Notes under the pieces: generated by a model | The model's database searches: none | Seen by the model: only the letters and a program-made list of their open reading frames with translations | Told to the model about the DNA's origin: nothing | Translations under genes and position numbers: made by a program | Shown here: piece by piece, positions 1 through 64,000 of the stretch | How the letters are laid out: the number at the start of each line of letters is the position of its first letter | Numbering within the stretch: position 1 is the first letter of the stretch | Assembly: GCA_045863295.1 (NCBI GenBank) | Contig: BTWA01000006.1 | Coordinates: forward strand, 128,697-192,696 | Direction of reading: 5' to 3' | DNA: 64,000 nt | From: Candidatus Hydrogenedentota bacterium | GTDB lineage: Bacteria > Hydrogenedentota > Hydrogenedentia > Hydrogenedentales > SLHB01

Positions 1-871
1 AGAGAAGGAGGACATTTCAATCCATCTTCAATTTGACCGCGGCCAACGCTCCGACTTGGAAGCCTTACAGGAAATAAAGGTCAAAGGTCACTCCGGAAAT
101 CTCGTTTCGCTGGGCGAACTGGTGGAAGTTAAAGAGACCATTCAAGACAAGAGTATCTACCACAAGAACATGATGCCGGTAGTTTACGTCACGGGCGACG
201 TGGGCGGCAAAGGTGAAAGCCCTGTTTACGTCATATTCGACTTGATGCAAAAGGTCGAGTCGCTGGAATTGCCCAGCGGTTCCCGAGTTGAGCAATACTC
301 CACACAGCAACCCGAGAGTACGGAAGATCTCTCCATCAAGTGGGACGGGGAATGGTATCTGACGTACGAAGTATTCAGGGATATGGGTATCGCCTTCGCT
401 GCAGTGCTGGTGCTCATTTTTATTCTGGTTGTGGGTTGGTTTCAGTCCATGAAGACACCCTTGGTCATCATGGCGGCCATTCCATTCTCGTTGGTGGGCA
501 TTTTGCCCGCTCACTGGTTGCTCGGAGCCTTTTTCACGGCAACGAGCATGATTGGGTTTATCGCCGGCGCGGGAATTGTAGTGCGAAACTCGATCATTTT
601 GGTCGATTTCATTGAACTCCGGCTGGCGGAAGGCATGCCACTAGCTCAAGCAGTGGTGGATGCCGGGGCCGTACGATTTCGGCCAATGCTGCTGACAGCG
701 GCAGCGGTCGTGGTCGGCGCCTCGGTGATTCTGTTTGACCCTATATTTCAGGGCCTTGCATTATCGCTGATGGCCGGGGAGATTGCCTCGCTCCTGCTCT
801 CGCGCATGGCCGTTCCCATCTTGTACTACCTCTCGCGAAAGCACGAACTGGAAATCGCCAAAGCCGCGTAG
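1..871 (+). CDS. RND-family efflux transporter permease (AcrB/CzcA-like), C-terminal part; 5' end lies outside the window
   Basis: The ORF has no start inside the window. Its translation shows the typical last RND transmembrane bundle ([16 protein letters not shown]..., [22 protein letters not shown]). It ends ...[15 protein letters not shown]. Confidence 0.75.
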
Positions 872-892
872 CGGCATCAAAGAGCCCAATAC

Positions 893-2638
893 TCAGGGAA
901 CAGGGAGTTGCGGAGATCCTGGAAATGCCCCAGACTGACCTCTCCCCACCCGAATCGTCTCGCCGGTTCGTCCATTGATGAATTCGGCAGTGGGCGGCGT
1001 CTCCGCAATCTGTTCGAGACGCCATGGATACATCAAATCGTCTCCAGGCGTCAGGCGCATCTCTTGTCCAGAGGATTCGAATCGAAAGATATGTCTGTCC
1101 CCAACGCTTCCCACGTACTTCACCCAAATCTGCGGGATGGAAGGCTGGGATGGCACAGGAGACACGGGGGGCTCAATCCTGTCCCCATCCGGAGGCGGTT
1201 CGGGCAACGGCGCAGGCGAACGCACCGGCGGCGTTGCACGTCGGACTTCGCGCGGACCGACCAGCCGCTCGGGGATAGGGATCGCAATTCTATTCTGAAC
1301 GGCATTCGACCCCCGCACAAAACGGATTTCGACGGCATCGGCTTCAGGCACTGTACGGCGAATCTCGTACATATCCAGAAGCAGCGACAAAGCGAACCGT
1401 GGCTGCACAGGCACACTTGTACCCTGTCCCACGCTTTCACCACGAAACCGCCAGACATCACCGTCCATCGGGATGGGCCGGAAGTCGTCCTCCCCTGAAA
1501 CACGTGCGTAAACCTCGACCCCAAACTCCGCTTCCGCCTCGGCTTGTCTCGGTATGGAAACGGAACGTGGTTGGCTGCCATTGTTTCGAATAACAACATT
1601 GACAAGTCCACGGGTGGGATTGCTCAATGTGGCTTCAAATTCCAAATTGGGCGCGCTCCGCATAAATGCCGAGGCGGCAAGCAGGACGCCCATGGAAACA
1701 AGCAATATTCCTCCGGCGACCGCCGCCTGTCTGAACGTGGCTGAAAGTGTATTGGCGGATGGGGCTACCCGCTGCGCGCCAAGGTAGACCAGCGCAACGC
1801 CGGTCATGCTGTACAGCATGGATCCTGCGTGGTATATCTGCAGAAATGAGGACAAATAGCTCGCATCGAGCGGCCACGACGCCCAGGCCAGACCCGGCAA
1901 AAGACCCGCGGCAAACAGGATCAAGCCGTTGACCAGAAGCCCCCATCCGGCCAACCGGCTTTTACGTCTCATCGCAAAGGGGGGCGCAAAAAGCGGCAGC
2001 ACGAGCCAAATGGACCAAATCCAATTCAGGCCGTTCGCCGGTGGATTCGTGCGAACCCACGTAAACAGGGAAATCGACTGGTCGTTTGACCAAGTCCAAG
2101 GCATGAATACGGAGGCAATGGCGAAGGCCGACAGTACTAGGGTTAGCCACAGGTGACCGGTGGGGACTTGAGGGATTACGGGAGGCAACAGTGCGGCATA
2201 GCGATCCAGCGGCAAGTCAATGAATCCACCGAGTTCGTCCGCATTTCTCGCCGCTCGAATCTGGTTCATGAATGCGATATCGGCGTCCATCGACGCCAGT
2301 TCCTCCAGGCTCTTGCGGTTCAAGTCGTTGGCAAGAGGTCCCGGCACACTGTTTTGTGCCACTTGCCGGAGTAAAACGTTGCGTTTTTCCTGCAGGCGCT
2401 TTTGCTCGGCGACCAATTCGTCAAGATATCGATTGCATTGAGTGCGAATCTTGGCCACGGCGGCTTCGGCAATCTGAATGTCGTAATGGTAACGATGAAT
2501 CAGATCCTTGTGGCGTTCCGGCGATAAGGCGCGCTCCTTAAGCGCGCGATCACATTCCGAGCAGGCGGTACGCAATTTTTGGCATTGCGACAAGGCAATG
2601 CGGAGCGATTTCTGAAGTTCCTTCTTACTCACGCGCAC
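893..2638 (-). CDS. hypothetical protein: N-terminal coiled coil, central multi-TM region, proline-rich C-terminus
   Basis: 581-aa ORF overlapping the pyrG start by 14 nt. It has a heptad-like charged N-terminus, four to six hydrophobic helices ([52 protein letters not shown]...) and a PxxP-rich tail. I recognise no family. Confidence 0.45.
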
Positions 2639-4256
2639 TTCGATTCGCCAGCGCCGCCTTTACAAAATCTCGAAACAGCGGTTGGGGGGCTAATGGGGTA
2701 CTGGTGAATTCAGGGTGAAACTGCGACGCACAAAACCAAGGATGGTCCTTTAACTCGATTATCTCAACCAACTCATGATCGCCTCGATTGAATGTGCCGC
2801 TTACGATCAATCCGGCTTCTGCCTCAAGACGCTCACGGTACAAGTTGTTGAACTCGTAACGGTGCCGGTGGCGTTCCTCCACCGAGTCCGCACCGTACGC
2901 CGCATGAGCTTTCGTACCAGGAGTCAATTCGCAGCGATAAGCGCCTAACCGCATCGTGCCGCCCAAGTCTTTAATGCCGCGCTGTTCGGACAAAAGACTA
3001 ATAACCGGATCGGGACTTTCCGTATCAAACTCGGTGGAGTTCGCCTTGGGCAGCCCAAGTCTGTTGCGTGACATTTCAATTACGGCGATCTGCATGCCGA
3101 GACACACCCCAAGGAAAGGCTTTTGGGTTTCCCGAACATAGTTCACCGCGCGAATCTTACCTTCAATGCCACGCGCTCCGAACCCTGGACCTACAAGAAC
3201 ACCGTCGTAGTCCCGAAGGCGGTCCTTGGGTAATACGCCGTTTTCAAACTGTTCCGAATCCACCCACTCGGTGACCACGCGGCAATCATTGGCAATGCCC
3301 GCGTGCACCAACGCTTCGTTGATACTCTTGTACGCGTCTTCGTGCTCGATATACTTTCCAACAGCGGCAATACGCACTTCATTTTTTGGAGAATTGATCT
3401 TCTCGATGATCTGTTCCCATTCAGACAAATCTTGCTTCGGAGCATCAATTCCAAGAATCCGAAGAACGGTCTCGTCAAATCCTTGCTCGTGAAGCGCAAG
3501 GGGCACCGCATATACTGGTGAAGTGTCCTGTGCGCCGATAATGCACTCCTGCGTAACATTGCAGAACATCGCAATCTTCCGGCGCTCATCCGAACCAAGC
3601 GCCTCCCTGCCGGTCCGGCAGATAATGACATTCGGCTGTATACCAATGTCCCGCAATGCGCGAACACTGTGTTGGGTTGGCTTAGTCTTCAACTCTCCGG
3701 ACGCCTCAATATACGGAACCAGCGTCACATGCACACTGCAGCATGGCTGTGGAAGCATTTCCAGAATGAACTGCCGAATAGCCTCCAGGAAGGGCAGACT
3801 CTCGATATCGCCCACGGTGCCGCCCACTTCCACGATGGCGACATCGGCATCGTCCTCCGCATCCGCCGTGAGTTGACGGATACGCAGTTTAATCTCGTCG
3901 GTGATGTGTGGAATCACCTGAACCGTCTTGCCAAGGTATTCGCCACGCCGTTCCTTTTCAATCACGGCATGGTAAACGCTACCCGTAGTGAAGTTACTCT
4001 TCTGGGAAATGCGTGCATGAGTGAACCGTTGATAATGCCCCAAATCAAGATCGGTTTCAGCCCCGTCATGGGTGACGAACACCTCGCCATGTTCGAAGGG
4101 GTTCATGGTGCCGGGATCCACGTTGATGTATGGATCCATCTTCATCATGGCCACCTTCAGCCCTCGTGACTCCAACAGCAAGCCCAAGCTGGCTGCGGCA
4201 ATTCCTTTGCCAATGGAAGACACCACCCCTCCGGTAACAAATACATAACGTGGCAT
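2625..4256 (-). CDS. pyrG: CTP synthase
   Basis: The N-terminus [25 protein letters not shown] is the canonical PyrG start. The C-terminal glutamine amidotransferase region contains GVCLGMQ. Length is 543 aa. Confidence 0.95.
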
Positions 4257-4262
4257 TTCCGA

Positions 4263-5021
4263 TCACCCTTGTACTATGTGTTCAATCATTACGCGGACAC
4301 GTTCCAAATCTTCCGGGGTGTCGACCCCGATACTCTTGTAAGAAGTTTCGATGACGCCAATCGCATGGCCATGCTCCAGCACGCGCAATTGCTCCAGCTT
4401 TTCCAGTTTCTCCAACGTCGTGGGTTGCCATTTCGCAAATTCAAGCAAGAACGAGCGCCGGTACACGTACAGGCCAATGTGCTGCCAATAACAGGGAGGG
4501 CAACACTCGCGATCGGCCGAGTCCCGAATATGGGGAATCGGCGAACGGGAAAAGTAGAGCGCCTTTCCGTGGCTGTCGCAAACCACTTTGACCACATTGG
4601 GATTGAGGATATCGTCGTTGTCGATTAGAAGCCGGCGGGCCGTGGACATGGAAAGAGATTCGTCGTCCAACATGACCTCAACAGCGGCGTCTATAGTATG
4701 GGGATCAATTAAGGGCTCATCGCCCTGAACATTCACAATCAGATCGGCGGTTGTGCCATTTGCTACTTCGGAAATACGATCGGTCCCAGATGGATGATCG
4801 GGGCGAGTGAGCACAACCGGAACGTGGAGATCACGCAATGGCCCGGCCACGCGTTCATCGTCGGTGGCGACCACGACATCCGATACCAGCGTCGCCTTCA
4901 AGGCCCGCTGAAACGTGTGCCAAACCAGGGGTTTGCCGCCTATCGGAGCCATGACCTTGCCCGGGAATCGCGTAGAGGCAAACCGGGCCGGAATGACAGC
5001 CAAAACCTTGTGGGCGGCCAT
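4263..5021 (-). CDS. kdsB: 3-deoxy-manno-octulosonate cytidylyltransferase (CMP-KDO synthetase)
   Basis: AVIPARFASTRFPGKVMAPIGGKPLVWH matches the KdsB signature. Length is 252 aa. It sits 7 nt upstream of pyrG on the same strand. Confidence 0.9.
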   Translation of the reverse strand: MAAHKVLAVIPARFASTRFPGKVMAPIGGKPLVWHTFQRALKATLVSDVVVATDDERVAGPLRDLHVPVVLTRPDHPSGTDRISEVANGTTADLIVNVQGDEPLIDPHTIDAAVEVMLDDESLSMSTARRLLIDNDDILNPNVVKVVCDSHGKALYFSRSPIPHIRDSADRECCPPCYWQHIGLYVYRRSFLLEFAKWQPTTLEKLEKLEQLRVLEHGHAIGVIETSYKSIGVDTPEDLERVRVMIEHIVQG

Positions 5022-5222
5022 GGCGATTGTAAACCCCTCTCCCAGTTAGCCGCACGGCACGGCGCAAGACAGTCAACGCGCAAAGAATCGGGTCCAGACG
5101 CCGAAAAACTGTACAAATTGCGGGAGAAATGGAGGGAACATCCCGTTTCCCCAACGGGAGTGTATTGTAACCGAGTTATTCTCCGAAATCAACGGTATAG
5201 CGGAAAACCGAGACCTGCAAGG

Positions 5223-6188
5223 TCACCCCTCGTCCGCCATCTGCCGCATCCGTTCGAAGCAATGCTCCACGAGCATTTCGTGCCCCCCTTCAAAGATAAC
5301 CAACGACACAGGTCCTGTCTGGCGCATGTAGTAAACAGCCCGGCCATCGATAGGCTTACTTTCCGTCGATTGTCCAACATTTCTGCTCAGCAAGTTGATC
5401 ATGTCCTCCATGGAAACGAGCGAGGGGTGACCCGGCGCCAATACCGCCACCTTGTTGTAAAACAAAAGGGAGTGAGAGATCGGAACGCTTCCTGTGTAGC
5501 CATCATGTATACCTTCGTAGATTTCGAGTTGCCCATTCGGCAGTTGCGTCACATTCCAGTGCAGCGGTGACCGGCGTCTGGCCTCCTCGCTATCCAACGC
5601 AGCACCGGACGACGTGCTCCGCAGTATATGATCGGCATATTCCTGTTTTGCGTTGACGCACTGCCAGTACCACGCTTCGATGTCGCTGATGGCTGCCCAG
5701 GCCAGAAAGGCCTTGACCGGATGGCGGGTTCTCAAATAGGTGCCCAGGGTTGCGTAGCCGCCTCCCGATACGCCGGTGACAAAGATATTGCTGGTATCCA
5801 CCTTTCCCGTGGTGAGGGCAAATTGTATCGCGTCGTCGATGTCGGCAATGGCTTTGTCGCTCAAACACGCATCTGGCGACCAATTCGGACCTCGAAAGTC
5901 AGGGTGGATGTAGTTCCAATTGGCTTCCAGCGCCTTGGCGGCCAGCGGGTCCGTCTGGGTATAGTTGCCTGACCAGGTATGAAGGCTGACAAGCAGCGGT
6001 CGAGGGGTATCACCCTGAGATTGGGCAAAATATGCACGTTGCAAGACCCCGTCCAGGCTGCTGGGAATGTCTATCAACGTATACTCCCCTGGCCATGGTT
6101 CGGGTGAAGGATCGGGAGTTCCCTTGGTGACGCACCCGGCAACCAGCAAAACGATAAAGAACAGGGAAAAGGGATAGAGTGATTTCAT
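5223..6188 (-). CDS. alpha/beta-hydrolase-fold lipoprotein (S9-like esterase/peptidase)
   Basis: The lipoprotein signal MKSLYPFSLFFIVLLVAGC is followed by the GxSxG nucleophile elbow GVSGGG and a downstream His. The start was chosen at the internal Met that precedes the signal peptide. Confidence 0.55.
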   Translation of the reverse strand: MKSLYPFSLFFIVLLVAGCVTKGTPDPSPEPWPGEYTLIDIPSSLDGVLQRAYFAQSQGDTPRPLLVSLHTWSGNYTQTDPLAAKALEANWNYIHPDFRGPNWSPDACLSDKAIADIDDAIQFALTTGKVDTSNIFVTGVSGGGYATLGTYLRTRHPVKAFLAWAAISDIEAWYWQCVNAKQEYADHILRSTSSGAALDSEEARRRSPLHWNVTQLPNGQLEIYEGIHDGYTGSVPISHSLLFYNKVAVLAPGHPSLVSMEDMINLLSRNVGQSTESKPIDGRAVYYMRQTGPVSLVIFEGGHEMLVEHCFERMRQMADEG

Positions 6189-6201
6189 TGCGCCTCGCCT
6201 C

Positions 6202-8394
6202 ATGCGGCCTGGGTCTAGGGAGTATGCCAAAATGTTGGACGATTGGCCAGGAAAGCGACTTAGGAGAAGAACGGTGACTTACTTACAATGGCGACGTCGC
6301 GGCTACGTGCGTCTGGCAATCGCCGGTTGGACGCTTTTGAGCGGACTACAGATCCAGGCTTTCTCCACTTCCATCGAATCCATTGCATTTCCGTTTGACG
6401 CGGCCACCTTTCTGATTGACGAAGATAACTTTGGGATTGTGAACGGCCGTATCAGCGCTGGGGTCAATTACAAGAGCGTAGGCGATATTCAGGGACTTTA
6501 TGCGCCGCCATTTGTGAGTTCAGATTTCTTTTTACGCTTCGCCCTGAATGGTTCTCCAGTACCTACCGCCCAGGGAACATGGCTGCCGTGGGAAGTCACG
6601 CGATTCGGGGTTGTGGACGGAGTAACTATTGAGTCCTCGACCCTGCTTTTCAGCGGCGCGGCGGCCGGAGAGATTGCCTTTCGTATGACCTCCGATTCGG
6701 ATAAGACAGTGGAATTCCAGTTGGAAGCGACCGGCACTCTCGATTTGAATCAAGTATGGGAATTCGCCCGGCCGGTGAGCGAATCCCCCTCCCTGTCTCG
6801 TATGGAAGGAGACATGTTGCTGCTCGAACAAGGAAACCTCGCCATTGCGCTGGCCGTGATTGGTGCGGAAAACATTGCAGCGACTGAGGGATCGAATCTG
6901 CTCACTGCTTCGTTGCCCCTGACAGCCGCGAGTCCAACTACCGTGCGTGTGGCATTCGCCATGGGCCGAACCAGCGATGTCGAGGAAGTGCTTGGCACCT
7001 GGAAACAGAACCCGGAATCCATTCGTTTAGACTCGGTTGCAAGACTAGGCAACCGCGCACAGGGGCTGCTGGACCGCCTTCCCTCCCTGGAAAGTGACAA
7101 TGCCGCATTAATGCGCTTGTACAACCGCTCGCTGGTGCACATGATCACCAACCGTTGGGAAGTGCCGCAGTTCGTACTGAATCCGTACTACGCCACGGGC
7201 AGCATCAAGGGCGGATGCGTGTGCAACTACCTCTGGAACTATGGCGAGAACTGGGAGATCATGCCGCTCTTCGATCCCGAAGCGGTGAAGACGCACATCA
7301 AACAATTTCTGAGCATCAACCTCACAGAACACTTCGCCTTCCTCCCCATCACCGGCGAAGGATTCGGACCGTGGTATATGGTCAACCAAGAGAAGATACT
7401 CGGGTCCATTTACTATTACGTCTTGCTTACTGGAGATACGGCTTTTCTCGACGAAGCGGTCGATGGAAAGACGGTCTACGACCTCGTGTTGTATCACGCG
7501 CAAGCCCGTGAAGAAGATCCCAAGTCGCCCGTCGAACTGATCGACTACGGCCCATCGAACAGTCATCTCGAACTACGGCGCGAGTACGCCTATAACCACG
7601 TGATGCCCGATCTCAACGGCCGGCGCTATACAAACTACTGGTACGCCGCGCGCACCTGCGAATTGGCGGGACGGCCACAACCTTTTCTCATGGAACGCGC
7701 CGAGGCCCTGCGCGCCAAGCTCCACGACGAACTCTGGGATCCCGAGGCCAAGTGGTTCGCCTTTCGCAACGGCGAAGGTCAAATGGAACTGCGTTACACC
7801 ATTCAACTTTTCAAACTCTTCAACAACCCCATCCTCACACCCGAGTCAGAGGCGGGACTGCTCAGTCACTTGAACGAAACGGAATTCCTGGGCGAATACG
7901 GTTTGCACAGCATGTCCAAAACCGATCCCGCCTACGACGCCGTGGACATCGACAACGGCGGTGGCGGCGCATGCACCTGCTTCCCGCCGCAAATCGCCGA
8001 GCGCCTCTACAAAGCCGGCCACCCGCAACAAGCCGACGATATCCTCCGCCGCATCCTCTGGTGGGGCGAACACCTCCCCTACTGGGGCGACTCCATCGTC
8101 GCCGACAAAATCGACTACCGGAAGGACACGCCATTGCAGTGTACGTTCGATGGATTGACCGTTGCGCAATCCATCATCTTCGGCGTGTGTGGCGTGAACG
8201 TAAATGATGACGGCACAGTGCGCGTCGCACCGAGGTTGCCGTCATTTTGCAACGAGTTGAGACTGAAGAATGTTCAAGTGCGCGGCCAGACGTTTGACGT
8301 AAATATTCAGAAGGACGAATTCAGCGTCAACGTGAACGGCGATGTAATGATGGCAAACGAAGGAACCTGGATTGACTTGCCTGCGAACCAGTAG
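6202..8394 (+). CDS. hypothetical large secreted protein, possibly a six-hairpin glycoside hydrolase
   Basis: 730-aa ORF with a signal-like segment (LAIAGWTLLSGLQIQAFS) and W/Y-rich helical repeats (WNYGENWE, WYAARTCE, WWGEHLPYWGD) reminiscent of (alpha/alpha)6 glycosidases. I recognise no definitive motif. Confidence 0.4.
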   Translation: MRPGSREYAKMLDDWPGKRLRRRTVTYLQWRRRGYVRLAIAGWTLLSGLQIQAFSTSIESIAFPFDAATFLIDEDNFGIVNGRISAGVNYKSVGDIQGLYAPPFVSSDFFLRFALNGSPVPTAQGTWLPWEVTRFGVVDGVTIESSTLLFSGAAAGEIAFRMTSDSDKTVEFQLEATGTLDLNQVWEFARPVSESPSLSRMEGDMLLLEQGNLAIALAVIGAENIAATEGSNLLTASLPLTAASPTTVRVAFAMGRTSDVEEVLGTWKQNPESIRLDSVARLGNRAQGLLDRLPSLESDNAALMRLYNRSLVHMITNRWEVPQFVLNPYYATGSIKGGCVCNYLWNYGENWEIMPLFDPEAVKTHIKQFLSINLTEHFAFLPITGEGFGPWYMVNQEKILGSIYYYVLLTGDTAFLDEAVDGKTVYDLVLYHAQAREEDPKSPVELIDYGPSNSHLELRREYAYNHVMPDLNGRRYTNYWYAARTCELAGRPQPFLMERAEALRAKLHDELWDPEAKWFAFRNGEGQMELRYTIQLFKLFNNPILTPESEAGLLSHLNETEFLGEYGLHSMSKTDPAYDAVDIDNGGGGACTCFPPQIAERLYKAGHPQQADDILRRILWWGEHLPYWGDSIVADKIDYRKDTPLQCTFDGLTVAQSIIFGVCGVNVNDDGTVRVAPRLPSFCNELRLKNVQVRGQTFDVNIQKDEFSVNVNGDVMMANEGTWIDLPANQ

Positions 8395-8419
8395 GATTCC
8401 AACATCTGCTAAATTGCAG

Positions 8420-8862
8420 TCACTTCATAGCCGGAACGGCCGTCGCCTCACCGGCCCATTGGTGTTCTAGTCTGTTCGGGTTGTAAAACGCATCGGCAAT
8501 TTTAGACCCAGGCACTGAGTTGATATCTAGTTCCCTGCGCTCTGCGGACTTCTGTCCCATATTCAAGAAGTAAACGACGCCCTTCTTGCCCCCAGTCCCG
8601 CCCACGGAACTTTCCGTGAAAAAAATACCTTCGGGGCTTTCATACCAATCTTGGATAACGATACAGCGATGACCCGTTCATCGGCGATTTCTAGCGCCTG
8701 GGCCTGCCACTCGCTACAGGCCAATTCGCGCTTATAGCGCTGGCCATAGTCGTAACTCAACGTAAAAACGGGACTTTTCGCCAACTGTTTCGAGGCGTGG
8801 TGCAACAGAACGGTAGAGTCTCCCGGTTTTACATAAACCTCGACTGAAAGGGAGTGAAGCAT
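8420..8862 (-). pseudogene. hypothetical gene interrupted by a frameshift at a homopolymer tract (two adjacent ORFs in different frames)
   Basis: ORF 8563..8862 (…KIGMKAPKVFF) and ORF 8420..8605 (…TESSVGGTGGKKGVVYFLN…) read through the same A7/T7 run at plus 8621-8627 in frames offset by one. The joined translation gives a continuous ~145-aa protein. Confidence 0.35.
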
Positions 8863-9185
8863 GGCTGATTGTTGGTCACACTTGAGTAACTCTATGACTT
8901 CATATGCCTGATTGACGCTGGTATCCCACTTTTTGATTAATCGAAATTGACCGCCTAATAATGTGAAATACGTGACAAATAATGCGAATAACTCCCACAG
9001 GTCCAGTAGTTGGCGGGATATTCCAAAAACAGCGAGCCGTCACTTACGAAAACTGCATATAATTCCGCGTAAAAGCAAACAACTCTTTACATTCATTTCA
9101 TCCATCCTACTTTTGGCGCGCGACTTGCTTGTTGATTTGGCAATCATAGGATTTGGCCGGTGTAAAACGGAAAGGCAGGCTACAC

Positions 9186-9938
9186 ATGAAAAAGCGATTG
9201 GCGCTGGCAATAACAGTCTTCGCGGCGGGGATGGTGGCATTCCCTGCAGCAGCGGATTTTATCACGTTCTCAGGCTCCGGACCTGGCGACGGAAGCAATG
9301 GACTGGCTGCTGAGGCCACATTCACCATTACGGGCAATACGCTCACGGTCTTATTGACCAATACGTCCACGGACTTCTCCGAGATTCCTTCCGAGTCCTT
9401 GACGGGCGTTTACTTCGACTTGCTCAATGGCAATAGCCTCACGGGCGTTTCGGCGATTGTCGCGGCGGGCAGCACAGTGGTGAATGGAGTGGCCGGCCCC
9501 GGCGGCGACGTGGGCGGCGAATTCGCCTATCTGGCCAACATTTCTTCGGGCTTCAACGGAGCCAGCTACGGCATAAGTAGCAGCGGCATGGACGATGTGT
9601 TCGGCCCCGGCGACCGGTTTAACAACAACGATTTGGATGGGCCGGCCTCACCGAACGGCATGAATTACGGGCTAATCTCCGCCGCCGGACTTGGGCCAAA
9701 TGCCAATGCGCCCATGCTGAGCGAGCCGTTCATCCAGAATGCGGTCTTGTTCTCCTTCACTTTCTCCGGTGCGCTTTCGACAAGTGACATCGGCAATGTG
9801 AATTTCCAATACGGCACGAGCCAAAGTCAGCCGAACATCACCACCTCGGTGGTGCCAGAGCCGGCGACCATTTCGCTCATTGCACTGGGACTTGCGGGTC
9901 TGGCCATTCGACGGAACCGTCGCCGTATTGCAGCGTAA
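9186..9938 (+). CDS. PEP-CTERM sorting-domain secreted protein (exosortase substrate)
   Basis: Signal peptide MKKRLALAITVFAAGMVAFPAAA. The Gly/Ser/Asn-rich body is followed by the C-terminal VPEP motif, one TM helix (ATISLIALGLAGLAI) and a basic tail RRNRRRIAA. Confidence 0.7.
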   Translation: MKKRLALAITVFAAGMVAFPAAADFITFSGSGPGDGSNGLAAEATFTITGNTLTVLLTNTSTDFSEIPSESLTGVYFDLLNGNSLTGVSAIVAAGSTVVNGVAGPGGDVGGEFAYLANISSGFNGASYGISSSGMDDVFGPGDRFNNNDLDGPASPNGMNYGLISAAGLGPNANAPMLSEPFIQNAVLFSFTFSGALSTSDIGNVNFQYGTSQSQPNITTSVVPEPATISLIALGLAGLAIRRNRRRIAA

Positions 9939-9957
9939 TTGGCGTTATGTATCGCTC

Positions 9958-9998
9958 CCTGCGGGGCCGGTGTTTGCACCGGCCCCCGCATTTTTTTG
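9958..9998 (+). terminator. rho-independent terminator after the PEP-CTERM gene
   Basis: cctgcggggccggtg-tttg-caccggcccccgca followed by ttttttt. Confidence 0.6.
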
Positions 9999-10160
9999 TT
10001 GCGCAGGCGCGATTCACCCTAGAGGGACTTGAACTCCCCCGCTTCTTATGCTATTGTACCGCGCTGTGTTTTGCCCCATCCCCTGTGGATTGTTGGGCTT
10101 ACGGCTGGTAACCAAGCAGGTTTAAGTACCCGGCGCACGGGTAGTTTTCAGGAGATTCTC

Positions 10161-10427
10161 ATGGCTTTCAAGTGTGATTACAGCGGCAAAGGCCCCAAGA
10201 GGGGCATGCGCATTGTCCGCCGCGGTAAGGCGAAACGCTCCGGCGGTATTGGCCAGAACATCACGGGCAAGACCAAGCGCCGGTGGAAGCCGAACCTACA
10301 GAAGATCCGCGTTGTAGACGAAAACGGCCGCGTAAAGACCATTCGCGTCTGCGCCCGCTACATCAAGGCCGGTAAATTCACGAAGGCCACTGCGGGCCGC
10401 GCTCAGAGCAAGGCTGCCAAGGCCTAG
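10161..10427 (+). CDS. rpmB: 50S ribosomal protein L28
   Basis: 88-aa basic protein. GKGPKRG...RRWKPNLQKIRVVDENGRVKTIRVCARYIK matches the L28 pattern (R-x-W-x-PNLQ; V/I-x-V-S/C-A-R). AGGAG lies 8 nt upstream of the ATG. Confidence 0.8.
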   Translation: MAFKCDYSGKGPKRGMRIVRRGKAKRSGGIGQNITGKTKRRWKPNLQKIRVVDENGRVKTIRVCARYIKAGKFTKATAGRAQSKAAKA

Positions 10428-10446
10428 TTTTAGGTTATTACCATTT

Positions 10447-10488
10447 GTGGCGTCGTCGGAAAAACCGGCAGACGCCACATTCTTTTTT
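10447..10488. terminator. bidirectional rho-independent terminator between convergent rpmB and the 10487..11665 gene
   Basis: gtggcgtcgtcgg-aaaaacc-ggcagacgccac followed by attctttttt. A-rich on the 5' side and T-rich on the 3' side. Confidence 0.6.
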
Positions 10489-11665
10489 ACGTGGGCCCGT
10501 TCACTTCCAAGGTTAGGTCCCTCCCAATAACGGTACGAGTATTCAACTCGAAATCGGAATAATGCTTCTCCGCGAAATAGACGGCCAGCGGCCGGACTTG
10601 GCCTGTATAGCGTATTTTTAATCGAGCCAGAGTGGTGGATGCATACAAGGTGTCCACGGATTCAACATGCCAGTCGGCCTTAATCGCGCTGGCGATCTCC
10701 TCCACTCTTTCCGTGGTCCCCGGATTCTCAATGGTCAGAAACACCGATTCCCTGGCGTCGTCCAAAAACATACCCAGCACGACCGACCGGAGGATCGACT
10801 CAGGCAGTTTGGCGCAGGCATCCAGAACAGCTTGCCGGCATCCTTCCTCTGGAACCAGACTGTGGACCTTACCGCTTGCGGTGTGCGTATCGACAACCAA
10901 TCCGTCCAACGCGCGCACTACTTTGACCGTGACCGTGACACGGTTTTCATGCACTCCCTTGCCATTGGCCAACGGCTCAGAAACGGCGTGGGCACTTCCG
11001 CAGACAACCATGTCGGCCAGCAGGCCTCGTGCAACAAGACATAGCCTCTGAAGTTGGTCGTTGTTCTCAATGTCCAGCGGGGTGTCGCCGAAACGCCTTA
11101 GGACCTCATCGGCGGGCGATTGATCGAAGCGACGGCCTTTCAGTTCATCCGCGAGCGTTTGTGTGAGCAGTGGCAGCGGCGCGTTATCCCATTCCGCGCA
11201 GCGTCCGCCAATCAAGACCAACTGAGCGGGTACCATCAACGCATCCAGAGCGAGGGCTGCGGCATTTTTGCGCAGCATCTCGCTGTCCACAACCGCTTCG
11301 ACATCGACGCGAGTGGATTCTTCGGTGGTTTCTTGCTTGACGATTTGATACGTGCGGACGTACGCCTCGGCATGATCGATTATGGGGGCGAAGGTCACCA
11401 GATTGCGGCTGGGCACCCAATTCTCCAGCTCTTGCGCAACTAACGCTTTGAGGGCGTTGCCCGCGGCCTCATGCCTTGCCGCCGGTCCCAGCCCGATGGC
11501 CTCGCCAGAGACAGTCACTCGTTCGATATCCGATGGGTCAGTTACCTGTGCCACGGCGGGAAGTAATGCAAGGATTACCGCGATGGGAGCGATCCGGAAG
11601 CGCCAGTGGTAGCCGGATTGGCGAACGGATCTCAGGGAAGCCGGGCAGACCTGGCTTGGACCCAT
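10487..11665 (-). CDS. hypothetical secreted/periplasmic protein
   Basis: 392-aa ORF with a signal-like stretch FRIAPIAVILALLPAVAQV. No recognisable motifs. It is last in the minus-strand run parA-like/bactofilin/Zn-peptidase/this gene. Confidence 0.4.
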   Translation of the reverse strand: MGPSQVCPASLRSVRQSGYHWRFRIAPIAVILALLPAVAQVTDPSDIERVTVSGEAIGLGPAARHEAAGNALKALVAQELENWVPSRNLVTFAPIIDHAEAYVRTYQIVKQETTEESTRVDVEAVVDSEMLRKNAAALALDALMVPAQLVLIGGRCAEWDNAPLPLLTQTLADELKGRRFDQSPADEVLRRFGDTPLDIENNDQLQRLCLVARGLLADMVVCGSAHAVSEPLANGKGVHENRVTVTVKVVRALDGLVVDTHTASGKVHSLVPEEGCRQAVLDACAKLPESILRSVVLGMFLDDARESVFLTIENPGTTERVEEIASAIKADWHVESVDTLYASTTLARLKIRYTGQVRPLAVYFAEKHYSDFELNTRTVIGRDLTLEVNGPT

Positions 11666-11747
11666 TTCAACTCCCCTCCAAAATCACCGAACCAGCAAAA
11701 AAATCGGGGCGGCGCTCAGGTCGCACCGCCCCGGTTACACGTACCTG

Positions 11748-12467
11748 CTACTCGCGCCGCGCGGCCATAATCAAGTACAAGAGCTGGAGCACGGCACCGC
11801 ACGCAGCCGCGACATAGGTCAGCGCAGCTGCATTCAGGACTTTACGGGCGCCGTGCAGCTCGTCCTGCGTCAGATACCCGCCGTCGGCCAGGGCACGCAT
11901 TGCACGCCTGCTTGCGTCAAACTCCACCGGCAGCGTGATTAATGTAAATGCGACGGCCACGGAAAACAGACCGATACCCAGGGTCAACAGAAACGGAAAC
12001 TGTGCCTGGAAAAAGAAACCGCCGAGAATGAGGAACCACGAGAGATTCGACGTGATACCCACCATCGGCACGATCGCATTGCGCCACATGAGTGGAGCGT
12101 ACATACGCGCGTGTTGAATGGCATGACCTACTTCATGCGCTGCGACGCCCAAGGCGGCAATGCTTTGGCCTGCATAGACGCCTTCCGACAGTCGCAACGT
12201 GCGATCGCGGGGGTCATAGTGGTCGCTCAAGTGGCCCGGCACCGCCTCCAATCCCACGGCAAAACCGCGGGCGGACTTGGGGTCGTTCGAAATGGCCAAA
12301 TTCGCGTCGCGTACAATGCGGGCGGCCACTTCCGCGCCGCTCAATCCGCTTCGTGTGCCGATTTGCGAATACTTCGCGTAGGCTGCCTTGACTTTGAATT
12401 GGGCGTAAAGCGAGAGAAGAAACGCCGGCAACATCCAAAGAAGTTGATCCAAGAACATTACGGGCAT
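11748..12467 (-). CDS. membrane-associated zinc metallopeptidase (Zn_peptidase_2 / YugP-like family)
   Basis: The HEVGH zinc motif is flanked by hydrophobic helices at both termini. Size (239 aa) and layout are typical of this putative neutral zinc metallopeptidase family. Confidence 0.65.
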   Translation of the reverse strand: MPVMFLDQLLWMLPAFLLSLYAQFKVKAAYAKYSQIGTRSGLSGAEVAARIVRDANLAISNDPKSARGFAVGLEAVPGHLSDHYDPRDRTLRLSEGVYAGQSIAALGVAAHEVGHAIQHARMYAPLMWRNAIVPMVGITSNLSWFLILGGFFFQAQFPFLLTLGIGLFSVAVAFTLITLPVEFDASRRAMRALADGGYLTQDELHGARKVLNAAALTYVAAACGAVLQLLYLIMAARRE

Positions 12468-12491
12468 GGCGATACTGCTTCTACTGGACGG

Positions 12492-13100
12492 TTACTGCTG
12501 TTGTTGTTGCTGTTGCTGCTGCGCCGCCTTCTGTTCCGTCCTTTGGGCAGGCGGCCGCATGGCGCACGTACCATTGAATAGTGCACCTTCCTCAATAACA
12601 ATGCGCCGTGCCCGAATATTGCCTTGAAGGGAAGCCCCGGCCACCAGCCGTAGCGTACCACCCGTTGTCACATCACCAAATATCTTGCCGCCGATGACAA
12701 CTTGTTTTCCGGCCATAGCTTCCGCATTCAGCCGTGCTGTGCGCCCCAGTTCCAATTCCTGGGAGCATTCCACCTTGCCTTCGACGAGCCCTTCTATTTT
12801 GCAGGAACCCGCCCGGACGTTGCCGGTCACGAGAGCACTCGCGCCCAGGTATAGACGGCCATCGACGGTCACGTCTCCTTCAATCTTACCGGCAATTTCC
12901 GTTTCCGATCCGCTCATCAGATTGCCCTGAATGATGACGCCTTCGGGCACTACCATTCGCTGCAGCTTGATTGTGCGGGCACGCCGGATCGCCAAGTCAT
13001 CCGCCGTGACTTCCGGATCGTTTCCGCCTTCTTCCGCGGGCGATCGGGTGCGGCCTGTGCCCCGGCTCGATTGAATGGCATCCTGAAACGCCGCTCCCAT
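12492..13100 (-). CDS. bactofilin-family cytoskeletal protein with C-terminal poly-Gln tail
   Basis: Repetitive beta-helix pattern (IEGDVTVDGRLYLG..VTGNVRAGSCKIEGLVEGKVEC...IGGKIFGDVTTGGTLRLVAGASLQGNIRARRIVIEEGALFNG) typical of the bactofilin (DUF583) domain. It ends in QQQQQQQQQ. The start is conservatively placed at the Met at 13100; an in-frame GTG at 13253 abutting the upstream stop is also possible. Confidence 0.7.
   Translation of the reverse strand: MGAAFQDAIQSSRGTGRTRSPAEEGGNDPEVTADDLAIRRARTIKLQRMVVPEGVIIQGNLMSGSETEIAGKIEGDVTVDGRLYLGASALVTGNVRAGSCKIEGLVEGKVECSQELELGRTARLNAEAMAGKQVVIGGKIFGDVTTGGTLRLVAGASLQGNIRARRIVIEEGALFNGTCAMRPPAQRTEQKAAQQQQQQQQQ
12495..12530. repeat. CAG/CAA trinucleotide repeat (12 units) encoding the poly-Q tail
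   Basis: The plus strand reads ctgctgttgttgttgctgttgctgctgctg immediately upstream of the stop complement. It is a simple-sequence tract. Confidence 0.8.
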
Positions 13101-13255
13101 ACGGGAAAAGAGTCCGCCTTCACCGCGGCGTCCGGCCTCTGCCAATGCCTCATAGGTGTCGCCCTCTTCCACAACCGGATCCGCGGGCGGTTTGGCCTCG
13201 GGCACGGCCGGACGGGCTTGCGTGAATTTCTTGGGTTCGGAACGATCCAACACGA

Positions 13256-14239
13256 TCAAAAGTACCCCAACCGGTTCGCGATATCGACGACATTCGCCGC
13301 AATCTTGTGATTTGAATGGCTCACGACAAATGGCGTGCCTGTGTTGATGGCGTCGGGCACGCATTTGTCAAAATACATGTACCCCAGGTTCTCCGGCTCG
13401 ATCATCAACTGCTGCCGGGCGAACTTGGAAAGTATGTTCACCGCGATCTGGGCCTCGTACGTATTACGTACGCGGTTGACCACGATCTTCGGCCGGATGC
13501 TCTTTGCAATGGCCAGAATCTCGCCGCAGATCTTCTTCTTCGTGAGGTCGTCGAACAGGTCCGACTCCTTCACGCAGTGGATAAATTCACGAAGGCTTTC
13601 GTTGCGTTTCAAAAGCAACGCCACTTCCGGGCTCTGGTAAAAGCGTTCGATCCGGCGGAATAGAGCCGCCCGCAGGAATTTAAACGCATTGTCGATACTG
13701 GTCTTTTCCGGAGTGATGACCAGCACGCCACTCGTATCGGACATCAGGAAAAAGTCGAGCGTATTCAAGTGCGCGCCGGCATCGAGATCCACAATGATCA
13801 GATCCGCTTCCAACTGCCGGAGTTCCCGGATCAGCGCCACCTTCTGCTGGTATTTTGGGTTCGCCACCTCGAGCAGGCCGGTCGTCCCCGGAATCATCTT
13901 CAGATTCTCGTACTTCGTGTCGCACAGAATCCGTTGAATGTCTTTGCCGCCCCGCTGGTGGAAAAACTCATCCAGCTTGGTATCCGCCTCCACGCCTAAG
14001 ACGGTTTCCACGTTTGAACAGGTTAAATCGGCATCCACCACGATGACCCGATACCCCTTGCCGGAAACCTCGACCGCGAGGTTGACGGCAAAGCAGGTCT
14101 TCCCCACCCCGCCCTTGCCACCGCCAATGACAAGTATTTCCGGGTACTTGGGTTCTAACTGCGGAGATGCGGAAACCAGGGGTGTTTCTTCAATGAGCCG
14201 CACGTAGCGTTCTCCATAAAGCCCTGCCTGGCATGACAC
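13256..14239 (-). CDS. ParA/MinD-family P-loop ATPase
   Basis: Deviant Walker A in ILVIGGGKGGVGKT, then VVDADL and a Walker B IIVDLDAG. Length 327 aa. Its stop abuts the bactofilin reading frame. Confidence 0.8.
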   Translation of the reverse strand: MSCQAGLYGERYVRLIEETPLVSASPQLEPKYPEILVIGGGKGGVGKTCFAVNLAVEVSGKGYRVIVVDADLTCSNVETVLGVEADTKLDEFFHQRGGKDIQRILCDTKYENLKMIPGTTGLLEVANPKYQQKVALIRELRQLEADLIIVDLDAGAHLNTLDFFLMSDTSGVLVITPEKTSIDNAFKFLRAALFRRIERFYQSPEVALLLKRNESLREFIHCVKESDLFDDLTKKKICGEILAIAKSIRPKIVVNRVRNTYEAQIAVNILSKFARQQLMIEPENLGYMYFDKCVPDAINTGTPFVVSHSNHKIAANVVDIANRLGYF

Positions 14240-14485
14240 ACGAATGACTCACACTTCAGGTAAACGCTATCATACCCCACCTGCGGGAGTCAATCGATTT
14301 CCAATCCGGAATCTCGTTTAAACTCGCACGGCAATTGGATTTGGGACGGCCAGCCAAACCCTAAAAAGGTGCGGATCGGGTAAAAGCCGACACTTCGAGC
14401 ACGCCGATTGCCGTTGACGCCGTTACCTCATTCCAGATGCGCTATACTTGAGGACATTGGAGAATACCGAACCTCCGGAGGAACA

Positions 14486-15016
14486 ATGACTCCCATTGCC
14501 GGCGCAACGGTTGCCGACCGGAAAGGGCGCAACTACTGGAAATATGTACTCGGCGCCCTCGCCCTGTCCGCCGTAGGGTTCTGGTGTTTCGCCTTCTTCA
14601 CGAACATGGGCCCGTCCGCGCGCCCCGTGATCGCCTATCTTCTTTTTGCCTTGTTTGCCGTGGGAAGCGTCGGTGAAGTGCTCCGTGAAATCAGCCGTTA
14701 CCAACTTACCGAACACGGCATTGAATTGTACGCGCTGGGCTGGCGGCGCGAACGCATCCGCTGGGACCATGTGTGCGCATTGCGAACCCACAATTTCGAC
14801 CGGGCCACAAATGACCATGACGTCGATGAATTGCTCGACAAACCATTGAACTATGATTCCCGCCGGGGCGTGATCCTCACGCTCCGCAATGGCCGCGAAA
14901 TTACCCTGGAAACAGAAAGCCATCTGAACGAATTCTTCACCCTGCGCTTTATCAGCATGCATTGCCCGGCCGACTGCGTCCGCAACGGAGAATTCGCCGT
15001 ATTTCCAAACGCGTGA
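14486..15016 (+). CDS. hypothetical membrane protein (two TM helices plus PH-like soluble domain)
   Basis: The ORF shows two hydrophobic helices (YVLGALALSAVGFWCFAFF; VIAYLLFALFAVGSV) followed by a ~110-aa soluble domain. The antisense 276-aa ORF has low-complexity composition and was rejected. Confidence 0.4.
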   Translation: MTPIAGATVADRKGRNYWKYVLGALALSAVGFWCFAFFTNMGPSARPVIAYLLFALFAVGSVGEVLREISRYQLTEHGIELYALGWRRERIRWDHVCALRTHNFDRATNDHDVDELLDKPLNYDSRRGVILTLRNGREITLETESHLNEFFTLRFISMHCPADCVRNGEFAVFPNA

Positions 15017-15531
15017 CCGGCGCTCCGACCTTTCAATGCTAAAAGGAGTTTCCTGCCAGAGTCCGCACTGCGGACCAGGATTCGTGCGGTCCCTTATGGA
15101 CTGCGGCGGCAGAATCCCGCTACCCAGTGGGATGCCGACGGCACTTTGGCTCGGTGGAAGCGCGGACGCGGACAACAAATGAACGGCCCTGAATTCTGAA
15201 CGGTTCTCGGCTTCGAGAGCAAAAGCGGTGTCGACGGCTGTCGCCTTTGCCACCGCAATCCATAGAAACCCCTCTTACTTATCTGGGACCATCTGTTGCA
15301 TTTCCTTAGCGGATTGAAACAAGGGTAAATGATGGCATTACGTAGATTGCGTACTTTTTTGCAGAATGGAGTAAGTCGTCGCGATTCGCGACCAGTTCGT
15401 GTTGTGACCTTGCAGACTGTAGGTCCAAATTGGGTTCGCAACTCTCGGGTTAAAGGTTGTCTGTTTCCACTCAGCGCTATTTCTCGTAGTCAATTCGCTT
15501 CGTTGACGGCTACAACCGCTGTGGTGCGGTG

Positions 15532-15540
15532 TGCTATAAT
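15532..15540 (+). promoter_or_regulatory. extended -10 promoter element (TGcTATAAT) upstream of lipA
   Basis: A perfect TATAAT with the TG dinucleotide at -15/-14 lies ~90 nt upstream of the lipA ATG. No good -35 hexamer sits at 17 bp spacing. Confidence 0.3.
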
Positions 15541-15631
15541 TTGGAGTTGGTTGGCAAATGCCAATTACCAAAGGGTTTGTGGCCTTTGCCTCATCCCCAT
15601 TTTTCAATTTGACAGGATTCATTTGACTACG

Positions 15632-16564
15632 ATGGCTGACCCTCTTATAAAACCCGTGCCGAAGCGTTTTCCGGAGTGGATTAAGCGTGCTTGGGCGTCC
15701 GGGCAGGATTTTTCGTTCACCAAGGATTTGGTGGAGGGATTGGACCTGCACACGGTGTGCCAGAGTGCGCGGTGTCCGAATATGGCGGAGTGTTGGTCGC
15801 GGCGGACAGCGACGTTGATGATTTTGGGGAATACGTGCACGCGGGCGTGCCGGTATTGTTCCGTGCCGAGCGGGAAAGATGGCGATGCCATCGACGCGCG
15901 GGAGCCGACGCATGTGGCGGAGGCGGTGGCGAAGATGCAGTTGCGCCACGCGGTGATTACCTCCGTGACGAGGGATGATTTGCCGGACGGCGGCGCGGGC
16001 CACATTGCGGAGACTGTGCGGGCGATTCGGGCGTTGTGTCCGGCGACGACGATTGAGCTGCTGGTGCCGGATTTTCTGGGCAACGCGGCGGCGATTGATG
16101 TGGTGTTGGCGAGTCAGCCGGATGTGTTTGGTCACAACATTGAGACGGTGGAGCCCCTCTACCCCACAGTGCGCGGGAAGCGGCTAGATTACCGGGACGC
16201 GTTGCGGGTGCTGCGGCGAGCTTCGGAGCACCGCCCGGCGGTGATCGTGAAGTCGGCGTTCATGGTGGGCCACGGAGAGACAGAGGACGATATCCAGTCG
16301 ACCTTGGTGGATTTGCGGGAGGCCGGCGTCGAAGCGGTAGCCATTGGACAATACTTACGGCCTACGCCGAAGCAGCGCGAAGTGGCGGAGTTTGTTCATC
16401 CGGACCGTTTCAAAGTAATCGAAGCACTGGCGTATGAATTGGGTTTTCTCTTCGCGGTTGCTGGGCCGTTTGTGCGTAGTTCATACCGATCGGAGGAGTT
16501 GATGGATGCACCGTTCGCGCGCGATCGGCGACGAGAGGCGGCTGCCATCGTGGGAGGAGACTGA
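15632..16564 (+). CDS. lipA: lipoyl synthase
   Basis: Both Cys clusters are present: CQSARCPNMAEC (auxiliary 4Fe-4S) and CTRACRYC (radical-SAM CxxxCxxC). The ORF track's N-terminal extension before Met102 has no lipA similarity. Confidence 0.9.
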   Translation: MADPLIKPVPKRFPEWIKRAWASGQDFSFTKDLVEGLDLHTVCQSARCPNMAECWSRRTATLMILGNTCTRACRYCSVPSGKDGDAIDAREPTHVAEAVAKMQLRHAVITSVTRDDLPDGGAGHIAETVRAIRALCPATTIELLVPDFLGNAAAIDVVLASQPDVFGHNIETVEPLYPTVRGKRLDYRDALRVLRRASEHRPAVIVKSAFMVGHGETEDDIQSTLVDLREAGVEAVAIGQYLRPTPKQREVAEFVHPDRFKVIEALAYELGFLFAVAGPFVRSSYRSEELMDAPFARDRRREAAAIVGGD

Positions 16565-16567
16565 GAC

Positions 16568-16807
16568 ATGGTCCAGGAGGTGAAACTGGAGAGCTTGGGC
16601 GAAGACTCCAACGACAAGGCGACCGTGGCGTACCTGCTGGTGAAGCCGGGCGAGGCGGTCAACGAAGGCGACGATCTCCTTGAGTTGACCACGGATAAGG
16701 CGGTGTTCAGCGTGTCGAGTCCGTTTAACGGCGTTGTCGCGGGGTTCAAGGTGAATGAAGGCGACATGGTAGGTGTCGGCGACGTGTTATGCACGATTGA
16801 CGTGTGA
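16568..16807 (+). CDS. stand-alone biotin/lipoyl-attachment domain protein (lipoyl-lysine motif TDKA)
   Basis: 79 aa. EGDDLLELTTDKAVFSVSSPFNGVV...GDVLCTI matches the lipoyl-domain hairpin with the acceptor Lys in T-D-K-A. Its start is 4 nt after the lipA stop. Confidence 0.65.
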   Translation: MVQEVKLESLGEDSNDKATVAYLLVKPGEAVNEGDDLLELTTDKAVFSVSSPFNGVVAGFKVNEGDMVGVGDVLCTIDV

Positions 16808-16890
16808 CTGCGCATGGTTTGCAGATGGTATGGGTGGCGCCAGGGCGGCTTGTCCTGGCGACATTGTTGAACGGGAAGGTAAGGTAGCAG

Positions 16891-18174
16891 ATGCCCATCG
16901 GGGTTGGATTGATAGGCGCGGGGACCGTTGGCGGGGGCGTGATACAGACTTTGGCGGCCAACCGCGAAGTCATTCGGCAGCGCACCGGAGCGGACGTGGT
17001 CCTGAGGCACGCGGTGGACTTGGCACCGGAGCGGTTCGATGCGTTTCCGATGGACGGCGTGACTGTGGGCACGGATGCGATGGCGCTGATCAACGATCCT
17101 GGGGTACAGATTGTGGTGGAGTTGATCGGCGGACTGAAGCCGGCCAAGACGTTCATCCTCGAGGCACTCAAGGCGAAGAAAAATGTTGTGACGGCGAACA
17201 AGATGCTGCTTGCGCACGACGGCCCCGAGTTGGTTCATGCGGCGAAGGAGAACGGCGTCGAATTGCGGTTTGAAGCGGCGGTTGCCGGTGGAATCCCCAT
17301 TATCAAAGCGCTACGAGAAGGGTTGGTTTCGAATCATATCAAGCGCATTTACGGGATTTTGAACGGAACCTGCAACTACATCCTTTCCCGGATGTCGTAT
17401 GAGGGTCTCGATTTCGACACAGTTCTCAAACAGGCGCAGGAAAAAGGATTTGCCGAGACCCCTCCTGATCTCGACATACTCGGCCATGACACGGCGCACA
17501 AGTGCCAGATCCTCGCCTCACTGGCGTTTGGCACAGAGATCGATTTGAACGACGTGTATGTCGAAGGAATCACGGGAATTACCCATGCAGATGTGGCGTA
17601 TGCCACCGAGATGGGGTACGTAATCAAACTGCTGGCCATCATCCAAGGGGGTAATGGGTCCATTGAGGCCCGAGTGCACCCCACGCTGGTGCCGGAGGAC
17701 AAACTGCTGGCCTCCGTGCGCAACGAGTTCAACGCCATCTATGTCGAGAGCGATATTGCCGACAAGACCCTGTATTACGGACGCGGCGCGGGCCGCATGC
17801 CCACGGCGAGCGCCGTGGTGGCCGATATTGTGGATATTGCGCGGCGCGACGACAGTCCGGCGCCGGTGCCGTTCAATTACGGTCCAAAACTACCCGTGAA
17901 GGACATCGGCGATATTACCAGCCAATATTACTTGCGGTTGACGACGCACGACACTCCCGGAGTGCTCGGGCGGGTGTGCACAATATTGGGCGATCACGGC
18001 GTCAGCATCGCCTCGTGCATTCAAAAAGATCCACACGGCAGCGAATATTTGCCGGTGGTGCTTATGACACACGAAACTAAGGAATCCGCGTTGCAGGCGG
18101 CCGTCCAGCAGATCGATGGTCTCGATTCCATACCGGAATTGACGCATATGATACGCGTACTGGACGACGAGTAA
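16891..18174 (+). CDS. hom: homoserine dehydrogenase
   Basis: GLIGAGTVGGGV NAD(P)-binding N-terminus, a central catalytic domain and a C-terminal ACT domain. Length 427 aa. Confidence 0.9.
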   Translation: MPIGVGLIGAGTVGGGVIQTLAANREVIRQRTGADVVLRHAVDLAPERFDAFPMDGVTVGTDAMALINDPGVQIVVELIGGLKPAKTFILEALKAKKNVVTANKMLLAHDGPELVHAAKENGVELRFEAAVAGGIPIIKALREGLVSNHIKRIYGILNGTCNYILSRMSYEGLDFDTVLKQAQEKGFAETPPDLDILGHDTAHKCQILASLAFGTEIDLNDVYVEGITGITHADVAYATEMGYVIKLLAIIQGGNGSIEARVHPTLVPEDKLLASVRNEFNAIYVESDIADKTLYYGRGAGRMPTASAVVADIVDIARRDDSPAPVPFNYGPKLPVKDIGDITSQYYLRLTTHDTPGVLGRVCTILGDHGVSIASCIQKDPHGSEYLPVVLMTHETKESALQAAVQQIDGLDSIPELTHMIRVLDDE

Positions 18175-18230
18175 CGCATTAAATGCTGTTCTGGGCATAT
18201 CTTTGCCGGTAAGCGAGAGGAAACTGGAAA

Positions 18231-19334
18231 GTGCGTATTCAGGGGGTTATTGAACGTTACCGGGAATACATGCCGGTGAGCGAGAAGACCTGCATTATCA
18301 GTCTGAACGAGGGGTCAACCCCTTTGATTCGGGCCTATAATCTCAGTCAAGCCATCAATCCCAAGCTGGACATATGGCTGAAGTACGAGGGATTGAATCC
18401 TACCGGGTCGTTCAAAGATCGCGGCATGACCATGGCCATCACCAAGGCCGTCGAGGACGGGTTCAAGGGGGTTATTTGTGCATCGACGGGAAACACCTCT
18501 GCATCGGCAGCAGCGTATGCGGCCCGGGCGCGGATTTCCTGCGCCGTTCTGATCCCTGAGGGTAAAATCGCGCTTGGGAAGTTGAGTCAGGCGATGATCC
18601 ACGGTGCCAAGGTAATTCAGATCAAGGGCAACTTTGATGATGCTCTAGACCTGGTGCGCGAGATTACCGAGAAGCACCCGATAGCATTGGTGAACTCGGT
18701 GAATCCATATCGGATTGAGGGGCAGAAATCCGGCGCCTTCGAAATTGTCGACGACTTTGAGGGGGTCGCCCCCGATTTTCATTCGCTTCCTGTGGGCAAC
18801 GCGGGGAATATCACGGCCTATTGGAAGGGGTATAAGGAATACCATGCGGCAGGAAAATGCCGCAATCTTCCCAAAATGATCGGGTTTCAGGCGGCTGGAG
18901 CGGCCCCGATTGTGCTGGGCCACCCGGTTAAGAATCCGCAGACCTATGCCACGGCCATCCGGATCGGAAACCCGGCGAGTTGGGAAACGGCGGTGGCGGC
19001 CCGGGATGAGTCTGGCGGCGTGATCGATATGGTTACGGACGAAGAGATCGCGGCGGCGTACAAGCTGGTCGCTTCCTGCGAGGGAATCTTTGCGGAGCCT
19101 GCCAGTGCAGCCTCGATTGCCGGCTTGATTAAGTTGTCCGGTAAAAATTACTTCCAGAATGTCACACCGATTGCAGGAGACAAGATTCGAGTCGTCTGTA
19201 TTCTGACGGGCCACGGTCTCAAGGATCCGGATAGCGCGATCAAGTCTGCCGAGGCTCCCGTGACGGTAGAAGCCAATGAAGAGGCTGTTTTGGAGTCAAT
19301 GGGGCTTTTTGAAACAGTTAGCATTTCAGAATAA
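18231..19334 (+). CDS. thrC: threonine synthase
   Basis: PLP-lysine motif SFKDRGMT and the GNTSAS motif. It lies immediately downstream of hom. Confidence 0.9.
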
Positions 19335-19504
19335 TCCCCAAAACAGAACTGACTTAAATCACTTGAAACAAATGGAAACGTCATGGGCCACTTATGTTTC
19401 CCGAATGTGTTTCAAGTTGGTTTTCCCAGGCAAGCTTCGCTAGTTTATTTTCCTATGAGATGCATAAACTAATGTCTTTGAGTGACTTGCGAGGATAGAA
19501 GACA

Positions 19505-20167
19505 ATGCCTTATGGTCTGGTATTTGATATGGACGGAGTTTTGGCCGATACGGAGGATTTGATAGCACGCGCTTCCATAGCCATGTTTAAAGAACTTTAC
19601 AATATCGATATGATTTTTGAAGACTTTCGCCCCTTCATTGGCACAGGGGCTGTGCGTTATGTCCTTGGGCCGGCTGAGAACAAGGGGATTAGGGTCGATC
19701 TGGAAAAGGCTCTCGAAGTCCGCCTGCGCAACTTTGTAGCGCTTTTGGATGCTGGAGAATGCAAGCCTTTTCCCGGTGCCCATGCCTTGATTGATGCCGC
19801 CTATAACCATCCGGAATGGAAATTGGCGATTGCCACGTCCAGTCCCGGCCCCAAGGCGATTGAGACCCTGAACTCGGTCAACATCGATGTCACGAAATTC
19901 GACGCTTTCATTCACGGCGACCTGATTACGCACAAGAAGCCACATCCCGAAATCTACGAGACCGCGGCGAGAACCTTGGGGATTCCCCCTTCGCGATGCA
20001 TTGCCATCGAAGATGCGGTCACGGGTACCGCTTCGGCCAAGGCCGCCGGTATGACCTGCATTGCCGTGACGAACTCATTTTCACCCGAGGAATTGGCTGA
20101 GGCGGATACGATCACACATTCATTGACGGAGCTTAGCCTCGAGAGATTGGAGGGCTTTTTTCAGTAG
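19505..20167 (+). CDS. HAD-superfamily hydrolase (beta-phosphoglucomutase-like subfamily IA)
   Basis: Motif I DMDGVL. The conserved S/T of motif II, K of motif III and C-terminal EDAVTG are present. Confidence 0.75.
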   Translation: MPYGLVFDMDGVLADTEDLIARASIAMFKELYNIDMIFEDFRPFIGTGAVRYVLGPAENKGIRVDLEKALEVRLRNFVALLDAGECKPFPGAHALIDAAYNHPEWKLAIATSSPGPKAIETLNSVNIDVTKFDAFIHGDLITHKKPHPEIYETAARTLGIPPSRCIAIEDAVTGTASAKAAGMTCIAVTNSFSPEELAEADTITHSLTELSLERLEGFFQ

Positions 20168-20273
20168 TCCCTTCCAGCGTTCGCGAAGGTGCGTTTTCCC
20201 TCCTTTGTTTGGTACTGTCCAATTGCCGGTCGCGTGTGATCGATTACATCATCCATCCTGAGGAGAGCGAATC

Positions 20274-22259
20274 GTGTTACGAGTGGTATTGGTTTCTCTG
20301 TTTTTACTTCCCCTCGCCTATTCAGAATTCCCAATGACCTGGCGGCTTGAGGAGCGGCCCCCGTTGGCTAATGTGGTGGGTCCTCTTCGGATTCGGGATC
20401 ATCAGTCGCGCGGCGATGGCGCCTCTCAACCGAGGTTGCCTATTCCTGACGTGCCTGTCCTTGAGCATGTCCGTGGGGTCGCGACGGATGCCGACTGGCC
20501 AACGTCCGAAGCGGCTGTCGCACTACCGGGTGGCCTGGACGGGAAATCGATTACGGCGTCAGCAAAAGATTCCAAGGGCACAACATTCGCCGGTACCGCC
20601 GACGGGTTGTATATTCACAACGGTCAGACCTGGTCCCGCCACGCTACCTATGGAACCAATGGTCCGAGGTCAAACGTCATTTCCGGACTTGCCGTCGATT
20701 CCAAAGACATTCTTTGGGTGACTACGCCGGGGGGCCTCAGCAAGCGGGATCCTGGGGGTGTTTGGACCTCGGTGTTGGGACGGGACGGATTGCCCTGGGA
20801 GGAACTGACGTGTATTGCGCTCGGTGCGGACGACGCCATCTGGCTGGGCAGCACGCGAGGCCTCATCCTGCACACTCCCTATGATAAAGGCAGACAGTGG
20901 TACTACCGGGCGGGGGAACGTTACCTGCCAGGGGACTTGGTGAGTGCGGTGGCAGTGTCGGCCGATGGTAAGAGTGTGTTTGCGAAGACCGACAAGGGCA
21001 TTGGCCGCATCGATTTTGTGCTGAGGACGATGTACGACAAGGCCGAGGCCATTCAGCAACGGTTTGAAGAACGGCATCGCCGTTTGGGTATGCCCTCTCC
21101 TGCCCAATACAAAGACGCTACCTTGCAGGAGTGGACGCATGGCCCGCAGCCCAGCGACGGATTGTGGACCGGCTATCATGTGGCCGCGATGAGCATGGCG
21201 TATTCCGTCACGAAGGAGGAGCGCTATCGCGAGGCGGCGAAGAAGGGTATGGACGCGCTGTACCTGCTGCAGAACGTGACCGGGATCAAAGGGTTGGTGG
21301 CACGGAGCGTCATCGAAATTGGGGAGCCCTACACGGCCGAAGCGGAGAAGCAGGAAAACTGGCACAAAACGGCCGACGGCAAATACATGTGGCGCGATGA
21401 TGTTTCGTCCGATCAAATAGACGGCCACTATCTGGGTTTCTATACCTATTACGAACACATCGCCAAACACGATCCCGAGGAGAAGTCCAAACTTGCGGCA
21501 CAGATCCGGCAGGTGACGGATTACATTGTCGACAATGGGTATACGATTCCCGATTGGGATGGCGAGCGGACCCAGTGGGGCTGGTACGACCCACACCGGC
21601 TTAACAACGAGCCGATGCACTATCTGGAAAGCGGCCTATATGCGCTGATGATCCTGTCGCATTTGAAAGTGGCGTATTATGTGACGGGCGATGACAAATA
21701 CCTGAACGAATTCAAGTCGCTGATTCTCGAGCATGGCTACCTCAGCAACCTATTGTTGGAAAAGAAGTTGTTTCCCGACGAATTGAATCATTCCGACGAT
21801 CAGTTGTCGGCGGTGGCCTACTATCCGATTCTCCAACTGGAGGAAGATCCCATTATTGTAGAAACACTTCATCGTGCTTGCCGGCGCCATGCGCGAATTG
21901 AACTACCGGAGCGGAATTCCTTTTTCGCGTTCACGTATGCGACGCTCAATCCGCAAGATGCCGATGTCGAAGGCGGCGTGCGGACGCTGCGCGAAATGCC
22001 GCTGGATCGCCGCAACTGGGGCATGGTGAATTCACACCGGGCAGATGTGATGATTGCTCCGCGCGACAACCGCGGCGGCAACGACATTCTGATCGAAGTC
22101 CTGCCTGCAGACGAGCGCAATTTCGAGCGATGGAATCAGGATCCCTACGAATCGGATTCAAACGGCGATGGGTTGAACGAGGGATCCGGTGAGCACTATC
22201 TTTTGCCCTACTGGATGGGCCGATTCCACGGGCTGATTGCAGCACCGGCCGGCCAGTAG
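20274..22259 (+). CDS. hypothetical secreted protein with N-terminal beta-propeller (two-component-regulator-propeller-like repeats)
   Basis: Signal peptide MLRVVLVSLFLLPLAYS. It has repeated W-x-x-T/S-x-x-G-L motifs (DILWVTTPGGLSKRD; AIWLGSTRGLILH). The C-terminal ~400 aa are unassigned. Confidence 0.45.
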   Translation: MLRVVLVSLFLLPLAYSEFPMTWRLEERPPLANVVGPLRIRDHQSRGDGASQPRLPIPDVPVLEHVRGVATDADWPTSEAAVALPGGLDGKSITASAKDSKGTTFAGTADGLYIHNGQTWSRHATYGTNGPRSNVISGLAVDSKDILWVTTPGGLSKRDPGGVWTSVLGRDGLPWEELTCIALGADDAIWLGSTRGLILHTPYDKGRQWYYRAGERYLPGDLVSAVAVSADGKSVFAKTDKGIGRIDFVLRTMYDKAEAIQQRFEERHRRLGMPSPAQYKDATLQEWTHGPQPSDGLWTGYHVAAMSMAYSVTKEERYREAAKKGMDALYLLQNVTGIKGLVARSVIEIGEPYTAEAEKQENWHKTADGKYMWRDDVSSDQIDGHYLGFYTYYEHIAKHDPEEKSKLAAQIRQVTDYIVDNGYTIPDWDGERTQWGWYDPHRLNNEPMHYLESGLYALMILSHLKVAYYVTGDDKYLNEFKSLILEHGYLSNLLLEKKLFPDELNHSDDQLSAVAYYPILQLEEDPIIVETLHRACRRHARIELPERNSFFAFTYATLNPQDADVEGGVRTLREMPLDRRNWGMVNSHRADVMIAPRDNRGGNDILIEVLPADERNFERWNQDPYESDSNGDGLNEGSGEHYLLPYWMGRFHGLIAAPAGQ

Positions 22260-22323
22260 CGAAGTTTGTTAACCGGATGGATACTTGAGCAGCCTAAACC
22301 TTGTCATTAAAAGGGGAAGAATC

Positions 22324-23418
22324 ATGGTGCGTTTGTCGATGCTGTCGTTGATATGCATGGCGGGGCTTGCGGCCGTCGCTGATGTCTCAATGGTTCCCGC
22401 CGAACACGGTACGGTGTTCCGTGAAACCGGACGCTTTGGCGGATGGCCCGCGAACAACGGGATCTGGATATGGGATAACGAAATTGTGGTGGGGTTCACG
22501 CTCGGCTACCTGAAAATCGAGGGCGCGACCGGACACCCCATCGATCGCGATCGCCCTTCCGAATCGATGCTGGCGCGCAGTCTGGACGGTGGGGTAACGT
22601 GGAGCATAGAGAAACCTTCGTTCGCTCTGGAAAAAACAGACGGGTCGGACGCCACCGAATGCCCGGGGGGACTTGATTTCACCAATCCCAATTCCGCGTT
22701 GCGGTTTAAAATGAACGTTTTTTACTACTCGCCCGATCGGTGCAAGACATGGCAGGGGCCGTTCAAAATTCCTTCTTTCGATCGCCCGGGGATGCTTGCC
22801 CGCACGGACTACATGGTTCAAGGCAAACACGAACTCGTTGCATTCATGGCGGCGGAGAAAGATGACGGCAAGGAAGGGTGGCCTTGTGCAATCAAGACGA
22901 CGGACGGGGGCAAGACTTGGGAGCTGTTGGGATACATTGGTACCATGCCGGAATCCGGCGGCTACTCCATTATGCCTTCCACGCTGGAGATGAAAAATGG
23001 TTCGTGGCTTTCCATCATTCGGCGGCGCACGCGCATTGAAGGCGGTTCCATCTGGTGGATTGAAGGATACCTTTCTCCGGACAAGGGAAAGAGTTGGTAC
23101 CTGCTGAAAGAACCCTATGTGGACAATCGAGGTAATCCGGCATCGATGATTCGCTTACAGGATGGCCGGATCGCCATGACCTATGGATTCCGTGGGGAGC
23201 CCTACGGCATCCGGGTGCGGTTCAGTAAGGACGAAGGACAGACCTGGGGCCCAGAGCATATTATTCAGGACAAAGGCGGGGACTGGGACATTGGCTATCC
23301 CCGCACCGTGCAGCGGCCGGACGGCAAATGTTTTACCGCCTATTATTTCAATGACGAGCCGGAAGGCGAACGCTATATTGCTTACAGCATTTGGGATCCG
23401 AGTGCGGTGAAGGAATAG
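22324..23418 (+). CDS. BNR-repeat (sialidase-like beta-propeller) secreted protein
   Basis: Five SxDxGxTW BNR motifs: SLDGGVTW, SPDRCKTW, TTDGGKTW, SPDKGKSW, SKDEGQTW. It carries a signal peptide. Confidence 0.65.
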   Translation: MVRLSMLSLICMAGLAAVADVSMVPAEHGTVFRETGRFGGWPANNGIWIWDNEIVVGFTLGYLKIEGATGHPIDRDRPSESMLARSLDGGVTWSIEKPSFALEKTDGSDATECPGGLDFTNPNSALRFKMNVFYYSPDRCKTWQGPFKIPSFDRPGMLARTDYMVQGKHELVAFMAAEKDDGKEGWPCAIKTTDGGKTWELLGYIGTMPESGGYSIMPSTLEMKNGSWLSIIRRRTRIEGGSIWWIEGYLSPDKGKSWYLLKEPYVDNRGNPASMIRLQDGRIAMTYGFRGEPYGIRVRFSKDEGQTWGPEHIIQDKGGDWDIGYPRTVQRPDGKCFTAYYFNDEPEGERYIAYSIWDPSAVKE

Positions 23419-23426
23419 GACAACGC

Positions 23427-25808
23427 ATGTTGTTTCGAGCGGGAATAGTCACACTGGCGATACTGGCGGGATGCGCCGCACAGGCCGTTGAGGTAACCTT
23501 CTCTTGGCGCGGTCTGAACCGCACCTGGATTGGACCGGACTTCTGGGCCAACCGGTTGCAAGACTGGCAGGTCGCGAACGATCGTTTGGAGTGTGTTGAG
23601 GGCGATGCGAAGTTTCCCTATCGCACCGTGCATGCCCTGACGTATCGACTGAGCGATAAACCAGGGAGAGCCACGCTCAAGGCGGTGATTGGCCCAATCA
23701 ATCCGTCCGATGGTGAGATCCTTCCTGGTTTTGCCGGTTTCCTATTCGGTGCAGGAAATTCATCGATTGATCCCCGCTTGACCGCGCTTGTTCATCAACG
23801 GCCGGCGACGGATGGTGGATTGCTGGCTGTGGTCGATCGGGCGGCCCGGATACGGTTCTACGACTTCAGCGTGGACGGCGTCCAAGCGAAGGAATTGGGT
23901 CCGGATGGGGCGGCGGCAGCCCCAGCGATGGCGAACTTGAAGGGAAAGGAAGTACAGCTTGCTGTGGAGATTGTGCATGAAGACAGCGGCATTCGCATTC
24001 ATGCACTTCTCCTGGACGCGACGACCGGCGAGACTATCAACGAACGACGCCTCTCCGGACTGGGATCCGAATTTGCCGATGGCGGGATTGCGCTGCTTTC
24101 GCATCTGGATGGAAGCGGAGCGGATGGCGGATTTTACTTCCGCGAGTGGGCGATGGAAGGCGACAAGATAGCGCATATGCCGGCATTTGCGTTTGGCCCC
24201 ATCATGGCAGTGCAATATACCGTTCAGAATCACCTGTTGAAGTTGACAGCGCAGTCGGTTCCGTTGGGGGCTGGAGACTCTCAGACCGCCGACCTGCAAG
24301 TTCTGGACGCGTTTAAGAATGAGTGGCGGACGGTCGCGACTGCCCATTTGACGCCCTTGAGTTGTACCTTTCCTTTTCGGGTCGAAAACTGGGATAGCCA
24401 GACGTCACAATCGTTTCGCATTCTCTATCCGCTTTCCGGCGATGGTGGGACCGTGCGATCGGCAGCCTATGAAGGAACCATTGTGCTGGATCCTGTTGAG
24501 CGGGACAACTTCGTGGTCGCGGCCTTTACGGGACACAAATGCTTTACGGAACAGTGGCATTGGAATCACAACGGCATTTGGTTTCCCCATCGCGAGGTCG
24601 TCGATGGTGTCGCGCATTTCAGACCCGATTTGCTTTTCTTTTCAGGCGACCAGATTTATGAAGGTGACTTAACTCCTCCCGATCGACGCAGTCTCGACAA
24701 GTCCATGCTCGACTATTTGTACAAATGGTACCGGTGGTGTTGGGCTTTTGGCGAACTTTCCCGGACTACGCCGTGCATTTGCATTCCTGACGATCACGAT
24801 GTGTATCACGGCAACATCTGGGGTGCGGGCGGGCGGCATGCGGAGAAACAAGACGACGGCGGCTACACCATGCCCGCCGAGTTCGTGAATGCCGTGCAAC
24901 GCACTCAGACTTCGCACCTGCCTGACCCCTATGATCCCACGCCGGTAGAGCAGGGAATTGGCGTCTATTACACTGCGCTAAACTATGGCGGTGTCAGTTT
25001 TGCGGTAATTGAAGATCGGAAATGGAAGAGTTCTCCCACGGTGGCTGCGCCTGAATGTCAGTTTGTGAATGGGTGGCCGCAGAATCCCGATTGCGATCCC
25101 GTAACCGATGCGGATGTGCCTGGCGCGGAGTTGCTTGGAGAACGGCAATTGGCGTTCCTGGATACGTGGGCCACGGACGGTGCGGGCGTCTTCAAGGCTG
25201 TTCTTTCACAGACTATATTTGCCAATGTTGCGACTCTTCCCGGCGGCGCCATGGGCGATCAGGTGTTACCCAAAACACCCATGTATGCGCCTGACTTCTA
25301 TCCCACCGATTGGCAGTTGGCGGAGGACGCGGATTCCAATGGATGGCCGCAGACGGGACGCAACAAGGCGTTGGAGGCCATGCGCAAGGGTCACGCGGTG
25401 CACATCGCAGGCGACCAGCATTTGGGTAGCGTAATCCAATACGGTATTCGCGAGTTTGGGGATGCCGGGTATGCGTTCTGCGTGCCTTCGATTGCCAATA
25501 CGTGGCCGCGCCGCTGGTTTCCGCCGCAGCCCGGCGCGAATCCTCTCCCCCATTCCCCCCGGAATACCGGCGATTTTCTGGACGGCTTCGGAAACCGCAT
25601 GACTGTTTTCGCGGTGTCGAATCCATCCCTAACCGGGGTGGAGCCGGTCGCGTTGCACGATCGCGCGCCAGGTTACGGGATCGTGCGATTCGACAAGGCG
25701 GCGAAGACAGTCACTTTTGAATGTTGGCCTCGATCCAGTAATCCCACGCAGCCGGACGCACCGCAGTACCCGGGTTGGCCCGTTACGGTGAAGCCGTTCG
25801 AGGACTAA
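23427..25808 (+). CDS. PhoD-like metallophosphatase with large N-terminal extension
   Basis: PhoD-family motifs FSGDQIYEGD and IPDDHDVYHGNIWG. It has a signal peptide. The N-terminal ~330 aa are extra beta-rich sequence. Confidence 0.6.
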   Translation: MLFRAGIVTLAILAGCAAQAVEVTFSWRGLNRTWIGPDFWANRLQDWQVANDRLECVEGDAKFPYRTVHALTYRLSDKPGRATLKAVIGPINPSDGEILPGFAGFLFGAGNSSIDPRLTALVHQRPATDGGLLAVVDRAARIRFYDFSVDGVQAKELGPDGAAAAPAMANLKGKEVQLAVEIVHEDSGIRIHALLLDATTGETINERRLSGLGSEFADGGIALLSHLDGSGADGGFYFREWAMEGDKIAHMPAFAFGPIMAVQYTVQNHLLKLTAQSVPLGAGDSQTADLQVLDAFKNEWRTVATAHLTPLSCTFPFRVENWDSQTSQSFRILYPLSGDGGTVRSAAYEGTIVLDPVERDNFVVAAFTGHKCFTEQWHWNHNGIWFPHREVVDGVAHFRPDLLFFSGDQIYEGDLTPPDRRSLDKSMLDYLYKWYRWCWAFGELSRTTPCICIPDDHDVYHGNIWGAGGRHAEKQDDGGYTMPAEFVNAVQRTQTSHLPDPYDPTPVEQGIGVYYTALNYGGVSFAVIEDRKWKSSPTVAAPECQFVNGWPQNPDCDPVTDADVPGAELLGERQLAFLDTWATDGAGVFKAVLSQTIFANVATLPGGAMGDQVLPKTPMYAPDFYPTDWQLAEDADSNGWPQTGRNKALEAMRKGHAVHIAGDQHLGSVIQYGIREFGDAGYAFCVPSIANTWPRRWFPPQPGANPLPHSPRNTGDFLDGFGNRMTVFAVSNPSLTGVEPVALHDRAPGYGIVRFDKAAKTVTFECWPRSSNPTQPDAPQYPGWPVTVKPFED

Positions 25809-26462
25809 GTGATAACCCCGTCGTCTCGCAAACTTGAAGTAATCCGGCTTGAGGGTCTTGTACCCTACCCAAAGGCCTATGAACTGCAGGTAGCACGCAG
25901 GAAAGCCGTGGAGCGGGGCGAAGTGGGCAACGCATTGTTTCTTTTGGAACACGAACCGGTTATCACGCTTGGGCGCAATTTTCAGACGCAAAATCTGCTT
26001 TTCGATCGAGAGACACTGCAACGGCAAGGCATTGCGGTCGTTGAGGTAGATCGCGGCGGCGACGCTACCTACCATGGTCCCGGGCAATTGGTCGCGTATC
26101 CGATTCTGAATTTAAGGTATTGGCGGCAGTCCATCCGATGGTATTTGCGGGAACTGGAGCAGGTGTTGATCGATCAGCTTGGGGATTATGGCCTTCCGGG
26201 GGAGCGATTAGAAGGATTGACGGGAGTATGGGTGGGCGGTGCGAAAGTGGCGGCGATAGGTATTGGCATTCGAAACTGGGTCACATACCACGGAATCGCG
26301 CTCAACGTGAAACCCAATCTGGAGCATTTTTCGTTCATCATTCCGTGCGGAATCGCGAACAAGCCCGTGACCTCGTTGGAGCGTATGATCTCCCCCACCA
26401 TTTCCATGGAGCAGTGCGTGCTCGATTTTCAAGCGTGCTTTGTCAATCGATTTGGTGTGTAG
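25809..26462 (+). CDS. lipB: octanoyltransferase (lipoate-protein ligase B)
   Basis: LLEHEPVITLGR....RGGDATYHGPGQLVAYPIL matches the LipB core. It starts with GTG directly after the preceding stop codon. Confidence 0.85.
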   Translation: MITPSSRKLEVIRLEGLVPYPKAYELQVARRKAVERGEVGNALFLLEHEPVITLGRNFQTQNLLFDRETLQRQGIAVVEVDRGGDATYHGPGQLVAYPILNLRYWRQSIRWYLRELEQVLIDQLGDYGLPGERLEGLTGVWVGGAKVAAIGIGIRNWVTYHGIALNVKPNLEHFSFIIPCGIANKPVTSLERMISPTISMEQCVLDFQACFVNRFGV

Positions 26463-26591
26463 CCCGTGCCGACTCTCACTACTCTATTCTGCGTGAATTG
26501 AGATCCTGTTCACGGCGTGCCAAGTCGATTCAATGTATGCATATTCCGTTGGAAACGTGGGCACTCTTCTCGCCAATCAGGATACAGAATC

Positions 26592-27095
26592 ATGAATTCA
26601 CCTATACCAAGCCTTACTGTGCGTTTGGCTGGACCGGCCGATCATCCCCGCATGGATCAAATTCGCCAAGCCGCATTTGCCCCCGTTTTTGCTTCCTTCC
26701 GACAAATTCTGGGAGATGAGATCTATGCCTTGGCGCAGGCCAGGGAGGACAATGCACAGGGCGATTTATTGCGATCGCTTTTGGAGCCGGACTCCGGTTG
26801 GACTGTCTACGTTGCCGTTCGCGCAGAAGAGCTCGTTGGATTTGTCTCGATACGACTGAACGAGGAAACGAAAATGGGCGAAATTGGCCTGAATGCGGTT
26901 CATCCGGACTACACCGGCCGAGGCGTTGGCACTGCAATGTATCAATTCGCGGTGGAAAAGATGAAGGAATCCGGTATGCGCGTAGCGACGGTCGCAACGG
27001 GCGGCGACCCGAGCCATGCGCCCGCGCGAAGGGCGTATCAAAAAGCCGGATTTACGGCCGAGATTCCCAGTGTCTGGATGTGTCGCTTGATCTAA
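26592..27095 (+). CDS. GNAT-family N-acetyltransferase
   Basis: The acetyl-CoA binding motif region VHPDYTGRGVGTAMY (Q/RxxGxG/A) is present. Length 167 aa. Confidence 0.7.
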   Translation: MNSPIPSLTVRLAGPADHPRMDQIRQAAFAPVFASFRQILGDEIYALAQAREDNAQGDLLRSLLEPDSGWTVYVAVRAEELVGFVSIRLNEETKMGEIGLNAVHPDYTGRGVGTAMYQFAVEKMKESGMRVATVATGGDPSHAPARRAYQKAGFTAEIPSVWMCRLI

Positions 27096-27112
27096 TCCCG
27101 GCAACCGCACTC

Positions 27113-29347
27113 CTATTGCGGTGCGGCGGGATTCGACAAGGCAAACTCGACTGAATCGATCGAACTAATATCCAGCGGTGTATACCATGAGTAAACGGCC
27201 ATTCCACCGCCGGAATATGCATGATTTTGATGACTCGCATTGACAGGCAATTCCTTACCGCCACGGTCATAGGCCGCGATTTTCGTTTCCTGCTGACTCA
27301 AGCCCTTCACGGTTAGCACGAAGGTTGATCCGGATTCCAAATCATCGTCGCTTGCACTCAATTTAATTTGACCGTTCGTATAAGCCGAAATGCCATCAAA
27401 TCGCTTTCCCGTGTAGGCAACCAACTCCGCTTGGGCCGGCGCAAATTGATCGGACACGTGGCTGCCTGTCCGGCCGTGAATAGCAAATCGCATCGGCGGC
27501 AACTTTTTTGCAGGTACGGTCTGAATGGAAGGCAATTTGACATCCTCAAAACAGAATCGTCTCTCTTCATGAAGCGGGTACAGCTCGACCCGCGCGATCG
27601 CTTCCGGCGCCACTTCGAATTCATGGATATGCGTTGGGCCATTGTCGATAGCCACAAAGAAATCGCTCCAATGCCGTTTGCCCATTGTGTCGACCACACA
27701 CAATTGATACCGCTTTCCTGCCAGTGCTCTCATAGGGTCATCAAGATCCACAACAATGTTGGAGCTTTGGGGATCGCCATTGGATTCGCCCCACTCGACA
27801 TCGCCGTTGGTTCGCATCTTATAGCCAGTCGTGCCCCCGTGGATTTCGCGCAAACGAACTTTCGCGGATCCCAATCGCGCACTGCTTCCTGCGGATCCTT
27901 TCAATACCGCATCCGGATCCGACGGCCGATGGCGCACCCGGAGCCAGATATCCAGCGACGGCGGAAGGGATCCCTGGATGCACATTAACTGAATCGTGCG
28001 GCCAACGAGGCGGTACCCGGCAGCATTCGGTCTGCCACTGTTCAGAAGCGTTCGGGTGGCATGATCAAATACCCGCAATTCCGTGATATCGAAGACATCG
28101 GCGACCGGACCAATTTGTATGGAGGCAATATCCACCGCATCCAGGATTTGCTTGTCCGGTGATGCGCCGTTCCAGGCAGCCGCGAACGGATTACCGTCGC
28201 CGTCTTCGACGAGCGGTTGACCACCGATATTCCACCGGACAACTTTGTCGATCGTGAACTGTGTTGGCCCTAACGTGAATTCATTCGCCGTGGTGGATGG
28301 CGCTTTTTCGTATGCGGCTTCATCGCCTGCAATGCCGCTCGAGAATACCGCAGAACAAGCGAACAGTAAGAGAAATGCCGTGGAGATTGAAATTACTTGT
28401 ACACGATTCGGGTGCGCTGGGGCCTGGAGCGTCAACTTTCGTAAACGGGCAACAAGATGCGAACGCCGGGCCATGGGAAGCGCCAAACGAATTTGACTGT
28501 GATGCAAAGCCACCTGAGCCAGCGCCCGGCGGTAGTCCGAGGCCGATCCCAGAGCACGTGCCGCGGTTTCATCGCACGCTTCTTCGCACGCCTGGCGATG
28601 GATGCGCGCCATGTGCCACAACATTGGATAGAACCATGCGAGGGCACATGCAAATTCAAACACAACCGACCATTGCAGGTCCCTTTGTTTTAGATGTGCG
28701 CACTCATGCAGGAGGACAGCCGTGAGGTTGCCGCTGGTACCTTTGGTTTCAGGCACGATTATGACCGGACTCCAAATCCCGGCAATTGCAGGCCCGCCTT
28801 CCGCGATCTGGATTCGTGGAGTTGAATGAAGCCCGATTCGTCTTGCCAGGACGCCAACGTGATTCAAGAGCGCCGCGTCGGCGAGGTGACCTGATCGGGC
28901 GCAGCGCTCGGTCGCTGCGATAGCAGCAATCGTCCGCGAGAGGAATACGATGGCTCCCGTTATCCAGATTCCAAGCAGCCCAAGTCTCCAATCGAACTGG
29001 CTTTCAACAGGCGGGGCGCCTTGCAGCGGGAACGCGCTTTCAGACGACACTGCCCTCGCTGGCACGTCCTCGGAGGCCCGATCCGGCTGAACGGCAGCGA
29101 AGGCCCTCTTGCCAACGCCGGCATCCGAAGGCAATTCCACTCGATAGGTGTACTCCGGTACGAGCAGCACGACAAAAGGATAACTAATGACAGCAAGCAA
29201 AGAGATTCGCAACGCGGTGACACGCGCCGCCGGATGCCAATGAAGTATCAGGATGTTTGCGATCCAACACATGATAATCAGCGCGGAGAACTTGATGAGG
29301 ATCAGGGTCCATTCGGGCATCATCGCCCAAGCAGCCAGCCAATTCAC
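27113..29347 (-). CDS. BlaR1/MecR1-type M56 peptidase signal transducer with ~450-aa extracytoplasmic C-terminal domain
   Basis: Four N-terminal TM helices. The HExxH zinc motif HECAHLKQRD occurs in the M56 context. The large C-terminal domain is unassigned. GTG start overlaps the blaI stop (GTGA). Confidence 0.75.
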   Translation of the reverse strand: MNWLAAWAMMPEWTLILIKFSALIIMCWIANILILHWHPAARVTALRISLLAVISYPFVVLLVPEYTYRVELPSDAGVGKRAFAAVQPDRASEDVPARAVSSESAFPLQGAPPVESQFDWRLGLLGIWITGAIVFLSRTIAAIAATERCARSGHLADAALLNHVGVLARRIGLHSTPRIQIAEGGPAIAGIWSPVIIVPETKGTSGNLTAVLLHECAHLKQRDLQWSVVFEFACALAWFYPMLWHMARIHRQACEEACDETAARALGSASDYRRALAQVALHHSQIRLALPMARRSHLVARLRKLTLQAPAHPNRVQVISISTAFLLLFACSAVFSSGIAGDEAAYEKAPSTTANEFTLGPTQFTIDKVVRWNIGGQPLVEDGDGNPFAAAWNGASPDKQILDAVDIASIQIGPVADVFDITELRVFDHATRTLLNSGRPNAAGYRLVGRTIQLMCIQGSLPPSLDIWLRVRHRPSDPDAVLKGSAGSSARLGSAKVRLREIHGGTTGYKMRTNGDVEWGESNGDPQSSNIVVDLDDPMRALAGKRYQLCVVDTMGKRHWSDFFVAIDNGPTHIHEFEVAPEAIARVELYPLHEERRFCFEDVKLPSIQTVPAKKLPPMRFAIHGRTGSHVSDQFAPAQAELVAYTGKRFDGISAYTNGQIKLSASDDDLESGSTFVLTVKGLSQQETKIAAYDRGGKELPVNASHQNHAYSGGGMAVYSWYTPLDISSIDSVEFALSNPAAPQ

Positions 29348-29727
29348 CGTTGGTCTCCTTCGTCATCCCGATCAGGGCCATCGCCGTACGCGATACGCCT
29401 TATCTCTTCCATATCCTCCGCACTGAGTTTCTCCGTCTTTACGAAATGCGCTAGCAAGCGCTTCGTGGATCCATTGGCAAAGGCGTCTGCCATCGCGCGC
29501 AGGGATTCTTTAAATGCTTTGTCCCGGCGGGTCTTCGCTTTGTAATAGTAAGCCTTGCCCACCTTGCGCCGCGTTACATGTCCCTTTTCGAGCAGAATGG
29601 CCAAATACGATCGCAGTGCGGAGTTCTGCAACCTTCGAGGCAGCAGGTCCTGAATTTCCGACGGCTTCAACTCATTATGATTCCACAGTACTTGCATGCA
29701 CTGCAGTTCGCCAGGAGTAAATCGCAT
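29344..29727 (-). CDS. BlaI/MecI/CopY-family transcriptional repressor
   Basis: Winged-helix N-terminus (LQCMQVLWNHNELKPSEIQDLL) with a C-terminal dimerisation helix. Length 127 aa. The ORF track's longer version would run into purK and was trimmed to Met104. Confidence 0.75.
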   Translation of the reverse strand: MRFTPGELQCMQVLWNHNELKPSEIQDLLPRRLQNSALRSYLAILLEKGHVTRRKVGKAYYYKAKTRRDKAFKESLRAMADAFANGSTKRLLAHFVKTEKLSAEDMEEIRRIAYGDGPDRDDEGDQR

Positions 29728-29849
29728 AGTGCCGTGCTCCGTTACCGCCTTATATGCAGTATAGTCTGCACATTCTGGGGCGTCAAGAAGTTTCTGCAGA
29801 CTACTCTGCACATTATCGGGGATACGGCTGGGAATCGAAAAGGACAGGT

Positions 29850-30992
29850 CTAGGCGCGGTGGATGAGCGTTTCTCGCGCGGCGAGCACGGCATTCTTCGC
29901 CGATTCCACGGACTGGGCAAGTGCCGTGAGGTGGCCCATCTTGCGTCCGGGCCGGGCTTCGCGTTTTCCGTAGAGATGGATCTTCACGTCGGCCATGGCG
30001 CAAGCGGCCGCCCAGTCCGGTTCGCCGTTTACCCACAAATCGCCAAGCAGGTTGACCATGGCGGCGGGCCGCAGCAGCCCTGGATTACCGAGCGGCAACC
30101 CGCACACCGCGCGGAGTTGTTGTTCAAATTGGCTCGTGACCGCAGCATCGAAAGTCAGGTGTCCCGAATTGTGGGGCCGCGGAGCCAACTCATTGACTAG
30201 CAACGTTCCTGATCGGGTCAAGAAGAACTCAACGCACAACACGCCGACAACCTCAAGCTTTTCCATGATGCCCCGGGTGATCTCTACAGCGTCTTTCGCC
30301 ACGGTTTCGGGTACCGGCGCGGGCGATACCGTAACATCAAGAATGTGATTGGCATGGGTATTTTCAAAGATCTCGTGGCTGACAAACGTGCCGTCCATCC
30401 CGCGCGCGCCGATGACCGAGAGTTCACGTTCGAAATCGACGAACTGTTCCAGTACGGACTCCTGCTCTCCCACGGCTTTCCATGCGGATGAAAGGTCACT
30501 TCCGTCGAGAATCTTGGACTGGCCTTTTCCGTCGTACCCCCAACCTGCGGTTTTGAGCACGCACGGGCAGCCATTTGCGGCAATTGCCGCCTCCAGTTCC
30601 TGCATGGAATGGATATGCGTGAATTCGGGCACAGGAAAGCCGTTGGACTTCAGGAATGTTTTTTCGCGCAAGCGATGCTGGGTGACATGGAGCACCGAAC
30701 CTGCCGGGCGCACGGGCGCGCGGCCCTCGGCTGTCTCAGCCGTGATTGCGGGCACATTCTCAAACTCGAACGTCACGACATCCACGTTTGCCGCAAAGTC
30801 ACGCACCCGGTCCAGGTCGTCGTATTCGCCGCAGACTTCGACATCGGCGACTTGTCCGGTGGGTGTATCGTAATCCGGCGAATAGGTATGAACGCGATAT
30901 CCCATGCGGCGTGCCTTGAGGGTAAACATGCGCCCCAATTGGCCGCTGCCCAAGACCCCGATTGTCGACCCGGGCAGAACAATGGGGGTCAC
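29850..30992 (-). CDS. purK: N5-carboxyaminoimidazole ribonucleotide synthase
   Basis: ATP-grasp enzyme. The N-terminus [12 protein letters not shown] and overall PurK colinearity are present. It has a 4-nt overlap with purE. Confidence 0.9.
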
Positions 30993-31489
30993 GGAAGAGA
31001 ATCGCCGAGTACGGCGTCCGTTTGCTCTCTTCTATAGGCCGCCAGGCGCTGGCGATACTCCGGATACTTGTTGCCGAGTATGGATACCGCCATCAACGCA
31101 GCATTCGTGGACCCGGCCTTGCCAATGGCGAATGTGGCAACGGGAACGCCGCCTGGCATCTGTACGATGGACAACAGTGAATCCAGTCCATTGAGCGCAT
31201 GACTTTGCACGGGCACTCCAAGCACAGGCAGCACCGTTTGGGAGGCCACCATTCCGGGCAGGTGTGCAGCCCCTCCCGCGCCTGCAATTATGACCTCGAT
31301 TCCGCGGGATTCGGCTTCTTTTGCATATTGGCACATCCACTCCGGAGTGCGGTGTGCGGATACGACTTTGCGCTCATGCGGCACATCGAACTTCTCGAGA
31401 ATGGCGACGGCATGTTGCATCGTGTCCCAGTCCGACTTGCTGCCCATGATTACGCCGACAAGCGGCATTTGACCTGCCATGCCTGACAA
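30989..31489 (-). CDS. purE: N5-CAIR mutase
   Basis: [14 protein letters not shown]...SAHRTP...[16 protein letters not shown] are canonical PurE motifs. Confidence 0.9.
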
Positions 31490-31575
31490 TTCTCCAATTG
31501 GCCATAGTGTTTTGACAATAGGACGCGCATTCCGGTCCTTTCCACGGCGGCATGCGTATACGGCCTCTCAAGGGC

Positions 31576-32616
31576 CTAGGGTAGATTGGGCTGCGCCGAT
31601 GGCTGCCGCGCTTGTCCTTCCAACTGTTGGATCACTTGTCTTGTGCGATCCTGGTCCGGTTTGATTTCCAGCGACTTCCGGTATGCGGCAATCGCTCTGT
31701 CTATCTGATTTAATTGATGATACACGCCGCCCGCCATGTTCCACGCCATGTAATTGGACGGATCCAGTTGGAGTGATCGTTCAAGCGCCATGGCACATTC
31801 CTGCATTCGGTTCGCCCGGATCAAAAGTCGTGCGAAGGCAAAATGATTCTCCGCCGTATCCGGAAACCACTGGCGAACCGTGTCGAACGCTTCCAGGGCC
31901 TGCGGCAAAATCACCTGGATAGCCGCGATGGCTTGCGGGTTCTCCGACTGTTGATCGAATACGGCCGCCGCCTCCACCACCTTGCCATTGCGAAGATCGA
32001 TCCCCGCGAGAATCATTTTTGCAGCACTCTGGTTGGGATTGAACTCAAGTGCCTTGTTCGCGCTTTCCACAGCCATGTCATACAAGTTCTGGCGAAAGTA
32101 CTGCAAGCCCAGCGATGCGAACGCGGTTGACGACGCGGAATCTTCTGCAACGGTTTCTGTTGCCCGTTGGAGCGCTTGAATGGCGTCGCCGAATCGCTTT
32201 TCGCCCATACCCGATAAAACTTGTCCCAGCGCCAGCCACAGCTCGCCCTTATCAGGATAGCGCTGCAGAACCGGAATCAGAACCTTTTCGGCCAAATCGA
32301 AATCGCCTAGACGATTCAGGAGCCGAACGTAGTCGACGGCTTCTTCGGGAGTGCCGTGAGATTCCACATCAGCCTTTTCAAAGTAGCCTCGTGCTTCTTC
32401 CAACAGTGCACGTGCCTGCTCGCTCTTTTTCGTTGCCAGCTCAAAGTCGTTTGTCGCTTGCGCTTCGACTGCTTCCGCATAGACCTTTTCTGCTTGGAGC
32501 ACTTTGTCACGGGCCCGTGAGACTTCCGTTGGCTGTGGCCAGGCCCACGGCATTGCCAATGCGGCACAACCGAGGAAAAAGCAACGCCGGAGAATCGCTC
32601 GAATATGGTGTGGCAT
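31576..32616 (-). CDS. secreted TPR-repeat protein
   Basis: Signal peptide plus about seven 34-aa TPR-like repeats with the W/LG-Y-A-F-A-P pattern. Confidence 0.6.
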   Translation of the reverse strand: MPHHIRAILRRCFFLGCAALAMPWAWPQPTEVSRARDKVLQAEKVYAEAVEAQATNDFELATKKSEQARALLEEARGYFEKADVESHGTPEEAVDYVRLLNRLGDFDLAEKVLIPVLQRYPDKGELWLALGQVLSGMGEKRFGDAIQALQRATETVAEDSASSTAFASLGLQYFRQNLYDMAVESANKALEFNPNQSAAKMILAGIDLRNGKVVEAAAVFDQQSENPQAIAAIQVILPQALEAFDTVRQWFPDTAENHFAFARLLIRANRMQECAMALERSLQLDPSNYMAWNMAGGVYHQLNQIDRAIAAYRKSLEIKPDQDRTRQVIQQLEGQARQPSAQPNLP

Positions 32617-32695
32617 GTCCTACGTATGGCCCTACGAGATTGCTGTTCGTTACTTCTACCGCCGACAGAGTCAAAAAGAATACGCGGATCGCGCG

Positions 32696-34315
32696 TCATG
32701 TTTCCACTTCAAGGCGCTCATTTGTCCACAATGCACCCTCAATGGAGTCCATCAGAGGTCCAAAGGTTTGCTCGTCCAAAGCGCACACGGGCACCGCGTC
32801 GAAGCGATGCAGGAGCCCTTCCAAATCGGACGGACGGCACCGGTCCGTCTTGTTGAGTACAAGGAGCGTTGGCTTGCCATCCAGTCCGAGTTCGCGCAGG
32901 ATGTTGTCAACCGTCCTTTTCAAATCATCGCAATCCTCTCGCGATGCGTCGATGACATGCAGCAGTAAATCGGCGTCGTCGAGTTCCTCAAGGGTGGTCC
33001 GAAACGCGGCCATCAGGTCCGCTGGCAGGTTTCGGATAAACCCTACGGTGTCTGTAATGACGATTTCGCGTTCCTTTGGAAAACGCAGCCGCCGGGATAC
33101 AGGATTAAGCGTCGCAAATAAGGCATCCTGTGCCAGCACATCGCTCCGCGTGAGCCGGTTTAGAAGCGTCGACTTACCGGCATTGGTGTAGCCGACTATG
33201 GAGACGATCGGCACAGCACGGCGGGTACGCTCGGAACGGCGTAACCGTCGGCGTTCTCCCAATTTGTTTACTTCCCGTTCCAAGTGGGCAATGCGATCTT
33301 GCGCGCGGCGCCGGTCTATTTCCAGTTTGGTTTCGCCGGGGCCTCTCCCGCCAATGCCGCCCGTAAGTCTTGAATAGGCCAAGGCCGCCTGTTTGGCTCC
33401 CAGGCGGGGGAGCATGTAGCGCAATTGGGCCAACTCGACCTGGATCTTCCCTTCGCGGGTCTGTGCGCGCTGGGCAAAAATATCCAAAATGACTTGGGTG
33501 CGATCGAGGATCTTGAGGTCGGTGAATTCCGACAGGGCATTGACCTGGGCCGGTGTGAGATTCAAGTCAAAAACAAGCACTTCGGCACCCAGTTGCATGG
33601 CGCGAATGACCGTACTTTGAAGTCGACCGCGGCCCAGGACGAACTTTGGATCCACGGCACGGCGCTGAACCACTGAGTCGAGACCAACCAACCCGGCGCT
33701 TGTTACCAATTCTTGCAACTCTTGGAGCGATTCCTCGGCTGCGGCCGTCGGATTGCTTGAGACATGGATGAGAATGGCCCGGTCACGCGGGTCGTTGGCG
33801 CTGCGGGGCCGACGGGTTCTGTAGAACTCCTCTTCAAGAGCATCGATCATGCTCGTGAACGAGTCTTCCAAGTCATGTACGCGAGTAGGTGGATTTATGA
33901 GCCATGGCTGCCCTTCCTGATTCTCGGGAAGCAGATGGGCAATGTGCACGTGCCCCGGAGTGCCATCAGGAGTAGTTTCGATAGCGCCAATCAAGTCGAG
34001 GCGAAGAAGGGCGAGATCGGTCAGATCATCGTCGGTTAAGGGTTCACTTTTCAGGTGCGTGTGAATCAGCCGGAGACCGCACAGGCGGTCTCGCCCCAGA
34101 CGGAATGCGGACAAATCAGGGATAAATACGGATTTTGAGTCGCCTACAATAACGACGCGAACATGACCGCGTCGGTCGAGCATCACTCCTACCTGACGTT
34201 CAATCTCCCTGCTCACCTCGCACAGCGCGCGCGCAAGTTCCGGGGAGACGATGCGTTCAGGAGGGACGCGCCGCTGCATGAGCCGTTCCAGCCGACGAAG
34301 CGGCTGCCCACGCAA
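32696..34315 (-). CDS. hflX: GTPase HflX (with ~110-aa N-terminal extension)
   Basis: HflX N-domain, G1 GYTNAGKSTL, G3 DTVGF and G4 NKTD. The extra N-terminal region precedes the canonical HflX start. Confidence 0.8.
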   Translation of the reverse strand: MRGQPLRRLERLMQRRVPPERIVSPELARALCEVSREIERQVGVMLDRRGHVRVVIVGDSKSVFIPDLSAFRLGRDRLCGLRLIHTHLKSEPLTDDDLTDLALLRLDLIGAIETTPDGTPGHVHIAHLLPENQEGQPWLINPPTRVHDLEDSFTSMIDALEEEFYRTRRPRSANDPRDRAILIHVSSNPTAAAEESLQELQELVTSAGLVGLDSVVQRRAVDPKFVLGRGRLQSTVIRAMQLGAEVLVFDLNLTPAQVNALSEFTDLKILDRTQVILDIFAQRAQTREGKIQVELAQLRYMLPRLGAKQAALAYSRLTGGIGGRGPGETKLEIDRRRAQDRIAHLEREVNKLGERRRLRRSERTRRAVPIVSIVGYTNAGKSTLLNRLTRSDVLAQDALFATLNPVSRRLRFPKEREIVITDTVGFIRNLPADLMAAFRTTLEELDDADLLLHVIDASREDCDDLKRTVDNILRELGLDGKPTLLVLNKTDRCRPSDLEGLLHRFDAVPVCALDEQTFGPLMDSIEGALWTNERLEVET

Positions 34316-34445
34316 GCCGTGGGTGTTGCCCGTAAGACGAATAGCAGACTCCTTACAACAATAACGCCGGAAGAACGCCTACTTGAATAGTAGCTCTTCC
34401 GGCGGTAATACGCGAAACGGGGTGGCCAATTCGTTTTCCTGGTGA

Positions 34446-35426
34446 TTAGTTGGCCAGCATGACCCGACGGATAATCTTTTGGCTCTCTACGGCATCCAGT
34501 GTTTTTTGGGCCTTTTTCATTTCCGTGGAGTCCAGTTTCTCCAGTTTCTTGTAGAAGATGGCCAAGTTGCCCAGGGCTATCTGAACGGCCTGCGACGGGT
34601 CAATGCGCTGCGGAGCCATGCTCACGGTGCAATAGCCTTTGTACTTGTTCAACTTAAGGTAGTACAGGGCTTCGAGCAATTCCCAGACGTGCACACTGCC
34701 TGGGATCATCATGTCGTCCCAGAGCCGATAGCATTCACTGAAGTACACTTGGAACAGCTTGTTGGAACGCGCCAGAAACGCGATAGACTCCGCGGGATTC
34801 TCGCCAGCCATCATGGCATGGCTGAAATCAAACGCGACTCCCACGTTTTTCATTGCGATTTCCTGACACAGCGACAACGCTTTGCCCACATTGGAAACCG
34901 TCAGGAACTTTCTGGGCTCCCGGGACTTGTAGGCAATGGCCACGTTAATGTCAGGTGAAGCGTACTTGGCGATAGTCTTGATCGACGAGATAACGGTATT
35001 CCAGTGCGTAATGTAGTCAATGTGGAACGGATAATCGAATCCATCGCTGTACAAGCGAATCGTAATCTCGGTCGCACCCAGATTACGGGCGTAGTCCACT
35101 GCCTTACGACCTTCATCAATCGCGGCATTTCGAATCTTTGGGTGTTGATGACCAAATGCACCCAATGCAAACCGCCGATCTTTGGCTAAGTTGACTCCCA
35201 CTCCAGAGCATGCCATGCCATTGTCTTTTAGAATCCGCTTCATCTCTTTCAGCGGAAAATCCTGCATGATATCGGTTTGGGCAATTTCAACCGCCTTCAC
35301 CGTTTTCAATTTGGCGGCTGCCGAAAGCCGTTCTTGGGGGCGCAGTGCTTCCCGGTACCCGTCGGGAACATACCGATCCGGGGATCCGGAAAAAATATCC
35401 AACGCAATAGAATGCTTGAGAGACAT
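34446..35426 (-). CDS. sugar phosphate isomerase/epimerase (xylose-isomerase-like TIM barrel)
   Basis: ~325 aa showing the alternating beta-alpha pattern with conserved acidic/His residues (AFDFSH, EIT). Family-level call only. Confidence 0.55.
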   Translation of the reverse strand: MSLKHSIALDIFSGSPDRYVPDGYREALRPQERLSAAAKLKTVKAVEIAQTDIMQDFPLKEMKRILKDNGMACSGVGVNLAKDRRFALGAFGHQHPKIRNAAIDEGRKAVDYARNLGATEITIRLYSDGFDYPFHIDYITHWNTVISSIKTIAKYASPDINVAIAYKSREPRKFLTVSNVGKALSLCQEIAMKNVGVAFDFSHAMMAGENPAESIAFLARSNKLFQVYFSECYRLWDDMMIPGSVHVWELLEALYYLKLNKYKGYCTVSMAPQRIDPSQAVQIALGNLAIFYKKLEKLDSTEMKKAQKTLDAVESQKIIRRVMLAN

Positions 35427-36051
35427 GTCAATCTCCTGAAAACCGACTTCCGACACTCGAATTTCCCTTACAGTACTTCAACTGAATCTGCCCAATTGCC
35501 TCTTTAGGACGCGTATGTGGACGCACCACAATCGACCCGGACTACTTGTCACACACGGGGCCAGACCGTGCTTCGCGTCAAGAGAAAAACGCTAGTCAGA
35601 GGAAGGCCGCCGGGGCGTAGTATACGGATCGCGGCGAAAAAAGTCAATACAGAAGTGTTTTACTGCCAGTAACATCCGCCGATTTTCCGGGTCTTCCAAT
35701 CGGTTAAACCGATAATGGATAAGCATTTGTGAATACAGGCACGACTAGGCATTTTCGCGATTTTCGGAGTCCGTGAAGTCCATTCGAATCCAAGAAAAAA
35801 AAGAGGCGAGTGCCGGCAGCGGGGGAACTGCCCAAAAAGCACTCGCCGGTGGTGGGAACCAGTCATTACTGACTGTATCGTCACTGGTCTGGGGGAAAGA
35901 CCTTTTGACGACACTGTGGAAACATCACGTTTAATCGTAATATTCCGGCACGGATCCCGTCTTATTGCCACTTCTTGACGTTTACGGCTAAATCCATGAT
36001 AATCAATGACTAATAGCAATCAAAGCGTTCGTAACTATCCGGAAATGGCTC

Positions 36052-37359
36052 ATGCGACACATGCGAAACCGAAGTGTTTCACTCACGTTTTCGATCATTC
36101 TTGCGGCGAATTTATGTACAGCCTATCCCCAGTCTATTCATAGGCAGGAGATTCCTGTGCCGGGTGCCTCTGGTACGTCAGTCTCCTCCGACTATTTGCC
36201 CTCAGAAGTGACCTGGCCCCCCGCGGAGTCTCCTTTCCAGAAGGAGCTGGAAGCGGCACAGAGTGCTTTTGGGCCTTTGGAAGCGATGTTGCATTCGAGA
36301 GACCCCTTTGTGCGTAAGCGCGGACTGGAGGGAATTGCTCTGTCCGGGGAACAGCAAGCAGTCACGGTGTGCGTAGCCTTCTTGGCCGATCCCGACGCGG
36401 AAGTTCGCATGGCGGCCCGAACTGCGTTGGATCAGTTCGATGACGGTTGGGTGGCGGCGGATATCCGGCGAATTCTTGCTGGAGGTGGTCCTGGTCTTGT
36501 ACACGCCCTTGATTATGCGATTCCGAGCCTCAAGGGGAGCTTGGAACAGCCGTTTCTACGTACATTGGACGACCCGCAGGAGCCCAGCCGCGATCGCGTT
36601 GTCGCGGCGTACTGCCTTGGCCGTATGGGTTCGAGGGACGCTATACCGGCTCTTACACGGGGCGCATGGTCTTCGGACAAGGAGTTCTCTGAGTATTGCG
36701 CTTATGCTTTGTCTTCGATAATTGACCCGGTCTCCGTGCAGGAATTGGCTGGGATGAGCAACCACCCGAACCAGGAAATCCGGTGGGCAGCCATTCAAGG
36801 TCTGGGCACAATTGGTGGACCAAAGGCATTCGAATCGCTTCGATCCACCGCGCTTGGGCAGACGGAAAAAGTTATGTCTTTGCGCCAAGAGGCGATGTTT
36901 CAGCTAGCTCGTTCGGGCGACCTGGATTCAATACCGGTGATTATGGAAATCATGGGCCAATCGCCTACATTGTCTCGCCCCGCCATTGAAGCCATGAAAT
37001 ACCTGACGGGCCTGGATCTCGGTCCATCTACGCGTGCCTGGCGGCAGTGGTATGAAACGGTGAAGCGCGAGTTTGTTCCTCCTCCCCTTCTACCTGTGGG
37101 GTATGCACCTTTGGGATTTCCACAGGATTACAGCTTTCTGACCGTACCCACGCCGACGGAAGAAGAAACGCAATCGGATGGGACACGGTCGCCGGGTATC
37201 AAGATTTCACCCAGCAATCCACAGAGCCGTCCTACCAACCGATCGGAGGCAGGACAACCCGCAGCCACGCCCCCTTCAAACAGCGGTAGAACACAGCAGC
37301 CGGATATGCCCGAGTCCATGAAACGAGCGTTGGAACGCTTAAGCAGGGGCGAACTATAG
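36052..37359 (+). CDS. secreted HEAT/PBS-lyase-like repeat protein with Pro/Ser-rich tail
   Basis: Signal peptide. Repeated D-P-x-x-x-V-R-x-x-A-x-x-A-L motifs (DPDAEVRMAARTAL; NQEIRWAAIQGLG). Confidence 0.55.
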   Translation: MRHMRNRSVSLTFSIILAANLCTAYPQSIHRQEIPVPGASGTSVSSDYLPSEVTWPPAESPFQKELEAAQSAFGPLEAMLHSRDPFVRKRGLEGIALSGEQQAVTVCVAFLADPDAEVRMAARTALDQFDDGWVAADIRRILAGGGPGLVHALDYAIPSLKGSLEQPFLRTLDDPQEPSRDRVVAAYCLGRMGSRDAIPALTRGAWSSDKEFSEYCAYALSSIIDPVSVQELAGMSNHPNQEIRWAAIQGLGTIGGPKAFESLRSTALGQTEKVMSLRQEAMFQLARSGDLDSIPVIMEIMGQSPTLSRPAIEAMKYLTGLDLGPSTRAWRQWYETVKREFVPPPLLPVGYAPLGFPQDYSFLTVPTPTEEETQSDGTRSPGIKISPSNPQSRPTNRSEAGQPAATPPSNSGRTQQPDMPESMKRALERLSRGEL

Positions 37360-37412
37360 GTCGCTCAGGCTAAGCCTTCATGACGGCGTGAATCGGGTCT
37401 GGCTGGAGAAGG

Positions 37413-38108
37413 TTAGACGGGTCCGCTAGTTCGCTTCGAGACCTGGAGGTATTCCTCCGCCTTGTGGCGGACAATTTCGCCTTGAACGAGGTATATCACG
37501 TCTTCAGCAATGTTCGATGCGTAGTCGCCGATGCGTTCCAAGTGGCGTGACACCCCCAGGAGGTGTACCAGCGATTCGATATGTCCGGGTTGTTCTTCCA
37601 GTCCCTTTTTGACTTGACTGTACATTTCCCGGTTGATGGCGTCCACTTCATCGTCCATTGAAATCACCCCGTAGGCCAGACGGGCATCCTGGTTCACCAG
37701 CGCATCCAGACTCTGGTGCAACATGGATTGGACCTTTTCCGACATACGGCTGAAGTCGAAGGGCATGTCCATCCGTTCTTGTGAGGCGAGGTATAGCGAG
37801 CGTTCCGCGATGTTCACGGTAGCATCGCCAATGCGTTCCAGTTCGTTGTTGATTTTCAATACGGCAATAATGAACCGCAAGTCGTGCGCAACTGGCTGAT
37901 GAAGTGCCAGGATTTTCTGGCACTCTTCCTCAATATCTACTTCCTGCTCATCAATGGTGATGTCCGTTGCTATTATCTTTTGGGCCAATTCCGTATCGCG
38001 GTCGCGAATCGAACGGACGGCGCGATCGACGCTTTCCTCGACCAGAGCGCCGAGGTTCAAAACCTTACGCTTCAGTTTGTTGATCTCTCGTTGCATGTGA
38101 ATCGACAA
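37413..38108 (-). CDS. phoU: phosphate signalling complex protein PhoU
   Basis: Two PhoU repeats, each carrying the E..R.GD signature (ELERIGDAT; HLERIGDYA). Confidence 0.9.
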   Translation of the reverse strand: MSIHMQREINKLKRKVLNLGALVEESVDRAVRSIRDRDTELAQKIIATDITIDEQEVDIEEECQKILALHQPVAHDLRFIIAVLKINNELERIGDATVNIAERSLYLASQERMDMPFDFSRMSEKVQSMLHQSLDALVNQDARLAYGVISMDDEVDAINREMYSQVKKGLEEQPGHIESLVHLLGVSRHLERIGDYASNIAEDVIYLVQGEIVRHKAEEYLQVSKRTSGPV

Positions 38109-38126
38109 CCGAACAGCCTTTCCGTA

Positions 38127-38939
38127 TTATCCAAATCGCCCGGTAATGTACGCCTCGGTTTCTTTCAGCTTGGGATTGGTAAAAATGGTTTCGGTTGTTC
38201 CGAATTCCACCAGACGTCCCTCGTTGAAAAATGCCGTATAGTCGGATACCCGGCCTGCCTGCTGCATATTGTGAGTTACGATAACGATTGTGTAGTCCGC
38301 GCGCAACTCCGCAATCAGATCTTCGATTCGCGCCGTGGACCTGGGATCGAGTGCGGAGGCGGGTTCGTCCATGAGCAGGATTTCAGGTCCGATTGCCAAA
38401 GCCCGAGCGATGCACAACCGCTGCTGCTGGCCGCCCGACAGCCCCAAGGCGCTGCTGTTCAGCCGGTCCTTTACTTCGTCCCATAGTCCGGCCCGGGTCA
38501 GGCTCATTTCGACGATATTGCCCAAATCGGCGCGAGACTTCACCCCATGAATTCTCGGGCCGTATGCAACGTTGTCAAAAATCGACTTTGGAAAGGGGTT
38601 TGATTTCTGAAAGACCATCCCCACCCGCTTTCGCAATGCAACGACATCTGTCCCGTTTCTATAGATATCGTTGCCGTCAATGCAAACCTTGCCTGTCATG
38701 CGAGCGCCGTCGATGAGATCATTCATCCGGTTCATGGTCCGCAGGAAGGTGGATTTACCGCAACCCGACGGCCCAATTAGAGCGGTGACTTGTTTGGCGA
38801 AAATATCGATGGCGATGTTGTGCAGCGCCTGCGCGGATCCGTAGTAGAAGTTGAGGTCCCTGGCGCTGGCTTTGACGGCCAGGGCCGTCTTCTCCAGTCC
38901 CGGGTCTGTGTCGAACACCATTCTGTGTGCGTCTACCAT
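38127..38939 (-). CDS. pstB: phosphate ABC transporter ATP-binding protein
   Basis: Walker [13 protein letters not shown] signature LSGGQQQR and the PstB-typical N-terminus. Confidence 0.9.
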
Positions 38940-39772
38940 CGATAGCGCTTCCTGAAATGGCTACGAAGGAAGATCGCGCCAATGTTGACGCCCAGCACAA
39001 GAATCAGCAGTACCAGTGCCGTTCCGTACTGTGCGTTCCGGATTTCCTGCGACTCAGGGTATTGTGTCGCCAAAACGTAAAGATGATAGGGCAATGCCAT
39101 GCAAGAATCGAGTATGGAGGAAGGCAATTCGGCTTTGTAGAATGCAGCACACGTAAACAAGATCGGCGCGGTCTCTCCGGCTGCCCGTCCAATTCCGAGT
39201 ATGCTGCCTGTCAACATTCCGGGAACCGAGTACGGCAGAACGTTCTTCCAGATAGTCTCCCACTGGGTTGCGCCCAGCGCAAGACTTGCCTCTCTCAGGG
39301 AGCGCGGAACGGCACGCAACGCCTCTTCGCTGGCCACAATGATTGTGGGTAGAACCATGCACGCGAGCGTCAGGCTGCCCGAGAGAATACTCGTGTCGAA
39401 TTTAAAAAAGATCACGAATAGCCCTACGCCAAACACACCAAACACAATGGAGGGCACGCCGGCCAGTGTGACAATGGCCAGGCGAATGATGCGCACGTAG
39501 CGGCCTTGCTTCGCATACTCCGTGAGGAAAATGGCCGCGGCCATCCCTAGTGGCAAAGCCACAACGATGGTTCCGGCCACCAGATAAAATGTGCCAAGTA
39601 TGGCTGGGAAAATACTGTAATCATCGCCCGGTTTTCCCGGCATCAGGAACGCGGGTGTCAGACTGCTTGTGCCTTTGACTACGATGTCAAACACGATGTA
39701 CCCGACGGTCAACACCACGAAGTAGGCAATCCCCCTTAGCAACCAGAATCCCAGTCTTTCTTTTCTGCTCAT
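38933..39772 (-). CDS. pstA: phosphate ABC transporter permease PstA
   Basis: Six-TM permease with an EAA-like loop ([15 protein letters not shown]). It overlaps pstB by 7 nt. Confidence 0.85.
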
Positions 39773-39776
39773 TTGC

Positions 39777-40652
39777 CTACGGCCTCCGATACGTCTTTAA
39801 GACGCGCTGGGCCACCAGGTTGAGCATAAACGTTGCCAGCAACAAGACCACTCCAATCCAGAAAAGGGCCTGATAATGCGTACTTCCGTACACGACCTCT
39901 CCCAGTTCGCCTGCAATCGTTGCGGTCATGGTGCGTACACGGCTTGTTGGTGAAAGGGTAATCACCGGTGCGTTGCCGGTGACCATAAGTACAGCCATGG
40001 TTTCTCCGATGACACGGCCCATACCCAGCATGATGCTGGCAATGATTCCGGACATGGCGGCAGGAACAGTCACTTTCCACATGGTTTGGAAGCGGCTCGC
40101 GCCCAAGGCCATGGATGCCTCTTTGTACGCCATGGGGACGCTGCGTATCGCATCTTCGGATATTGTAATTATGGTGGGTATGGCCATGAATGCCAACAGC
40201 AGGGCGCCTGTCAACGCCGTCTTGCCCGTGTCCAGATGGAACAACTTCATCACAATTGGGCCGAGCACAACGACGCCAAAGAATCCCAGGACCACGGACG
40301 GAATGGCGGCAATCAATTCGACGAAAGGCTTCAGGATTTCACGTTCCCAACTTTCGGCGACCTCAGCGATATACACGGCTCCGCAAATGCCAAATGGAAT
40401 GGCGAACAGCATCGCCAAAACAGTCACTGATAACGATCCTACGACAAGCGGATAGATTCCAAACTCCACTTCCTGCATGGACGTTGGAGCCCAAGAAGAC
40501 CCCAGCAGGGCGCCGAGTCCTGGCTTATGAATGAATGGAAACGCTTCCTTAAAAAGAAACAGAAAAATCAAGACCACGATCAAGATGCTGGTGGAGGCAG
40601 CAATTCGCAGGGCGTAACGGACGGCAATTTCGAGAAACTGGCGTTTTCCCAT
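39777..40652 (-). CDS. pstC: phosphate ABC transporter permease PstC
   Basis: Six-TM permease with the EAA loop (MALGASRFQTMWKVTVP). Confidence 0.85.
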   Translation of the reverse strand: MGKRQFLEIAVRYALRIAASTSILIVVLIFLFLFKEAFPFIHKPGLGALLGSSWAPTSMQEVEFGIYPLVVGSLSVTVLAMLFAIPFGICGAVYIAEVAESWEREILKPFVELIAAIPSVVLGFFGVVVLGPIVMKLFHLDTGKTALTGALLLAFMAIPTIITISEDAIRSVPMAYKEASMALGASRFQTMWKVTVPAAMSGIIASIMLGMGRVIGETMAVLMVTGNAPVITLSPTSRVRTMTATIAGELGEVVYGSTHYQALFWIGVVLLLATFMLNLVAQRVLKTYRRP

Positions 40653-41530
40653 TACTTCACCGTAACGTACCCTTCTTCCGTCACGATGGCTTGCCCTTTT
40701 TCGCCCGTGCAGAATTCGATGAAACCTGCCAGCGCCGGATTGGCCTCGCCTGCGGTGTAGAAGTAAAGCGGTCTGGCGATGGAGTATTCACCGGAGCGCA
40801 CGGTGGTCTCACTCGGGACCACCGGTTCCGCATCGGCCGATTTGCGGACCGGTATGACTTTGATCTTGTCTCCCGCAGCATCCGCATACCCTAATCCAAC
40901 ATAGCCGATCGCTCCTGGCGATTCCTGCACGCTTTGAATCACGGCGGATGTGGCGGGCAACAACAATGCTGTGGGTGCATAGTTTTCCTTGTTCAGCACG
41001 TGCTCCAAGAAAAACATGTAGGTTCCCGAACTGGATTCACGGGAGCAAACAACAATTTCAGCGTCTGATCCTCCCACTTGATTCCAATTCGTGATTGTAC
41101 CGGTGTAGATGCTTTTCAACTGTTCCAAGGAGAGATCGGCCACGGGATTCGACGGGTTGACCACGATGGCAATGCCATCCAAAGCAACGGCATACTCCTT
41201 GATTTCGTGTCCTTTGGCGGCCGCTTGTTCACGTTCCTCGGGGGTCATATCCCGTGACGAGGCGCAAATATCCGTCGTACCGTTCAAGAGGGCTGCAATA
41301 CCGGTACCCGAGCCGCCACCCGTGACGGGAATGCTCACGTCCGGTTGGACTTGCTGATAGCTGACTACCCATTTTTTGACGAGGTGCAACATGGTGTCCG
41401 AACCTTTTATGGACACCACTGGACCCGTATTACCTCCGCCGCCGCACGACACGAACGCCAACAGCGAAATGGCCGCCAAGCCGGACACACGAAATGAACT
41501 TTGCAACCGCATTGCTGTCCCCCTTTTCAT
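40652..41530 (-). CDS. pstS: phosphate-binding lipoprotein PstS
   Basis: Lipobox LAFVSCGG. PBP-like body with GSGTG and SRES motifs. Confidence 0.85.
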   Translation of the reverse strand: MKRGTAMRLQSSFRVSGLAAISLLAFVSCGGGGNTGPVVSIKGSDTMLHLVKKWVVSYQQVQPDVSIPVTGGGSGTGIAALLNGTTDICASSRDMTPEEREQAAAKGHEIKEYAVALDGIAIVVNPSNPVADLSLEQLKSIYTGTITNWNQVGGSDAEIVVCSRESSSGTYMFFLEHVLNKENYAPTALLLPATSAVIQSVQESPGAIGYVGLGYADAAGDKIKVIPVRKSADAEPVVPSETTVRSGEYSIARPLYFYTAGEANPALAGFIEFCTGEKGQAIVTEEGYVTVK

Positions 41531-41567
41531 ATACCGAAAGACTCCCGGGCAAGACGAGAGGCGTAGT

Positions 41568-41596
41568 GTAGCTGTCCTCTGTTAGGAAATTGTTAA
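41568..41596 (-). promoter_or_regulatory. candidate Pho box (three 7-mers at 11-bp periodicity) upstream of pstS
   Basis: The minus strand reads TTAACAA-tttc-CTAACAG-agga-CAGCTAC, 45-75 nt upstream of the pstS ATG. It resembles the PhoB direct-repeat architecture (7+4). Confidence 0.3.
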
Positions 41597-41759
41597 AACG
41601 GCCGAAAATCCTTCGCGTGCAAGTGTTTACATAAATAGTGGATTTCGCCAAAACCCACCCAATTCATCGCACTCGAACGAAGTATGTCGAGACCGAGTTA
41701 CCTGAATACACTGTAGCCGTTGATCCTTTTGCCCCCAGTGGTTTGGGCAACAGAATGTG

Positions 41760-43559
41760 TTATTCGCTGGAACCCTCGATTGGTGCCAGCGATTCTGCCA
41801 TCCGTATACTGAACTCGCTGCCCTTGTTCAGATTGCTTTCGACGCTTATCTCACCCCCGTGTAACCGGACAATATGTTTTACGATGGCCAAGCCCAGGCC
41901 GGTTCCCCCCAGTTTTCGACTTCGGGCACGGTCCACCCGGTAGAATCGTTCAAATATTCGAGGTATGTGTTCTTGCTCGATTCCGCAGCCCTGATCCCGG
42001 ACCTTTATGTAGACTCCTGCCCCATTTTTATGCGCCTCGACAAAGACTTCTGTACCGTTTTCGCTGTACTTTATGGCGTTTTCCAGTAGGTTTCCCACCG
42101 CCAATTGCAGCAATGACGGATTCATTCTGATCTGCAGTTCCGGATCGGTGTCCACCCGAAGATGGATGTTTTTGCCGGCGGCCATCTGAAGGTATTGTTG
42201 AACCGCGGCTTCCACCACCGGTGCAAGTGGCGCACGTTGAATAACGATTTCGTCGCTGTGGTCGTCCCTCTCCAGCCGTGAGAGGGTCAAGAGGTCTTCA
42301 ATCAGCAAATTCAGCCTTTCGGCCTGCTTTCCGATAATGGTTAAGAATCTCCTGGCGTCGTCTGGGTCTGACATGGCCCCTTCAAGGAGGGTTTCCACAT
42401 AACCTTTAATTGACGTTATGGGCGTTTTCAATTCGTGGGAAACGTTGGCGACGAAATCCTTGCGCGCTTGTTCTAGCCGGCGTAACCGTGTGATGTCGTA
42501 CAAGACGATAAGCACACCAAACGTTCTTCTTTTTGAATCCGTAAGTGGGGTGCCTTGAACACTGAGGACCCGTTCCTGTCGCCTGCGCAGCACGATTTCA
42601 CCCTCGACGGGTTCCATTTTTTCCAGAGCGCGCGTAATCAGGCGGAGCAACTCGGCGTTTCGAATGGCTTCATGTATGGTTCTTCCCAGTACTCTTTCGG
42701 GTTCGATTTCGATCATGCGGGCGGCCGCTGAATTCATACTCAATATTCGTTCGTCCGAGTCAATGGCGAGCACGCCCTCGATCATGGAGGACAAGACCGC
42801 TTCGAGTTCGTTCTTTTGCCGGGTAACGGCGCCCATTCGATCTTCCAACTGGAGCGCCATTCGATTCATGGCATCGGCCAGCCCCCCCATCTCCTCGGAG
42901 TCGGGGACATTTAGCCGGCTGCGCAGGTCCCCCTGTGCAAACCGGTGGGCACCTCGCGTCATTTCCTCGAGCGGCCGGGTAATTCTTCTTGAGACAATCA
43001 AGCTGAGGGGAATGGCAATGATTACGATTACGCCGCAGCCGAATGCGATTTCCCGATAGATGCGTGAGAGAGCGGATACGGCAGTGCCAAACGGCACGGC
43101 GGCGCGAACAGCCGCGATTACTTTGCCGTCCACAACGGCGGGCTTGGCGGCGTACACCATGTGGGTGTTCAACGAGTCACTGAATCGATCGGACTGTGTG
43201 GGAAGACCGGAGAGGGCCCCCCTGATCTCGGGCCGGCCGCTCAGATTTTCGATCGTATTCGGATCCGCCAGGGAATCCGCCACGACTTTGCCGTCGGGCA
43301 AAACAACCGTGATTTGGGTGCCCGATTCGCTTGCAAGCTGCCTGCAAAGGGATTGCAGGGTTTTGAAATCGCCTTCACGCAGAGGTACCAGCAAATGGGG
43401 TATGGCCAAGCTTGCCCTAGCCTCCAGATCCTGGCGGGTTTCATTGAGGTGGAATCCGCGCAACGCCGTGGAGGCGTAAATGCTCAACGCCATCGTGGTT
43501 CCCAGTATGATGACAAGGAACCACGGAAAGAGCTGCCATATGAGCCGGCGCCGCGGCAT
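41760..43559 (-). CDS. phoR: phosphate regulon sensor histidine kinase (PhoR-like, with periplasmic domain)
   Basis: Domain order TM, periplasmic domain, TM, HAMP, PAS, HisKA (SHELKTP), HATPase_c (GGTGLGLAIVKH). It sits immediately downstream of phoB. Confidence 0.8.
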   Translation of the reverse strand: MPRRRLIWQLFPWFLVIILGTTMALSIYASTALRGFHLNETRQDLEARASLAIPHLLVPLREGDFKTLQSLCRQLASESGTQITVVLPDGKVVADSLADPNTIENLSGRPEIRGALSGLPTQSDRFSDSLNTHMVYAAKPAVVDGKVIAAVRAAVPFGTAVSALSRIYREIAFGCGVIVIIAIPLSLIVSRRITRPLEEMTRGAHRFAQGDLRSRLNVPDSEEMGGLADAMNRMALQLEDRMGAVTRQKNELEAVLSSMIEGVLAIDSDERILSMNSAAARMIEIEPERVLGRTIHEAIRNAELLRLITRALEKMEPVEGEIVLRRRQERVLSVQGTPLTDSKRRTFGVLIVLYDITRLRRLEQARKDFVANVSHELKTPITSIKGYVETLLEGAMSDPDDARRFLTIIGKQAERLNLLIEDLLTLSRLERDDHSDEIVIQRAPLAPVVEAAVQQYLQMAAGKNIHLRVDTDPELQIRMNPSLLQLAVGNLLENAIKYSENGTEVFVEAHKNGAGVYIKVRDQGCGIEQEHIPRIFERFYRVDRARSRKLGGTGLGLAIVKHIVRLHGGEISVESNLNKGSEFSIRMAESLAPIEGSSE

Positions 43560-43562
43560 CAG

Positions 43563-44249
43563 CTACTCCTTGAAGCGATACCCCACACCGCGTACCGTTT
43601 CAATATACTGCCCATGACTCCCCAATTTCTTGCGCAATCCGACGATTTGTACGTCCACGGCCCTATCCGTAACAGGATACCCTTCTCCACGCACCGCGTC
43701 CACGATTTGCGATCGCGTGAACACCCAACCGGGTCTTCTTGCCAGGCATTGGAGCACTTTGAACTCCGTAAACGTCAGTTCCACCGGATTTCCTTGTAAT
43801 AGGACTTCGTGCCGGCCAGGATGGATAACCATATCATGAATTCGAAGTGGCGCCTCTTTGTCGGGTATGTCGGCTTTTCTGCGCCGCAGAACCGAATGGA
43901 TACGTGCGAGCAATATCTTGGGACTAAATGGCTTGGTAATGTAGTCGTCCGCACCCAATTCAAGGCCTCGGACTACATCGGATTCCTCTCCCCGCGCCGT
44001 CAACATAACCACGGCCAGATCCTTGGTCTTGGGGTCATTTTTCAGCAAGGTGCATATCTCAAGTCCGTTCAGGCCTGGCAACATCAGGTCCAACACTACA
44101 AGACTTGGCAGCAGTGAACGGGCTTGTTTCAGCGCTTCGCCTCCTGTGGAAACGCAGGTTACCTGAAAACCGGCCTTGGAGAGGTTATATCCAACTAGCT
44201 CCAGGATATCTTCTTCGTCGTCGACCACCAGAATCGTTTCTTTGGGCAT
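43563..44249 (-). CDS. phoB: phosphate regulon response regulator (OmpR/PhoB family)
   Basis: Receiver domain LVVDDE...D54-equivalent...K, then a winged-helix C-terminus ending GVGYRF. Confidence 0.85.
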   Translation of the reverse strand: MPKETILVVDDEEDILELVGYNLSKAGFQVTCVSTGGEALKQARSLLPSLVVLDLMLPGLNGLEICTLLKNDPKTKDLAVVMLTARGEESDVVRGLELGADDYITKPFSPKILLARIHSVLRRRKADIPDKEAPLRIHDMVIHPGRHEVLLQGNPVELTFTEFKVLQCLARRPGWVFTRSQIVDAVRGEGYPVTDRAVDVQIVGLRKKLGSHGQYIETVRGVGYRFKE

Positions 44250-44456
44250 GGCTGTTAAAGGTCTTTCCTTCAATTTCGCGCACATTGGCCACAGTACCTG
44301 CGACGATTCTACGGGTTTGCTGTTAGCGTTCCATTAAAACCGAGGAATTCTATAATTTTAACTGTCATGGCCTCGAATCCTGGGCGATGGCCTCCTTCGG
44401 CTTGCCGAATCGTTTGGCATTTTCTCTCGGCGAACGCTTCCATGTATGATGGTGCT

Positions 44457-45608
44457 ATGAGTAGACATACAAATATCAGCCCCTTCATGTACCTCTATTT
44501 TAGCTTTTTCTTGTTCGCGCTCTTTAGTTGTTCCAACGGGCAAAATGCGCGCTTGAGCGTTTCGGGGCAAATAACGGGAATTACCGTGGGTGCGGGTTCT
44601 CGTGTTGGGGGCCGGGTCTTGGAGGTATTAGTTACGGAAGGCTGCGCAATCAAAAAGGGTGACGTACTCGTACGGCTGCAAAGCGATGAACAGACGGCGC
44701 TTGTTGCCGCGGCAAAGGCGCGGCTGGATCAGGCCGAAGCAACTCTGCTCAAGATTGAGAATGGTGTCCGTCCCGAGGAATTGAAACGCATTGAAGCGGC
44801 CGCCTCCCAAGCCGAAGCGCAATACCTGATGGCGGTCCGGGGCGCGCGAACCGAAGAAATTGAGACCGTTCGCGCAACGGCCGAGGCCGCGCGCGCCAAG
44901 CGAGACCAAGCGAAATCCGATTACGAGCGTGCCAAGAATCTCTACGAGACCAAGGTTATCTCACAACAAATGCATGAGCAGGCACTGCACGCCTTTGAAG
45001 GGGCCGAAAGTCAGTTCAAGGCCGCCATGGAACAGTTGAATCTGGTGTTGAAAGGCACGCGGGATGAGCAAATTGCCATGGCCAAAGCTTCGTGGGATCA
45101 GATTGCCGCGGCGCTTGAAGAAGCCCGGAATGGCGCTCGTGCCGAGGACATTGCAGCGGCCAGGGCGGCCCGCGATCTTGCGAAGGCGGATTTGGACAGG
45201 GCAGAAGTCGTTCTGCGCGAGATGGAAATCCTGGCGCCTCGAGACGGCGTGGCCGAGACCATCGACGTGCACGCGGGCGATCTGGTGAAACCGGGCCCCG
45301 TCGTGGAAATTACCGACCCCGAAGACCTTGAGCTATTGATTTATGTGAGCGCTCTCTATCTGGGCAAGGTCGGGTTGGGTGACGTCGTGGAATTCACCAC
45401 CGACTCTCACGGCGGAGAAACTTTTGAAGGAACGGTCGTTCAGGTGGCAACCGAAGGCGAATTTACACCGCGCAACCTTCAGACCCAGGAGGAGCGCGTA
45501 CAACAGGTCTTTGGCGTCAAGCTCAAGCTAAACTCCAACGGGGGCAAAATACGCGCCGGCATGACGGCCACTGCCCATTTTGATTTTGCCCATGCCAACG
45601 GTCATTGA
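44457..45608 (+). CDS. HlyD/YbhG-type membrane-fusion (periplasmic adaptor) protein
   Basis: N-terminal anchor, a long coiled-coil hairpin and C-terminal beta-barrel/lipoyl-like regions. It is followed by ABC-2 ATPase and permease genes. Confidence 0.7.
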   Translation: MSRHTNISPFMYLYFSFFLFALFSCSNGQNARLSVSGQITGITVGAGSRVGGRVLEVLVTEGCAIKKGDVLVRLQSDEQTALVAAAKARLDQAEATLLKIENGVRPEELKRIEAAASQAEAQYLMAVRGARTEEIETVRATAEAARAKRDQAKSDYERAKNLYETKVISQQMHEQALHAFEGAESQFKAAMEQLNLVLKGTRDEQIAMAKASWDQIAAALEEARNGARAEDIAAARAARDLAKADLDRAEVVLREMEILAPRDGVAETIDVHAGDLVKPGPVVEITDPEDLELLIYVSALYLGKVGLGDVVEFTTDSHGGETFEGTVVQVATEGEFTPRNLQTQEERVQQVFGVKLKLNSNGGKIRAGMTATAHFDFAHANGH

Positions 45609-46539
45609 GACACGCGACCTGACGCGCAAGTTTGGCGCCTTCACGGCCGTAGACCGCGTTACGCTCTCGGTGGAACAAGGAAGCATTTTCGGTTTTCTGG
45701 GTCCCAACGGATCCGGTAAGACGACACTGATTCGGATGTTGTGCGGATTAATCAGTCCAACGAGCGGGGAAGCCGTTGTTCTTGGCAATGACGTAAACCG
45801 CGACAGCGAAAAGGTCAAATCGTCCATAGGATATATGTCGCAACAGTTCAGCTTGTACCGTGACCTGACGGTTATGGAGAACCTGAAGTTTTATGCGCGC
45901 ATTTACTCGGTGCCGCATCGGGACATGTTGAGCCGCATCGAAGATGTAATCGAAATTGTGGGTATTCAGGACTTCCGGAAGCGTCAGGCTTCGAAATTGT
46001 CCGGCGGTTGGAAACAGCGGCTCGCGTTGGCCTGCGCACTTGTTCATCGCCCGCGGCTCTTGTTCCTGGATGAACCCACCGCCGGCATTGACCCAGTTGC
46101 CAGGCGCGCGCTATGGAATCTGTTGTTTGACCTGTCTGGCAAAGGGGTGACGCTGTTTGTGACCACCCACTACATGGACGAAGCCGAACGGTGTTCGCAC
46201 GTGGGGTACATTTACTATTCCAAGTTGATGGTCTGCGGCACTACCAAAGAACTCAAGGAATTGCCCGAGGTTTCGCCTCCTGGATTGGAGCGCCTGGAAG
46301 TGCGGTGCGATCGGCTTGCCACGGCCATGACGTTTTTGCGTGACAAGCCCTACGTGCACGACGCGACAATCTTCGGAGACATGTTGCATGTATTAATGGA
46401 CGAATCCATGCAGGAACACCTTATTCGCGATCTTCTCGATGCAGGATTCGGCCACGCAACCGCCAATGTTATCCCGCCCAACCTTGAGGACGTGTTTGTC
46501 ACTCTGACACGCGCCCGGGACGCGGCCCAACGTGTTTAG
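45592..46539 (+). CDS. ABC transporter ATP-binding protein (ABC-2 type)
   Basis: Walker A GPNGSGKTT, signature LSGGWKQRLAL and Walker B LLFLDEPTAGID. Confidence 0.85.
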   Translation: MPTVIETRDLTRKFGAFTAVDRVTLSVEQGSIFGFLGPNGSGKTTLIRMLCGLISPTSGEAVVLGNDVNRDSEKVKSSIGYMSQQFSLYRDLTVMENLKFYARIYSVPHRDMLSRIEDVIEIVGIQDFRKRQASKLSGGWKQRLALACALVHRPRLLFLDEPTAGIDPVARRALWNLLFDLSGKGVTLFVTTHYMDEAERCSHVGYIYYSKLMVCGTTKELKELPEVSPPGLERLEVRCDRLATAMTFLRDKPYVHDATIFGDMLHVLMDESMQEHLIRDLLDAGFGHATANVIPPNLEDVFVTLTRARDAAQRV

Positions 46540-47647
46540 AGGATTTAGGGCGATAGCCTACAAAGAATCCATACACATTTTGCGTGACCCTCGCACGCTC
46601 TTTTTGATGTTGATCATTCCTGGCATTCAATTGACTGTCTTTGGGTATGCAATTGACCTTGAGGTAAAACACATTCCGACCGTTGTGTACAACCTGGACG
46701 GCCGCGAAGACAGCCACCGTTTGATAGAGAGTTTCGTCAATACGGGCTATTTTGATCTTGTTGCGTACGTATCCTCGGATGACGAATTGGTTTCCCGAAT
46801 CGTACGCAATCAGGCCAAAGTTGGCATCAAGATTCCACCGGATTATTCAGATGGCTTGCTATCCGGACGCGGATCGCAGGTACAAGTGCTTATAGACGGC
46901 AGCGACTCAACCCAGGCCATGCAGGCACTGAACGCTTCGAACGGGATTGCGTTCGAGAAGTCATTCGAATTACTGGCGACGGTGCAGCAGGGCGAAATTC
47001 AGCAACCGATTCAGACCCGTCCCCGCATTCTATTCAATCCGGATATGAAGACGGCGAACTTCATGGTGCCCGGTTTGGTAGGGATTGTCATGCAGGTTGT
47101 GACCATGTTCCTGACCGCGTTTGCCATCGTCCGCGAAAAGGAATTGGGAACACTGGAACAATTGATGGCGACACCGGTATCGAGGCTTGGACTCATGACC
47201 GGAAAATTGGCCCCGTACTGCGTCATCGGTTCTTTCGAAACGTCTGTCGTGTTGCTGCTTATGCGTTTCCTGTTCCAAGTGCCGATTTCCGGTAGCATTC
47301 TCTTGTTGGCGGCGCTCTCCCTGTTGTTCCTGTTTACGGCGCTTGGACTCGGGATCATGGTTTCCACCATTGCATCCACGCAGGTCGAGGCCATGCAACT
47401 GGCGTTTGTCATCATGCTGCCATCGGTGCTCTTGTCGGGATTTATCTTTCCGCAGGAATCGATGCCTTTGCCCATCTATGTAATCGGGAAACTTTTGCCT
47501 GCCACGTATTTTATTCGCATACTCAGGGGGATCATTTTGCGCGGCGCCACGTTTACGGATTTGTACATGGACGCCTTCTGGCTTGCGCTCATCGGGTTCG
47601 TCATTCTGGCCATCAGTACACGGCGCTTCAGGAAGACGCTGGCGTGA
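46532..47647 (+). CDS. ABC-2 family transporter permease
   Basis: The N-terminal TM is followed by a large periplasmic loop and then five TM helices (ABC2_membrane_3 topology). Confidence 0.8.
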   Translation: MFRGFRAIAYKESIHILRDPRTLFLMLIIPGIQLTVFGYAIDLEVKHIPTVVYNLDGREDSHRLIESFVNTGYFDLVAYVSSDDELVSRIVRNQAKVGIKIPPDYSDGLLSGRGSQVQVLIDGSDSTQAMQALNASNGIAFEKSFELLATVQQGEIQQPIQTRPRILFNPDMKTANFMVPGLVGIVMQVVTMFLTAFAIVREKELGTLEQLMATPVSRLGLMTGKLAPYCVIGSFETSVVLLLMRFLFQVPISGSILLLAALSLLFLFTALGLGIMVSTIASTQVEAMQLAFVIMLPSVLLSGFIFPQESMPLPIYVIGKLLPATYFIRILRGIILRGATFTDLYMDAFWLALIGFVILAISTRRFRKTLA

Positions 47648-47879
47648 GGTGGCGCTCTGCGTAAGCGCACTTCTTCACTGCCGTTCTCAGCACCGCAGCA
47701 ACGAACAAGGCTTGCGCAAGGGTCGTTCTGCCCGACAGTTCCGAATTCATTTCAATTCGAGACAAAAGGGAACAGTCGGGACAAAGGGAATGGCTGGTGG
47801 GCTCGAATAACGGATCGTGATTCTCAATCCACTCGTTGTCGTCCCGCACGCGTTTGCATTTACAACACTGAACTGTCAT
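47628..47879 (-). CDS. small Cys-rich protein, possibly DUF1289 family (Fe-S/zinc-ribbon-like)
   Basis: 83-aa ORF MTVQCCKCKRVRDDNEWIENHD...CPDC. The CxC-K-R-x-R-D-x-x-E-W segment resembles the DUF1289 core (CxGCxRxRDExxxW). It overlaps the permease 3' end by 20 nt convergently. Confidence 0.35.
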   Translation of the reverse strand: MTVQCCKCKRVRDDNEWIENHDPLFEPTSHSLCPDCSLLSRIEMNSELSGRTTLAQALFVAAVLRTAVKKCAYAERHLTPASS

Positions 47880-47961
47880 GTTTATGGCCCCGTTAAGACC
47901 GCATCCCACTGTATTTATCGGATTGAATGCTGGAAAGCTTGAGTTCGAGGAGTTTCCGCCT

Positions 47962-48378
47962 ATGTATCCGCATTGGAATCGCACCCCATCGACGGAAGTC
48001 GAGTGGTTCGAGGCACTTGCAAGCCTTGCGCGATATTTGAGAGGCCCGGATGGATGCCCCTGGGACCGGGAACAATCCTCGTCGGATTTTGCCCGGTACG
48101 CGGTGGAAGAGGCCCGCGAATGGCAGGACTCATACGAAAGGGGCGACAACCGGCACATTGAAGAGGAATTTGGCGATACCTTATTTGTCATGTTGGCGGC
48201 GGCCGCCGCTGCCGAAGAAGAAGGTCGGTTCAATCTGAAGAATGCCATGGTTCGGGCTCATGAGAAAATGATCCGGCGCCATGAACATGTATTTGGCGAG
48301 GAAAAAGCCTCGACGCCGGAGGAGGCTATTGCCATGTGGAACCGCATCAAGGCTAAGGAAAAGGAGCAATCCGCATGA
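47962..48378 (+). CDS. MazG-family nucleoside triphosphate pyrophosphohydrolase
   Basis: EExxE-type motif region EAREWQD....EEEFGDTLF, which is characteristic of MazG/all-alpha NTP-PPase. Confidence 0.6.
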   Translation: MYPHWNRTPSTEVEWFEALASLARYLRGPDGCPWDREQSSSDFARYAVEEAREWQDSYERGDNRHIEEEFGDTLFVMLAAAAAAEEEGRFNLKNAMVRAHEKMIRRHEHVFGEEKASTPEEAIAMWNRIKAKEKEQSA

Positions 48379-48776
48379 AGCTCACAGTGATAAGCGCCTT
48401 TTTGGCATCTTCGGTATTGCTGGGATGCGGAAACCCGGTGCCCCCGGAGCCGTCCAGCCCGGAACCGGACGTGACTGAGGCCACGAGTGTGGAGACTGCG
48501 CCGGAGCCGCCTGCGGAGCCTCAGCTGACTGACGCACTTGCAGGAACTACGTGGTCTGCCGGCGATTTCACGTTGACGTTTGGAAGCGATGGTACGGTCG
48601 TGATTCACGGGGGTTCATTTGCGAGTCTGTCTCCGGATGGGGCCCCTATTTCATACACACTCTCGGCCGAGGGGGAGTTAGTGATTGGCGAATCAGAATC
48701 CACGGTAAATGTTGGGCGTGTTGACGAAGGCCAATTGAAGATCGATGGAGTAGCGGTAGTCAAACAGCCGATGTAA
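48375..48776 (+). CDS. hypothetical lipoprotein
   Basis: Lipobox LASSVLLGC followed by Pro/Glu-rich linker then small beta domain. Confidence 0.45.
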   Translation: MKLTVISAFLASSVLLGCGNPVPPEPSSPEPDVTEATSVETAPEPPAEPQLTDALAGTTWSAGDFTLTFGSDGTVVIHGGSFASLSPDGAPISYTLSAEGELVIGESESTVNVGRVDEGQLKIDGVAVVKQPM

Positions 48777-48832
48777 TGCAGTATTGGCCGGACTGTTTTG
48801 AGGTTCGGCCGGGACGTCAGGAGTAGGAATCC

Positions 48833-50206
48833 ATGTTTCGACAAATCTGTGTGCATGCACTAGCGATGGCTTTGGCAGGAACGACCACGTTCGCCCAAGA
48901 GCCGGCCAGTTCTTCCAAGGCCAAGAACGTTATTTTTCTCATAGCCGATGGCTGGGGCTTCAACCATATAGAGGCAACCAATTACTTTCAGTTCGGAGAG
49001 TTGGGTCATCAACCGTACGAAACTGGATTTGAGAAACTTGGAATGTCCACTTTCTCCATTAATGGCGGCTACGATGTCGACCAAGCGTGGAGCAGCTACG
49101 AGTATTTCAAATTGAAAGCGGCGGATTCCGCGGCAACCGCCACGACGATGTCATCCGGCGTAAAGACGCTCGACGGCCGGATAGGAGTCGATGCCGAGGG
49201 GAAACCGGTTCGGGGCATTGTTGAGCACGCCCACGATTTGGGGAAGGCGACCGGTGTAATTACGACGGTGCAGATGAGTCACGCGACTCCGGCTGCTTTT
49301 GCTTCGCACAACGATGCGCGGAAGAATTACGAGCAAATTGGCCATGAAATGATCCAGGAAAGCAAGATCAACGTATTGATGGGGGCGGGACATCCTTACT
49401 TTGACAATGACGGAAAGCTCATCGCCACCCAGGAGGCCGATGGCAGCTGGACTACAAAGGGCAAGTATGACGTGGTGGGGGGTATTGCTACCTGGCAACA
49501 GGTCGTAGAAGGCAAGGCAGGCGCGGACATTGACGGTGACGGCGAGGCCGATCCTTGGATGTTAATTGATTCTCGAGAAGAGTTTCAAAAAATGGCGACC
49601 GGAGATACACCGAAGCGGGTTCTGGGGATTGCGCCGGTGCCGGAAACCTTGCAGGCTTCGCGTACGGGCGTCGATGATAAGCGCGAGGATGACCTGCCGT
49701 ACCAGACTCCGCTTCTGGAGACGTCACCCACCGCTGCGGAGATGATAGCGGCCGCTTTGAATGTGCTTGATAACAACGACAAGGGTTTTGTACTGGTGGC
49801 GGAATCCGGCGGTGCGGTGGATTGGGCCTCGCACGCGAATGCGATGGGCCGCATGATCGAGGAAATGGCGGCCTTTGGCGATGCCGTGCAGGCTGTGACG
49901 CAGTGGGTGGAGAGCAACAGCAATTGGGATGAAACACTGGTGATAGTGACCGGAGATCACGAATGTGGCTATCTCTGGGGCGAAGGTTCGGATCCCGATT
50001 GGATACCCATACAAAACAAAGGTAAGGGGAATTTGCCGGGATTTAAATGGGGCAAGACAAGCCACTCGAATCATCTCATACCTTGTTTTGTCCGGGGCGC
50101 GGGTTCGGACGCCGTTGTGGCATTGGCGGATCAGACCGATAAGCGCGTGGGCAAGTTTCTGGATAATGCAGAACTGGGAAAGGTCTTGTTTGAGGTTCTG
50201 AAATAG
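48833..50206 (+). CDS. phoA: alkaline phosphatase (PhoA family), secreted
   Basis: Signal peptide. DGWG (Asp-metal site), the Ser nucleophile region DSAATATT (DS[AG]), and the C-terminal metal ligands DHE and SHSNH. Confidence 0.8.
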   Translation: MFRQICVHALAMALAGTTTFAQEPASSSKAKNVIFLIADGWGFNHIEATNYFQFGELGHQPYETGFEKLGMSTFSINGGYDVDQAWSSYEYFKLKAADSAATATTMSSGVKTLDGRIGVDAEGKPVRGIVEHAHDLGKATGVITTVQMSHATPAAFASHNDARKNYEQIGHEMIQESKINVLMGAGHPYFDNDGKLIATQEADGSWTTKGKYDVVGGIATWQQVVEGKAGADIDGDGEADPWMLIDSREEFQKMATGDTPKRVLGIAPVPETLQASRTGVDDKREDDLPYQTPLLETSPTAAEMIAAALNVLDNNDKGFVLVAESGGAVDWASHANAMGRMIEEMAAFGDAVQAVTQWVESNSNWDETLVIVTGDHECGYLWGEGSDPDWIPIQNKGKGNLPGFKWGKTSHSNHLIPCFVRGAGSDAVVALADQTDKRVGKFLDNAELGKVLFEVLK

Positions 50207-50225
50207 CCTCGGTGCATGTATTTGG

Positions 50226-50266
50226 AGACGCCACCTGGACGGCCGGGTGGCGTTCTCTTTTTACTC
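50226..50266. terminator. bidirectional rho-independent terminator between phoA and the convergent 50261..50746 gene
   Basis: gacgccacc-tggacggccg-ggtggcgtt followed by ctcttttt. Confidence 0.6.
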
Positions 50267-50746
50267 TACTGCAATAACTGCTTCTTGATCAGAGTCACGA
50301 AATAAACCCGCGAACCTCAGATTGAGCAACAACAAGAGTGCCATAGGCGGGATCATCCTGGGAATTTGCATAACCAGACCTCCTGGTCCCTGCACGAAAC
50401 TGAATACAAGAGCATTCGCAATGACCAAAATGCCCGTCATGTTGCCAAGGTAGAATCCCAACCAACGATTACGCAACAGCAGTCCGATGCCGGTTACGAT
50501 ATACAACGCCGATGTAACGCCGCCAGACACAAAATCGTAGGCTGTCGGCTTTGGGAGCGGAGGATCCGTTTCCAACGAAACGGCATTTTCGCCGGTTGGC
50601 GATTGCGGTAGGGTTGCCTGTTCCGGCATGGGAGTCATGGCACTCATCATGACCAGACCCAAAACGCCCATCAGACCAAGAATCAGACATAGCACGGCGA
50701 GTAGATACAAACCGCCCGGGGTTGGAATTGCCTGTTGGTTCGTCAT
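50261..50746 (-). CDS. hypothetical membrane protein
   Basis: Four predicted TM helices and a central Pro-rich loop. No identifiable family. Confidence 0.4.
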   Translation of the reverse strand: MTNQQAIPTPGGLYLLAVLCLILGLMGVLGLVMMSAMTPMPEQATLPQSPTGENAVSLETDPPLPKPTAYDFVSGGVTSALYIVTGIGLLLRNRWLGFYLGNMTGILVIANALVFSFVQGPGGLVMQIPRMIPPMALLLLLNLRFAGLFRDSDQEAVIAVE

Positions 50747-50782
50747 CGGACTAACCCTGGACAAACGAATGGCGGAACACTT

Positions 50783-52423
50783 TTAGACATACACTCCTCC
50801 TCTGAACGAACGGTCTTGTTCGATTACCACATTCACCAATGCCGGTTTTCCAGAGGCAAAGGCCCTGTCCAGGGCAGGCCGAATATCTTGCGGGCGTTCG
50901 ACAAATTCTCCGTGGCCTCCCAGTGCTTCCACCACTTTGTCATATCGGGAATAGTTCAGTTCCACTGCGACCAAACGATCTTCGCCGAAAAAGGCGGCTT
51001 GGGGCCGCATCATTTGCCCCCAGGCGGCATCGTTACCGACCACACCGACGATAGGGAGATTGTGGCGGACCGCTGTGTCGTATTCGAAACCGTTCAAGCC
51101 GAAACTGCCGTCACCATAGATAATCAGCACACGCTTTTCAGGATGAGCGGCCTGGGCCGCCAAGGCAAACGGCATGCCAACGCCAAGCGTGCCCAAGGGA
51201 CCCGGATCCATCCACAATCCGTTCTTGGGCACAGGCACGACTTTGGCCGCGGAAGCAACAATGTCTCCCCCATCGCCGATGATGATCATGTCGTCCGTAA
51301 CAACGTTGGCGATTTCCTGGCATAGCCGTGCGGCCTTAATCGGTACTGCATCAGACGCCGCCTCCTCACTGTGCTTGGCGGCCATGGCGTCTTCGATACT
51401 CCGCAGACTGGCAGCGTATTGTGAATAGTCGAGTGTTATGTTCTGTTCATCCATAACGCGCATCATGGCATCAAAGGTGCAAGCGAGATTTCCCACCAAA
51501 GCCACGTGGGATGCCCGGTTCTGGCCGATTAACGTGTTGTCCATCTCCAATTGGATAATCTTGCAGTCTTTGGGCAGCGTTGTGCCAAAGGCGAGTCGAA
51601 AATCGAGGATCGCCCCCGCCAATACCACGACGTCGCATTGTTCAAATGCCTGTCGTCGCGTGCGATTGAACAAGTGGCTTGAATCGCGCGCCACGGTGCC
51701 GCGTCCCATGCCATTGGCAAAGGCCGGCAAGTTGGTACGTTCAAGAAATGCGTTAAGCTGGGGTTGTGCATTGGACCATTTGACGCTGGTACCCGCCATG
51801 AGAAATGGCCGCTTCGCATTCCGTAGAATCTCCAACGCCTTGAGTATCTCGTCACGGGCCGGCGCGATAAGAGGCGGCGCGGATTTGATGAACGGCACTG
51901 CTGCATCGTCCCAATCGGCCTCCAGCATTAGAATGTCCATGGGAATCTCAAGATAGGAAGGTCCGGGTATTCCACTCACCGCGTGGCGAACGGCCAGTTC
52001 GACATATTCGGGAATTCGGTCGGTATGGTAACAGGCGCCCGCCCATTTCGTTATTGGGCGCATGAGTCCGATGTGATCCATCTCTTGCAGCGACCCGCGG
52101 CCAAGGTTCGCGAATGGCCCCTGGCCTCCAATGATAATCATGGGAGAATTGGCCCGCCATGCATTCGCGACACCGGTCACCGCGTCGGTTACACCGGGCC
52201 CGGCCGTAACGACTGCGCAGCCGATTTTACCGGGATTTACTCGCGACCAAGCGTCGGCCGCATGGGCCGCGGCCTGCTCATGACGAACGTCAATTACCCG
52301 AATTCCCTCGTCCAGGCAACCGTCGTAAATGGCGAATACATGCCCGCCGGACAAGGTGAAAATGCATTCCACACCCGCTTTTTTGAGCGCCCTGGCCACC
52401 AATTTGCCGCCATGCATCGACAT
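50783..52423 (-). CDS. thiamine-pyrophosphate-dependent enzyme (acetolactate synthase / oxalyl-CoA decarboxylase-like)
   Basis: N-terminal TPP_enzyme_N, a central domain, then a C-terminal TPP-binding motif GDGSFGLNGFEYDTAVRHNLPIVGVVGNDAAWG. The start is placed at the ATG preceded by GGGAGGAGGG (7-nt spacer) rather than the upstream GTG. Confidence 0.75.
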   Translation of the reverse strand: MSMHGGKLVARALKKAGVECIFTLSGGHVFAIYDGCLDEGIRVIDVRHEQAAAHAADAWSRVNPGKIGCAVVTAGPGVTDAVTGVANAWRANSPMIIIGGQGPFANLGRGSLQEMDHIGLMRPITKWAGACYHTDRIPEYVELAVRHAVSGIPGPSYLEIPMDILMLEADWDDAAVPFIKSAPPLIAPARDEILKALEILRNAKRPFLMAGTSVKWSNAQPQLNAFLERTNLPAFANGMGRGTVARDSSHLFNRTRRQAFEQCDVVVLAGAILDFRLAFGTTLPKDCKIIQLEMDNTLIGQNRASHVALVGNLACTFDAMMRVMDEQNITLDYSQYAASLRSIEDAMAAKHSEEAASDAVPIKAARLCQEIANVVTDDMIIIGDGGDIVASAAKVVPVPKNGLWMDPGPLGTLGVGMPFALAAQAAHPEKRVLIIYGDGSFGLNGFEYDTAVRHNLPIVGVVGNDAAWGQMMRPQAAFFGEDRLVAVELNYSRYDKVVEALGGHGEFVERPQDIRPALDRAFASGKPALVNVVIEQDRSFRGGVYV

Positions 52424-52497
52424 AACCAACCCTCCTCCCTCACAAGGTAGGGTGTTATACGATGTTTTGCTGGCGGGAATCGAGTTTTCGCAGCCGA

Positions 52498-54156
52498 TCA
52501 CGCATATTCTGAAGCCTCTAGAATGGCCATTACCTCGTGCGCGTGTCTTGCGCCAACAAGGGATTCCACCAAGCGGTCATCCCCTGCAACTTTGGCCACA
52601 AGCGCCAACGCGCGCAAATGGACATCGTTGGGCTCCACGGGAGAAAGCAACAGGATGACCAAGCGCACCACGGATTCCACCGCTTCATCGCTGACACCGT
52701 CCGGTGCAATCCCAATCGCCACAATTGGGTTGTCCAGTCCGGGCACACGAGCATGGGGAATGCCTGTGTGCAGTCCGAGAAACGTAGACCCCTGTGCTTC
52801 CCGATCTTGGATGGCCCGCAAAATGGCATCCAAAGACAAGGATGGGTAGTCTCTTGAGCATACTTCCGCGAGTTCTTTCAACACAGCATTCTTGGACATG
52901 GGCATTGACCAGAGCAGGATACGGCGATCGGTAACGTAGTCTGTCAGGCGCAAGGGCTTGTTTGACGCTGAAGGAGATGCACTCGTCGCTTCCGCGTTCG
53001 CTTGTCGTGAGGGCGGTTCCACTGCCGTCGATTGCGTATCGAGCACAACGACGTTGATTCCACGGGCTGTGTAGAGCAGGTCTTCCACGGGACTGACCTG
53101 TCCAAGCATGCGTCGCCACCACGTTGGCCGCCCGCCCGGCGATCCGACTACGATATGGCTGATTCGATACTCTTTCGCGAACTGGAGAATGGTTTTTACA
53201 ATATCTTCACCCTTGTACGTGAACACCGTTGCGCCCAGCTGTTGAGCGATCGCGAGCGTATTAGCCAGTACTCGCTGTGTTTGCGCGTCAATTTGAGTTG
53301 GACTTTCGGCGGTCGTCTGTACGTAGACGGCGTACCAATTCCTGTTCAGCCGTCCGGCAAGGCGAGACGCATAACGCAACAACGCTTCGCTGTTGGGGCC
53401 GCGAGAACTCAGGCATACCATGATCTGATCCAGGCTTGAGGCCGCATCGTCGCTGTCAACGTCGCGCCGGCGGGAATCAATTTGCGATGCCATCTCCCGA
53501 AGGGTCAGCTCCCTCAGCTCCGCTAGGTTCGAATCGCGGAAGAAGCTGTCTAACGCAACATCAATGCGCTCGTGCGTATAAACCTTCCCTTCGCGAAGCC
53601 TTTTGCGCAGATCCTCCGTGGTAACGTCCACATTGACAATCTCGTCCGCTTCGAGCACCACACGATCCGGAATGCGCTCGCGCACGCGCACGCCGGTACT
53701 GCGCTCAACTGTATCGTACAAACTCTCCAAATGTTGTACATTCAAGGTAGATATGACATGGATTCCAGCAGATCGAATATCTTCCACGTCCTTGTATCGC
53801 TTTGCATTCTTGCTGCCGGGAACATTGGTGTGGGCCAATTCATCCACTAGGACAACGGCTGGACGCCGTGCAAGCACTGCGCCCAGGTCCATCTCCTCGA
53901 TAACGATTCCCTTGTACCGAGACGAGCGGCGCGGGACTAACTCCAATCCGGCCACAAGCGCATCGGTTTCTTTACGTCCGTGGGTTTCCACGTAGCCCAC
54001 AACAACATCAATGCCCTCGAGCATCATGCGATGGGCTTCTTGAAGCATCTGATACGTTTTTCCCACGCCAGCGCAGTAACCCAGATAAATCTTCAGGCGT
54101 CCGCGCTGCGAACGGCGGATCATGCGCAGGAAGTTGTCAGCCCGTGTTGATTCCAT
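52498..54156 (-). CDS. soluble KdpD N-terminal sensor domain + USP domain + PTS EIIA(Ntr)-like domain fusion (no histidine-kinase domain)
   Basis: The N-terminus RGRLKIYLGYCAGVGKTYQML is the KdpD-domain P-loop-like start. A USP-like region (IMVCLSS...HIVVGSPGG) follows. The C-terminal ~150 aa show the EIIA type-2 pattern with a His in GLHTGIPHARV. There are no TM helices and no HisKA/HATPase. Last gene after kdpC. Confidence 0.7.
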   Translation of the reverse strand: MESTRADNFLRMIRRSQRGRLKIYLGYCAGVGKTYQMLQEAHRMMLEGIDVVVGYVETHGRKETDALVAGLELVPRRSSRYKGIVIEEMDLGAVLARRPAVVLVDELAHTNVPGSKNAKRYKDVEDIRSAGIHVISTLNVQHLESLYDTVERSTGVRVRERIPDRVVLEADEIVNVDVTTEDLRKRLREGKVYTHERIDVALDSFFRDSNLAELRELTLREMASQIDSRRRDVDSDDAASSLDQIMVCLSSRGPNSEALLRYASRLAGRLNRNWYAVYVQTTAESPTQIDAQTQRVLANTLAIAQQLGATVFTYKGEDIVKTILQFAKEYRISHIVVGSPGGRPTWWRRMLGQVSPVEDLLYTARGINVVVLDTQSTAVEPPSRQANAEATSASPSASNKPLRLTDYVTDRRILLWSMPMSKNAVLKELAEVCSRDYPSLSLDAILRAIQDREAQGSTFLGLHTGIPHARVPGLDNPIVAIGIAPDGVSDEAVESVVRLVILLLSPVEPNDVHLRALALVAKVAGDDRLVESLVGARHAHEVMAILEASEYA

Positions 54157-54176
54157 GGGTTTTCCGTATTCAATCC

Positions 54177-54740
54177 TTAGCCTTGGCCATCCAAAGCCAT
54201 ATTGATTTCAAGTACATTCACCAAAGAATCCGGCGTAAACGGCCCGCCAGGACGTCTCGCTTTGCCCTCGACGATTTGCTTCACGATTCCTGGATCCATT
54301 CCGCGGGCGGCAGCCACTCGTTCGACCTGAAAAAGCGCGGCTTCCAACGTTATGTCCGGATCCATGCCACTGCCCGAGGCCGTCACAAGATCGGCCGGAA
54401 TGGGATCGGTTGATTCACCGTGGCGGCTTTGAAAGTCGGCGACCCTGTCTTTCAGCACCGGGTTTAGTGGGCTCAAGTTGCTGCCACCGGTGCTGGCCGC
54501 GTTGTAGTCCACGGCGGAAGGCCTTGGCCAAAAGTAGTTGGCGGATGTAAACGACTGGCTCAGCACCCGGCTTCCAACAATCTGGCCATCCGCATTGGTG
54601 AGCAGGCTTCCATTCGCCGTGAAAGGCGTGAGACCCTGACCAATGCCCCAAATGGAGAGGGGATACGCAATCGAACAAACAGCAATCGTACAAGCCCAGA
54701 TGCGTACACACGCGAGTAGTTGGTCGGAATTGGTTTTCAT
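54177..54740 (-). CDS. kdpC: potassium-transporting ATPase subunit C
   Basis: Single N-terminal TM, then GSNLSPLNP...ASGSGMDPDIT(L)EAA, which are conserved KdpC motifs. Confidence 0.85.
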   Translation of the reverse strand: MKTNSDQLLACVRIWACTIAVCSIAYPLSIWGIGQGLTPFTANGSLLTNADGQIVGSRVLSQSFTSANYFWPRPSAVDYNAASTGGSNLSPLNPVLKDRVADFQSRHGESTDPIPADLVTASGSGMDPDITLEAALFQVERVAAARGMDPGIVKQIVEGKARRPGGPFTPDSLVNVLEINMALDGQG

Positions 54741-54752
54741 ACACTTTCCATC

Positions 54753-56822
54753 CTATGCCAATCTCGTGATAACGAGCACGAGGTCGATTACTTTAATGCC
54801 TACAAACGGGGCAATGACACCGCCGATTCCATAGATCAGCAAGTTCCTGCGCAGTATTGCGTCTGCGCCAATGGGCCGGTACTTGACGCCCTTGATGGCG
54901 ATGGGAACCAGCAACGGAATAACGATGGCATTGAAGATAACTGCCGACAGGATTGCGCTGTTTGGCGATCCCAGTCGCATGATGTTCAATGCGCTCAATT
55001 GCGGTATGGCCAACATGAACATGGCGGGCACTATGGCAAAATACTTCGCCACATCGTTCGCAATGGAAAATGTCGTCAACGCACCCCGGGTCATCAACAA
55101 TTGCTTACCAATTTCGATGACTTCAATGAGCTTTGTTGGGTCGCTGTCCAAATCAACCATATTGCCTGCTTCCTTGGCGGCGTGGGTGCCGGAATTCATG
55201 GCCACGCCGATATCGGCTTGGGCAAGTGCAGGTGCGTCATTTGTTCCATCGCCCATCATGGCTATCAGATGGCCTTTTGCCTGCTCCTTTCGAATGTAAT
55301 CCAGTTTATCCTCGGGTTTCGCCTCGGCAATGTAATCATCGACTCCGGCTTGTCTGGCAATCGCGGCCGCGGTCAACGGATTGTCTCCCGTAACCATAAC
55401 CACACGCAGGCCCATGCTGCGAAGACGGACAAAGCGATCCCGTATACCCGGTTTCAATACATCCGACAACGCGATCACACCCAGGATTTCTTTTCCCTCC
55501 GCAACCACAATGGGCGTTGATCCGGCACGCGCCACGGATTCGACTAGGTCCTTCAGTTCCCGTGGCACGGCGCCGCCTTGTCCGGAGACATATGTAACTA
55601 CCGCATCGCTCGCGCCTTTTCGGTAACTCTTTCCCATAGGAACGTCCAGTCCGCTCAGGCGAGTCTGGGCCGTAAAGGGAATCACGACAGACCCTGGAAC
55701 TTCCTGAGGAACCGCATTTCCGAGCGTTTCTTCGCCCAAGGAAACAATCGATCGTCCTTCTGGGGTCCTATCCCCAAAGGAGGCAAGCATCCCGGCTTCG
55801 GCAAGCCTCCTGCGAACAATGCCGGGTAGCGGGTGGTATTCTGTCGCGTGCCGGTTGCCCATGGTAATCGTACCGGTCTTGTCGAGCAGCAAAGTATCGA
55901 CGTCACCGGCGAGTTCCACGGCCTTGCCGCTCTTCGCCAACACATTGGCCGACAAGGCGTGATCCATGCCTGCCAGCCCGATTGCAGCCAACAATGCTCC
56001 AATGGTAGTGGGTATAAGGCAAACGAGTAACGCCACAAGCGTCGGTACGGGGATATCGACTCCAAAGTAGCGCCCAATCGGCCACAAAGCCATCGTTACC
56101 ATCAGAAACGACAAGGTCAGACCTGCAAGTGTTACCGTCAAGGCGATTTCGTTTGGGGTCTTTTGACGGATTGCTCCTTCGACCAGCGCGATCATCCGAT
56201 CGAGAAATGACTCGCCCGCACCGGCGGTGATTTTAATGGTCAGCCGATCAGAAAGCACCCGCGTCCCGCCGGTAACCCCGGATCGATCGCCGCCTGCTTC
56301 GCGCACCACCGGGGCGGATTCCCCTGTAATCGCGGACTCGTCCACCGTAGCGGCACCATCCACCACTTCACCATCGCTTGGAATTACTTCCCCTGCCTTG
56401 ACAACAACTACGTCGCCATTGGAAAGGGCATCCGAAGCAACCATTTCTTCCTTGCCATTGGAAAGGCGCCGCGCCGGCGTGCTCTTGCGTGTTGATCGAA
56501 GTGTATCGGCCTGGGCCCGGCCACGCGCCTCGGCCAGTGCTTCCGCAAAATTTGCGAAGATGACCGTCAACCAAAGCACAAGCGTCAATACGGTTGTGTG
56601 CGCCAGGTTGCCGGCGCCTTGCATCACATCAAGAACAAGCACGACGGTGCTGAGCGCAGCGCCTATTTCAGTGACAAACATGACGGGGTTGCGCGCCATG
56701 ATATCCGGACGTAACATTGCCAGCGATTGAATCGCGGCGGCACGCACAAGCTTTCCATCAAAGAGCGATGCCTTGCGCGCGTGGCGGCGAACCAGCTTGG
56801 CTGAATCCAATTCTGTACTCAT
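54753..56822 (-). CDS. kdpB: potassium-transporting P-type ATPase subunit B
   Basis: Phosphorylation motif DKTGTIT, TGDN, GDGTNDAPAL, and the KdpB-specific N-terminus. Confidence 0.9.
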   Translation of the reverse strand: MSTELDSAKLVRRHARKASLFDGKLVRAAAIQSLAMLRPDIMARNPVMFVTEIGAALSTVVLVLDVMQGAGNLAHTTVLTLVLWLTVIFANFAEALAEARGRAQADTLRSTRKSTPARRLSNGKEEMVASDALSNGDVVVVKAGEVIPSDGEVVDGAATVDESAITGESAPVVREAGGDRSGVTGGTRVLSDRLTIKITAGAGESFLDRMIALVEGAIRQKTPNEIALTVTLAGLTLSFLMVTMALWPIGRYFGVDIPVPTLVALLVCLIPTTIGALLAAIGLAGMDHALSANVLAKSGKAVELAGDVDTLLLDKTGTITMGNRHATEYHPLPGIVRRRLAEAGMLASFGDRTPEGRSIVSLGEETLGNAVPQEVPGSVVIPFTAQTRLSGLDVPMGKSYRKGASDAVVTYVSGQGGAVPRELKDLVESVARAGSTPIVVAEGKEILGVIALSDVLKPGIRDRFVRLRSMGLRVVMVTGDNPLTAAAIARQAGVDDYIAEAKPEDKLDYIRKEQAKGHLIAMMGDGTNDAPALAQADIGVAMNSGTHAAKEAGNMVDLDSDPTKLIEVIEIGKQLLMTRGALTTFSIANDVAKYFAIVPAMFMLAIPQLSALNIMRLGSPNSAILSAVIFNAIVIPLLVPIAIKGVKYRPIGADAILRRNLLIYGIGGVIAPFVGIKVIDLVLVITRLA

Positions 56823-56853
56823 GATTTCATAAACTCCGTTAAAGATACGTGTA

Positions 56854-58530
56854 TTACAGGGTTCCGGCGAGGTGCTCGGCAATGGGGCCAAGCACCGCCA
56901 CCGGAAGGAAGAGTAGCGCGCCTATGAGCGCAACACTTCCCAGCAAGACCAACCCGAACATGGGTGTGTCGGTACGAAATGTGCCAGTAGACTCAGGCAC
57001 CGGCTTTTTGGCGGCCAGCGATCCAGCAATGGCCAAAGGCAGAATAATGGGCACATAGCGGCAAAAGAGCATCACGAGGCCCGTGGCAAGATTCCACGGA
57101 ATCGTATTGTCTCCAAGACCTTCGTAACCCGATCCGTTGTTGGCCGCAGCCGAGGAGAACTCGTACAGAATCTCCGTGAAGCCGCGTGCTCCTGGATTCT
57201 TTACGGTTCCAATTCCCCAGGAGGTGGCGGCGAATGCAGCCGTACCGCCCAAGATGCACAACGGATGAAGCAGCAGTGCGATGAGCGCCAGCTTCATCTC
57301 GCGTGTTTCCACCTTGCGCGCCAGATATTCGGGCGTACGTCCTACCATCATGCCGCAAATAAAGACACCGATGATGATATAGATGAACATGTTGATCATG
57401 CCGACGCCCACGCCACCGAACGTTACATTGAGCCACATACCGGCCAATGGGGCGAGACCGGTCAACGGATTCAGGCTATTGTGCATGGCGTTAACCGAAC
57501 CATTACTGGTGGACGTGGTCGCGGTTGCCCAGAACGGTGCGGCGGTGGCGCCAAAGCGCAGCTCTTTCCCTTCCAGGTTGCTTGACTCCGTGGAAACCGG
57601 CAAGCCGGCAAAAGAGGCCGTAGGCTCCGATTCCCAACAAACCGCCCACGAAACCTTGCAAACGAATAGCATCATCATGACTGTGAATATCACGGCCGCA
57701 TGGCGCATTCGGCCAGTTATTCTGCCAAACATCCAGACGCTTGCCATCGGAATGATGATAATGCAGAGACATTCCACGCAATTTGTAAAGAACGATACGT
57801 TTTCATAGGAATGCGTCGAGTTTGGCCCGAAGAAACCACCACCGTTGGTACCCAATTGCTTGATGGTAACGAACGCAGCCACGGGGCCTCTCGCAATCGT
57901 CTGTACGGCGCCTTCCAGAGTGGTCGCCTGTATGGCCCCACCAAAGGTCATGGCAATTCCACCAAGAACCAATGTTGTGGCCACGACGAATGCCACTGGC
58001 ACAAGGAACAACAAGGTCGCGCGCAAGAGGTCGCGATAGAAGTTTCCGATCTTGACGCTACCGGACAAGCCACGCGCCATGGCAGCGAGCGCGGCTATGC
58101 CCGTAGCGGCAGAAACAAACTGCAGCCACATCAGCGCACCCAATTGCGAAAAATAGCTCAGCGTGGACTCGCCGGAATAGTGCTGCAGATTGGTGTTGGT
58201 GACAAAAGACACCACGGTGTTGAATACCAGACTGGGCTCTATTGAGCCCAGTCTGTCGGGGTTCAAGGGAAGGTGCTGCTGTATGCTCAAGACCGCAAAC
58301 ACGAAAATGAACATGCACACGTTGAAAAGCAGCAGTGCCAGACAGTACTGCTTCCAATTCTGTTCCCTTCGCGCTGCCGGTCCGGTCACCCAAACGATTA
58401 CGCGTTCCATGGATACGCGCAATCCCGTCTCAGCGACGGGATCACTCATGGCCCAGGTCAAGTACCGTCCAAGCGGTACCGAAATTAGGACCGCTGTGCC
58501 GAGGAACATAATTACCAATGCGATTGACAT
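56854..58530 (-). CDS. kdpA: potassium-transporting ATPase subunit A
   Basis: Ten-TM KdpA with selectivity-filter-like G-rich loops (TNTNLQHY; GTNGGGFFG; NNGSGYEG). Confidence 0.9.
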   Translation of the reverse strand: MSIALVIMFLGTAVLISVPLGRYLTWAMSDPVAETGLRVSMERVIVWVTGPAARREQNWKQYCLALLLFNVCMFIFVFAVLSIQQHLPLNPDRLGSIEPSLVFNTVVSFVTNTNLQHYSGESTLSYFSQLGALMWLQFVSAATGIAALAAMARGLSGSVKIGNFYRDLLRATLLFLVPVAFVVATTLVLGGIAMTFGGAIQATTLEGAVQTIARGPVAAFVTIKQLGTNGGGFFGPNSTHSYENVSFFTNCVECLCIIIIPMASVWMFGRITGRMRHAAVIFTVMMMLFVCKVSWAVCWESEPTASFAGLPVSTESSNLEGKELRFGATAAPFWATATTSTSNGSVNAMHNSLNPLTGLAPLAGMWLNVTFGGVGVGMINMFIYIIIGVFICGMMVGRTPEYLARKVETREMKLALIALLLHPLCILGGTAAFAATSWGIGTVKNPGARGFTEILYEFSSAAANNGSGYEGLGDNTIPWNLATGLVMLFCRYVPIILPLAIAGSLAAKKPVPESTGTFRTDTPMFGLVLLGSVALIGALLFLPVAVLGPIAEHLAGTL

Positions 58531-58665
58531 AACTTCCTGTCCTTCATTAGGAGCCGCACTCTGTTGGCGGCGAATATTCCCGTATGCCGCGCCATTGCGG
58601 CGCGTAGCCATACAAGGAATCAAGGGTTTGTCCTGCCGGATGTACCGGCGTCGGGTGACTACAAA

Positions 58666-58746
58666 TCAGAACCGTTCAGGTCTGATCATGGCGTATGTCA
58701 AATACGCAAAGCAGAACAGGCCAATAAATGCGCTCAACCAACTCAT
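58666..58746 (-). CDS. kdpF: potassium-transporting ATPase subunit F (26-aa hydrophobic peptide)
   Basis: Translation MSWLSAFIGLFCFAYLTYAMIRPERF matches the KdpF consensus (MSxxxxxGxxxxxxLxxYLxYALxxPExF). It lies upstream of kdpA. Confidence 0.7.
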   Translation of the reverse strand: MSWLSAFIGLFCFAYLTYAMIRPERF

Positions 58747-59002
58747 GAAATTACTCCCAGTATTCAATTCGACGCGAGCTTCAAGCATGAGTCAATTCTC
58801 TTCTGCCAGGGTGCTGCACGGACTGTTCGCACTAAAGAGGTCCCTGGACAGACCGGACTTTTTGCATGCCGCCAACCCTTCTCCAGGAACTTGCTTGAGC
58901 ATCAAGATCAGGTTGGCGCACACGCGGAGGTTATCAACACAAGCAAACCCAACACTCCCAATCCAATCCCGAAGCACACCAGTAGGAACAGCATTTCACC
59001 AT

Positions 59003-60862
59003 TTACTCCATTGAAGTTGTATATGTAGCACCCATAGGCGACGCCGCGGGCAATGTAAACCACACGGTAGTTCCATGGCCGAGTTCTGACTCGACGCCGA
59101 TACTTCCGCCATGAGCCGCGACAATCTGACGCGCGATAGTCAATCCAAGTCCGGCTCCGGTTCCTTTTGGTTGTCCATCAGCACGATAAAATGGTTCAAA
59201 TGCGTGTGCCGCTTCGTCCTTTGACATTCCCGCACCTGTGTCGGAAATGCTGAACTTCACCATGCCCTCATTGGCCTCACAGTCCACACTGATCTCTCCG
59301 CCCGCGGTGGTGCACCGAATCGCGTTTGACAGTATGTTACTGAACACATGCTTCATGCGATCCGCATCCGCAAGTACGGATGGGACATCCACACCGGCCC
59401 GATTGACCAGCGCGATTCCTTTGTCGGTCGCCTCTGTCAAAAAGGCGTCAACAGCATCCCTGGTCAACGAATGCGCCTTGACAACCTCAAACTCCATCGC
59501 GCTCTTTCCTGACTGCATTTGGCGAATGTCCAATAAATCGCAAACTATTCCTGAAAGACGGTCGCAATCGTCCCGCGCCGCAAGTACGAGTTCGACTTGC
59601 TTCTCATTTAGCACACCCACCTGGTCATTCAAGAGCAAATGCAGCGACAATCGCAGAGAGGTAAGCGGGGTCTTCAACTGGTGAGATACCGTTGCGATTG
59701 CGTCTTGCTTAAGTTCGGCCTGTTCTTGCGCATAAGTCACATCCCGCAACATAACGGCCACTCCCGTAACCTCGCCGGAATGCGGCCCGACTGGTATAGG
59801 CATAATTACAGGCTTAAAGAAGTGCTCCTCATTGTCGATAAACCGCTGAATGACACCTTCTCCATCCGATTGTTCGATGACTCGCCGTTCGATGAACGCC
59901 TTGGCAATCAGAGGCGGCAACCAGTCCAGTCCCGCATCCCTGACTCTCCTGCCTTGTTCAAGCCCGAAATGCCGTGCTGCCGACTCGGTCGCCACTTCCA
60001 CGCGTCCTTCCAAATCAAGTACGGCCACCGTGGCGGGCAACGCCTTGAATACGTTTTCCGTGCCCTCTTTCCTTCTACGCAATTCCAACTGCTCTGCTCG
60101 CCGGACACTGCGCAGCGAAGCGGCCATTTCGTTAAACGTCTCTGAGAGTTGCCCTAATTCGTCGGTCGATCTGACAGGTAGCACAAGATCCAGATTGCCC
60201 TGCTTTATGTCGAGCGCCGATTGCGTTAACACTCGTATTGGACTAAGCACCCAGACGTGAATCAGATACCCGAAAAGAACCGCTACGGAAGCACAAACGA
60301 GGAAAGCCAAGGACATACGCCGCATTGCCGCCGCGGCCTCTTCACGGGCCAGGTTGTTCGCCTCATGTATGTTGCTCTGATTAAGATCGAGTATGGACTG
60401 GGCCGAACTCTTGATTTCATAGAAATGCGGCAGCAGGCTCTCAAAATAAGCGGTCTGACGATCTTGAGCCGGTTTGGACTTGTCTCTCGCGGATTCCAGT
60501 ATATGAACATACTCCCCGAAGAGTTCACGCACGTGCTCGGCCTTTTCGCGCTCTCCAGGAATCGTGATATTATTTAGCTCTACATCGAGCGCCGACTGGA
60601 ATTTTTGTACATGATCGTCAATCAAGCGGTCGCCTTGTTCTTCATAATCCAGCAACGTGAAAAGAATGCCGCTGTCAATCCGCTCCAACGACTCCTTCAT
60701 CTCCTGACACGCGATCACGCTCCGGTAGTTCTCCCGGAGTATGGTGTCAATGGCATCGCCGAGTCGGCTGATCTGAAGCATCGTAAGTCCACCGATCACG
60801 CCGATGGTGACCAGGATGCCCGCAAATCCAAGAAGCAACTTCTGTCGAATACCAAACCGCAT
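59003..60862 (-). CDS. sensor histidine kinase (TM, periplasmic helical sensor, TM, HAMP, PAS, HisKA, HATPase_c)
   Basis: HisKA H-box VSHQLKTPLTS, and N, G1 and G2 boxes (NILSNAIRCT, DTGAGM, GAGLGLTIAR). The start is set at the ATG preceded by GAGGAG, because the upstream TTG codon lies upstream of the predicted sigma-54 transcription start. Confidence 0.8.
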   Translation of the reverse strand: MRFGIRQKLLLGFAGILVTIGVIGGLTMLQISRLGDAIDTILRENYRSVIACQEMKESLERIDSGILFTLLDYEEQGDRLIDDHVQKFQSALDVELNNITIPGEREKAEHVRELFGEYVHILESARDKSKPAQDRQTAYFESLLPHFYEIKSSAQSILDLNQSNIHEANNLAREEAAAAMRRMSLAFLVCASVAVLFGYLIHVWVLSPIRVLTQSALDIKQGNLDLVLPVRSTDELGQLSETFNEMAASLRSVRRAEQLELRRRKEGTENVFKALPATVAVLDLEGRVEVATESAARHFGLEQGRRVRDAGLDWLPPLIAKAFIERRVIEQSDGEGVIQRFIDNEEHFFKPVIMPIPVGPHSGEVTGVAVMLRDVTYAQEQAELKQDAIATVSHQLKTPLTSLRLSLHLLLNDQVGVLNEKQVELVLAARDDCDRLSGIVCDLLDIRQMQSGKSAMEFEVVKAHSLTRDAVDAFLTEATDKGIALVNRAGVDVPSVLADADRMKHVFSNILSNAIRCTTAGGEISVDCEANEGMVKFSISDTGAGMSKDEAAHAFEPFYRADGQPKGTGAGLGLTIARQIVAAHGGSIGVESELGHGTTVWFTLPAASPMGATYTTSME

Positions 60863-60884
60863 TTCGCACTCCTCATCCAATCAG

Positions 60885-60900
60885 TGCATTTGCCGTGCCA
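60885..60900 (-). promoter_or_regulatory. sigma-54 (-24/-12) promoter: TGGCACG-N4-aTGCA
   Basis: The minus strand reads TGGCACGGCAAATGCA. The GG and GC dinucleotides sit at the canonical 10-nt spacing, with one mismatch to TGGCACG-N4-TTGCA. The predicted TSS is ~12 nt downstream, leaving a short leader with GAGGAG before the kinase ATG. Confidence 0.55.
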
Positions 60901-60954
60901 ACCCAATAATTAGCAATTACAAGAGGTTACACAGTTTAAAAGGAGAAGGCGCCA

Positions 60955-60999
60955 TGCAATATGCATCCTGCATTGACTGAATGGATTGCAAAATGCAAT
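60955..60999. promoter_or_regulatory. candidate enhancer (UAS) palindromes for a bacterial enhancer-binding protein
   Basis: TGCAATATGCA..TGCATTG and the palindrome ATTGCAaaaTGCAAT lie 55-115 bp upstream of the sigma-54 promoter. Spacing and dyad symmetry are typical of NtrC-family binding sites. Confidence 0.35.
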
Positions 61000-61057
61000 A
61001 CCGCTCCGAAAATTGGAGACAGAAGGATGGGCGTAAAGTAGGAATTTCGCGGGACTG

Positions 61058-62392
61058 TCAAATGCCGTATTGCTTACGCTTACGATACAAGGTTGCTTGG
61101 TCGATACCAAGAATTTCAGCAGCCTGTTGAAGTGACCGCGTCGAGGCCAGTACGCGCCGGATGTGGCTTTCCTCCAGTTCCTCGAGCGAGATGAGTTCCC
61201 CCTGTCTACCTGAATGCAAGAGGCTGTTGTCGTCCACTGCCAACGGTAAGTCCAATTGATCAATCACAGGCGTGGTGCTGAGAATCACGGCGCGCTCGAT
61301 AACGTTGCGGAGCTCACGCACGTTGCCCGGCCACCCGTGGCATTCCAGGGTCCGCTCGGCCTTCGTGCCGAACCGCATCGCAGTCTTATGATTCTGCGAC
61401 GCGAAAAACTGAAGCATTCGGTGTGCAAGCAAAACGATATCCTCCCGGCGTTCACGCAGCGGGGGAACAATGACGGGGATTACAGAGAGGCGGTAGTAGA
61501 GGTCTTCGCGAAATCGGCCCTCATCGACCGCGGCTTTCAGATCGATATTGGTGGCTACGATTAGGCGCACATCTGCGCGCCGTGTAACATTCTCCCCTAC
61601 GCGTTCATACTCACGGTCCTGAATGAAACGAAGTAGTTTGGACTGAACCGGTTTTGGCAAGTCACCGATTTCGTCCAAAAAGAGCGTCCCACCATCGCAA
61701 CCCGCGATCCTGCCCGGATTGTCGCGAACTGCCCCCGTAAACGCCCCTTTCACGTGTCCAAACAATTCGCTTTCGAGCAAATCAGGGCTCAGCGAGGGGC
61801 AGGAGACTACGCATAGCGGTCGCGGCGCGCGCGCGCTCCATTGATGTATGCACCGGGCAAGCACGCTTTTTCCAGTGCCACTCTCGCCGCAAAGCAACAC
61901 GATGGCCTCGGAGGCGGCGGCCTTTCGCGCAAGATCCAACGTGCGCTTCATCGCGGGACTGTCGGAATCCACAATGGTCTCGGGGTGCAGGCGGTTGAGA
62001 TCGTCTTGCAACGCGGCGATCTGCTGCTCCATGGTTCGAATCTCTGAAACTCGATTCATTACAAGGAGCACTTGATCCGGCTTGAACGGCTTCGAAATGT
62101 AGTCCGATGCGCCGAGGCGCATGGCTTCGACAGCGGTTTCAATGGTTGCAAAGGCCGTAATGACCACAATCCGTGTCCAAGGAGACACAGCGCGTAGCGT
62201 GGGAATCAGTTCCAAGCCACTTTCGGTTCCAAGCCGCAAATCAACAAATGCCATGTCAAACGCGGAGCGCTCCGACTCTGACGCCGCATCGCGCGGGTTT
62301 GAAACCGCCTTCACCGTATGACCTTCGGACTCCAGATATAATGCCAGCGTGCGCCGTATGTTGGGTTCGTCATCGACAATCAGAATCTTCAC
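61058..62392 (-). CDS. sigma-54-dependent response regulator (NtrC/Fis family bEBP)
   Basis: Receiver (KILIVDDE...D...K), AAA+ sigma-54 activation domain (GESGTGKS; the GAFTGA motif; ESELFGH) and a C-terminal Fis-type HTH. The start is assigned to a GTG with AGGAA upstream, since the in-frame extension has no ATG. Confidence 0.85.
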   Translation of the reverse strand: MKILIVDDEPNIRRTLALYLESEGHTVKAVSNPRDAASESERSAFDMAFVDLRLGTESGLELIPTLRAVSPWTRIVVITAFATIETAVEAMRLGASDYISKPFKPDQVLLVMNRVSEIRTMEQQIAALQDDLNRLHPETIVDSDSPAMKRTLDLARKAAASEAIVLLCGESGTGKSVLARCIHQWSARAPRPLCVVSCPSLSPDLLESELFGHVKGAFTGAVRDNPGRIAGCDGGTLFLDEIGDLPKPVQSKLLRFIQDREYERVGENVTRRADVRLIVATNIDLKAAVDEGRFREDLYYRLSVIPVIVPPLRERREDIVLLAHRMLQFFASQNHKTAMRFGTKAERTLECHGWPGNVRELRNVIERAVILSTTPVIDQLDLPLAVDDNSLLHSGRQGELISLEELEESHIRRVLASTRSLQQAAEILGIDQATLYRKRKQYGI

Positions 62393-62432
62393 CGGGGACA
62401 ATTCCTGGACGTTGTACGTAAGGTGGCCATGT

Positions 62433-63104
62433 CTAATTGATATTGGGTGCTGCGCCCTGCAGATCGCCTTTGATGGCGTAGCCAGCGATATGTGTTGAGG
62501 CCAGCAACATCCGTGGAACGGTAAACGATTCGCACTCAACGCGCTGGAATCCAGAGTCCAGGATGGACCGTTGCGTGTCTCGATTCGGTTGGCAACCGTC
62601 GGCCAGACAGGACCAGACCGGTTGAATGCCGTTCTGTATGCCTCTCTGCACGGTTCCCGGTTGGGCAATCACATGCTCGATAAATGTGAATCGTCCACCC
62701 GGTTTCAGCACTCGCTTGATTTCGTTTAAAACGAGCGCCGGATCGGAAACGGAACACAGTACAAGTGTACAGACAACGGCATCGACGGACCCGTCCGCAA
62801 TATCAAGGGCTTCGCCCTTTCCACGGATGACGTCGACGGCAATACCAAAGTGTCTGGCTTCGGAGAGCAGGTAGGGATGCATATAGGGATTGGGCTCCAC
62901 AGCGGCCAGCCGAATCTCCTTCGGGTAGAAGGGCATGTTGGCGCCAGCCCCCGCCCCGATTTCCAACACGGTACCGTGTAGATCGCCGAGCAGTAATTTC
63001 TTCCGCTCTCCGTAAAACCGGTTCATGGGCCCTTCGGCCTTGTGCATAAACCATGCAAACCCGTGCTGCGCCAACCTGCGACGCAATGAACGCTTGTATT
63101 TCAT
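62433..63104 (-). CDS. class I SAM-dependent methyltransferase
   Basis: Motif I VLEIGAGAGAN, followed by an acidic residue at the end of beta2 and motif post-I/II DAVVCTLVLC, then RVLKPGGRF. Confidence 0.7.
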   Translation of the reverse strand: MKYKRSLRRRLAQHGFAWFMHKAEGPMNRFYGERKKLLLGDLHGTVLEIGAGAGANMPFYPKEIRLAAVEPNPYMHPYLLSEARHFGIAVDVIRGKGEALDIADGSVDAVVCTLVLCSVSDPALVLNEIKRVLKPGGRFTFIEHVIAQPGTVQRGIQNGIQPVWSCLADGCQPNRDTQRSILDSGFQRVECESFTVPRMLLASTHIAGYAIKGDLQGAAPNIN

Positions 63105-63109
63105 GTTTT

Positions 63110-64000
63110 TCAACGAGTAACCATGCTTCGCATGGCCCCTTCCACGTTGGGATGGTGAAATCCAAACCCACTCCGCAACAGCCGTTCCGGCATAACCCGT
63201 GCACTGGAAAGCAACATTTCGTCGGCCATGGCGCCGAGGGCAAGACGCGCCGCAAACGCCGGCATCGGCAAGAGCGTAGGCCGCCGTAGCACACGCCCCA
63301 AAGTCTTGGTAAGCTCCCGATTGGTTACTGGATTGGGCGAAACCAAATTCACAGGTCCAATAACCGTATCGCAAGCAAGCAAGTGGACGATTGCGCCAAT
63401 TGCGTCTTCAATCGCTATCCAACTCATCCACTGATTCCCCGGTCCAACAACGCCACCAAGTCCCAGGCCGAATGCCGTGCGCATCAGGGCAAACGCACCC
63501 CCTTCAGAGCCGAAGACGGCGCCGAAACGGAGATTACATATACGGATTCCAACTTCGCGGGCGGGATGCGTGGCCGACTCCCATTCTTTGCACACTCGAG
63601 CAAGGAATCCGTCGCCATGCGGGCTGTCTTCCGTGAGTATATCGTCGCCGCGGTTTCCATAGATTCCCACAGCAGATGCGCACAACCATACTTTTGGGCG
63701 CCGCTCCAGGGAACAAAGTACATTTGCCAAGAGTTTGGTAGACCTGACACGGCTCTCCAGTATCGCCTGTTTGCGTTCCTTCGTCCAACGGCCTCCAGCA
63801 ACGTTTTCGCCCGATAGGTGAATTACCGCATCAATGTTTTCCAAAGCTGACTCGGGCAGTATTCCCTCGCTCGGATTCCAACTGACCTCTTGAGACCCAT
63901 GTGATGTCCGAGTCCGAACAAGTTTGCGGCAACTATGACCCTGGTTCGATAGATCGTCGACTAATCGACGGCCTATTAGCCCCGAAGCGCCTGAAATCAG
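63110..64000 (-). CDS. NAD-dependent epimerase/dehydratase-family protein (YfcH/DUF1731-like), 5' end truncated by the window edge
   Basis: The reading frame continues to the last base of the window. The N-terminus there reads ...LISGASGLIGRRL (Rossmann GxxGxxG). The C-terminal region matches the YfcH-type DUF1731. Confidence 0.65.
   Translation of the reverse strand: MISGASGLIGRRLVDDLSNQGHSCRKLVRTRTSHGSQEVSWNPSEGILPESALENIDAVIHLSGENVAGGRWTKERKQAILESRVRSTKLLANVLCSLERRPKVWLCASAVGIYGNRGDDILTEDSPHGDGFLARVCKEWESATHPAREVGIRICNLRFGAVFGSEGGAFALMRTAFGLGLGGVVGPGNQWMSWIAIEDAIGAIVHLLACDTVIGPVNLVSPNPVTNRELTKTLGRVLRRPTLLPMPAFAARLALGAMADEMLLSSARVMPERLLRSGFGFHHPNVEGAMRSMVTR

Follow-up and report, generated by a model that had tools for sequence, protein, structure and literature searches.

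The locus described here raises the question of whether a ParA/MinD-type ATPase and a bactofilin, encoded by directly adjoining genes, work together, and in what way. ParA/MinD ATPases are general-purpose positioning machines of bacteria, and their known cargos form a short list: the chromosome, plasmids, the divisome, flagella, chemoreceptor arrays, carboxysomes, and the conjugation machinery. Bactofilins are widespread scaffolds that polymerise without nucleotide. To our knowledge, the control of bactofilin placement and length is largely unexplained in the field, because polymerisation needs no nucleotide. The two genes were found together in a 64-kb window (the whole stretch of DNA analysed, 64,000 nucleotides) of a Candidatus Hydrogenedentota MAG. 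Hydrogenedentota is an uncultured bacterial phylum, and we know of no cultured representative.

Both genes lie on the minus strand. The ATPase gene (13256..14203) ends with TGA at 13258-13256, and the bactofilin gene (12492..13253) begins two bases further on with GTG at 13253-13251, so that the junction, read from the sequence, occupies 13251..13258 of the minus strand. The bactofilin stop codon is followed at 24 nt by a gene for a membrane Zn-metallopeptidase (11748..12467, minus strand; PF04298, E 1.3e-83) with an HEVGH motif, and then by a gene for a secreted or periplasmic protein of 392 aa with a signal peptide, hereafter P392 (10487..11665, minus strand), which has no Pfam match and belongs to an unknown family. 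The conserved neighbours are the bactofilin, PF04298 and P392 genes, lipA, and rpmB, and the gene order is identical in an independent assembly. A Pfam scan of the large ORFs across the whole window revealed no par, min or flagellar genes, and the locus is surrounded by housekeeping genes rather than by those of a replication origin. Neither the window nor the conserved cluster contains a ParB- or PadC-like gene, and the cluster consists of the ATPase, the bactofilin, the PF04298 peptidase and P392 only. The preliminary description, which had reported the same-strand adjacency, the 24-nt gap, a periplasmic protein after the peptidase, and the absence of both a partitioning context and an adaptor, was accurate on all these points, and every feature that it listed was found in place.

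The maximal ATPase ORF spans 13256..14239 and reaches up to GTG 14239. Translation probably starts at GTG 14203, as the homologues and the NCBI gene call begin with MRLIEE; the resulting protein of 315 aa is 100% identical to NCBI AMXMBFR84_13490 (315 aa) and matches the Pfam families AAA_31, ParA, and CbiA (E ~1e-14). It carries a deviant Walker A motif, GGGKGGVGKT (14096..14125, minus strand), in which the signature Lys30 and the P-loop Lys35 can be read directly from the sequence. In 22 homologues, residues G29, K30, G31, G32, G34, and K35 are invariant, and so are the switch and Walker B aspartates D57, D59, D134, and D139. Hence all motifs that define the A/D ATPase superfamily are present, that is, KGGxxGK[ST], the signature lysine, and the switch and Walker B aspartates.

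The AF2 model of the ATPase (pLDDT 78.8, pTM 0.80) has the MinD/ParA fold and yields 278 PDB matches at E <= 0.001, with FleN, FlhG, MinD, Soj, and McdA at the head of the list. By both sequence profile and fold, the closest PDB relatives are FlhG (4rz2) and FleN (5j1j), with profile E-values of 4e-25 and 9e-25, Foldseek E 1.7e-14 and TM to target of 0.74-0.83, although the identity to FlhG/FleN is just 18-21%; the MinD group comes second. The best NCBIfam matches are minD models, and all scores are below the respective cutoffs: 69.1 bits vs. 212.9 for the MinD equivalog model TIGR01968, 78 vs. 201.75 for the archaeal model TIGR01969, and 35.5 vs. 180 for the partition model NF041546, with RepA and SopA models also far under cutoff. 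Of the initial assignment of this protein as ParA/MinD-like, the superfamily is retained and the ParA branch is not, since profile and fold place it in the FlhG/MinD branch. It is not a Soj/ParA orthologue, and it lacks the hallmarks of both FlhG and MinD.

The profile alignment and the AF2 model reveal a basic helical insertion at residues ~167-246 (13466..13705, minus strand), of which ~60 residues are missing from FlhG/FleN in the profile alignment. The modelled helices span residues 167-189, 192-200, 204-213, and 219-235, and the net charge of the insertion is +8, compared to -1 for the entire protein. The insertion includes the most conserved stretch of the ATPase, PEKTSIDNAFKFLRAALFRR, whose residues are invariant in the family alignment. 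This stretch is a helix aligning with the FlhG "tpeptamtday" segment, which we take to be the counterpart of the helix-7 partner site of MinD.

The bactofilin reading frame is open over 12492..13364. The preliminary description had left the start codon to be chosen by N-terminal conservation between Met 13100 and GTG 13253, and the comparison favours the latter. Homologues begin with MLDRS at the position equivalent to GTG 13253, often with ATG; Met 13100 was rejected as the start, because the ~50 codons upstream of it are conserved as protein. The gene is therefore ~50 codons longer than from Met 13100 and encodes 253 aa plus stop, as does the NCBI call. The identity of the product was confirmed with the DUF583/PF04519 profile (E 9.9e-26; 90.3 bits vs. 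a cutoff of 27.9), and PF04519 was found in 120/120 homologues among the matches listed. The core, residues ~100-236, is modelled as an all-beta, right-handed beta-helix (AF2 pLDDT 94-98). The top three Foldseek matches in PDB are bactofilins, 6rib (Thermus), 2n3d (BacA), and 6ria, at weak E-values (0.012-0.056), which is to be expected of a repetitive fold that sits in a model with a disordered half.

Like Caulobacter BacA and Thermus TtBac, the protein has a PF04519 domain and the beta-helix fold. Unlike them, it starts with MLDRSEPKK, has a longer core (~135 aa, two Pfam stretches) and carries an N-terminal extension of ~100 aa with two conserved helices. Two blocks of this extension are conserved as strongly as the core in an alignment of 54 sequences. 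Block 1, residues ~40-66 (13056..13136, minus strand), has the pattern AGK..GLFGRxNxxFxDxLQTSRG and a predicted helix at residues 50-64, modelled with low confidence. Block 2, residues ~81-101 (12951..13013, minus strand), has the pattern VTADDLAIRRAR..QRM.VPEG, with A86, D87, D88, A90, R92, R93, and A94 invariant in a separate homologue alignment and column identity of 90-99% across the 54 sequences; in the model, it forms a short helix at residues 86-95 just N-terminal of the beta-helix. The N-terminal membrane-targeting peptide of the MFSKQAKS type, typical for bactofilins if not obligatory (PMC12448750), is absent, the homologues starting with MLDRS, MTQ and similar sequences. [quoted passage not shown]

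The bactofilin gene directly follows the ATPase gene in 53 of the 55 species-level genomes carrying this ATPase, at ATPase identities down to 48%, and the two genes of these 53 related loci are mostly either separated by 2 nt or overlapping by 4 nt. Starting from the bactofilin instead, we found the ATPase directly upstream in 31 of the 35 metagenome loci with this type of bactofilin and in none of the 26 loci with distant bactofilins. Thus, the pairing, initially noticed in a single genome, is conserved in relatives far beyond chance. It is also specific to this ATPase family, since the nearest outgroup ATPases share the insertion and have different downstream partners, never a bactofilin; inspection by eye revealed no N-terminal peptide common to the bactofilin and the DnaJ-HTH_25 partners of the outgroup ATPases. 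In the literature, the only MinD- or ParA-like ATPases associated with bactofilins that we found are those of the Myxococcus PadC system and the Bdellovibrio parAB-bactofilin operon.

There are exceptions. With a flank of ~8 kb covered at the related loci, L113 and L114/L115 keep the bactofilin-peptidase-P392 array with no ATPase gene beside it, no ATPase is present upstream of the bactofilin in L083, and in one lineage (L004/L005) the ATPase has no neighbouring bactofilin. Given the latter lineage and the 4/35 bactofilin loci without the ATPase, linkage of the pair in cis is not obligatory. In L113, the bactofilin retains its N-terminal motifs, and this would fit a role other than ATPase binding, e.g. 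membrane binding. Pairwise distances of the ATPase and the bactofilin show the best correlation among the four genes of the cluster (r 0.75; partial r 0.57 given the peptidase), which lends the pairing weak support, as all four genes share the species tree.

The Zn-peptidase and P392 are conserved parts of the cluster as well. The PF04298 peptidase is downstream in 36/49 related loci, and P392 homologues with 21-33% identity are downstream in 39/44. The latter were collected from syntenic loci, a word-indexed search having returned P392 alone; their alignment features a signal peptide, and the motif GxAxGxGxAAR is conserved in it. Profile searches with P392 against Pfam and PDB produced sub-threshold matches only, the faint ones being FlgT_N (2 of 26 members, E 0.02) and LPP20.

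As the profile, pairing, and orthology tests were all survived, a functionally coupled ATPase-bactofilin module without a PadC/ParB-type adaptor is well supported at the genomic level, and a candidate mechanism of the kind "scaffold plus ATPase localisation" is plausible. On balance, we lean towards a conserved operon specific to Hydrogenedentota, in which an FlhG/MinD-branch ATPase and a bactofilin would be produced by coupled translation and act as one working unit.

Several known systems suggest other readings. The ATPase could be the flagellar FlhG of the phylum, with the bactofilin aiding flagellar assembly and the cluster setting the number or placement of flagella. Not only are FlhG and FleN the nearest solved proteins by profile and fold, but JGI automatic annotation labels members of the ATPase family as FlhG, and the invariant ADDLAI of the bactofilin presumably bears a loose likeness to the EIDAL peptide of FliM/FliY. 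Moreover, hook and filament assembly of the B. subtilis flagellum requires the bactofilins BacE and BacF (PMC4627819), some Candidatus Hydrogenedentes have been reported to carry flagellin genes (PMC7018530), and the faint FlgT_N matches of P392, although below threshold, point the same way. Still, we find this reading unlikely. While the deviant Walker A with its signature lysine and the switch and Walker B aspartates are shared with FlhG/FleN (4rz2, 5j1j), the low identity, the extra basic four-helix insertion of ~60 aa, and the features that are missing speak against it. The N-terminal enhancer helix that defines FlhG carries DQAxxLR (PMC12826062), and a regular-expression search, relaxed form included, did not find this motif in any of the 22 ATPase family members. 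The ATPase ends with ...DIANRLGYF at the core fold, around FlhG residue 269 of 295, with neither a C-terminal amphipathic membrane-targeting helix nor any recognisable membrane helix. The FlhG-type setting (flhF, flhA, fliA) is absent too, as no flagellar Pfam domain was found among the large ORFs of the 64-kb window and no flagellar genes adjoin six related ATPases. A Min/MipZ-type system acting in division-site choice or polarity appears somewhat less probable still; in it, the bactofilin would serve as a positional mark from which the ATPase inhibits or guides the divisome. Similar to MinD, the second-closest structural group, the ATPase has the fold and the motifs of an ATP-sandwich dimer, its partner gene is immediately downstream as minE is in the case of MinD, and its most conserved helix aligns with the presumed partner-binding helix of MinD. 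The partner, however, is a polymer-forming bactofilin, the amphipathic C-terminus is lacking, and the window contains no minC, minE, ftsZ or dcw context, the conserved neighbours being a peptidase and a secreted protein instead of division genes. Several kinds of A/D ATPase do position the divisome (PMC11407121), and minD models are the top NCBIfam matches here, but with 69 bits on TIGR01968 the ATPase is well under the cutoff of 212.9.

Bactofilin scaffolds holding a ParA ATPase are known from Myxococcus xanthus, where the canonical chromosomal ParA is recruited to BacNOP via the ParB-like adaptor PadC (PMC5703909), and the parA, parB, and bactofilin genes of Bdellovibrio are co-transcribed (PMC7186360). 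By analogy, the bactofilin might tether a DNA-bound ATPase and hence the nucleoid, with the strongly basic insertion (+8) as a possible DNA-binding element. As in Myxococcus, the system that the preliminary description had invoked, a bactofilin goes here with a ParA/MinD-superfamily ATPase, in this case by gene linkage. The ATPase, however, is nearer to FlhG/MinD than to Soj/ParA and reaches 35 bits where the ParA partition model has its cutoff at 180, the coupling of the two genes is direct with no ParB/PadC-like gene in the window or the conserved cluster, and the neighbourhood is of the housekeeping kind, not a replication origin. Chromosome anchoring is, in our estimate, the least probable of these readings. 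Finally, the ATPase may be an unrelated neighbour that is only co-expressed with the real unit, comprised of the bactofilin, the Zn-peptidase, and P392 and acting in envelope shaping. Bactofilins acting together with peptidases are a known theme (PMC10945521): in Hyphomonas (BacA-LmdC) and Helicobacter (CcmA-Csd1/2), bactofilin genes also occur with genes for peptidases and envelope proteins (PMC10945521, PMC9507126). Those peptidases are M23 peptidoglycan endopeptidases, whereas the one found here is a polytopic PF04298 Zn-peptidase, and those systems have no dedicated A/D ATPase. The loci that keep the bactofilin without an adjacent ATPase agree with mere co-expression, as does the bactofilin/P392 distance correlation (r 0.72), which almost equals that of the ATPase and the bactofilin. 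On the other hand, the 2-nt gap or 4-nt overlap seen across the phylum is typical of translationally coupled partners, the ATPase-bactofilin linkage (53/55) exceeds the bactofilin-peptidase linkage (36/49), and the ATPase family is beside a bactofilin in all lineages but one. We consider this explanation about as doubtful as the flagellar one.

In the favoured ATPase-bactofilin unit, nucleotide-independent polymerisation of the bactofilin would most likely yield a scaffold beneath the membrane. The ATPase retains the full set of residues for ATP-dependent dimerisation as a sandwich and for hydrolysis, and would most likely bind to the bactofilin, with the two conserved helices of the N-terminal extension as candidate contact or activator sites. 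Such an arrangement would agree with other A/D ATPases, whose genes are usually beside that of the cargo or partner (PMC10241942) and for which the N-terminal region of the partner is a common binding site (PMC11407121). The ATPase might then control the place and amount of bactofilin assembly; alternatively, the polymer might retain the ATPase so that it positions some other component. The membrane Zn-peptidase and the secreted P392, usually encoded alongside, suggest an output at the envelope. In a more tentative version, which we regard as possible but rather doubtful, the bactofilin would serve its dedicated MinD/FlhG-type ATPase as polymeric matrix and activating partner at once: lined up along the filament, the LFGRxNxxF..LQTSRG and ADDLAIRRAR helices would bind the ATP-dimer and set off hydrolysis. 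If so, a static, nucleotide-independent polymer would gain energy-driven dynamics or positioning, and the two genes would constitute a self-organising system operating on a surface that is neither the nucleoid nor the membrane, with the envelope peptidase and the secreted protein as its output.

More generally, a coupled pairing throughout the phylum would put a cytoskeletal polymer on the list of ParA/MinD cargos and partners, single out the ATPase as a concrete candidate regulator that would control bactofilin assembly in an energy-dependent manner, and point to an unstudied mode of organisation for the cell interior or the envelope. As small, soluble proteins, both are approachable by heterologous expression.

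Two minor features complete the locus. Between the peptidase gene and that of P392, a consensus scan found a terminator-like hairpin (11695..11733, minus strand) with an 11-bp stem, 10 G-C pairs and a T7 tail, which is suggestive only, as hairpins of this kind are in total no more numerous across the region than in shuffled sequence. The low-complexity C-terminal Q9 tail of the bactofilin (12495..12521, minus strand), to which the preliminary description drew attention, is plainly legible in the sequence; it is not conserved, relatives having variable Q/K-rich or short tails, and it appears to be an incidental trait of this genome rather than a functional feature.

We found that the gene of the MinD/FlhG-type ATPase (13256..14203, minus strand) is linked to that of the bactofilin (12492-13253, minus strand) in nearly all the related genomes examined, as the preliminary description of a two-gene module would predict. 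When the ATPase alignment was run against GTDB, with each species represented by one genome, 61 loci were recovered. The majority carry a Hydrogenedentota label, and a few others, annotated as 'uncultured Nitrospiraceae' or 'uncultured bacterium', share the synteny at 60-76% identity. Fifty-five loci extend 700 nt or more past the ATPase, and in 53 of them the bactofilin is the very next gene; in most of these the ATPase stop and the bactofilin start are exactly 2 nt apart or overlap by 4 nt. The two exceptions, L004 and L005, are independent assemblies of one lineage (AMX-MBFR-82-like Hydrogenedentota), where the place of the bactofilin is taken by a convergent gene of 470 aa (L004:8936-13086, L005:2781-3849); in L004, the longer contig, it is followed by a 904-aa gene of unknown function. 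Linkage to the other neighbors is weaker: 39/44 loci for P392, a secreted 392-aa protein, 36/49 for the Zn-peptidase, 17/44 for lipA, and 10/40 for rpmB.

The reverse scan of metagenomes with the bactofilin alignment yielded 45 loci with family-type bactofilins, 35 of them with at least 700 nt upstream. The ATPase is directly upstream in 31 of these 35; in 26 other metagenome loci, whose bactofilins are only distant relatives, it is absent from that position. Among the four exceptions are L113 and L114/L115, which retain the order bactofilin, peptidase, P392 with other genes preceding the bactofilin. The divergent relatives L113:2866-4370, L115:2566-4306, and L083 have kept bactofilin, PF04298 peptidase, and P392 without the ATPase directly upstream; in L113, the preceding gene encodes homoserine dehydrogenase. 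The one further in-family ATPase representative that we looked up, P0243, likewise has a bactofilin directly downstream, with a 4-nt overlap. Of the distance-matrix correlations, which are weak evidence, that between ATPase and bactofilin (r 0.75) and that between bactofilin and P392 (r 0.72) rank highest.

The ATPase ORF spans 13256..14239 (minus strand) and ends with TGA at 13258-13256. Its start is most likely GTG 14203, since the homologues and the NCBI call begin with MRLIEE; the 315-aa NCBI protein P0001 (AMXMBFR84_13490, 'Candidatus Hydrogenedentota bacterium') is 100% identical to it. The deviant Walker A motif is GGGKGGVGKT; its signature and P-loop lysines, like the aspartates of the switch and Walker B motifs, do not vary among 22 homologues. 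The protein matches none of the curated NCBIfam models: the best score is that of archaeal MinD (78 bits against a cutoff of 201.75), followed by bacterial MinD (69 against 212.9), with ParA partition proteins at 35 against 180. By family profile, the closest PDB entries are FlhG (4rz2, E 4e-25) and FleN (5j1j), then MinD, then Soj, and Foldseek with the AF2 model (pLDDT 78.8, pTM 0.80) gives the same order at 18-21% identity. We place the ATPase in the FlhG/MinD branch as an unclassified member; of the initial 'ParA/MinD-like' assignment, the MinD side is retained and the ParA side is not, as Soj is more distant.

Compared with FlhG and FleN, the ATPase has ∼60 inserted residues, which the model folds into four helices (167-235); the insertion carries a net charge of +8, the whole protein one of -1. 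When 1.84 billion representatives were searched exhaustively with the profile, the scores fell sharply past the family, from 445-261 to ∼210 bits. Below E 1e-30 there are 839 representatives; the best 150 listed align over almost the full profile, the insertion among it, and most of the 839 probably do so as well. This wider group comes from MAGs labelled Deltaproteobacteria and Nitrospirota and is automatically labelled 'FlhG'; the neighborhoods examined are varied, with neither flagellar genes nor a bactofilin, and some adjoin polysaccharide-export or nucleotidyl-transferase genes. In two of them (L062:5918-6520, L069:1024-1899) the overlapping next gene encodes a protein with DnaJ and HTH_25 (RodZ-type HTH) domains. 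The ATPases of these outgroup loci (the Deltaproteobacteria-labelled cluster P0250/P0391, and P0260) have the helical insertion, and the DnaJ and HTH_25 protein may be one more lineage-specific partner in this ATPase superfamily.

The bactofilin assignment was borne out by PF04519 (E 9.9e-26). The frame is open from 13364 (minus strand), and of the two starts considered initially, Met 13100 is rejected, as the 50 codons upstream of it encode conserved protein. The homologues begin with MLDRS, often from ATG, at the position of GTG 13253, two bases past the ATPase stop; the NCBI call is likewise 253 aa, while a second gene caller chose TTG 13259, giving a 4-nt overlap with the ATPase stop. The AF2 model has a β-helix of ∼135 residues (pLDDT 94-98, very confident), preceded by ∼100 residues modelled at low confidence, in which 37-44, 50-64, and 86-95 form short helices; its top PDB matches are the Thermus bactofilin and Caulobacter BacA. 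The extension lacks the canonical N-terminal membrane peptide of the MFSKQAKS type (PMC12448750). Two of its blocks, GLFGRxNxxFxDxLQTSRG (residues ∼40-66) and VTADDLAIRRAR (residues ∼81-101), are as conserved as the core in 54 sequences. The Q9 tail pointed out earlier is present, without conservation in relatives. The invariant motif TADDLAIRRAR (12951-13013, minus strand) loosely resembles the N-terminal EIDAL peptide of FliM/FliY, which binds FlhG. The EIDAL peptide also binds CheY (PMC6946799).

The most conserved stretch of the ATPase, PEKTSIDNAFKFLRAALFRR, aligns with an FlhG/MinD helix that in MinD makes up the MinE/MinC site. ATPases of the ParA/MinD superfamily dimerize on ATP and attach to a surface, from which they come off once hydrolysis is stimulated by a partner. 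The gene for the partner or cargo usually lies beside that of the ATPase (PMC10241942), and the N-terminal region of the partner is the usual contact (PMC11407121). The bactofilin is the sole near-universal neighbor, and the gene junction suggests translational coupling. Given these precedents, the coupled neighbor, the N-terminal peptides, and the helix alignment, a working pair is the reading that we favor, by a modest degree. The genes are linked; as to their products, the ATPase would regulate where the bactofilin sits or assembles or, alternatively, would be scaffolded by the bactofilin polymer, and by precedent the conserved N-terminal peptides are the candidate contact. Still, the two genes are apart in some lineages (L004/L005; L113, L114/L115, L083), and the N-terminal motifs are kept in L113, where no ATPase is adjacent; therefore, these motifs may instead be involved in binding to the membrane or to a client. 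An output on the cell envelope is hinted at by the membrane peptidase and the secreted protein, which are often encoded alongside.

A flagellar role for the cluster is a less likely alternative. In its favor, the nearest solved relatives of the ATPase are FlhG and FleN, bactofilins influence the assembly of flagella in B. subtilis (PMC4627819), some members of the phylum have flagellins, and P392 gives faint FlgT_N matches. Against this, Pfam scans of the large ORFs over all 64 kb revealed no flagellar genes, nor any min, division, or par genes, in line with the lack of partitioning context noted initially, and two helices of FlhG are missing from the ATPase: the enhancer helix with DQAxxLR, by which FlhG is defined, and the membrane-targeting helix at the C terminus (PMC12826062). 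The closest known concepts to a working pair are the Myxococcus BacNOP-PadC-ParA scaffold (PMC5703909) and the Bdellovibrio parA-parB-bactofilin operon (PMC7186360). Both have a canonical ParA with PadC or ParB, whereas here an ATPase of the FlhG/MinD branch and the bactofilin are coupled directly, with no adaptor in between, an arrangement of which full-text literature searches returned no account.

All relevant genes of the cluster are on the minus strand, and ORF and Pfam scans reproduced the order described initially: a 24-nt gap after the bactofilin stop, the Zn-peptidase (11748..12467), then P392 (10487..11665). The Zn-peptidase (PF04298, E 1e-83) has several membrane segments and an HEVGH motif. 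P392 has a signal peptide and no Pfam or PDB match, apart from faint FlgT_N and LPP20 hits of its family in profile searches; among 5.8 billion proteins, a word-indexed search retrieved only P392 itself. Its family evolves fast: in the alignment of 26 syntenic homologues (A3), mean column identity is 38%, and identity to the window protein is 19-30%; the motif GxAxGxGxAAR, which comes after the signal peptide, is conserved. The interval from the Zn-peptidase stop to the P392 start contains a strong terminator-like hairpin (11695-11733, minus strand; T7 tail, 11-bp stem with 10 G-C pairs). Hence, in the window genome P392 may be transcribed separately, although it is syntenic in 39/44 loci.

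The 1.1-kb interval separating the ATPase from the divergent lipA (14240-15328) contains a plus-strand ORF of 176/202 aa, which is genome-specific or spurious, as it has no Pfam match and no homologue in the 61 related loci. Two other sizeable ORFs lack any Pfam match (581 aa, 893-2638, and 206 aa, 47628-48248, both minus strand). The large ORFs with Pfam matches include housekeeping and transport genes (pyrG, kdsB, rpmB, lipA, hom, thrC, lipB, purK, pst-phoU, kdp, and two-component systems). In addition, a PEP-CTERM-anchored secreted protein (PF07589) is encoded just past rpmB (9153-9938, plus strand), and a sensor-repressor pair at 27113-30036 (minus strand) consists of a BlaR1-like M56 peptidase and a BlaI/Penicillinase_R protein.

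Follow-up and report, generated by a model that had tools for sequence, protein, structure and literature searches.

The gene that follows kdpFABC in the analyzed window (the whole 64-kb stretch of DNA), here termed kdpD', encodes a 552-aa protein in which a KdpD N-terminal domain and a Usp domain are joined to a C-terminal EIIA(Ntr)-like domain. In the best model, to which we assign a probability of about 45%, the kdpD' protein would act on its own as a Ser kinase for KdpB, and the PTS would gate it by phosphorylating its EIIA domain; the fusion probably ties the metabolic phosphorylation state to pump control. The architecture of the protein, the conservation of its catalytic residues, its operon context, and its wide distribution were observed directly. 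The gene and its domains are as follows.

52498..54156, minus strand: kdpD', a 552-aa soluble KdpD-N/Usp/EIIA(Ntr)-like fusion (ORF, Pfam, and NCBIfam).
53479..54108, minus strand: KdpD N-terminal domain, residues 17–226 (PF02702, 310.9 bits, cut-off 26.1).
53092..53427, minus strand: Usp domain, residues 244–355 (PF00582, 32.2 bits, cut-off 24).
52960..53031, minus strand: disordered variable linker, residues 376–399 (pLDDT below 50; alignment without consensus).
52516..52923, minus strand: EIIA type-2 PtsN-like domain, residues 412–547 (PF00359, 62 bits, cut-off 27).

A first-pass annotation of this DNA had claimed the KdpD-N, Usp, and EIIA architecture and had proposed a search with these three Pfam profiles. 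All three domains exceeded the Pfam cut-offs in the profile search, and the architecture is real. Pfam gave no match to DUF4118, GAF, HisKA, or HATPase_c in the protein, even at E ≤ 1, and the hydropathy analysis revealed no transmembrane-like segment (maximum 19-residue Kyte–Doolittle value of 1.3, with zero windows above 1.6, compared with 24 such windows in the neighboring histidine kinase [HK]). The absence of transmembrane, GAF, HisKA, and HATPase regions claimed in the same annotation was thus borne out. The protein scored 363.9 against the canonical KdpD profile NF007793 (cut-off 1123), matching profile positions 10–355 only, and 369 against the KdpD_non_kinase profile NF038185 (cut-off 550), with residues 6–339 only. 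The AF2 model of the full-length protein had a pTM of 0.38, at which the relative placement of the domains is not usable, and confidence for the N-domain was only moderate because the alignment was shallow in diversity. A gap of 20 nt separates the gene from kdpC, the last of the kdpF-A-B-C genes that precede it, and neither an intrinsic terminator nor a sigma70-like promoter was detected between kdpD' and the downstream TPP-enzyme gene.

The same architecture was common to 191 distinct relatives spread over several phylum-level lineages, which answers the proposal to look for it in other genomes, and it was found in continuous form among the 240 database clusters listed. Protein length varied little across the family (median 561 aa), and the linker ranged from 25 to 48 aa with the frame always kept. 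An identical protein (P0001) was present in a Candidatus Hydrogenedentota MAG, and identical kdpD' DNA occurred in a Logan assembly, which may come from the same reads. A frameshift or misassembly joining a kdpD fragment to ptsN, or a recent loss of the kinase half, is refuted by these comparative data and retains a negligible probability. A 50%-identity representative library was uninformative for family size: full-length members collapse into few clusters, and most matches in it were fragments or other EIIA proteins. In 49 of 72 related loci, the fusion gene lay directly behind kdpC. Complete chromosomes with the fusion gene include OY970122.1, OY970261.1, OY821638.1, and CAWGVV010000001.1.

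No description of a KdpD–EIIA fusion was found in the openly accessible literature, and an EIIA-containing KdpD class is not listed in Silberberg 2024 (PMC11018627). The supplement of that study (PMC11018627) places Desulfomonile tiedjei I4C4T7 in the class "KdpD domain, Usp domain", and this protein was considered as a possible fusion from a cultured strain; a second homology search returned only MAG and metagenome proteins. The kdpD' fusion is a widespread and apparently undescribed variant of KdpD-type proteins. Relatives are named "PTS sugar transporter subunit IIA" by NCBI and "sensor histidine kinase KdpD" by JGI. Both names mislead, which is a systematic annotation problem, and surveys of KdpD that score just KdpD, Usp, and HK domains can miss the EIIA-fused class.

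The PF02702 match in the kdpD' protein spanned profile positions 1–210 of 210, and PDB entry 2R8R was matched by the N-domain both in sequence (E = 5e-67) and by Foldseek. KdpB-S162 is phosphorylated by the N-terminal domain of E. coli KdpD, an atypical Ser kinase (Silberberg 2024, PMC11018627). Residues G36/K37/T38, W39, D109, E110, and R190 of this domain are needed for the reaction, with W39 and R190 forming the adenine-binding aromatic/Arg pair (PMC11018627). At an offset of 4, the corresponding residues of the kdpD' protein were the Walker A motif G26-x5-G32K33T34 followed by Y35, the Walker B residues D105/E106, and R186. The Walker A GKT, D105/E106, and R186 were conserved in 191/191 relatives, and position 35, where Y35 takes the place of W39, was aromatic in 190/191. 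The earlier description of a protein without any kinase domain thus stands for the histidine-kinase domains, which are absent, but not for KdpD-N, which is itself an atypical Ser kinase in the literature (PMC11018627) and keeps its catalytic residues here. A KdpD/Usp-only protein of D. geothermalis also phosphorylates KdpB, with the E. coli complex accepted as substrate (PMC11018627), and HK-less KdpD versions predominate among species without KdpE (PMC11018627). The KdpB encoded in the window retains TGES, the putative Ser-kinase substrate motif, with a Ser equivalent to S162. By analogy with these proteins, and given its residues, the N-domain may well have Ser-kinase activity on KdpB.

The C-terminal module was assigned to the EIIA type-2, PtsN-like family by HMM, by sequence match to PDB, and by predicted fold, which upholds the identity first claimed for it. 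The PF00359 match covered profile positions 7–142 of 144, and the best NCBIfam match was TIGR01419 (PtsN), although the PtsN equivalog cut-offs were missed (TIGR01419, 52.9 versus 138.7; NF008145, 35.9 versus 221); identity to PtsN was ~25–29%. A structure prediction of the module, also proposed at first pass, gave an EIIA-2 fold with pLDDT of ~88–94 (about 90). Its Foldseek matches to EIIA-2 structures had TM scores of 0.79–0.90, and PtsN structures were the top matches (1A6J, TM 0.90, 1.9 Å). In the alignment to 1A6J, H468 (codon 52753–52755) corresponds to the phospho-acceptor His73 of PtsN, R452 to R57, and H513 to H120. H468 lies within GLHTGIPHARV, where a candidate phospho-His had been claimed, and was kept in 191/191 relatives; R452 was conserved in 187/191, and H468 and R452 sit in a canonical "R-E-x-x-G-(S/G)-T ... 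P-H" active-site context. The H513 position, the second catalytic His, was His in 126 and Gln in 64 of the 191 relatives. On this alignment, H468 is predicted to be phosphorylated. The nearest EIIA modules elsewhere were fused to CPA-type cation/H+ antiporters (with or without TrkA_N) or to a diadenylate cyclase (P0211). CPA-type antiporters and diadenylate cyclase are both tied to K+ homeostasis.

A tblastn search for HPr, NPr, EI, HprK, and RpoN, using E. coli and B. subtilis sequences as queries and covering the window and 80 related loci (±10 kb), returned none of them. The EIIA fold might instead serve as a phosphorylation-independent regulatory domain that binds proteins or ligands, as in the cytoplasmic domains of anion exchangers. 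The lack of PTS donor genes in the window and the 80 loci is in keeping with this, as are the Gln in place of the His120 equivalent in a third of members, the scores below the PtsN equivalog cut-off, and the Foldseek matches to band 3/AE cytoplasmic domains, which have the same fold without PTS function. The invariant H468 and nearly invariant R452 in a canonical active site would, however, be hard to explain in this way, and PtsN structures outranked every non-PTS fold; we therefore regard this explanation as unlikely.

The Usp domain was matched by Foldseek to 7JI4, a KdpD USP domain. Usp motifs are divided into an E. coli type, RXXXR-X8-WXAVY, and a c-di-AMP-binding type found in KdpD(Sa), SXS-X20-FTAXY (PMC4686210). 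In the kdpD' protein, the motif was R261-x3-R265-x8-W274YAVY278, which is of the E. coli type, and a sequence check of the domain did not reveal SXS-X20-FTAXY. Since the Usp domain is of the E. coli type and not the c-di-AMP-binding type, EIIA stands out as the candidate input domain. The Ser-kinase activity of the D. geothermalis protein (DgKdpD) is stimulated by c-di-AMP (PMC11018627), and the EIIA–diadenylate cyclase fusion P0211 was among the nearest EIIA relatives, which would accord with c-di-AMP as the main input, binding Usp and stimulating the Ser kinase as in Deinococcus KdpD/Usp, with EIIA as an accessory; given the Usp motif, we consider this very improbable.

PTS(Ntr) has an established regulatory connection to Kdp in E. 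coli, P. putida, and rhizobia, and PtsN contacts KdpD at the HisKA/transmitter in E. coli and at the GAF domain in S. fredii. The fusion had been put forward as a Rosetta-stone confirmation of the PtsN–KdpD interaction. Neither HisKA nor GAF was present in the kdpD' protein (Pfam, E ≤ 1), and therefore the argument holds for a functional PTS(Ntr)–Kdp pathway link but not for that specific contact. The action of PtsN on KdpD, TrkA, and YcgO in Proteobacteria and the KdpD-N Ser kinase, reported in 2024 to shut off KdpFABC, have so far been separate lines of research.

Upstream of kdpD', the following genes were identified.

54177..54740, minus strand: kdpC (PF02669, 193.8 bits).
54753..56891, minus strand: kdpB, P-type ATPase (Pfam), with TGES at 56316–56327 and DKTGT at 55869–55883.
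56854..58623, minus strand: kdpA, given as the longest ORF, with translation probably starting at M32 near 58530 (PF03814, 700 bits from residue 39).
58666..58746, minus strand: kdpF, 26 aa, MSWLSAFIGLFCFAYLTYAMIRPERF (TIGR02115, 26.2 bits versus a cut-off of 26.85; NF011342, 30.8 bits).
59003..60880, minus strand: sensor HK with a 4HB_MCP-like sensor, HAMP, PAS, HisKA, HATPase_c (Pfam), and transmembrane segments (hydropathy).
61058..62410, minus strand: sigma54-dependent response regulator (RR) with REC, Sigma54_activat carrying GAFTGA, and HTH_8 (Pfam).

The genes for the HK and the sigma54-type RR immediately precede kdpF in the same orientation and were not mentioned in the first-pass annotation. 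A 27-codon ORF is present between the HK gene and kdpF. The RR start at ~62410 is approximate (the longest ORF reaches 62668), and the closest NCBIfam families of the RR were AtoC/NtrC/ZraR-like. The GAFTGA motif was found in 39/44 members of the RR cluster as well as in the RR of the window. KdpE was not found in the window, as had been stated before; the pair upstream of kdpF nevertheless provides a candidate dedicated transcription system, which that statement left out. The window contains a single OmpR-type RR (43563–44285), which was considered as a KdpE and rejected: its best score was to PhoB, and it lies beside a PhoR-like HK and pstS/pstC in a phoBR-pstSC cluster. By analogy with known systems, the HK/sigma54-type RR pair apparently replaces the HK of KdpD and KdpE in the transcription control of the kdp operon.

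An orthologous HK (cluster 4) was present in 43/45 loci with enough upstream sequence, both HK and RR were present in 33/45, and in 3 loci the HK was directly adjacent to the fusion gene without kdpABC in between. This co-occurrence would fit a transcription-level role equally well, in which the kdpD' protein serves as the cytoplasmic half of a split KdpD sensor and binds the co-encoded HK. The EIIA domain would then dock on the DHp/transmitter of the HK and tune phosphorylation of the sigma54 RR, and hence kdp transcription rather than pump activity. DVU3336 and DVU3335 of D. vulgaris were read as a split KdpD by Rajeev 2011 (PMC3333781), and the binding of E. coli PtsN to the HisKA/transmitter domain of KdpD points in the same direction. 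However, the sensor of the HK is a 4HB_MCP-HAMP-PAS module that is not homologous to the transmembrane/GAF half of KdpD, so the split would not be a literal one, and the full conservation of Ser-kinase residues would be left unexplained if the N-domain were a scaffold only. We regard this transcription-level explanation as possible but doubtful; it is compatible with the Ser-kinase gating model.

Candidate sigma54 promoters were scanned with a weighted TGGCAC-N5-TTGCW score against same-locus background in the kdpF leader of the window, in the HK–kdpF gaps of 38 relatives, and in the 320 nt upstream of 33 RR genes. The best matches in the window reached only 10/15. In the HK–kdpF gaps, scores of at least 13 were obtained at 11% versus 4.4% in the background and scores of at least 12 at 11% versus 12%, indicating weak or absent enrichment, and upstream of the RR genes no enrichment over background was observed. 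Good −24/−12 sites occurred in a few relatives (L011, TGGCACAGGCCATGCA; L065, TGGCTCTAGCCATGCT). Several other apparent sites were rejected because they fell in coding sequence, either in kdpA or in the conserved GxGTTF codons that close the HK gene. In view of the weak or absent enrichment, we do not claim a sigma54 promoter in the window.

In the Ser-kinase gating model, the kdpD' protein would act as a soluble stand-alone regulator of KdpFABC. As in E. coli KdpD and Deinococcus KdpD/Usp, the KdpD N-domain with its Walker A/B motifs would have the TGES serine of KdpB as its target, and phosphorylation there would turn the pump off at the post-translational level. The flexible linker would tether this Ser kinase to the C-terminal PtsN-like EIIA domain, whose His468 would be reversibly phosphorylated by an HPr/NPr-type carrier. 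The phosphorylation state of EIIA would gate the Ser kinase, with either direction of coupling possible, so that K+ pumping would track the phosphorylation of the PTS and, with it, carbon, nitrogen, and energy status. Transcription of the operon would be controlled separately by the co-encoded HK and sigma54-type RR. The Ser-kinase activity on KdpB, the phosphorylation of H468, and the coupling between the two are inferences.

Several points count against the gating model: PTS donors were not found in the window or the 80 loci, the pTM of 0.38 leaves a contact between EIIA and the kinase unsupported, the H513 position is Gln in 64/191 relatives, and the scores fall below the PtsN and KdpD_non_kinase cut-offs. 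More tentatively than the model itself, we propose that phosphorylation of a tethered EIIA directly switches an atypical Ser kinase responsible for inactivating a P-type ATPase, and that this may be one instance of a wider, unrecognized, built-in regulation of K+ homeostasis proteins by PtsN-like domains, including CPA-type antiporters and diadenylate cyclase, in anaerobic lineages that are mostly metagenome-only. If the gating model is true, a single protein, the kdpD' product, would carry the PTS phosphorylation signal through to the post-translational control of a K+ pump. The family holds two modules, a PtsN-like domain and the KdpD-N Ser kinase, in one polypeptide, which suggests that the PTS state may control the Ser-kinase (post-translational) arm of Kdp regulation and not the HK arm alone. 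As the fusion is a soluble single-protein system, the idea of PTS-to-Ser-kinase signaling is directly testable in vitro.

Compared with known systems, the kdpD' protein is similar to DgKdpD (Q1J2K3), NF038185 proteins, and DVU3336 in being a soluble protein with KdpD Walker A/B motifs and a Usp domain and without transmembrane, GAF, HisKA, or HATPase regions. These short KdpD/Usp proteins are likewise encoded with kdpFABC in regions without kdpE, and they keep the residues for KdpB-S162 phosphorylation. The kdpD' protein differs from them in the additional ~150-aa EIIA(Ntr)-like domain after a disordered linker, from NF038185 (a ~373-aa two-domain KdpD-N plus Usp family) in its score below the cut-off, and from DgKdpD in its E. 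coli-type rather than c-di-AMP-type Usp motif. In contrast to E. coli KdpD/KdpE (NF007793), it lacks transmembrane, GAF, HisKA, and HATPase regions, the window lacks KdpE, and transcription is apparently under an unrelated HK and sigma54-type RR.

In D. vulgaris, a sigma54-type RR and HK system controls kdp (PMC3333781, PMC4641369), the sigma54 RR DVU3334 binds its own kdp operon (Rajeev 2011; Kazakov 2015; PMC3333781, PMC4641369), and DVU3336 was described as having sensor and Usp domains only (PMC3333781). Like the window, DVU3334–3339 groups kdpFABC and the gene for a KdpD-N/Usp protein with genes for a separate HK and for a sigma54 RR that carries GAFTGA. The gene order is RR-HK-kdpFABC-kdpD' here and kdpFABC-kdpD'-HK-RR in D. 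vulgaris, and, unlike in DVU3334–3339, a convincing −24/−12 promoter was neither found in the window nor enriched in relatives. The EIIA domain shares with PtsN (1A6J, TIGR01419) the fold, the equivalents of R57, H73, and H120, and a link to Kdp and K+ homeostasis. It differs in that no rpoN/ptsO/hprK neighborhood was seen around kdpD' in the window and 80 loci, and in that PtsN is a free protein of ~160 aa, whereas the EIIA domain described here is part of a 552-aa protein.

The kdp-linked gene encodes a fusion protein whose position, length and three-domain make-up agreed with the first-pass annotation, and the profile search placed three domains on it, all above their Pfam gathering scores:

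52498-54156, minus strand: fusion gene, 552 aa
residues 17-226: KdpD (PF02702), 310.9 bits
residues 244-355: Usp (PF00582), 32.2 bits
residues 412-547: PTS_EIIA_2 (PF00359), 62 bits

The reported lack of transmembrane helices and of GAF, HisKA and HATPase domains was likewise confirmed. No Pfam match to DUF4118, GAF, HisKA or HATPase_c was obtained in the protein even at E ≤ 1, and a 19-residue hydropathy scan (maximum 1.3) revealed no transmembrane-like segment, with the adjoining histidine kinase as positive control (24 windows above 1.6). Foldseek matched the N-terminal domain to 2R8R and the middle domain to the KdpD USP structure 7JI4, and AlphaFold2 predicted residues 376-399 to be a disordered linker. 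The full-length model had a pTM of 0.38, so the predicted domain packing is not usable.

Frameshift, mis-assembly of two merged genes and recent deletion of the kinase half were excluded, because an identical protein is on record for a Candidatus Hydrogenedentota MAG (P0001, 'hypothetical protein AMXMBFR84_13850'), the 5.1-kb region is base-for-base the same in a separate Logan assembly (possibly built from the same reads), and relatives share a constant in-frame architecture. PF02702 and PF00359 occur together in all 240 database clusters listed by two homology searches (at least 120 each; lengths about 545-597 aa), and a GTDB scan with six peptide patterns, using one genome per species, yielded at least 250 relatives. 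Among 191 distinct sequences, the median length was 561 aa, and the inter-domain linker measured 25 to 48 residues and was in frame in every case. The best 80 of the at least 250 loci belong mostly to Desulfobacterota/Thermodesulfobacteriota sensu lato and also take in Aminicenantes, Hydrogenedentota, Planctomycetota (Anaerohalosphaeraceae), Riflebacteria, Krumholzibacteria, one FCB-group bacterium and Deferrimicrobia; carriers are nearly all uncultured. The architecture is widespread across several lineages and is already visible in precomputed Pfam annotations. The family names 'PTS sugar transporter subunit IIA' (NCBI/PGAP) and 'two-component system sensor histidine kinase KdpD' (JGI) are both misleading for a soluble KdpD-N/Usp/EIIA protein with neither a transporter nor a His-kinase domain.

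The earlier description of the protein as lacking any kinase domain did not hold. The N-terminal domain of KdpD is by itself an atypical serine kinase of the Walker-A/B type that phosphorylates KdpB-S162, thereby inhibiting KdpFABC, and G36/K37/T38, W39/R190 and D109/E110 are needed for this reaction (Silberberg et al. 2024, PMC11018627). At an offset of four, the fusion protein has G32K33T34, Y35, D105/E106 and R186; the aromatic position (Y/W/F) is kept in 190/191 relatives and the other residues in 191/191. The window's KdpB retains the TGES motif. By analogy, the supposedly kinase-less N-terminal part would itself be a kinase. A natural KdpD/Usp-only protein of D. geothermalis has the same activity, stimulated by c-di-AMP, and HK-less KdpD versions predominate in species without KdpE (PMC11018627). 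The Usp domain of the fusion carries R261-x3-R265-x8-W274YAVY278, the E. coli-type RXXXR-X8-WXAVY motif, and not the c-di-AMP-binding SXS-X20-FTAXY motif, suggesting that a c-di-AMP input as in Deinococcus is less likely here and leaving the EIIA domain as the obvious candidate input.

Pfam, NCBIfam, PDB sequence matches and the predicted fold all identified the C-terminal part as an EIIA type-2 module. The PtsN model TIGR01419 was the top NCBIfam match for this part (52.9 bits), ahead of the fructose/mannitol EIIA models, and its best four PDB sequence matches were all PtsN (1A6J, 3URR, 4GQX, 2A0J). Residues ~400-552 were modelled by AlphaFold2 (113-sequence alignment) at a pLDDT of about 88-94, and Foldseek placed the domain on 1A6J (TM 0.90, 1.9 Å), ranking PtsN structures above sugar-type EIIAs (3OXP, CmtB). 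The TIGR01419 score is well under the equivalog cut-off of 138.7, and curated criteria do not class the module as a PtsN orthologue. Alignment with E. coli PtsN paired R452 with R57, H468 with the phospho-acceptor H73 and H513 with H120. The proposed phospho-histidine, H468, is invariant (191/191 relatives), R452 is kept in 187, and position 513 is His in 126 and Gln in 64. The module shows all the features expected of a phosphorylatable, PtsN-like EIIA. Genes for HPr/NPr, EI, HprK and RpoN were found neither in the window nor within ±10 kb at 80 relatives' loci, the stretches searched, so phosphorylation of H468 is predicted only from its conservation.

The fusion gene starts 20 nt past the kdpC stop, and kdpC, kdpB, kdpA and kdpF lie ahead of it on the same strand. 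[quoted passage not shown]

58666-58746, minus strand: kdpF, 26 codons
59003-60880, minus strand: HK with 4HB_MCP-like sensor, HAMP, PAS, HisKA and HATPase_c
61058-about 62410, minus strand: sigma54-type RR with REC, Sigma54_activat (GAFTGA) and HTH_8

Unbiased neighbour clustering at the 72 loci where the target gene was identifiable gave the conserved same-strand order sigma54-type RR, HK, (small ORF), kdpF, kdpA, kdpB, kdpC, fusion gene, which the window shares. Where at least 9 kb of upstream sequence was available (45 loci), HK was present in 43 and HK together with RR in 33. A convincing -24/-12 promoter was not found in the window, and enrichment among relatives was weak or none. Downstream of the fusion gene lies an acetolactate-synthase-like TPP enzyme gene, not conserved beside relatives, and a terminator was not seen in the gap separating these genes. 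The PhoB-like regulator was rejected as a KdpE, lying beside a PhoR-like HK and pstSC in a phosphate-regulon cluster (39777-44285, minus strand) about 8 kb from the kdp operon:

43563-44285, minus strand: PhoB-like RR
41760-43559, minus strand: PhoR-like HK
40652-41530, minus strand: pstS
39777-40652, minus strand: pstC

The small ORF is a hydrophobic frame of ~27 codons, conserved in relatives between HK and kdpF (consensus M-I-D-L-x-Y-I-...-F-F-G-L-C-x-L-Y-A-R-A-C-E-R-L*), whose first codon overlaps with the stop codon of HK (ATGA/GTGA). Its strict motif occurs at 23/72 loci, invariably just upstream of kdpF (about 5432-5515 in L038, about 5308-5394 in L065 and 21 others), with no NCBIfam match. 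At this position the window has a different hydrophobic 28-aa ORF (58908-58994, minus strand; MLFLLVCFGIGLGVLGLLVLITSACAPT) lacking the strict motif, a possible counterpart. Beside the fusion gene, seven loci (L002, 11705-13018, and six others) carry a Usp-DUF4118-GAF protein (cluster 7), which matches the middle part of KdpD without N-domain or kinase, a further KdpD split. Directly downstream in L070 (11765-11941), 59 residues share 59% identity with the DNA-binding C-terminus of E. coli KdpE and may represent either a leftover of kdpE or a divergent form of it. Just downstream at three Aminicenantes loci (including L043, 11880-13550), a 556-aa protein (cluster 26) has a weak match to PPDK_N, the PEP/pyruvate dikinase nucleotide-binding domain (24.4 vs a Pfam cut-off of 27); as an enzyme linked to PEP it might be of relevance.

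Binding of free PtsN to KdpD is known from E. coli, P. putida and rhizobia, and in rhizobia a ptsN2 gene even lies within the kdpDE cluster. The fusion had been proposed as a Rosetta-stone confirmation of this interaction. PtsN contacts on KdpD have been mapped to HisKA/transmitter in the E. coli protein and to GAF in that of S. fredii; because the fusion protein has neither, it supports a functional link between PTS(Ntr)-type signalling and Kdp but not that specific contact. We tentatively favor a mechanism in which the EIIA domain would act in cis and gate the Ser kinase to which it is tethered (probability roughly 0.45). A trans effect on the co-encoded HK, exerted at its DHp domain in the way that PtsN acts on KdpD, seems somewhat less likely; the cis and trans readings are not mutually exclusive. 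At three loci the HK gene lies immediately beside the fusion gene and kdpABC is located in another place or runs in the inverted orientation, which hints at a functional pairing of HK and fusion protein independent of the pump genes.

In a 1.8-billion-protein representative library, the nearest EIIA modules beyond the family likewise occur in fusions, to CPA-type cation/H+ antiporters (TrkA_N present or absent) and in one case to a DacZ-type diadenylate cyclase (EIIA-DacZ_P-DAC), which independently supports the general PTS-K+ theme. Na_H_Exchanger (CPA) fusions often carry tandem EIIA (P0168, P0250, P0166, P0265 and P0211 form the set with antiporter and cyclase fusions). In E. coli, TrkA and the K+/H+ antiporter YcgO are under the control of free PtsN. 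The fusions suggest that proteins of K+ homeostasis repeatedly carry PtsN-like domains as regulators of their own.

Stand-alone KdpD-N/Usp Ser kinases, PtsN-Kdp regulation and sigma54/split-KdpD operons are already known, and no description of the three-domain architecture was found in the searchable literature. Neither PMC11018627 nor its supplements mention an EIIA or PTS domain, and its tables list the proteins of D. tiedjei and D. vulgaris simply under 'KdpD domain, Usp domain'. The matches listed by the second homology search came from MAGs or metagenomes, and none confirmed the fusion in a cultured Desulfomonile strain. The fusion would not surprise a specialist, but it offers a clean and testable way to connect PTS signalling with the recently discovered post-translational branch of Kdp regulation. 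A kdp operon with its own two-component system has already been published for D. vulgaris, where the sigma54 RR DVU3334 both binds to and controls the kdp operon to which it belongs and KdpD is described as split into DVU3336 (sensor and Usp) and DVU3335 (HK) (PMC3333781, PMC4641369).

Follow-up and report, generated by a model that had tools for sequence, protein, structure and literature searches.

Classical kdp operons are transcribed from a sigma-70-type promoter under the control of the OmpR-family regulator KdpE. In Escherichia coli the kinase is part of KdpD itself, and kdpDE lie downstream of kdpC. A sigma-54-dependent, NtrC-type arrangement has been published for Desulfovibrio vulgaris Hildenborough, in which kdpFABC (DVU3339.1-3337) is accompanied by a KdpD-N plus Usp protein (DVU3336), a histidine kinase (HK; DVU3335) and an NtrC-type response regulator (RR; DVU3334) (Rajeev 2011, PMC3333781; Kazakov 2015, PMC4641369). 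DAP-chip showed that DVU3334 binds upstream of the D. vulgaris kdp operon, a region bound by three response regulators; the predicted DVU3334 site is CGTTACATTTTGTAACGG, and in S. fumaroxidans the HK gene Sfum_2621 is preceded by the site CGTTTCATTTTGAAATGT (PMC3333781; PMC4641369). The preliminary description of the locus studied here implied that such an arrangement was new, which the published DVU3334 system, with its split KdpD, contradicts.

Our locus lies in a 64-kb stretch of Hydrogenedentota DNA (the window) and, judged by its sequence, can with good confidence be read as a DVU3334-type kdp operon dependent on sigma-54. On the minus strand it runs from an NtrC-family RR gene through a 195-bp intergenic gap to a membrane-bound HAMP/PAS HK, kdpFABC and a gene for a KdpD-N/USP/EIIA protein, and Pfam bore out every gene named in the preliminary description. 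The first pump gene, kdpF (58666-58746), encodes 26 residues (MSWLSAFIGLFCFAYLTYAMIRPERF; Potass_KdpF, 7.6e-07). The longest kdpA ORF spans 56854-58623, and its match to KdpA (1.7e-210) starts at residue 39; translation likely begins at the ATG at 58530, giving a protein of 558 aa as in relatives (orthologues have 552-558 aa). The P-type ATPase subunit KdpB is encoded at 54753-56891 (E1-E2_ATPase and Hydrolase), with an uncertain exact start, and KdpC at 54177-54740 (KdpC, 2.9e-57), both again on the minus strand.

The last gene (52498-54156, minus strand) encodes a soluble protein of 552 aa that combines KdpD-N, Usp and PTS_EIIA_2 domains (Pfam) and has no kinase. It contains the P-loop GVGKT and retains the EIIA histidine (TGIPHARV); across 15 homologues, neither P467-H468-A469 nor G30-T34 varies. 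Its best-scoring NCBIfam model was KdpD_non_kinase (NF038185), which covered residues 6-339 and, at 369 bits, fell short of its cut-off of 550; the EIIA domain falls outside the span of this model, and PtsN reached 53 bits against a cut-off of 139. Here the KdpD-N/Usp module is fused to a domain resembling EIIA(Ntr) that has kept its histidine. When non-phosphorylated, the EIIA(Ntr) of E. coli and of Rhizobium binds to KdpD, and kdp expression is stimulated (PMC3665714).

The RR gene (61058-62392, minus strand) has a GTG start and encodes 444 aa with Response_reg, Sigma54_activat (1.3e-62), AAA_lid_14 and HTH_8 domains (Pfam). It has the hallmarks of a bacterial enhancer-binding protein: a REC domain with an acceptor aspartate (D51, within FVDLRLG), an AAA+ domain with Walker A (GESGTGKS), Walker B (LFLDEIGD) and GAFTGA, and a Fis-type HTH that ends in ATLYRKRKQYGI. 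The motif residues are invariant across 15 orthologues, and the protein is 100% identical to an NCBI entry (P0001) from a Candidatus Hydrogenedentota MAG. The HK (59003-60862, minus strand; 619 aa) consists of a TM segment, an extracytoplasmic helical domain of ~150 aa, a second TM segment, and HAMP, PAS (PAS_4), HisKA and HATPase_c domains. Its H-box reads SHQLKTPL, and the N-terminus M(R/I)GIRQKL is common to orthologues. The N-terminal part gave a weak 4HB_MCP_1 match in Pfam, while a comparison of the sensor domain with solved structures returned no match.

The preliminary description had called this pair NtrY/NtrX-like. It does resemble NtrY/NtrX in the TM, HAMP, PAS, HisKA layout of the kinase and in having an NtrC-family RR, but the assignment itself fails. 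With NtrX the RR reached 318.4 bits, where the equivalog cut-off is 600, and it passed no other NCBIfam equivalog. For the HK, the best NCBIfam models were those of the WalK, PnpS and PhoR types, none of which reached its cut-off, and the 25 highest-scoring models included none for NtrY. Among named proteins, AlgB is nearest to the RR.

Within the RR-HK gap, a -24/-12 element (TGGCACGGCAAATGCA; 60885-60900, minus strand) takes the form TGGCACG-N4-ATGCA, one mismatch from TGGCACG-N4-TTGCW, with GG and GC 10 bp apart as sigma-54 requires. Two palindromes lie upstream of it. The distal upstream activator site, UAS1 (ATTGCATTTTGCAAT; 60985-60999), is centred 94 bp from the -24 G, and the proximal UAS2 (GATGCATATTGCATG; 60953-60967) 62 bp from it; they are 32 bp apart, and UAS2 is degenerate, with three mismatches to the 15-mer consensus. 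The -12 C at 60886 lies 23 nt from the HK start codon and places the predicted +1 at about 60874, the first G of GAGGAG, with the ATG 12 nt further on at 60862. We counted it against our model that the predicted leader is only 12 nt and has its Shine-Dalgarno sequence at +1.

Such elements might be chance matches in an AT-richer intergenic region, beside an RR/HK pair that has nothing to do with kdp. By window statistics alone the promoter match is indeed not significant: at up to one mismatch, 1.10 matches are expected window-wide and two were found. The sigma-54 promoter of the preliminary description therefore stands as a one-mismatch element, but its score by itself is no better than chance. 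The probability of a match in the right orientation within the 195-bp gap is smaller, 1.1 x 195/128000 or ~0.002, and the only TTGYA-N3-TRCAA in the window (0.18 expected) is the one in this gap.

The decisive evidence for the predicted promoter and palindromes came from comparison across loci, which marked all three of the elements previously described as genuinely conserved. All ten orthologous loci had TGGCAY-N6-TGC, and in seven of them it preceded the kinase start codon by 23-35 nt. The composite element consists of two TTGYA-N3-TRCAA sites 31-33 bp apart, the nearer one ~60-63 bp upstream of the -24/-12 element; as searched, it allowed 65-68 bp between UAS2 and TGGCAY-N6-TGC. This UAS1-UAS2-promoter composite occurred at the RR-HK gap of 8/10 orthologous loci, from several phyla, and not once in 1.32 Mb of control loci searched on both strands. 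In seven loci UAS1 (CTTGYA-N3-TRCAAG) stood at 94-95 bp and UAS2 at 62-63 bp, again with 31-33 bp between the sites. An alignment of the gap (A2) had a mean column identity of 53%, and its only invariant columns were TTG..CAA, TG..CA and GGCA..TGC. This geometry, the empty controls and the restriction of invariance to motif columns refute the chance reading, to which we also give next to no credence on account of the neighbouring genes: kdp adjoins the RR orthologue in all nine related loci examined (L001, L003, L005 and L086-L089, RR identity 62-64%; L006 and L007, 58-61%). That the HK/RR pair co-occurs with kdp in relatives, as had been suggested, is thus supported.

A kinase-less KdpD-N/Usp protein, an NtrC-type RR and a separate HK beside kdpFABC were also found in seven related loci. 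Another 76 loci, with more distant NtrC-family RRs (at most 52% identity), lack kdp, except for two from Mucilaginibacter. In Desulforegula kdpFABC is divergent from RR-HK, and kdpF and the HK each have their own TTGCATTTTGCAA site and -24/-12 element; this upstream site and sigma-54 promoter at a detached kdpFABC argue that kdpFABC itself is a target.

We also considered that a classical KdpD/KdpE pair elsewhere in the genome could be the main controller, with the NtrC-type pair as a secondary input. Our view covers 64 kb of the genome, and three response regulators bind the D. vulgaris kdp upstream region (PMC3333781; PMC4641369), a multi-regulator precedent. We nevertheless hold this to be very unlikely: the KdpD homologue in the operon has no kinase half, the sole OmpR-type pair of the window adjoins pstSCAB-phoU, and linkage of RR, HK and kdp is kept across phyla. 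A full-length KdpD comprises KdpD-N, Usp, four TM segments, GAF, HisKA and HATPase. Within the window a classical pair can be rejected, since the KdpD homologue ends in EIIA with no kinase, no KdpE lies beside kdpC, and the one OmpR-type RR in the 64 kb is that next to pstSCAB-phoU. The proposal that an NtrC-type pair stands in for KdpD/KdpE accordingly held to the extent of the window, where a sigma-54 activator and a non-KdpD HK accompany kdp and neither a KdpD kinase nor KdpE is present.

Between HK and kdpF we noted an unannotated small ORF (58908-58994, minus strand) for a hydrophobic peptide of about 28 aa, MLFLLVCFGIGLGVLGLLVLITSACAPT, with no match in Pfam or NCBIfam. Homologues of 27-29 aa occupy the same position in L001, L003, L006, L007, L086, L087 and L089, and another is found in Mucilaginibacter L045; L088 likely has a copy that lacks its own ATG and overlaps the HK stop. 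From kdpF the window's ORF is separated by an extra spacer of 161 bp (58747-58907, minus strand), absent from related loci.

This spacer bears on a further alternative, in which the sigma-54 promoter drives only the HK and the small ORF, and kdpFABC is expressed from an unrecognised promoter in the HK-kdpF gap, maybe under another regulator. The gap, at 256 bp, is longer than in most relatives, and the 161 bp missing from them include a weak hairpin (58839-58854) followed by a poor T tract. That hairpin was the only one in the spacer, a count below shuffle expectation; folding was no better than that of shuffled sequences (z = +1.0), and Rfam gave no match and thus no riboswitch. Neither the spacer nor the whole interval 58747-59002, which the preliminary description had named as a second place to scan for a sigma-54 site, contains one (best candidate, five mismatches), and no sigma-70-like site was seen on the minus strand. 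In relatives HK, small ORF and kdpF are tightly packed, with no sigma-54 site in the HK-kdpF interval of any colinear locus, and the detached kdpFABC bears its own copy of the same upstream site and sigma-54 promoter. The spacer could conceal a terminator or promoter of an unfamiliar type, but on this evidence we judge separate expression of the pump unlikely and prefer transcription of the whole operon from the sigma-54 promoter.

We infer the following mechanism for such an operon. The RR would be made from its own upstream transcript and phosphorylated on D51 by the membrane HK, presumably under K+ limitation. Phosphorylated dimers would bind the two palindromes, whose centres lie ~118 and ~86 bp before the predicted transcription start, and the AAA+ ring, using ATP and its GAFTGA loop, would convert the closed complex of sigma-54 at TGGCACG-N4-ATGCA into an open one. 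The presence of rpoN in the genome is assumed, as the window ORFs that were scanned did not include it. A single transcript would then carry the HK, the small membrane-peptide ORF, kdpFABC and the KdpD-N/USP/EIIA gene. With the HK and the accessory sensor on the pump transcript, induction should raise the levels of both together with that of the pump, so that positive feedback would act on the sensor arm and not on the regulator. The autoregulation proposed earlier for a kinase inside the operon that it would activate is supported in this form: the HK lies downstream of its partner's promoter, and colinear loci have no second sigma-54 site before kdpF. The soluble KdpD-N/USP/EIIA protein may replace the cytoplasmic input half of classical KdpD, probably tuning the HK or RR in response to the K+/nucleotide state of the cytoplasm and to PTS-Ntr phosphorylation.

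Among better-known regulators, the closest to our RR by name is Pseudomonas AlgB, which regulates alginate and has KinB as its kinase. In three Pseudomonas genomes the full-length identity is 49%; the recognition helix shares the stretch TLYRKRKQY unchanged, and JGI/KEGG label the RR orthologues 'AlgB'. Upstream of the gene, one Pseudomonas locus has CTTGCAATCTGCAAG and CGTGCAACTTGCACG at a distance of 31 bp from each other. However, no kdp adjoins the AlgB-like genes, and the adjacent kinase is 27% identical in the cytoplasmic part only. The promoter layout recalls glnAp2, where phosphorylated NtrC, a REC-AAA+-HTH protein, activates a -24/-12 promoter from a pair of upstream dimer sites spaced by about three helical turns; paired sites and promoter type are shared, whereas site sequence, target genes and sensing kinase differ. 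In Mucilaginibacter (Bacteroidota; L014 and L045) an NtrC-family RR gene lies directly upstream of a small ORF, kdpF, kdpABC, KdpD-N and HK, but these RRs are only 37-38% identical to ours and their gap contains no convincing -24/-12 element or TTGCA palindrome. The arrangement appears to be a variant that arose independently or is very distantly related. With E. coli the window shares the pump genes and the KdpD N-terminal plus Usp input module; it differs in its AAA+ enhancer-binding activator, unrelated HAMP/PAS kinase and -24/-12 promoter.

The likeness to D. vulgaris goes further. Both systems have a sigma-54-dependent kdp, an NtrC-family RR with GAFTGA, regulators encoded with the operon, and a split KdpD, with the KdpD-N/Usp part in a protein that has no kinase and the HK encoded apart. 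Both also have the palindrome TTNCA-TTT-TGNAA ~150 bp upstream (matching motif GTTACATTTTGTAAC); in the window it is present as ATTGCATTTTGCAAT upstream of the sigma-54 promoter, an architecture like that of the DVU3334 site, although the half-sites are TTGCA here and TTACA in D. vulgaris. Orthology of the RR to DVU3334 would rest on this motif, on context and on a bridge through Syntrophobacteraceae (L007), whose RR is 58% identical to ours and which carries the Sfum-type motif ATTTCATTTTGAAAT. In S. fumaroxidans the site lies upstream of the HK gene, beside the RR gene, which suggests an RR-then-HK order as in the window. The D. vulgaris order is kdpFABC-KdpDN-HK-RR; there the RR is therefore autoregulated as well, whereas in the window it lies upstream and is not part of the sigma-54 transcript, of which the HK is the first gene. 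A further difference is the fused EIIA domain, absent from the D. vulgaris accessory protein as published. The sigma-54/NtrC-type kdp arrangement already described in Desulfovibrio thus turns out to be widespread, and the window is an addition to it from Hydrogenedentota.

The kdp cluster lies on the minus strand of the window, and its preliminary description as kdpFABC with an NtrC-type response regulator (RR) and a separate sensor histidine kinase (HK) was accurate, every named gene being confirmed by Pfam. The RR (61058-62392, minus strand) matches Response_reg, Sigma54_activat (E = 1.3e-62), AAA_lid_14 and HTH_8; translation and alignment show that it has the acceptor aspartate (D51), both Walker motifs (A and B), a GAFTGA loop that is intact and an HTH of the Fis type, and it is 100% identical to an NCBI protein assigned to a Candidatus Hydrogenedentota MAG. 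The HK (59003-60862, minus strand) has a weak match to a four-helix-bundle sensor, followed by HAMP, PAS_4, HisKA and HATPase_c. Its H-box histidine is present, and two predicted membrane spans flank an outside domain of ~150 aa, for which we found no sequence relative among solved structures. According to Pfam, kdpF (58666-58746, minus strand), kdpA, kdpB and kdpC come next, and the last gene (52498-54156, minus strand) encodes a 552-aa accessory protein that combines the KdpD N-terminal domain (KdpD-N) with Usp and PTS_EIIA_2 and has no kinase domain. The only OmpR-type regulator within the 64-kb window (43563-44285, minus strand) is the one beside pstSCAB-phoU: with a HAMP/PAS kinase (41760-43559, minus strand) it lies directly upstream of pstS, pstC, pstA, pstB and phoU, and this region (37413-44285, minus strand) is a phosphate locus of the PhoR/PhoB type.

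The 195-bp gap between the RR stop codon and the HK ATG contains three signal elements, and the proposed -24/-12 element, two palindromes and predicted start ~12 nt before the ATG could all be placed in the sequence. The predicted sigma-54 element, TGGCACGGCAAATGCA (60885-60900, minus strand), is one mismatch from TGGCACG-N4-TTGCW, and its -12 C at 60886 predicts a start at ~60874, on the G that opens GAGGAG and 12 nt ahead of the ATG. From the sequence and the comparison of loci, the distal palindrome, UAS1 (ATTGCATTTTGCAAT), was placed at 60985-60999 and the proximal one, UAS2 (GATGCATATTGCATG), at 60953-60967. Another palindrome, ATGCAGGATGCAT (60962-60974), was dropped as the second site because only GATGCATATTGCATG fits the conserved 32-bp and 62-bp spacing. 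Judged from the window alone, the sigma-54 promoter match is statistically unremarkable: consensus matches with at most one mismatch numbered 2 vs 1.10 expected. The core palindrome TTGYA-N3-TRCAA was found once vs 0.18 expected, and this sole copy sits in the RR-HK gap. When a PWM from ten orthologous promoter sites was scanned over the window, the window's own site fell outside the top 12. Ten sequences led to overfitting of the last base and of the columns in the spacer, and consensus-mismatch counts and the invariant TGGCAY-N6-TGC core were used in place of the PWM.

This core gave 4 matches in the window vs 1.03 expected. Two further ones are on the minus strand: TGGCATGCCGTTTGCC (51164-51179) falls within the gene for a TPP enzyme immediately downstream of the kdp genes, and TGGCACACCGTGTGCA is at 15747-15762. 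A near-consensus sigma-54 element, TGGCGCGCGACTTGCT, was also seen at 9114-9129 (plus strand), ~58 nt before a gene for a PEP-CTERM protein (ATG at 9187). Sigma-54 dependence is frequent among PEP-CTERM genes, so the window may have another genuine sigma-54 promoter here.

Homologues that share 61-66% identity with the RR exist in great number and are spread over several phyla. We compared nine related loci, seven obtained via exact protein look-up (including a second Hydrogenedentes MAG, Desulforegula conservatrix and several large MAG contigs) and two via genome scan (one Deltaproteobacteria MAG and one Syntrophobacteraceae MAG). The RR-alignment scan of genome contigs keyed on generic AAA+ peptides (LFLDEIGD, LLESELFG), and the matches listed were mostly paralogues, which were reused as negative controls. 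The kdp genes adjoin the RR and HK genes in 9/9 related loci; in the other loci among the scan matches listed (n = 76), with RRs at most 52% identical, kdp was absent except in two Mucilaginibacter loci. TGGCAY-N6-TGC is found ahead of the HK gene in all ten orthologous loci, 23-35 nt from the start codon in seven of them. Seven loci, the window among them, have two CTTGYA-N3-TRCAAG palindromes whose centres lie 94-95 and 62-63 bp before the -24 G. A composite search for two sites 30-33 bp apart, with a promoter core 64-70 bp beyond the second, matched the RR-HK gap in 8/10 orthologous loci and nothing in 1.32 Mb of control loci; an extra match on the opposite strand of one related locus, L087, is the same palindrome pair in reverse reading. 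When eight gaps were aligned (mean column identity 53%), the only invariant motif columns were TTG..CAA, TG..CA and GGCA..TGC, plus one isolated A. The RR-HK gaps thus give a clean phylogenetic footprint of a predicted sigma-54 promoter and two putative activator sites three helical turns apart. In the MAG contig of L088, another related locus, kdpB was called as two fragments (15892-17582; 175 and 294 aa), which may reflect a frameshift or assembly error.

Between the HK gene and kdpF of the colinear loci, no second sigma-54-like site was found, the best candidates having 4-5 mismatches. In Desulforegula, kdpFABC is divergent from the RR-HK-KdpD-N genes; each side has elements of its own, a CTTGCATTTTGCAAT site and TGGCATGCAATATGCT for kdpF and a separate CTTGCATTTTGCAAG site and TGGCACAAATCCTGCT for the HK gene. 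That kdpF has a site and promoter of its own there argues that the pump genes belong directly to the RR regulon. The HK-kdpF gap of the window is longer, its 256 bp comprising a small ORF and then 161 bp missing from relatives. This extra spacer of ~160 bp (58747-58907, minus strand) separates the small ORF from kdpF, where related loci have ~10 nt. No promoter-like site and no terminator were found in it, 58400-61200 gave no Rfam match to a riboswitch or other RNA, and the spacer folded no better than its shuffles, with no stable structure. On the minus strand of 52000-63500 we found no sigma-70-type promoter and no excess of terminator-like hairpins over shuffles, one weak hairpin lying in the spacer. 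Given a spacer with one weak hairpin and neither promoter, Rfam match nor stable fold, the best reading is that HK and kdpFABC would be co-transcribed from the sigma-54 promoter. The positive autoregulation implied by the preliminary description would then extend to the HK and the accessory protein but exclude the RR, because the RR gene lies upstream of the promoter, 40 bp behind a methyltransferase gene.

The small ORF directly upstream of kdpF (58908-58994, minus strand) is unannotated and hydrophobic, with 27-29 aa across loci. Copies were found in related loci L001 (13397-13480), L086 (5489-5572), L087 (13399-13485), L089 (13398-13481) and L003 (~9577-9666, minus strand), and in the Mucilaginibacter locus L045 (11652-11735); the ORF occurs even in a Bacteroidota kdp locus. 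Most copies, of which MLSLVYVSMGLLVLLAMAGLTVLCDRV and MSFALYMILGLAIFAVLAALTVACDKI are examples, terminate in C-[DE]-[RK]-[ILV], and the C-terminus of the window's copy is divergent (SACAPT). Searches of Pfam and NCBIfam returned no match, and we found no mention of a small peptide before kdpF in the literature searched.

Two motifs that the accessory protein retains, the P-loop of KdpD (G30-T34) and the histidine of EIIA (P467-H468-A469), are invariant in 15 homologues. The KdpD-N/EIIA fusion is common, each of the 120 best homologue clusters having both domains; two related loci lack it and have a protein of just 381-385 aa. In E. coli and Rhizobium, EIIA(Ntr) without phosphate binds KdpD and raises kdp expression (PMC3665714), and by analogy the fusion plausibly builds this PtsN-type input into kdp control. 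The combination of KdpD-N, Usp and an EIIA(Ntr)-like domain looks like the PtsN-KdpD interaction recorded as a domain fusion; we found no description of the fusion in the published literature. It offers a natural handle on nitrogen-PTS signalling input to potassium homeostasis. Public entries name the protein 'PTS sugar transporter subunit IIA' or 'sensor histidine kinase KdpD'; both this misnaming and the present name of the RR, 'AlgB', can be fixed.

Domains, motifs, geometry and conservation are the observed part of the model, and the NtrC paradigm would supply the steps between them. The adjacent HK would phosphorylate the RR at D51, RR dimers would occupy the two palindromic sites and assemble an AAA+ ring, and ATP hydrolysis by this ring would open the sigma-54 closed complex; from the context, the signal is presumably K+ limitation or related ionic stress. 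A more speculative reading, to which we give rather little weight, is that the module is an uncharacterised three-part K+ sensor. In it, a soluble KdpD-N/USP protein would carry a covalently fused EIIA(Ntr) that may still accept phosphate, and the conserved small membrane peptide could serve as an extra Kdp subunit or HK regulator. The PtsN-KdpD interaction described in E. coli and Rhizobium would then be wired permanently to a kinase other than KdpD and to a sigma-54 activator.

The proposal that the pair is NtrY/NtrX-like was not borne out: the RR scored 318 bits vs the NtrX equivalog cut-off of 600, no NCBIfam equivalog was passed, and the best models for the HK (WalK, PnpS and PhoR types) were each below cut-off. 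The nearest named RR relative among the matches listed is Pseudomonas AlgB (49% identity), with an identical recognition stretch, TLYRKRKQY, but kdp is absent from the AlgB loci, whose kinase is only 27% identical. In one of these loci (L011, Pseudomonas sp. PDM15, 9886-9931), CTTGCAATCTGCAAG and CGTGCAACTTGCACG were found upstream of the AlgB-like gene, at -115 and -84, a spacing of 31 bp. This pair matches the kdp enhancer in motif and spacing, which suggests that AlgB shares the DNA specificity of the kdp RR; the other two Pseudomonas loci, L009 and L010, are without such a pair. In the Mucilaginibacter loci (L014 and L045), a distant NtrC-family RR (37-38% identity) is directly upstream of a small ORF and the kdpF, kdpABC, KdpD-N and kinase genes. 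The RR gene there ends in a clear hairpin-T terminator, and the gap showed no convincing -24/-12 element.

Control of kdp by sigma-54 and an NtrC-type RR has already been described, and the window is an added example. Rajeev et al., 2011 (PMC3333781) mapped D. vulgaris response-regulator targets by DNA-affinity chip; the kinase is split there into DVU3336 (K+ sensor domain and UspA) and DVU3335. They gave an ortholog-based D. vulgaris site, CGTTACATTTTGTAACGG, and listed under the regulator Sfum_2622 the site CGTTTCATTTTGAAATGT, ahead of the kinase gene Sfum_2621 of S. fumaroxidans, with orthologues limited to two other species. Kazakov et al., 2015 (PMC4641369) included DVU3334 (GAFTGA) and its potassium-uptake regulon, DVU3339.1-DVU3337, in the sigma-54 regulome. 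Our literature search found no sigma-54-kdp reports beyond these two Desulfovibrio papers. UAS1 of the window, ATTGCATTTTGCAAT, shares the TTNCA-TTT-TGNAA architecture of the published sites. The Syntrophobacteraceae locus L007, which carries ATTTCATTTTGAAAT and an RR 58% identical to that of the window, bridges the two, and DVU3334 itself was compared via motif and context. What is added here is the breadth of distribution, the two-site geometry and the occurrence in Hydrogenedentota. The known picture of kdp regulation is unchanged in kind, but a mode of control for which D. vulgaris and two relatives were the only reported cases extends beyond a few species: by source names it is found in Hydrogenedentota, in several lineages of Desulfobacterota and in other phyla, with an almost invariant enhancer-promoter geometry and an RR recognition motif that can be read straight from the comparison.
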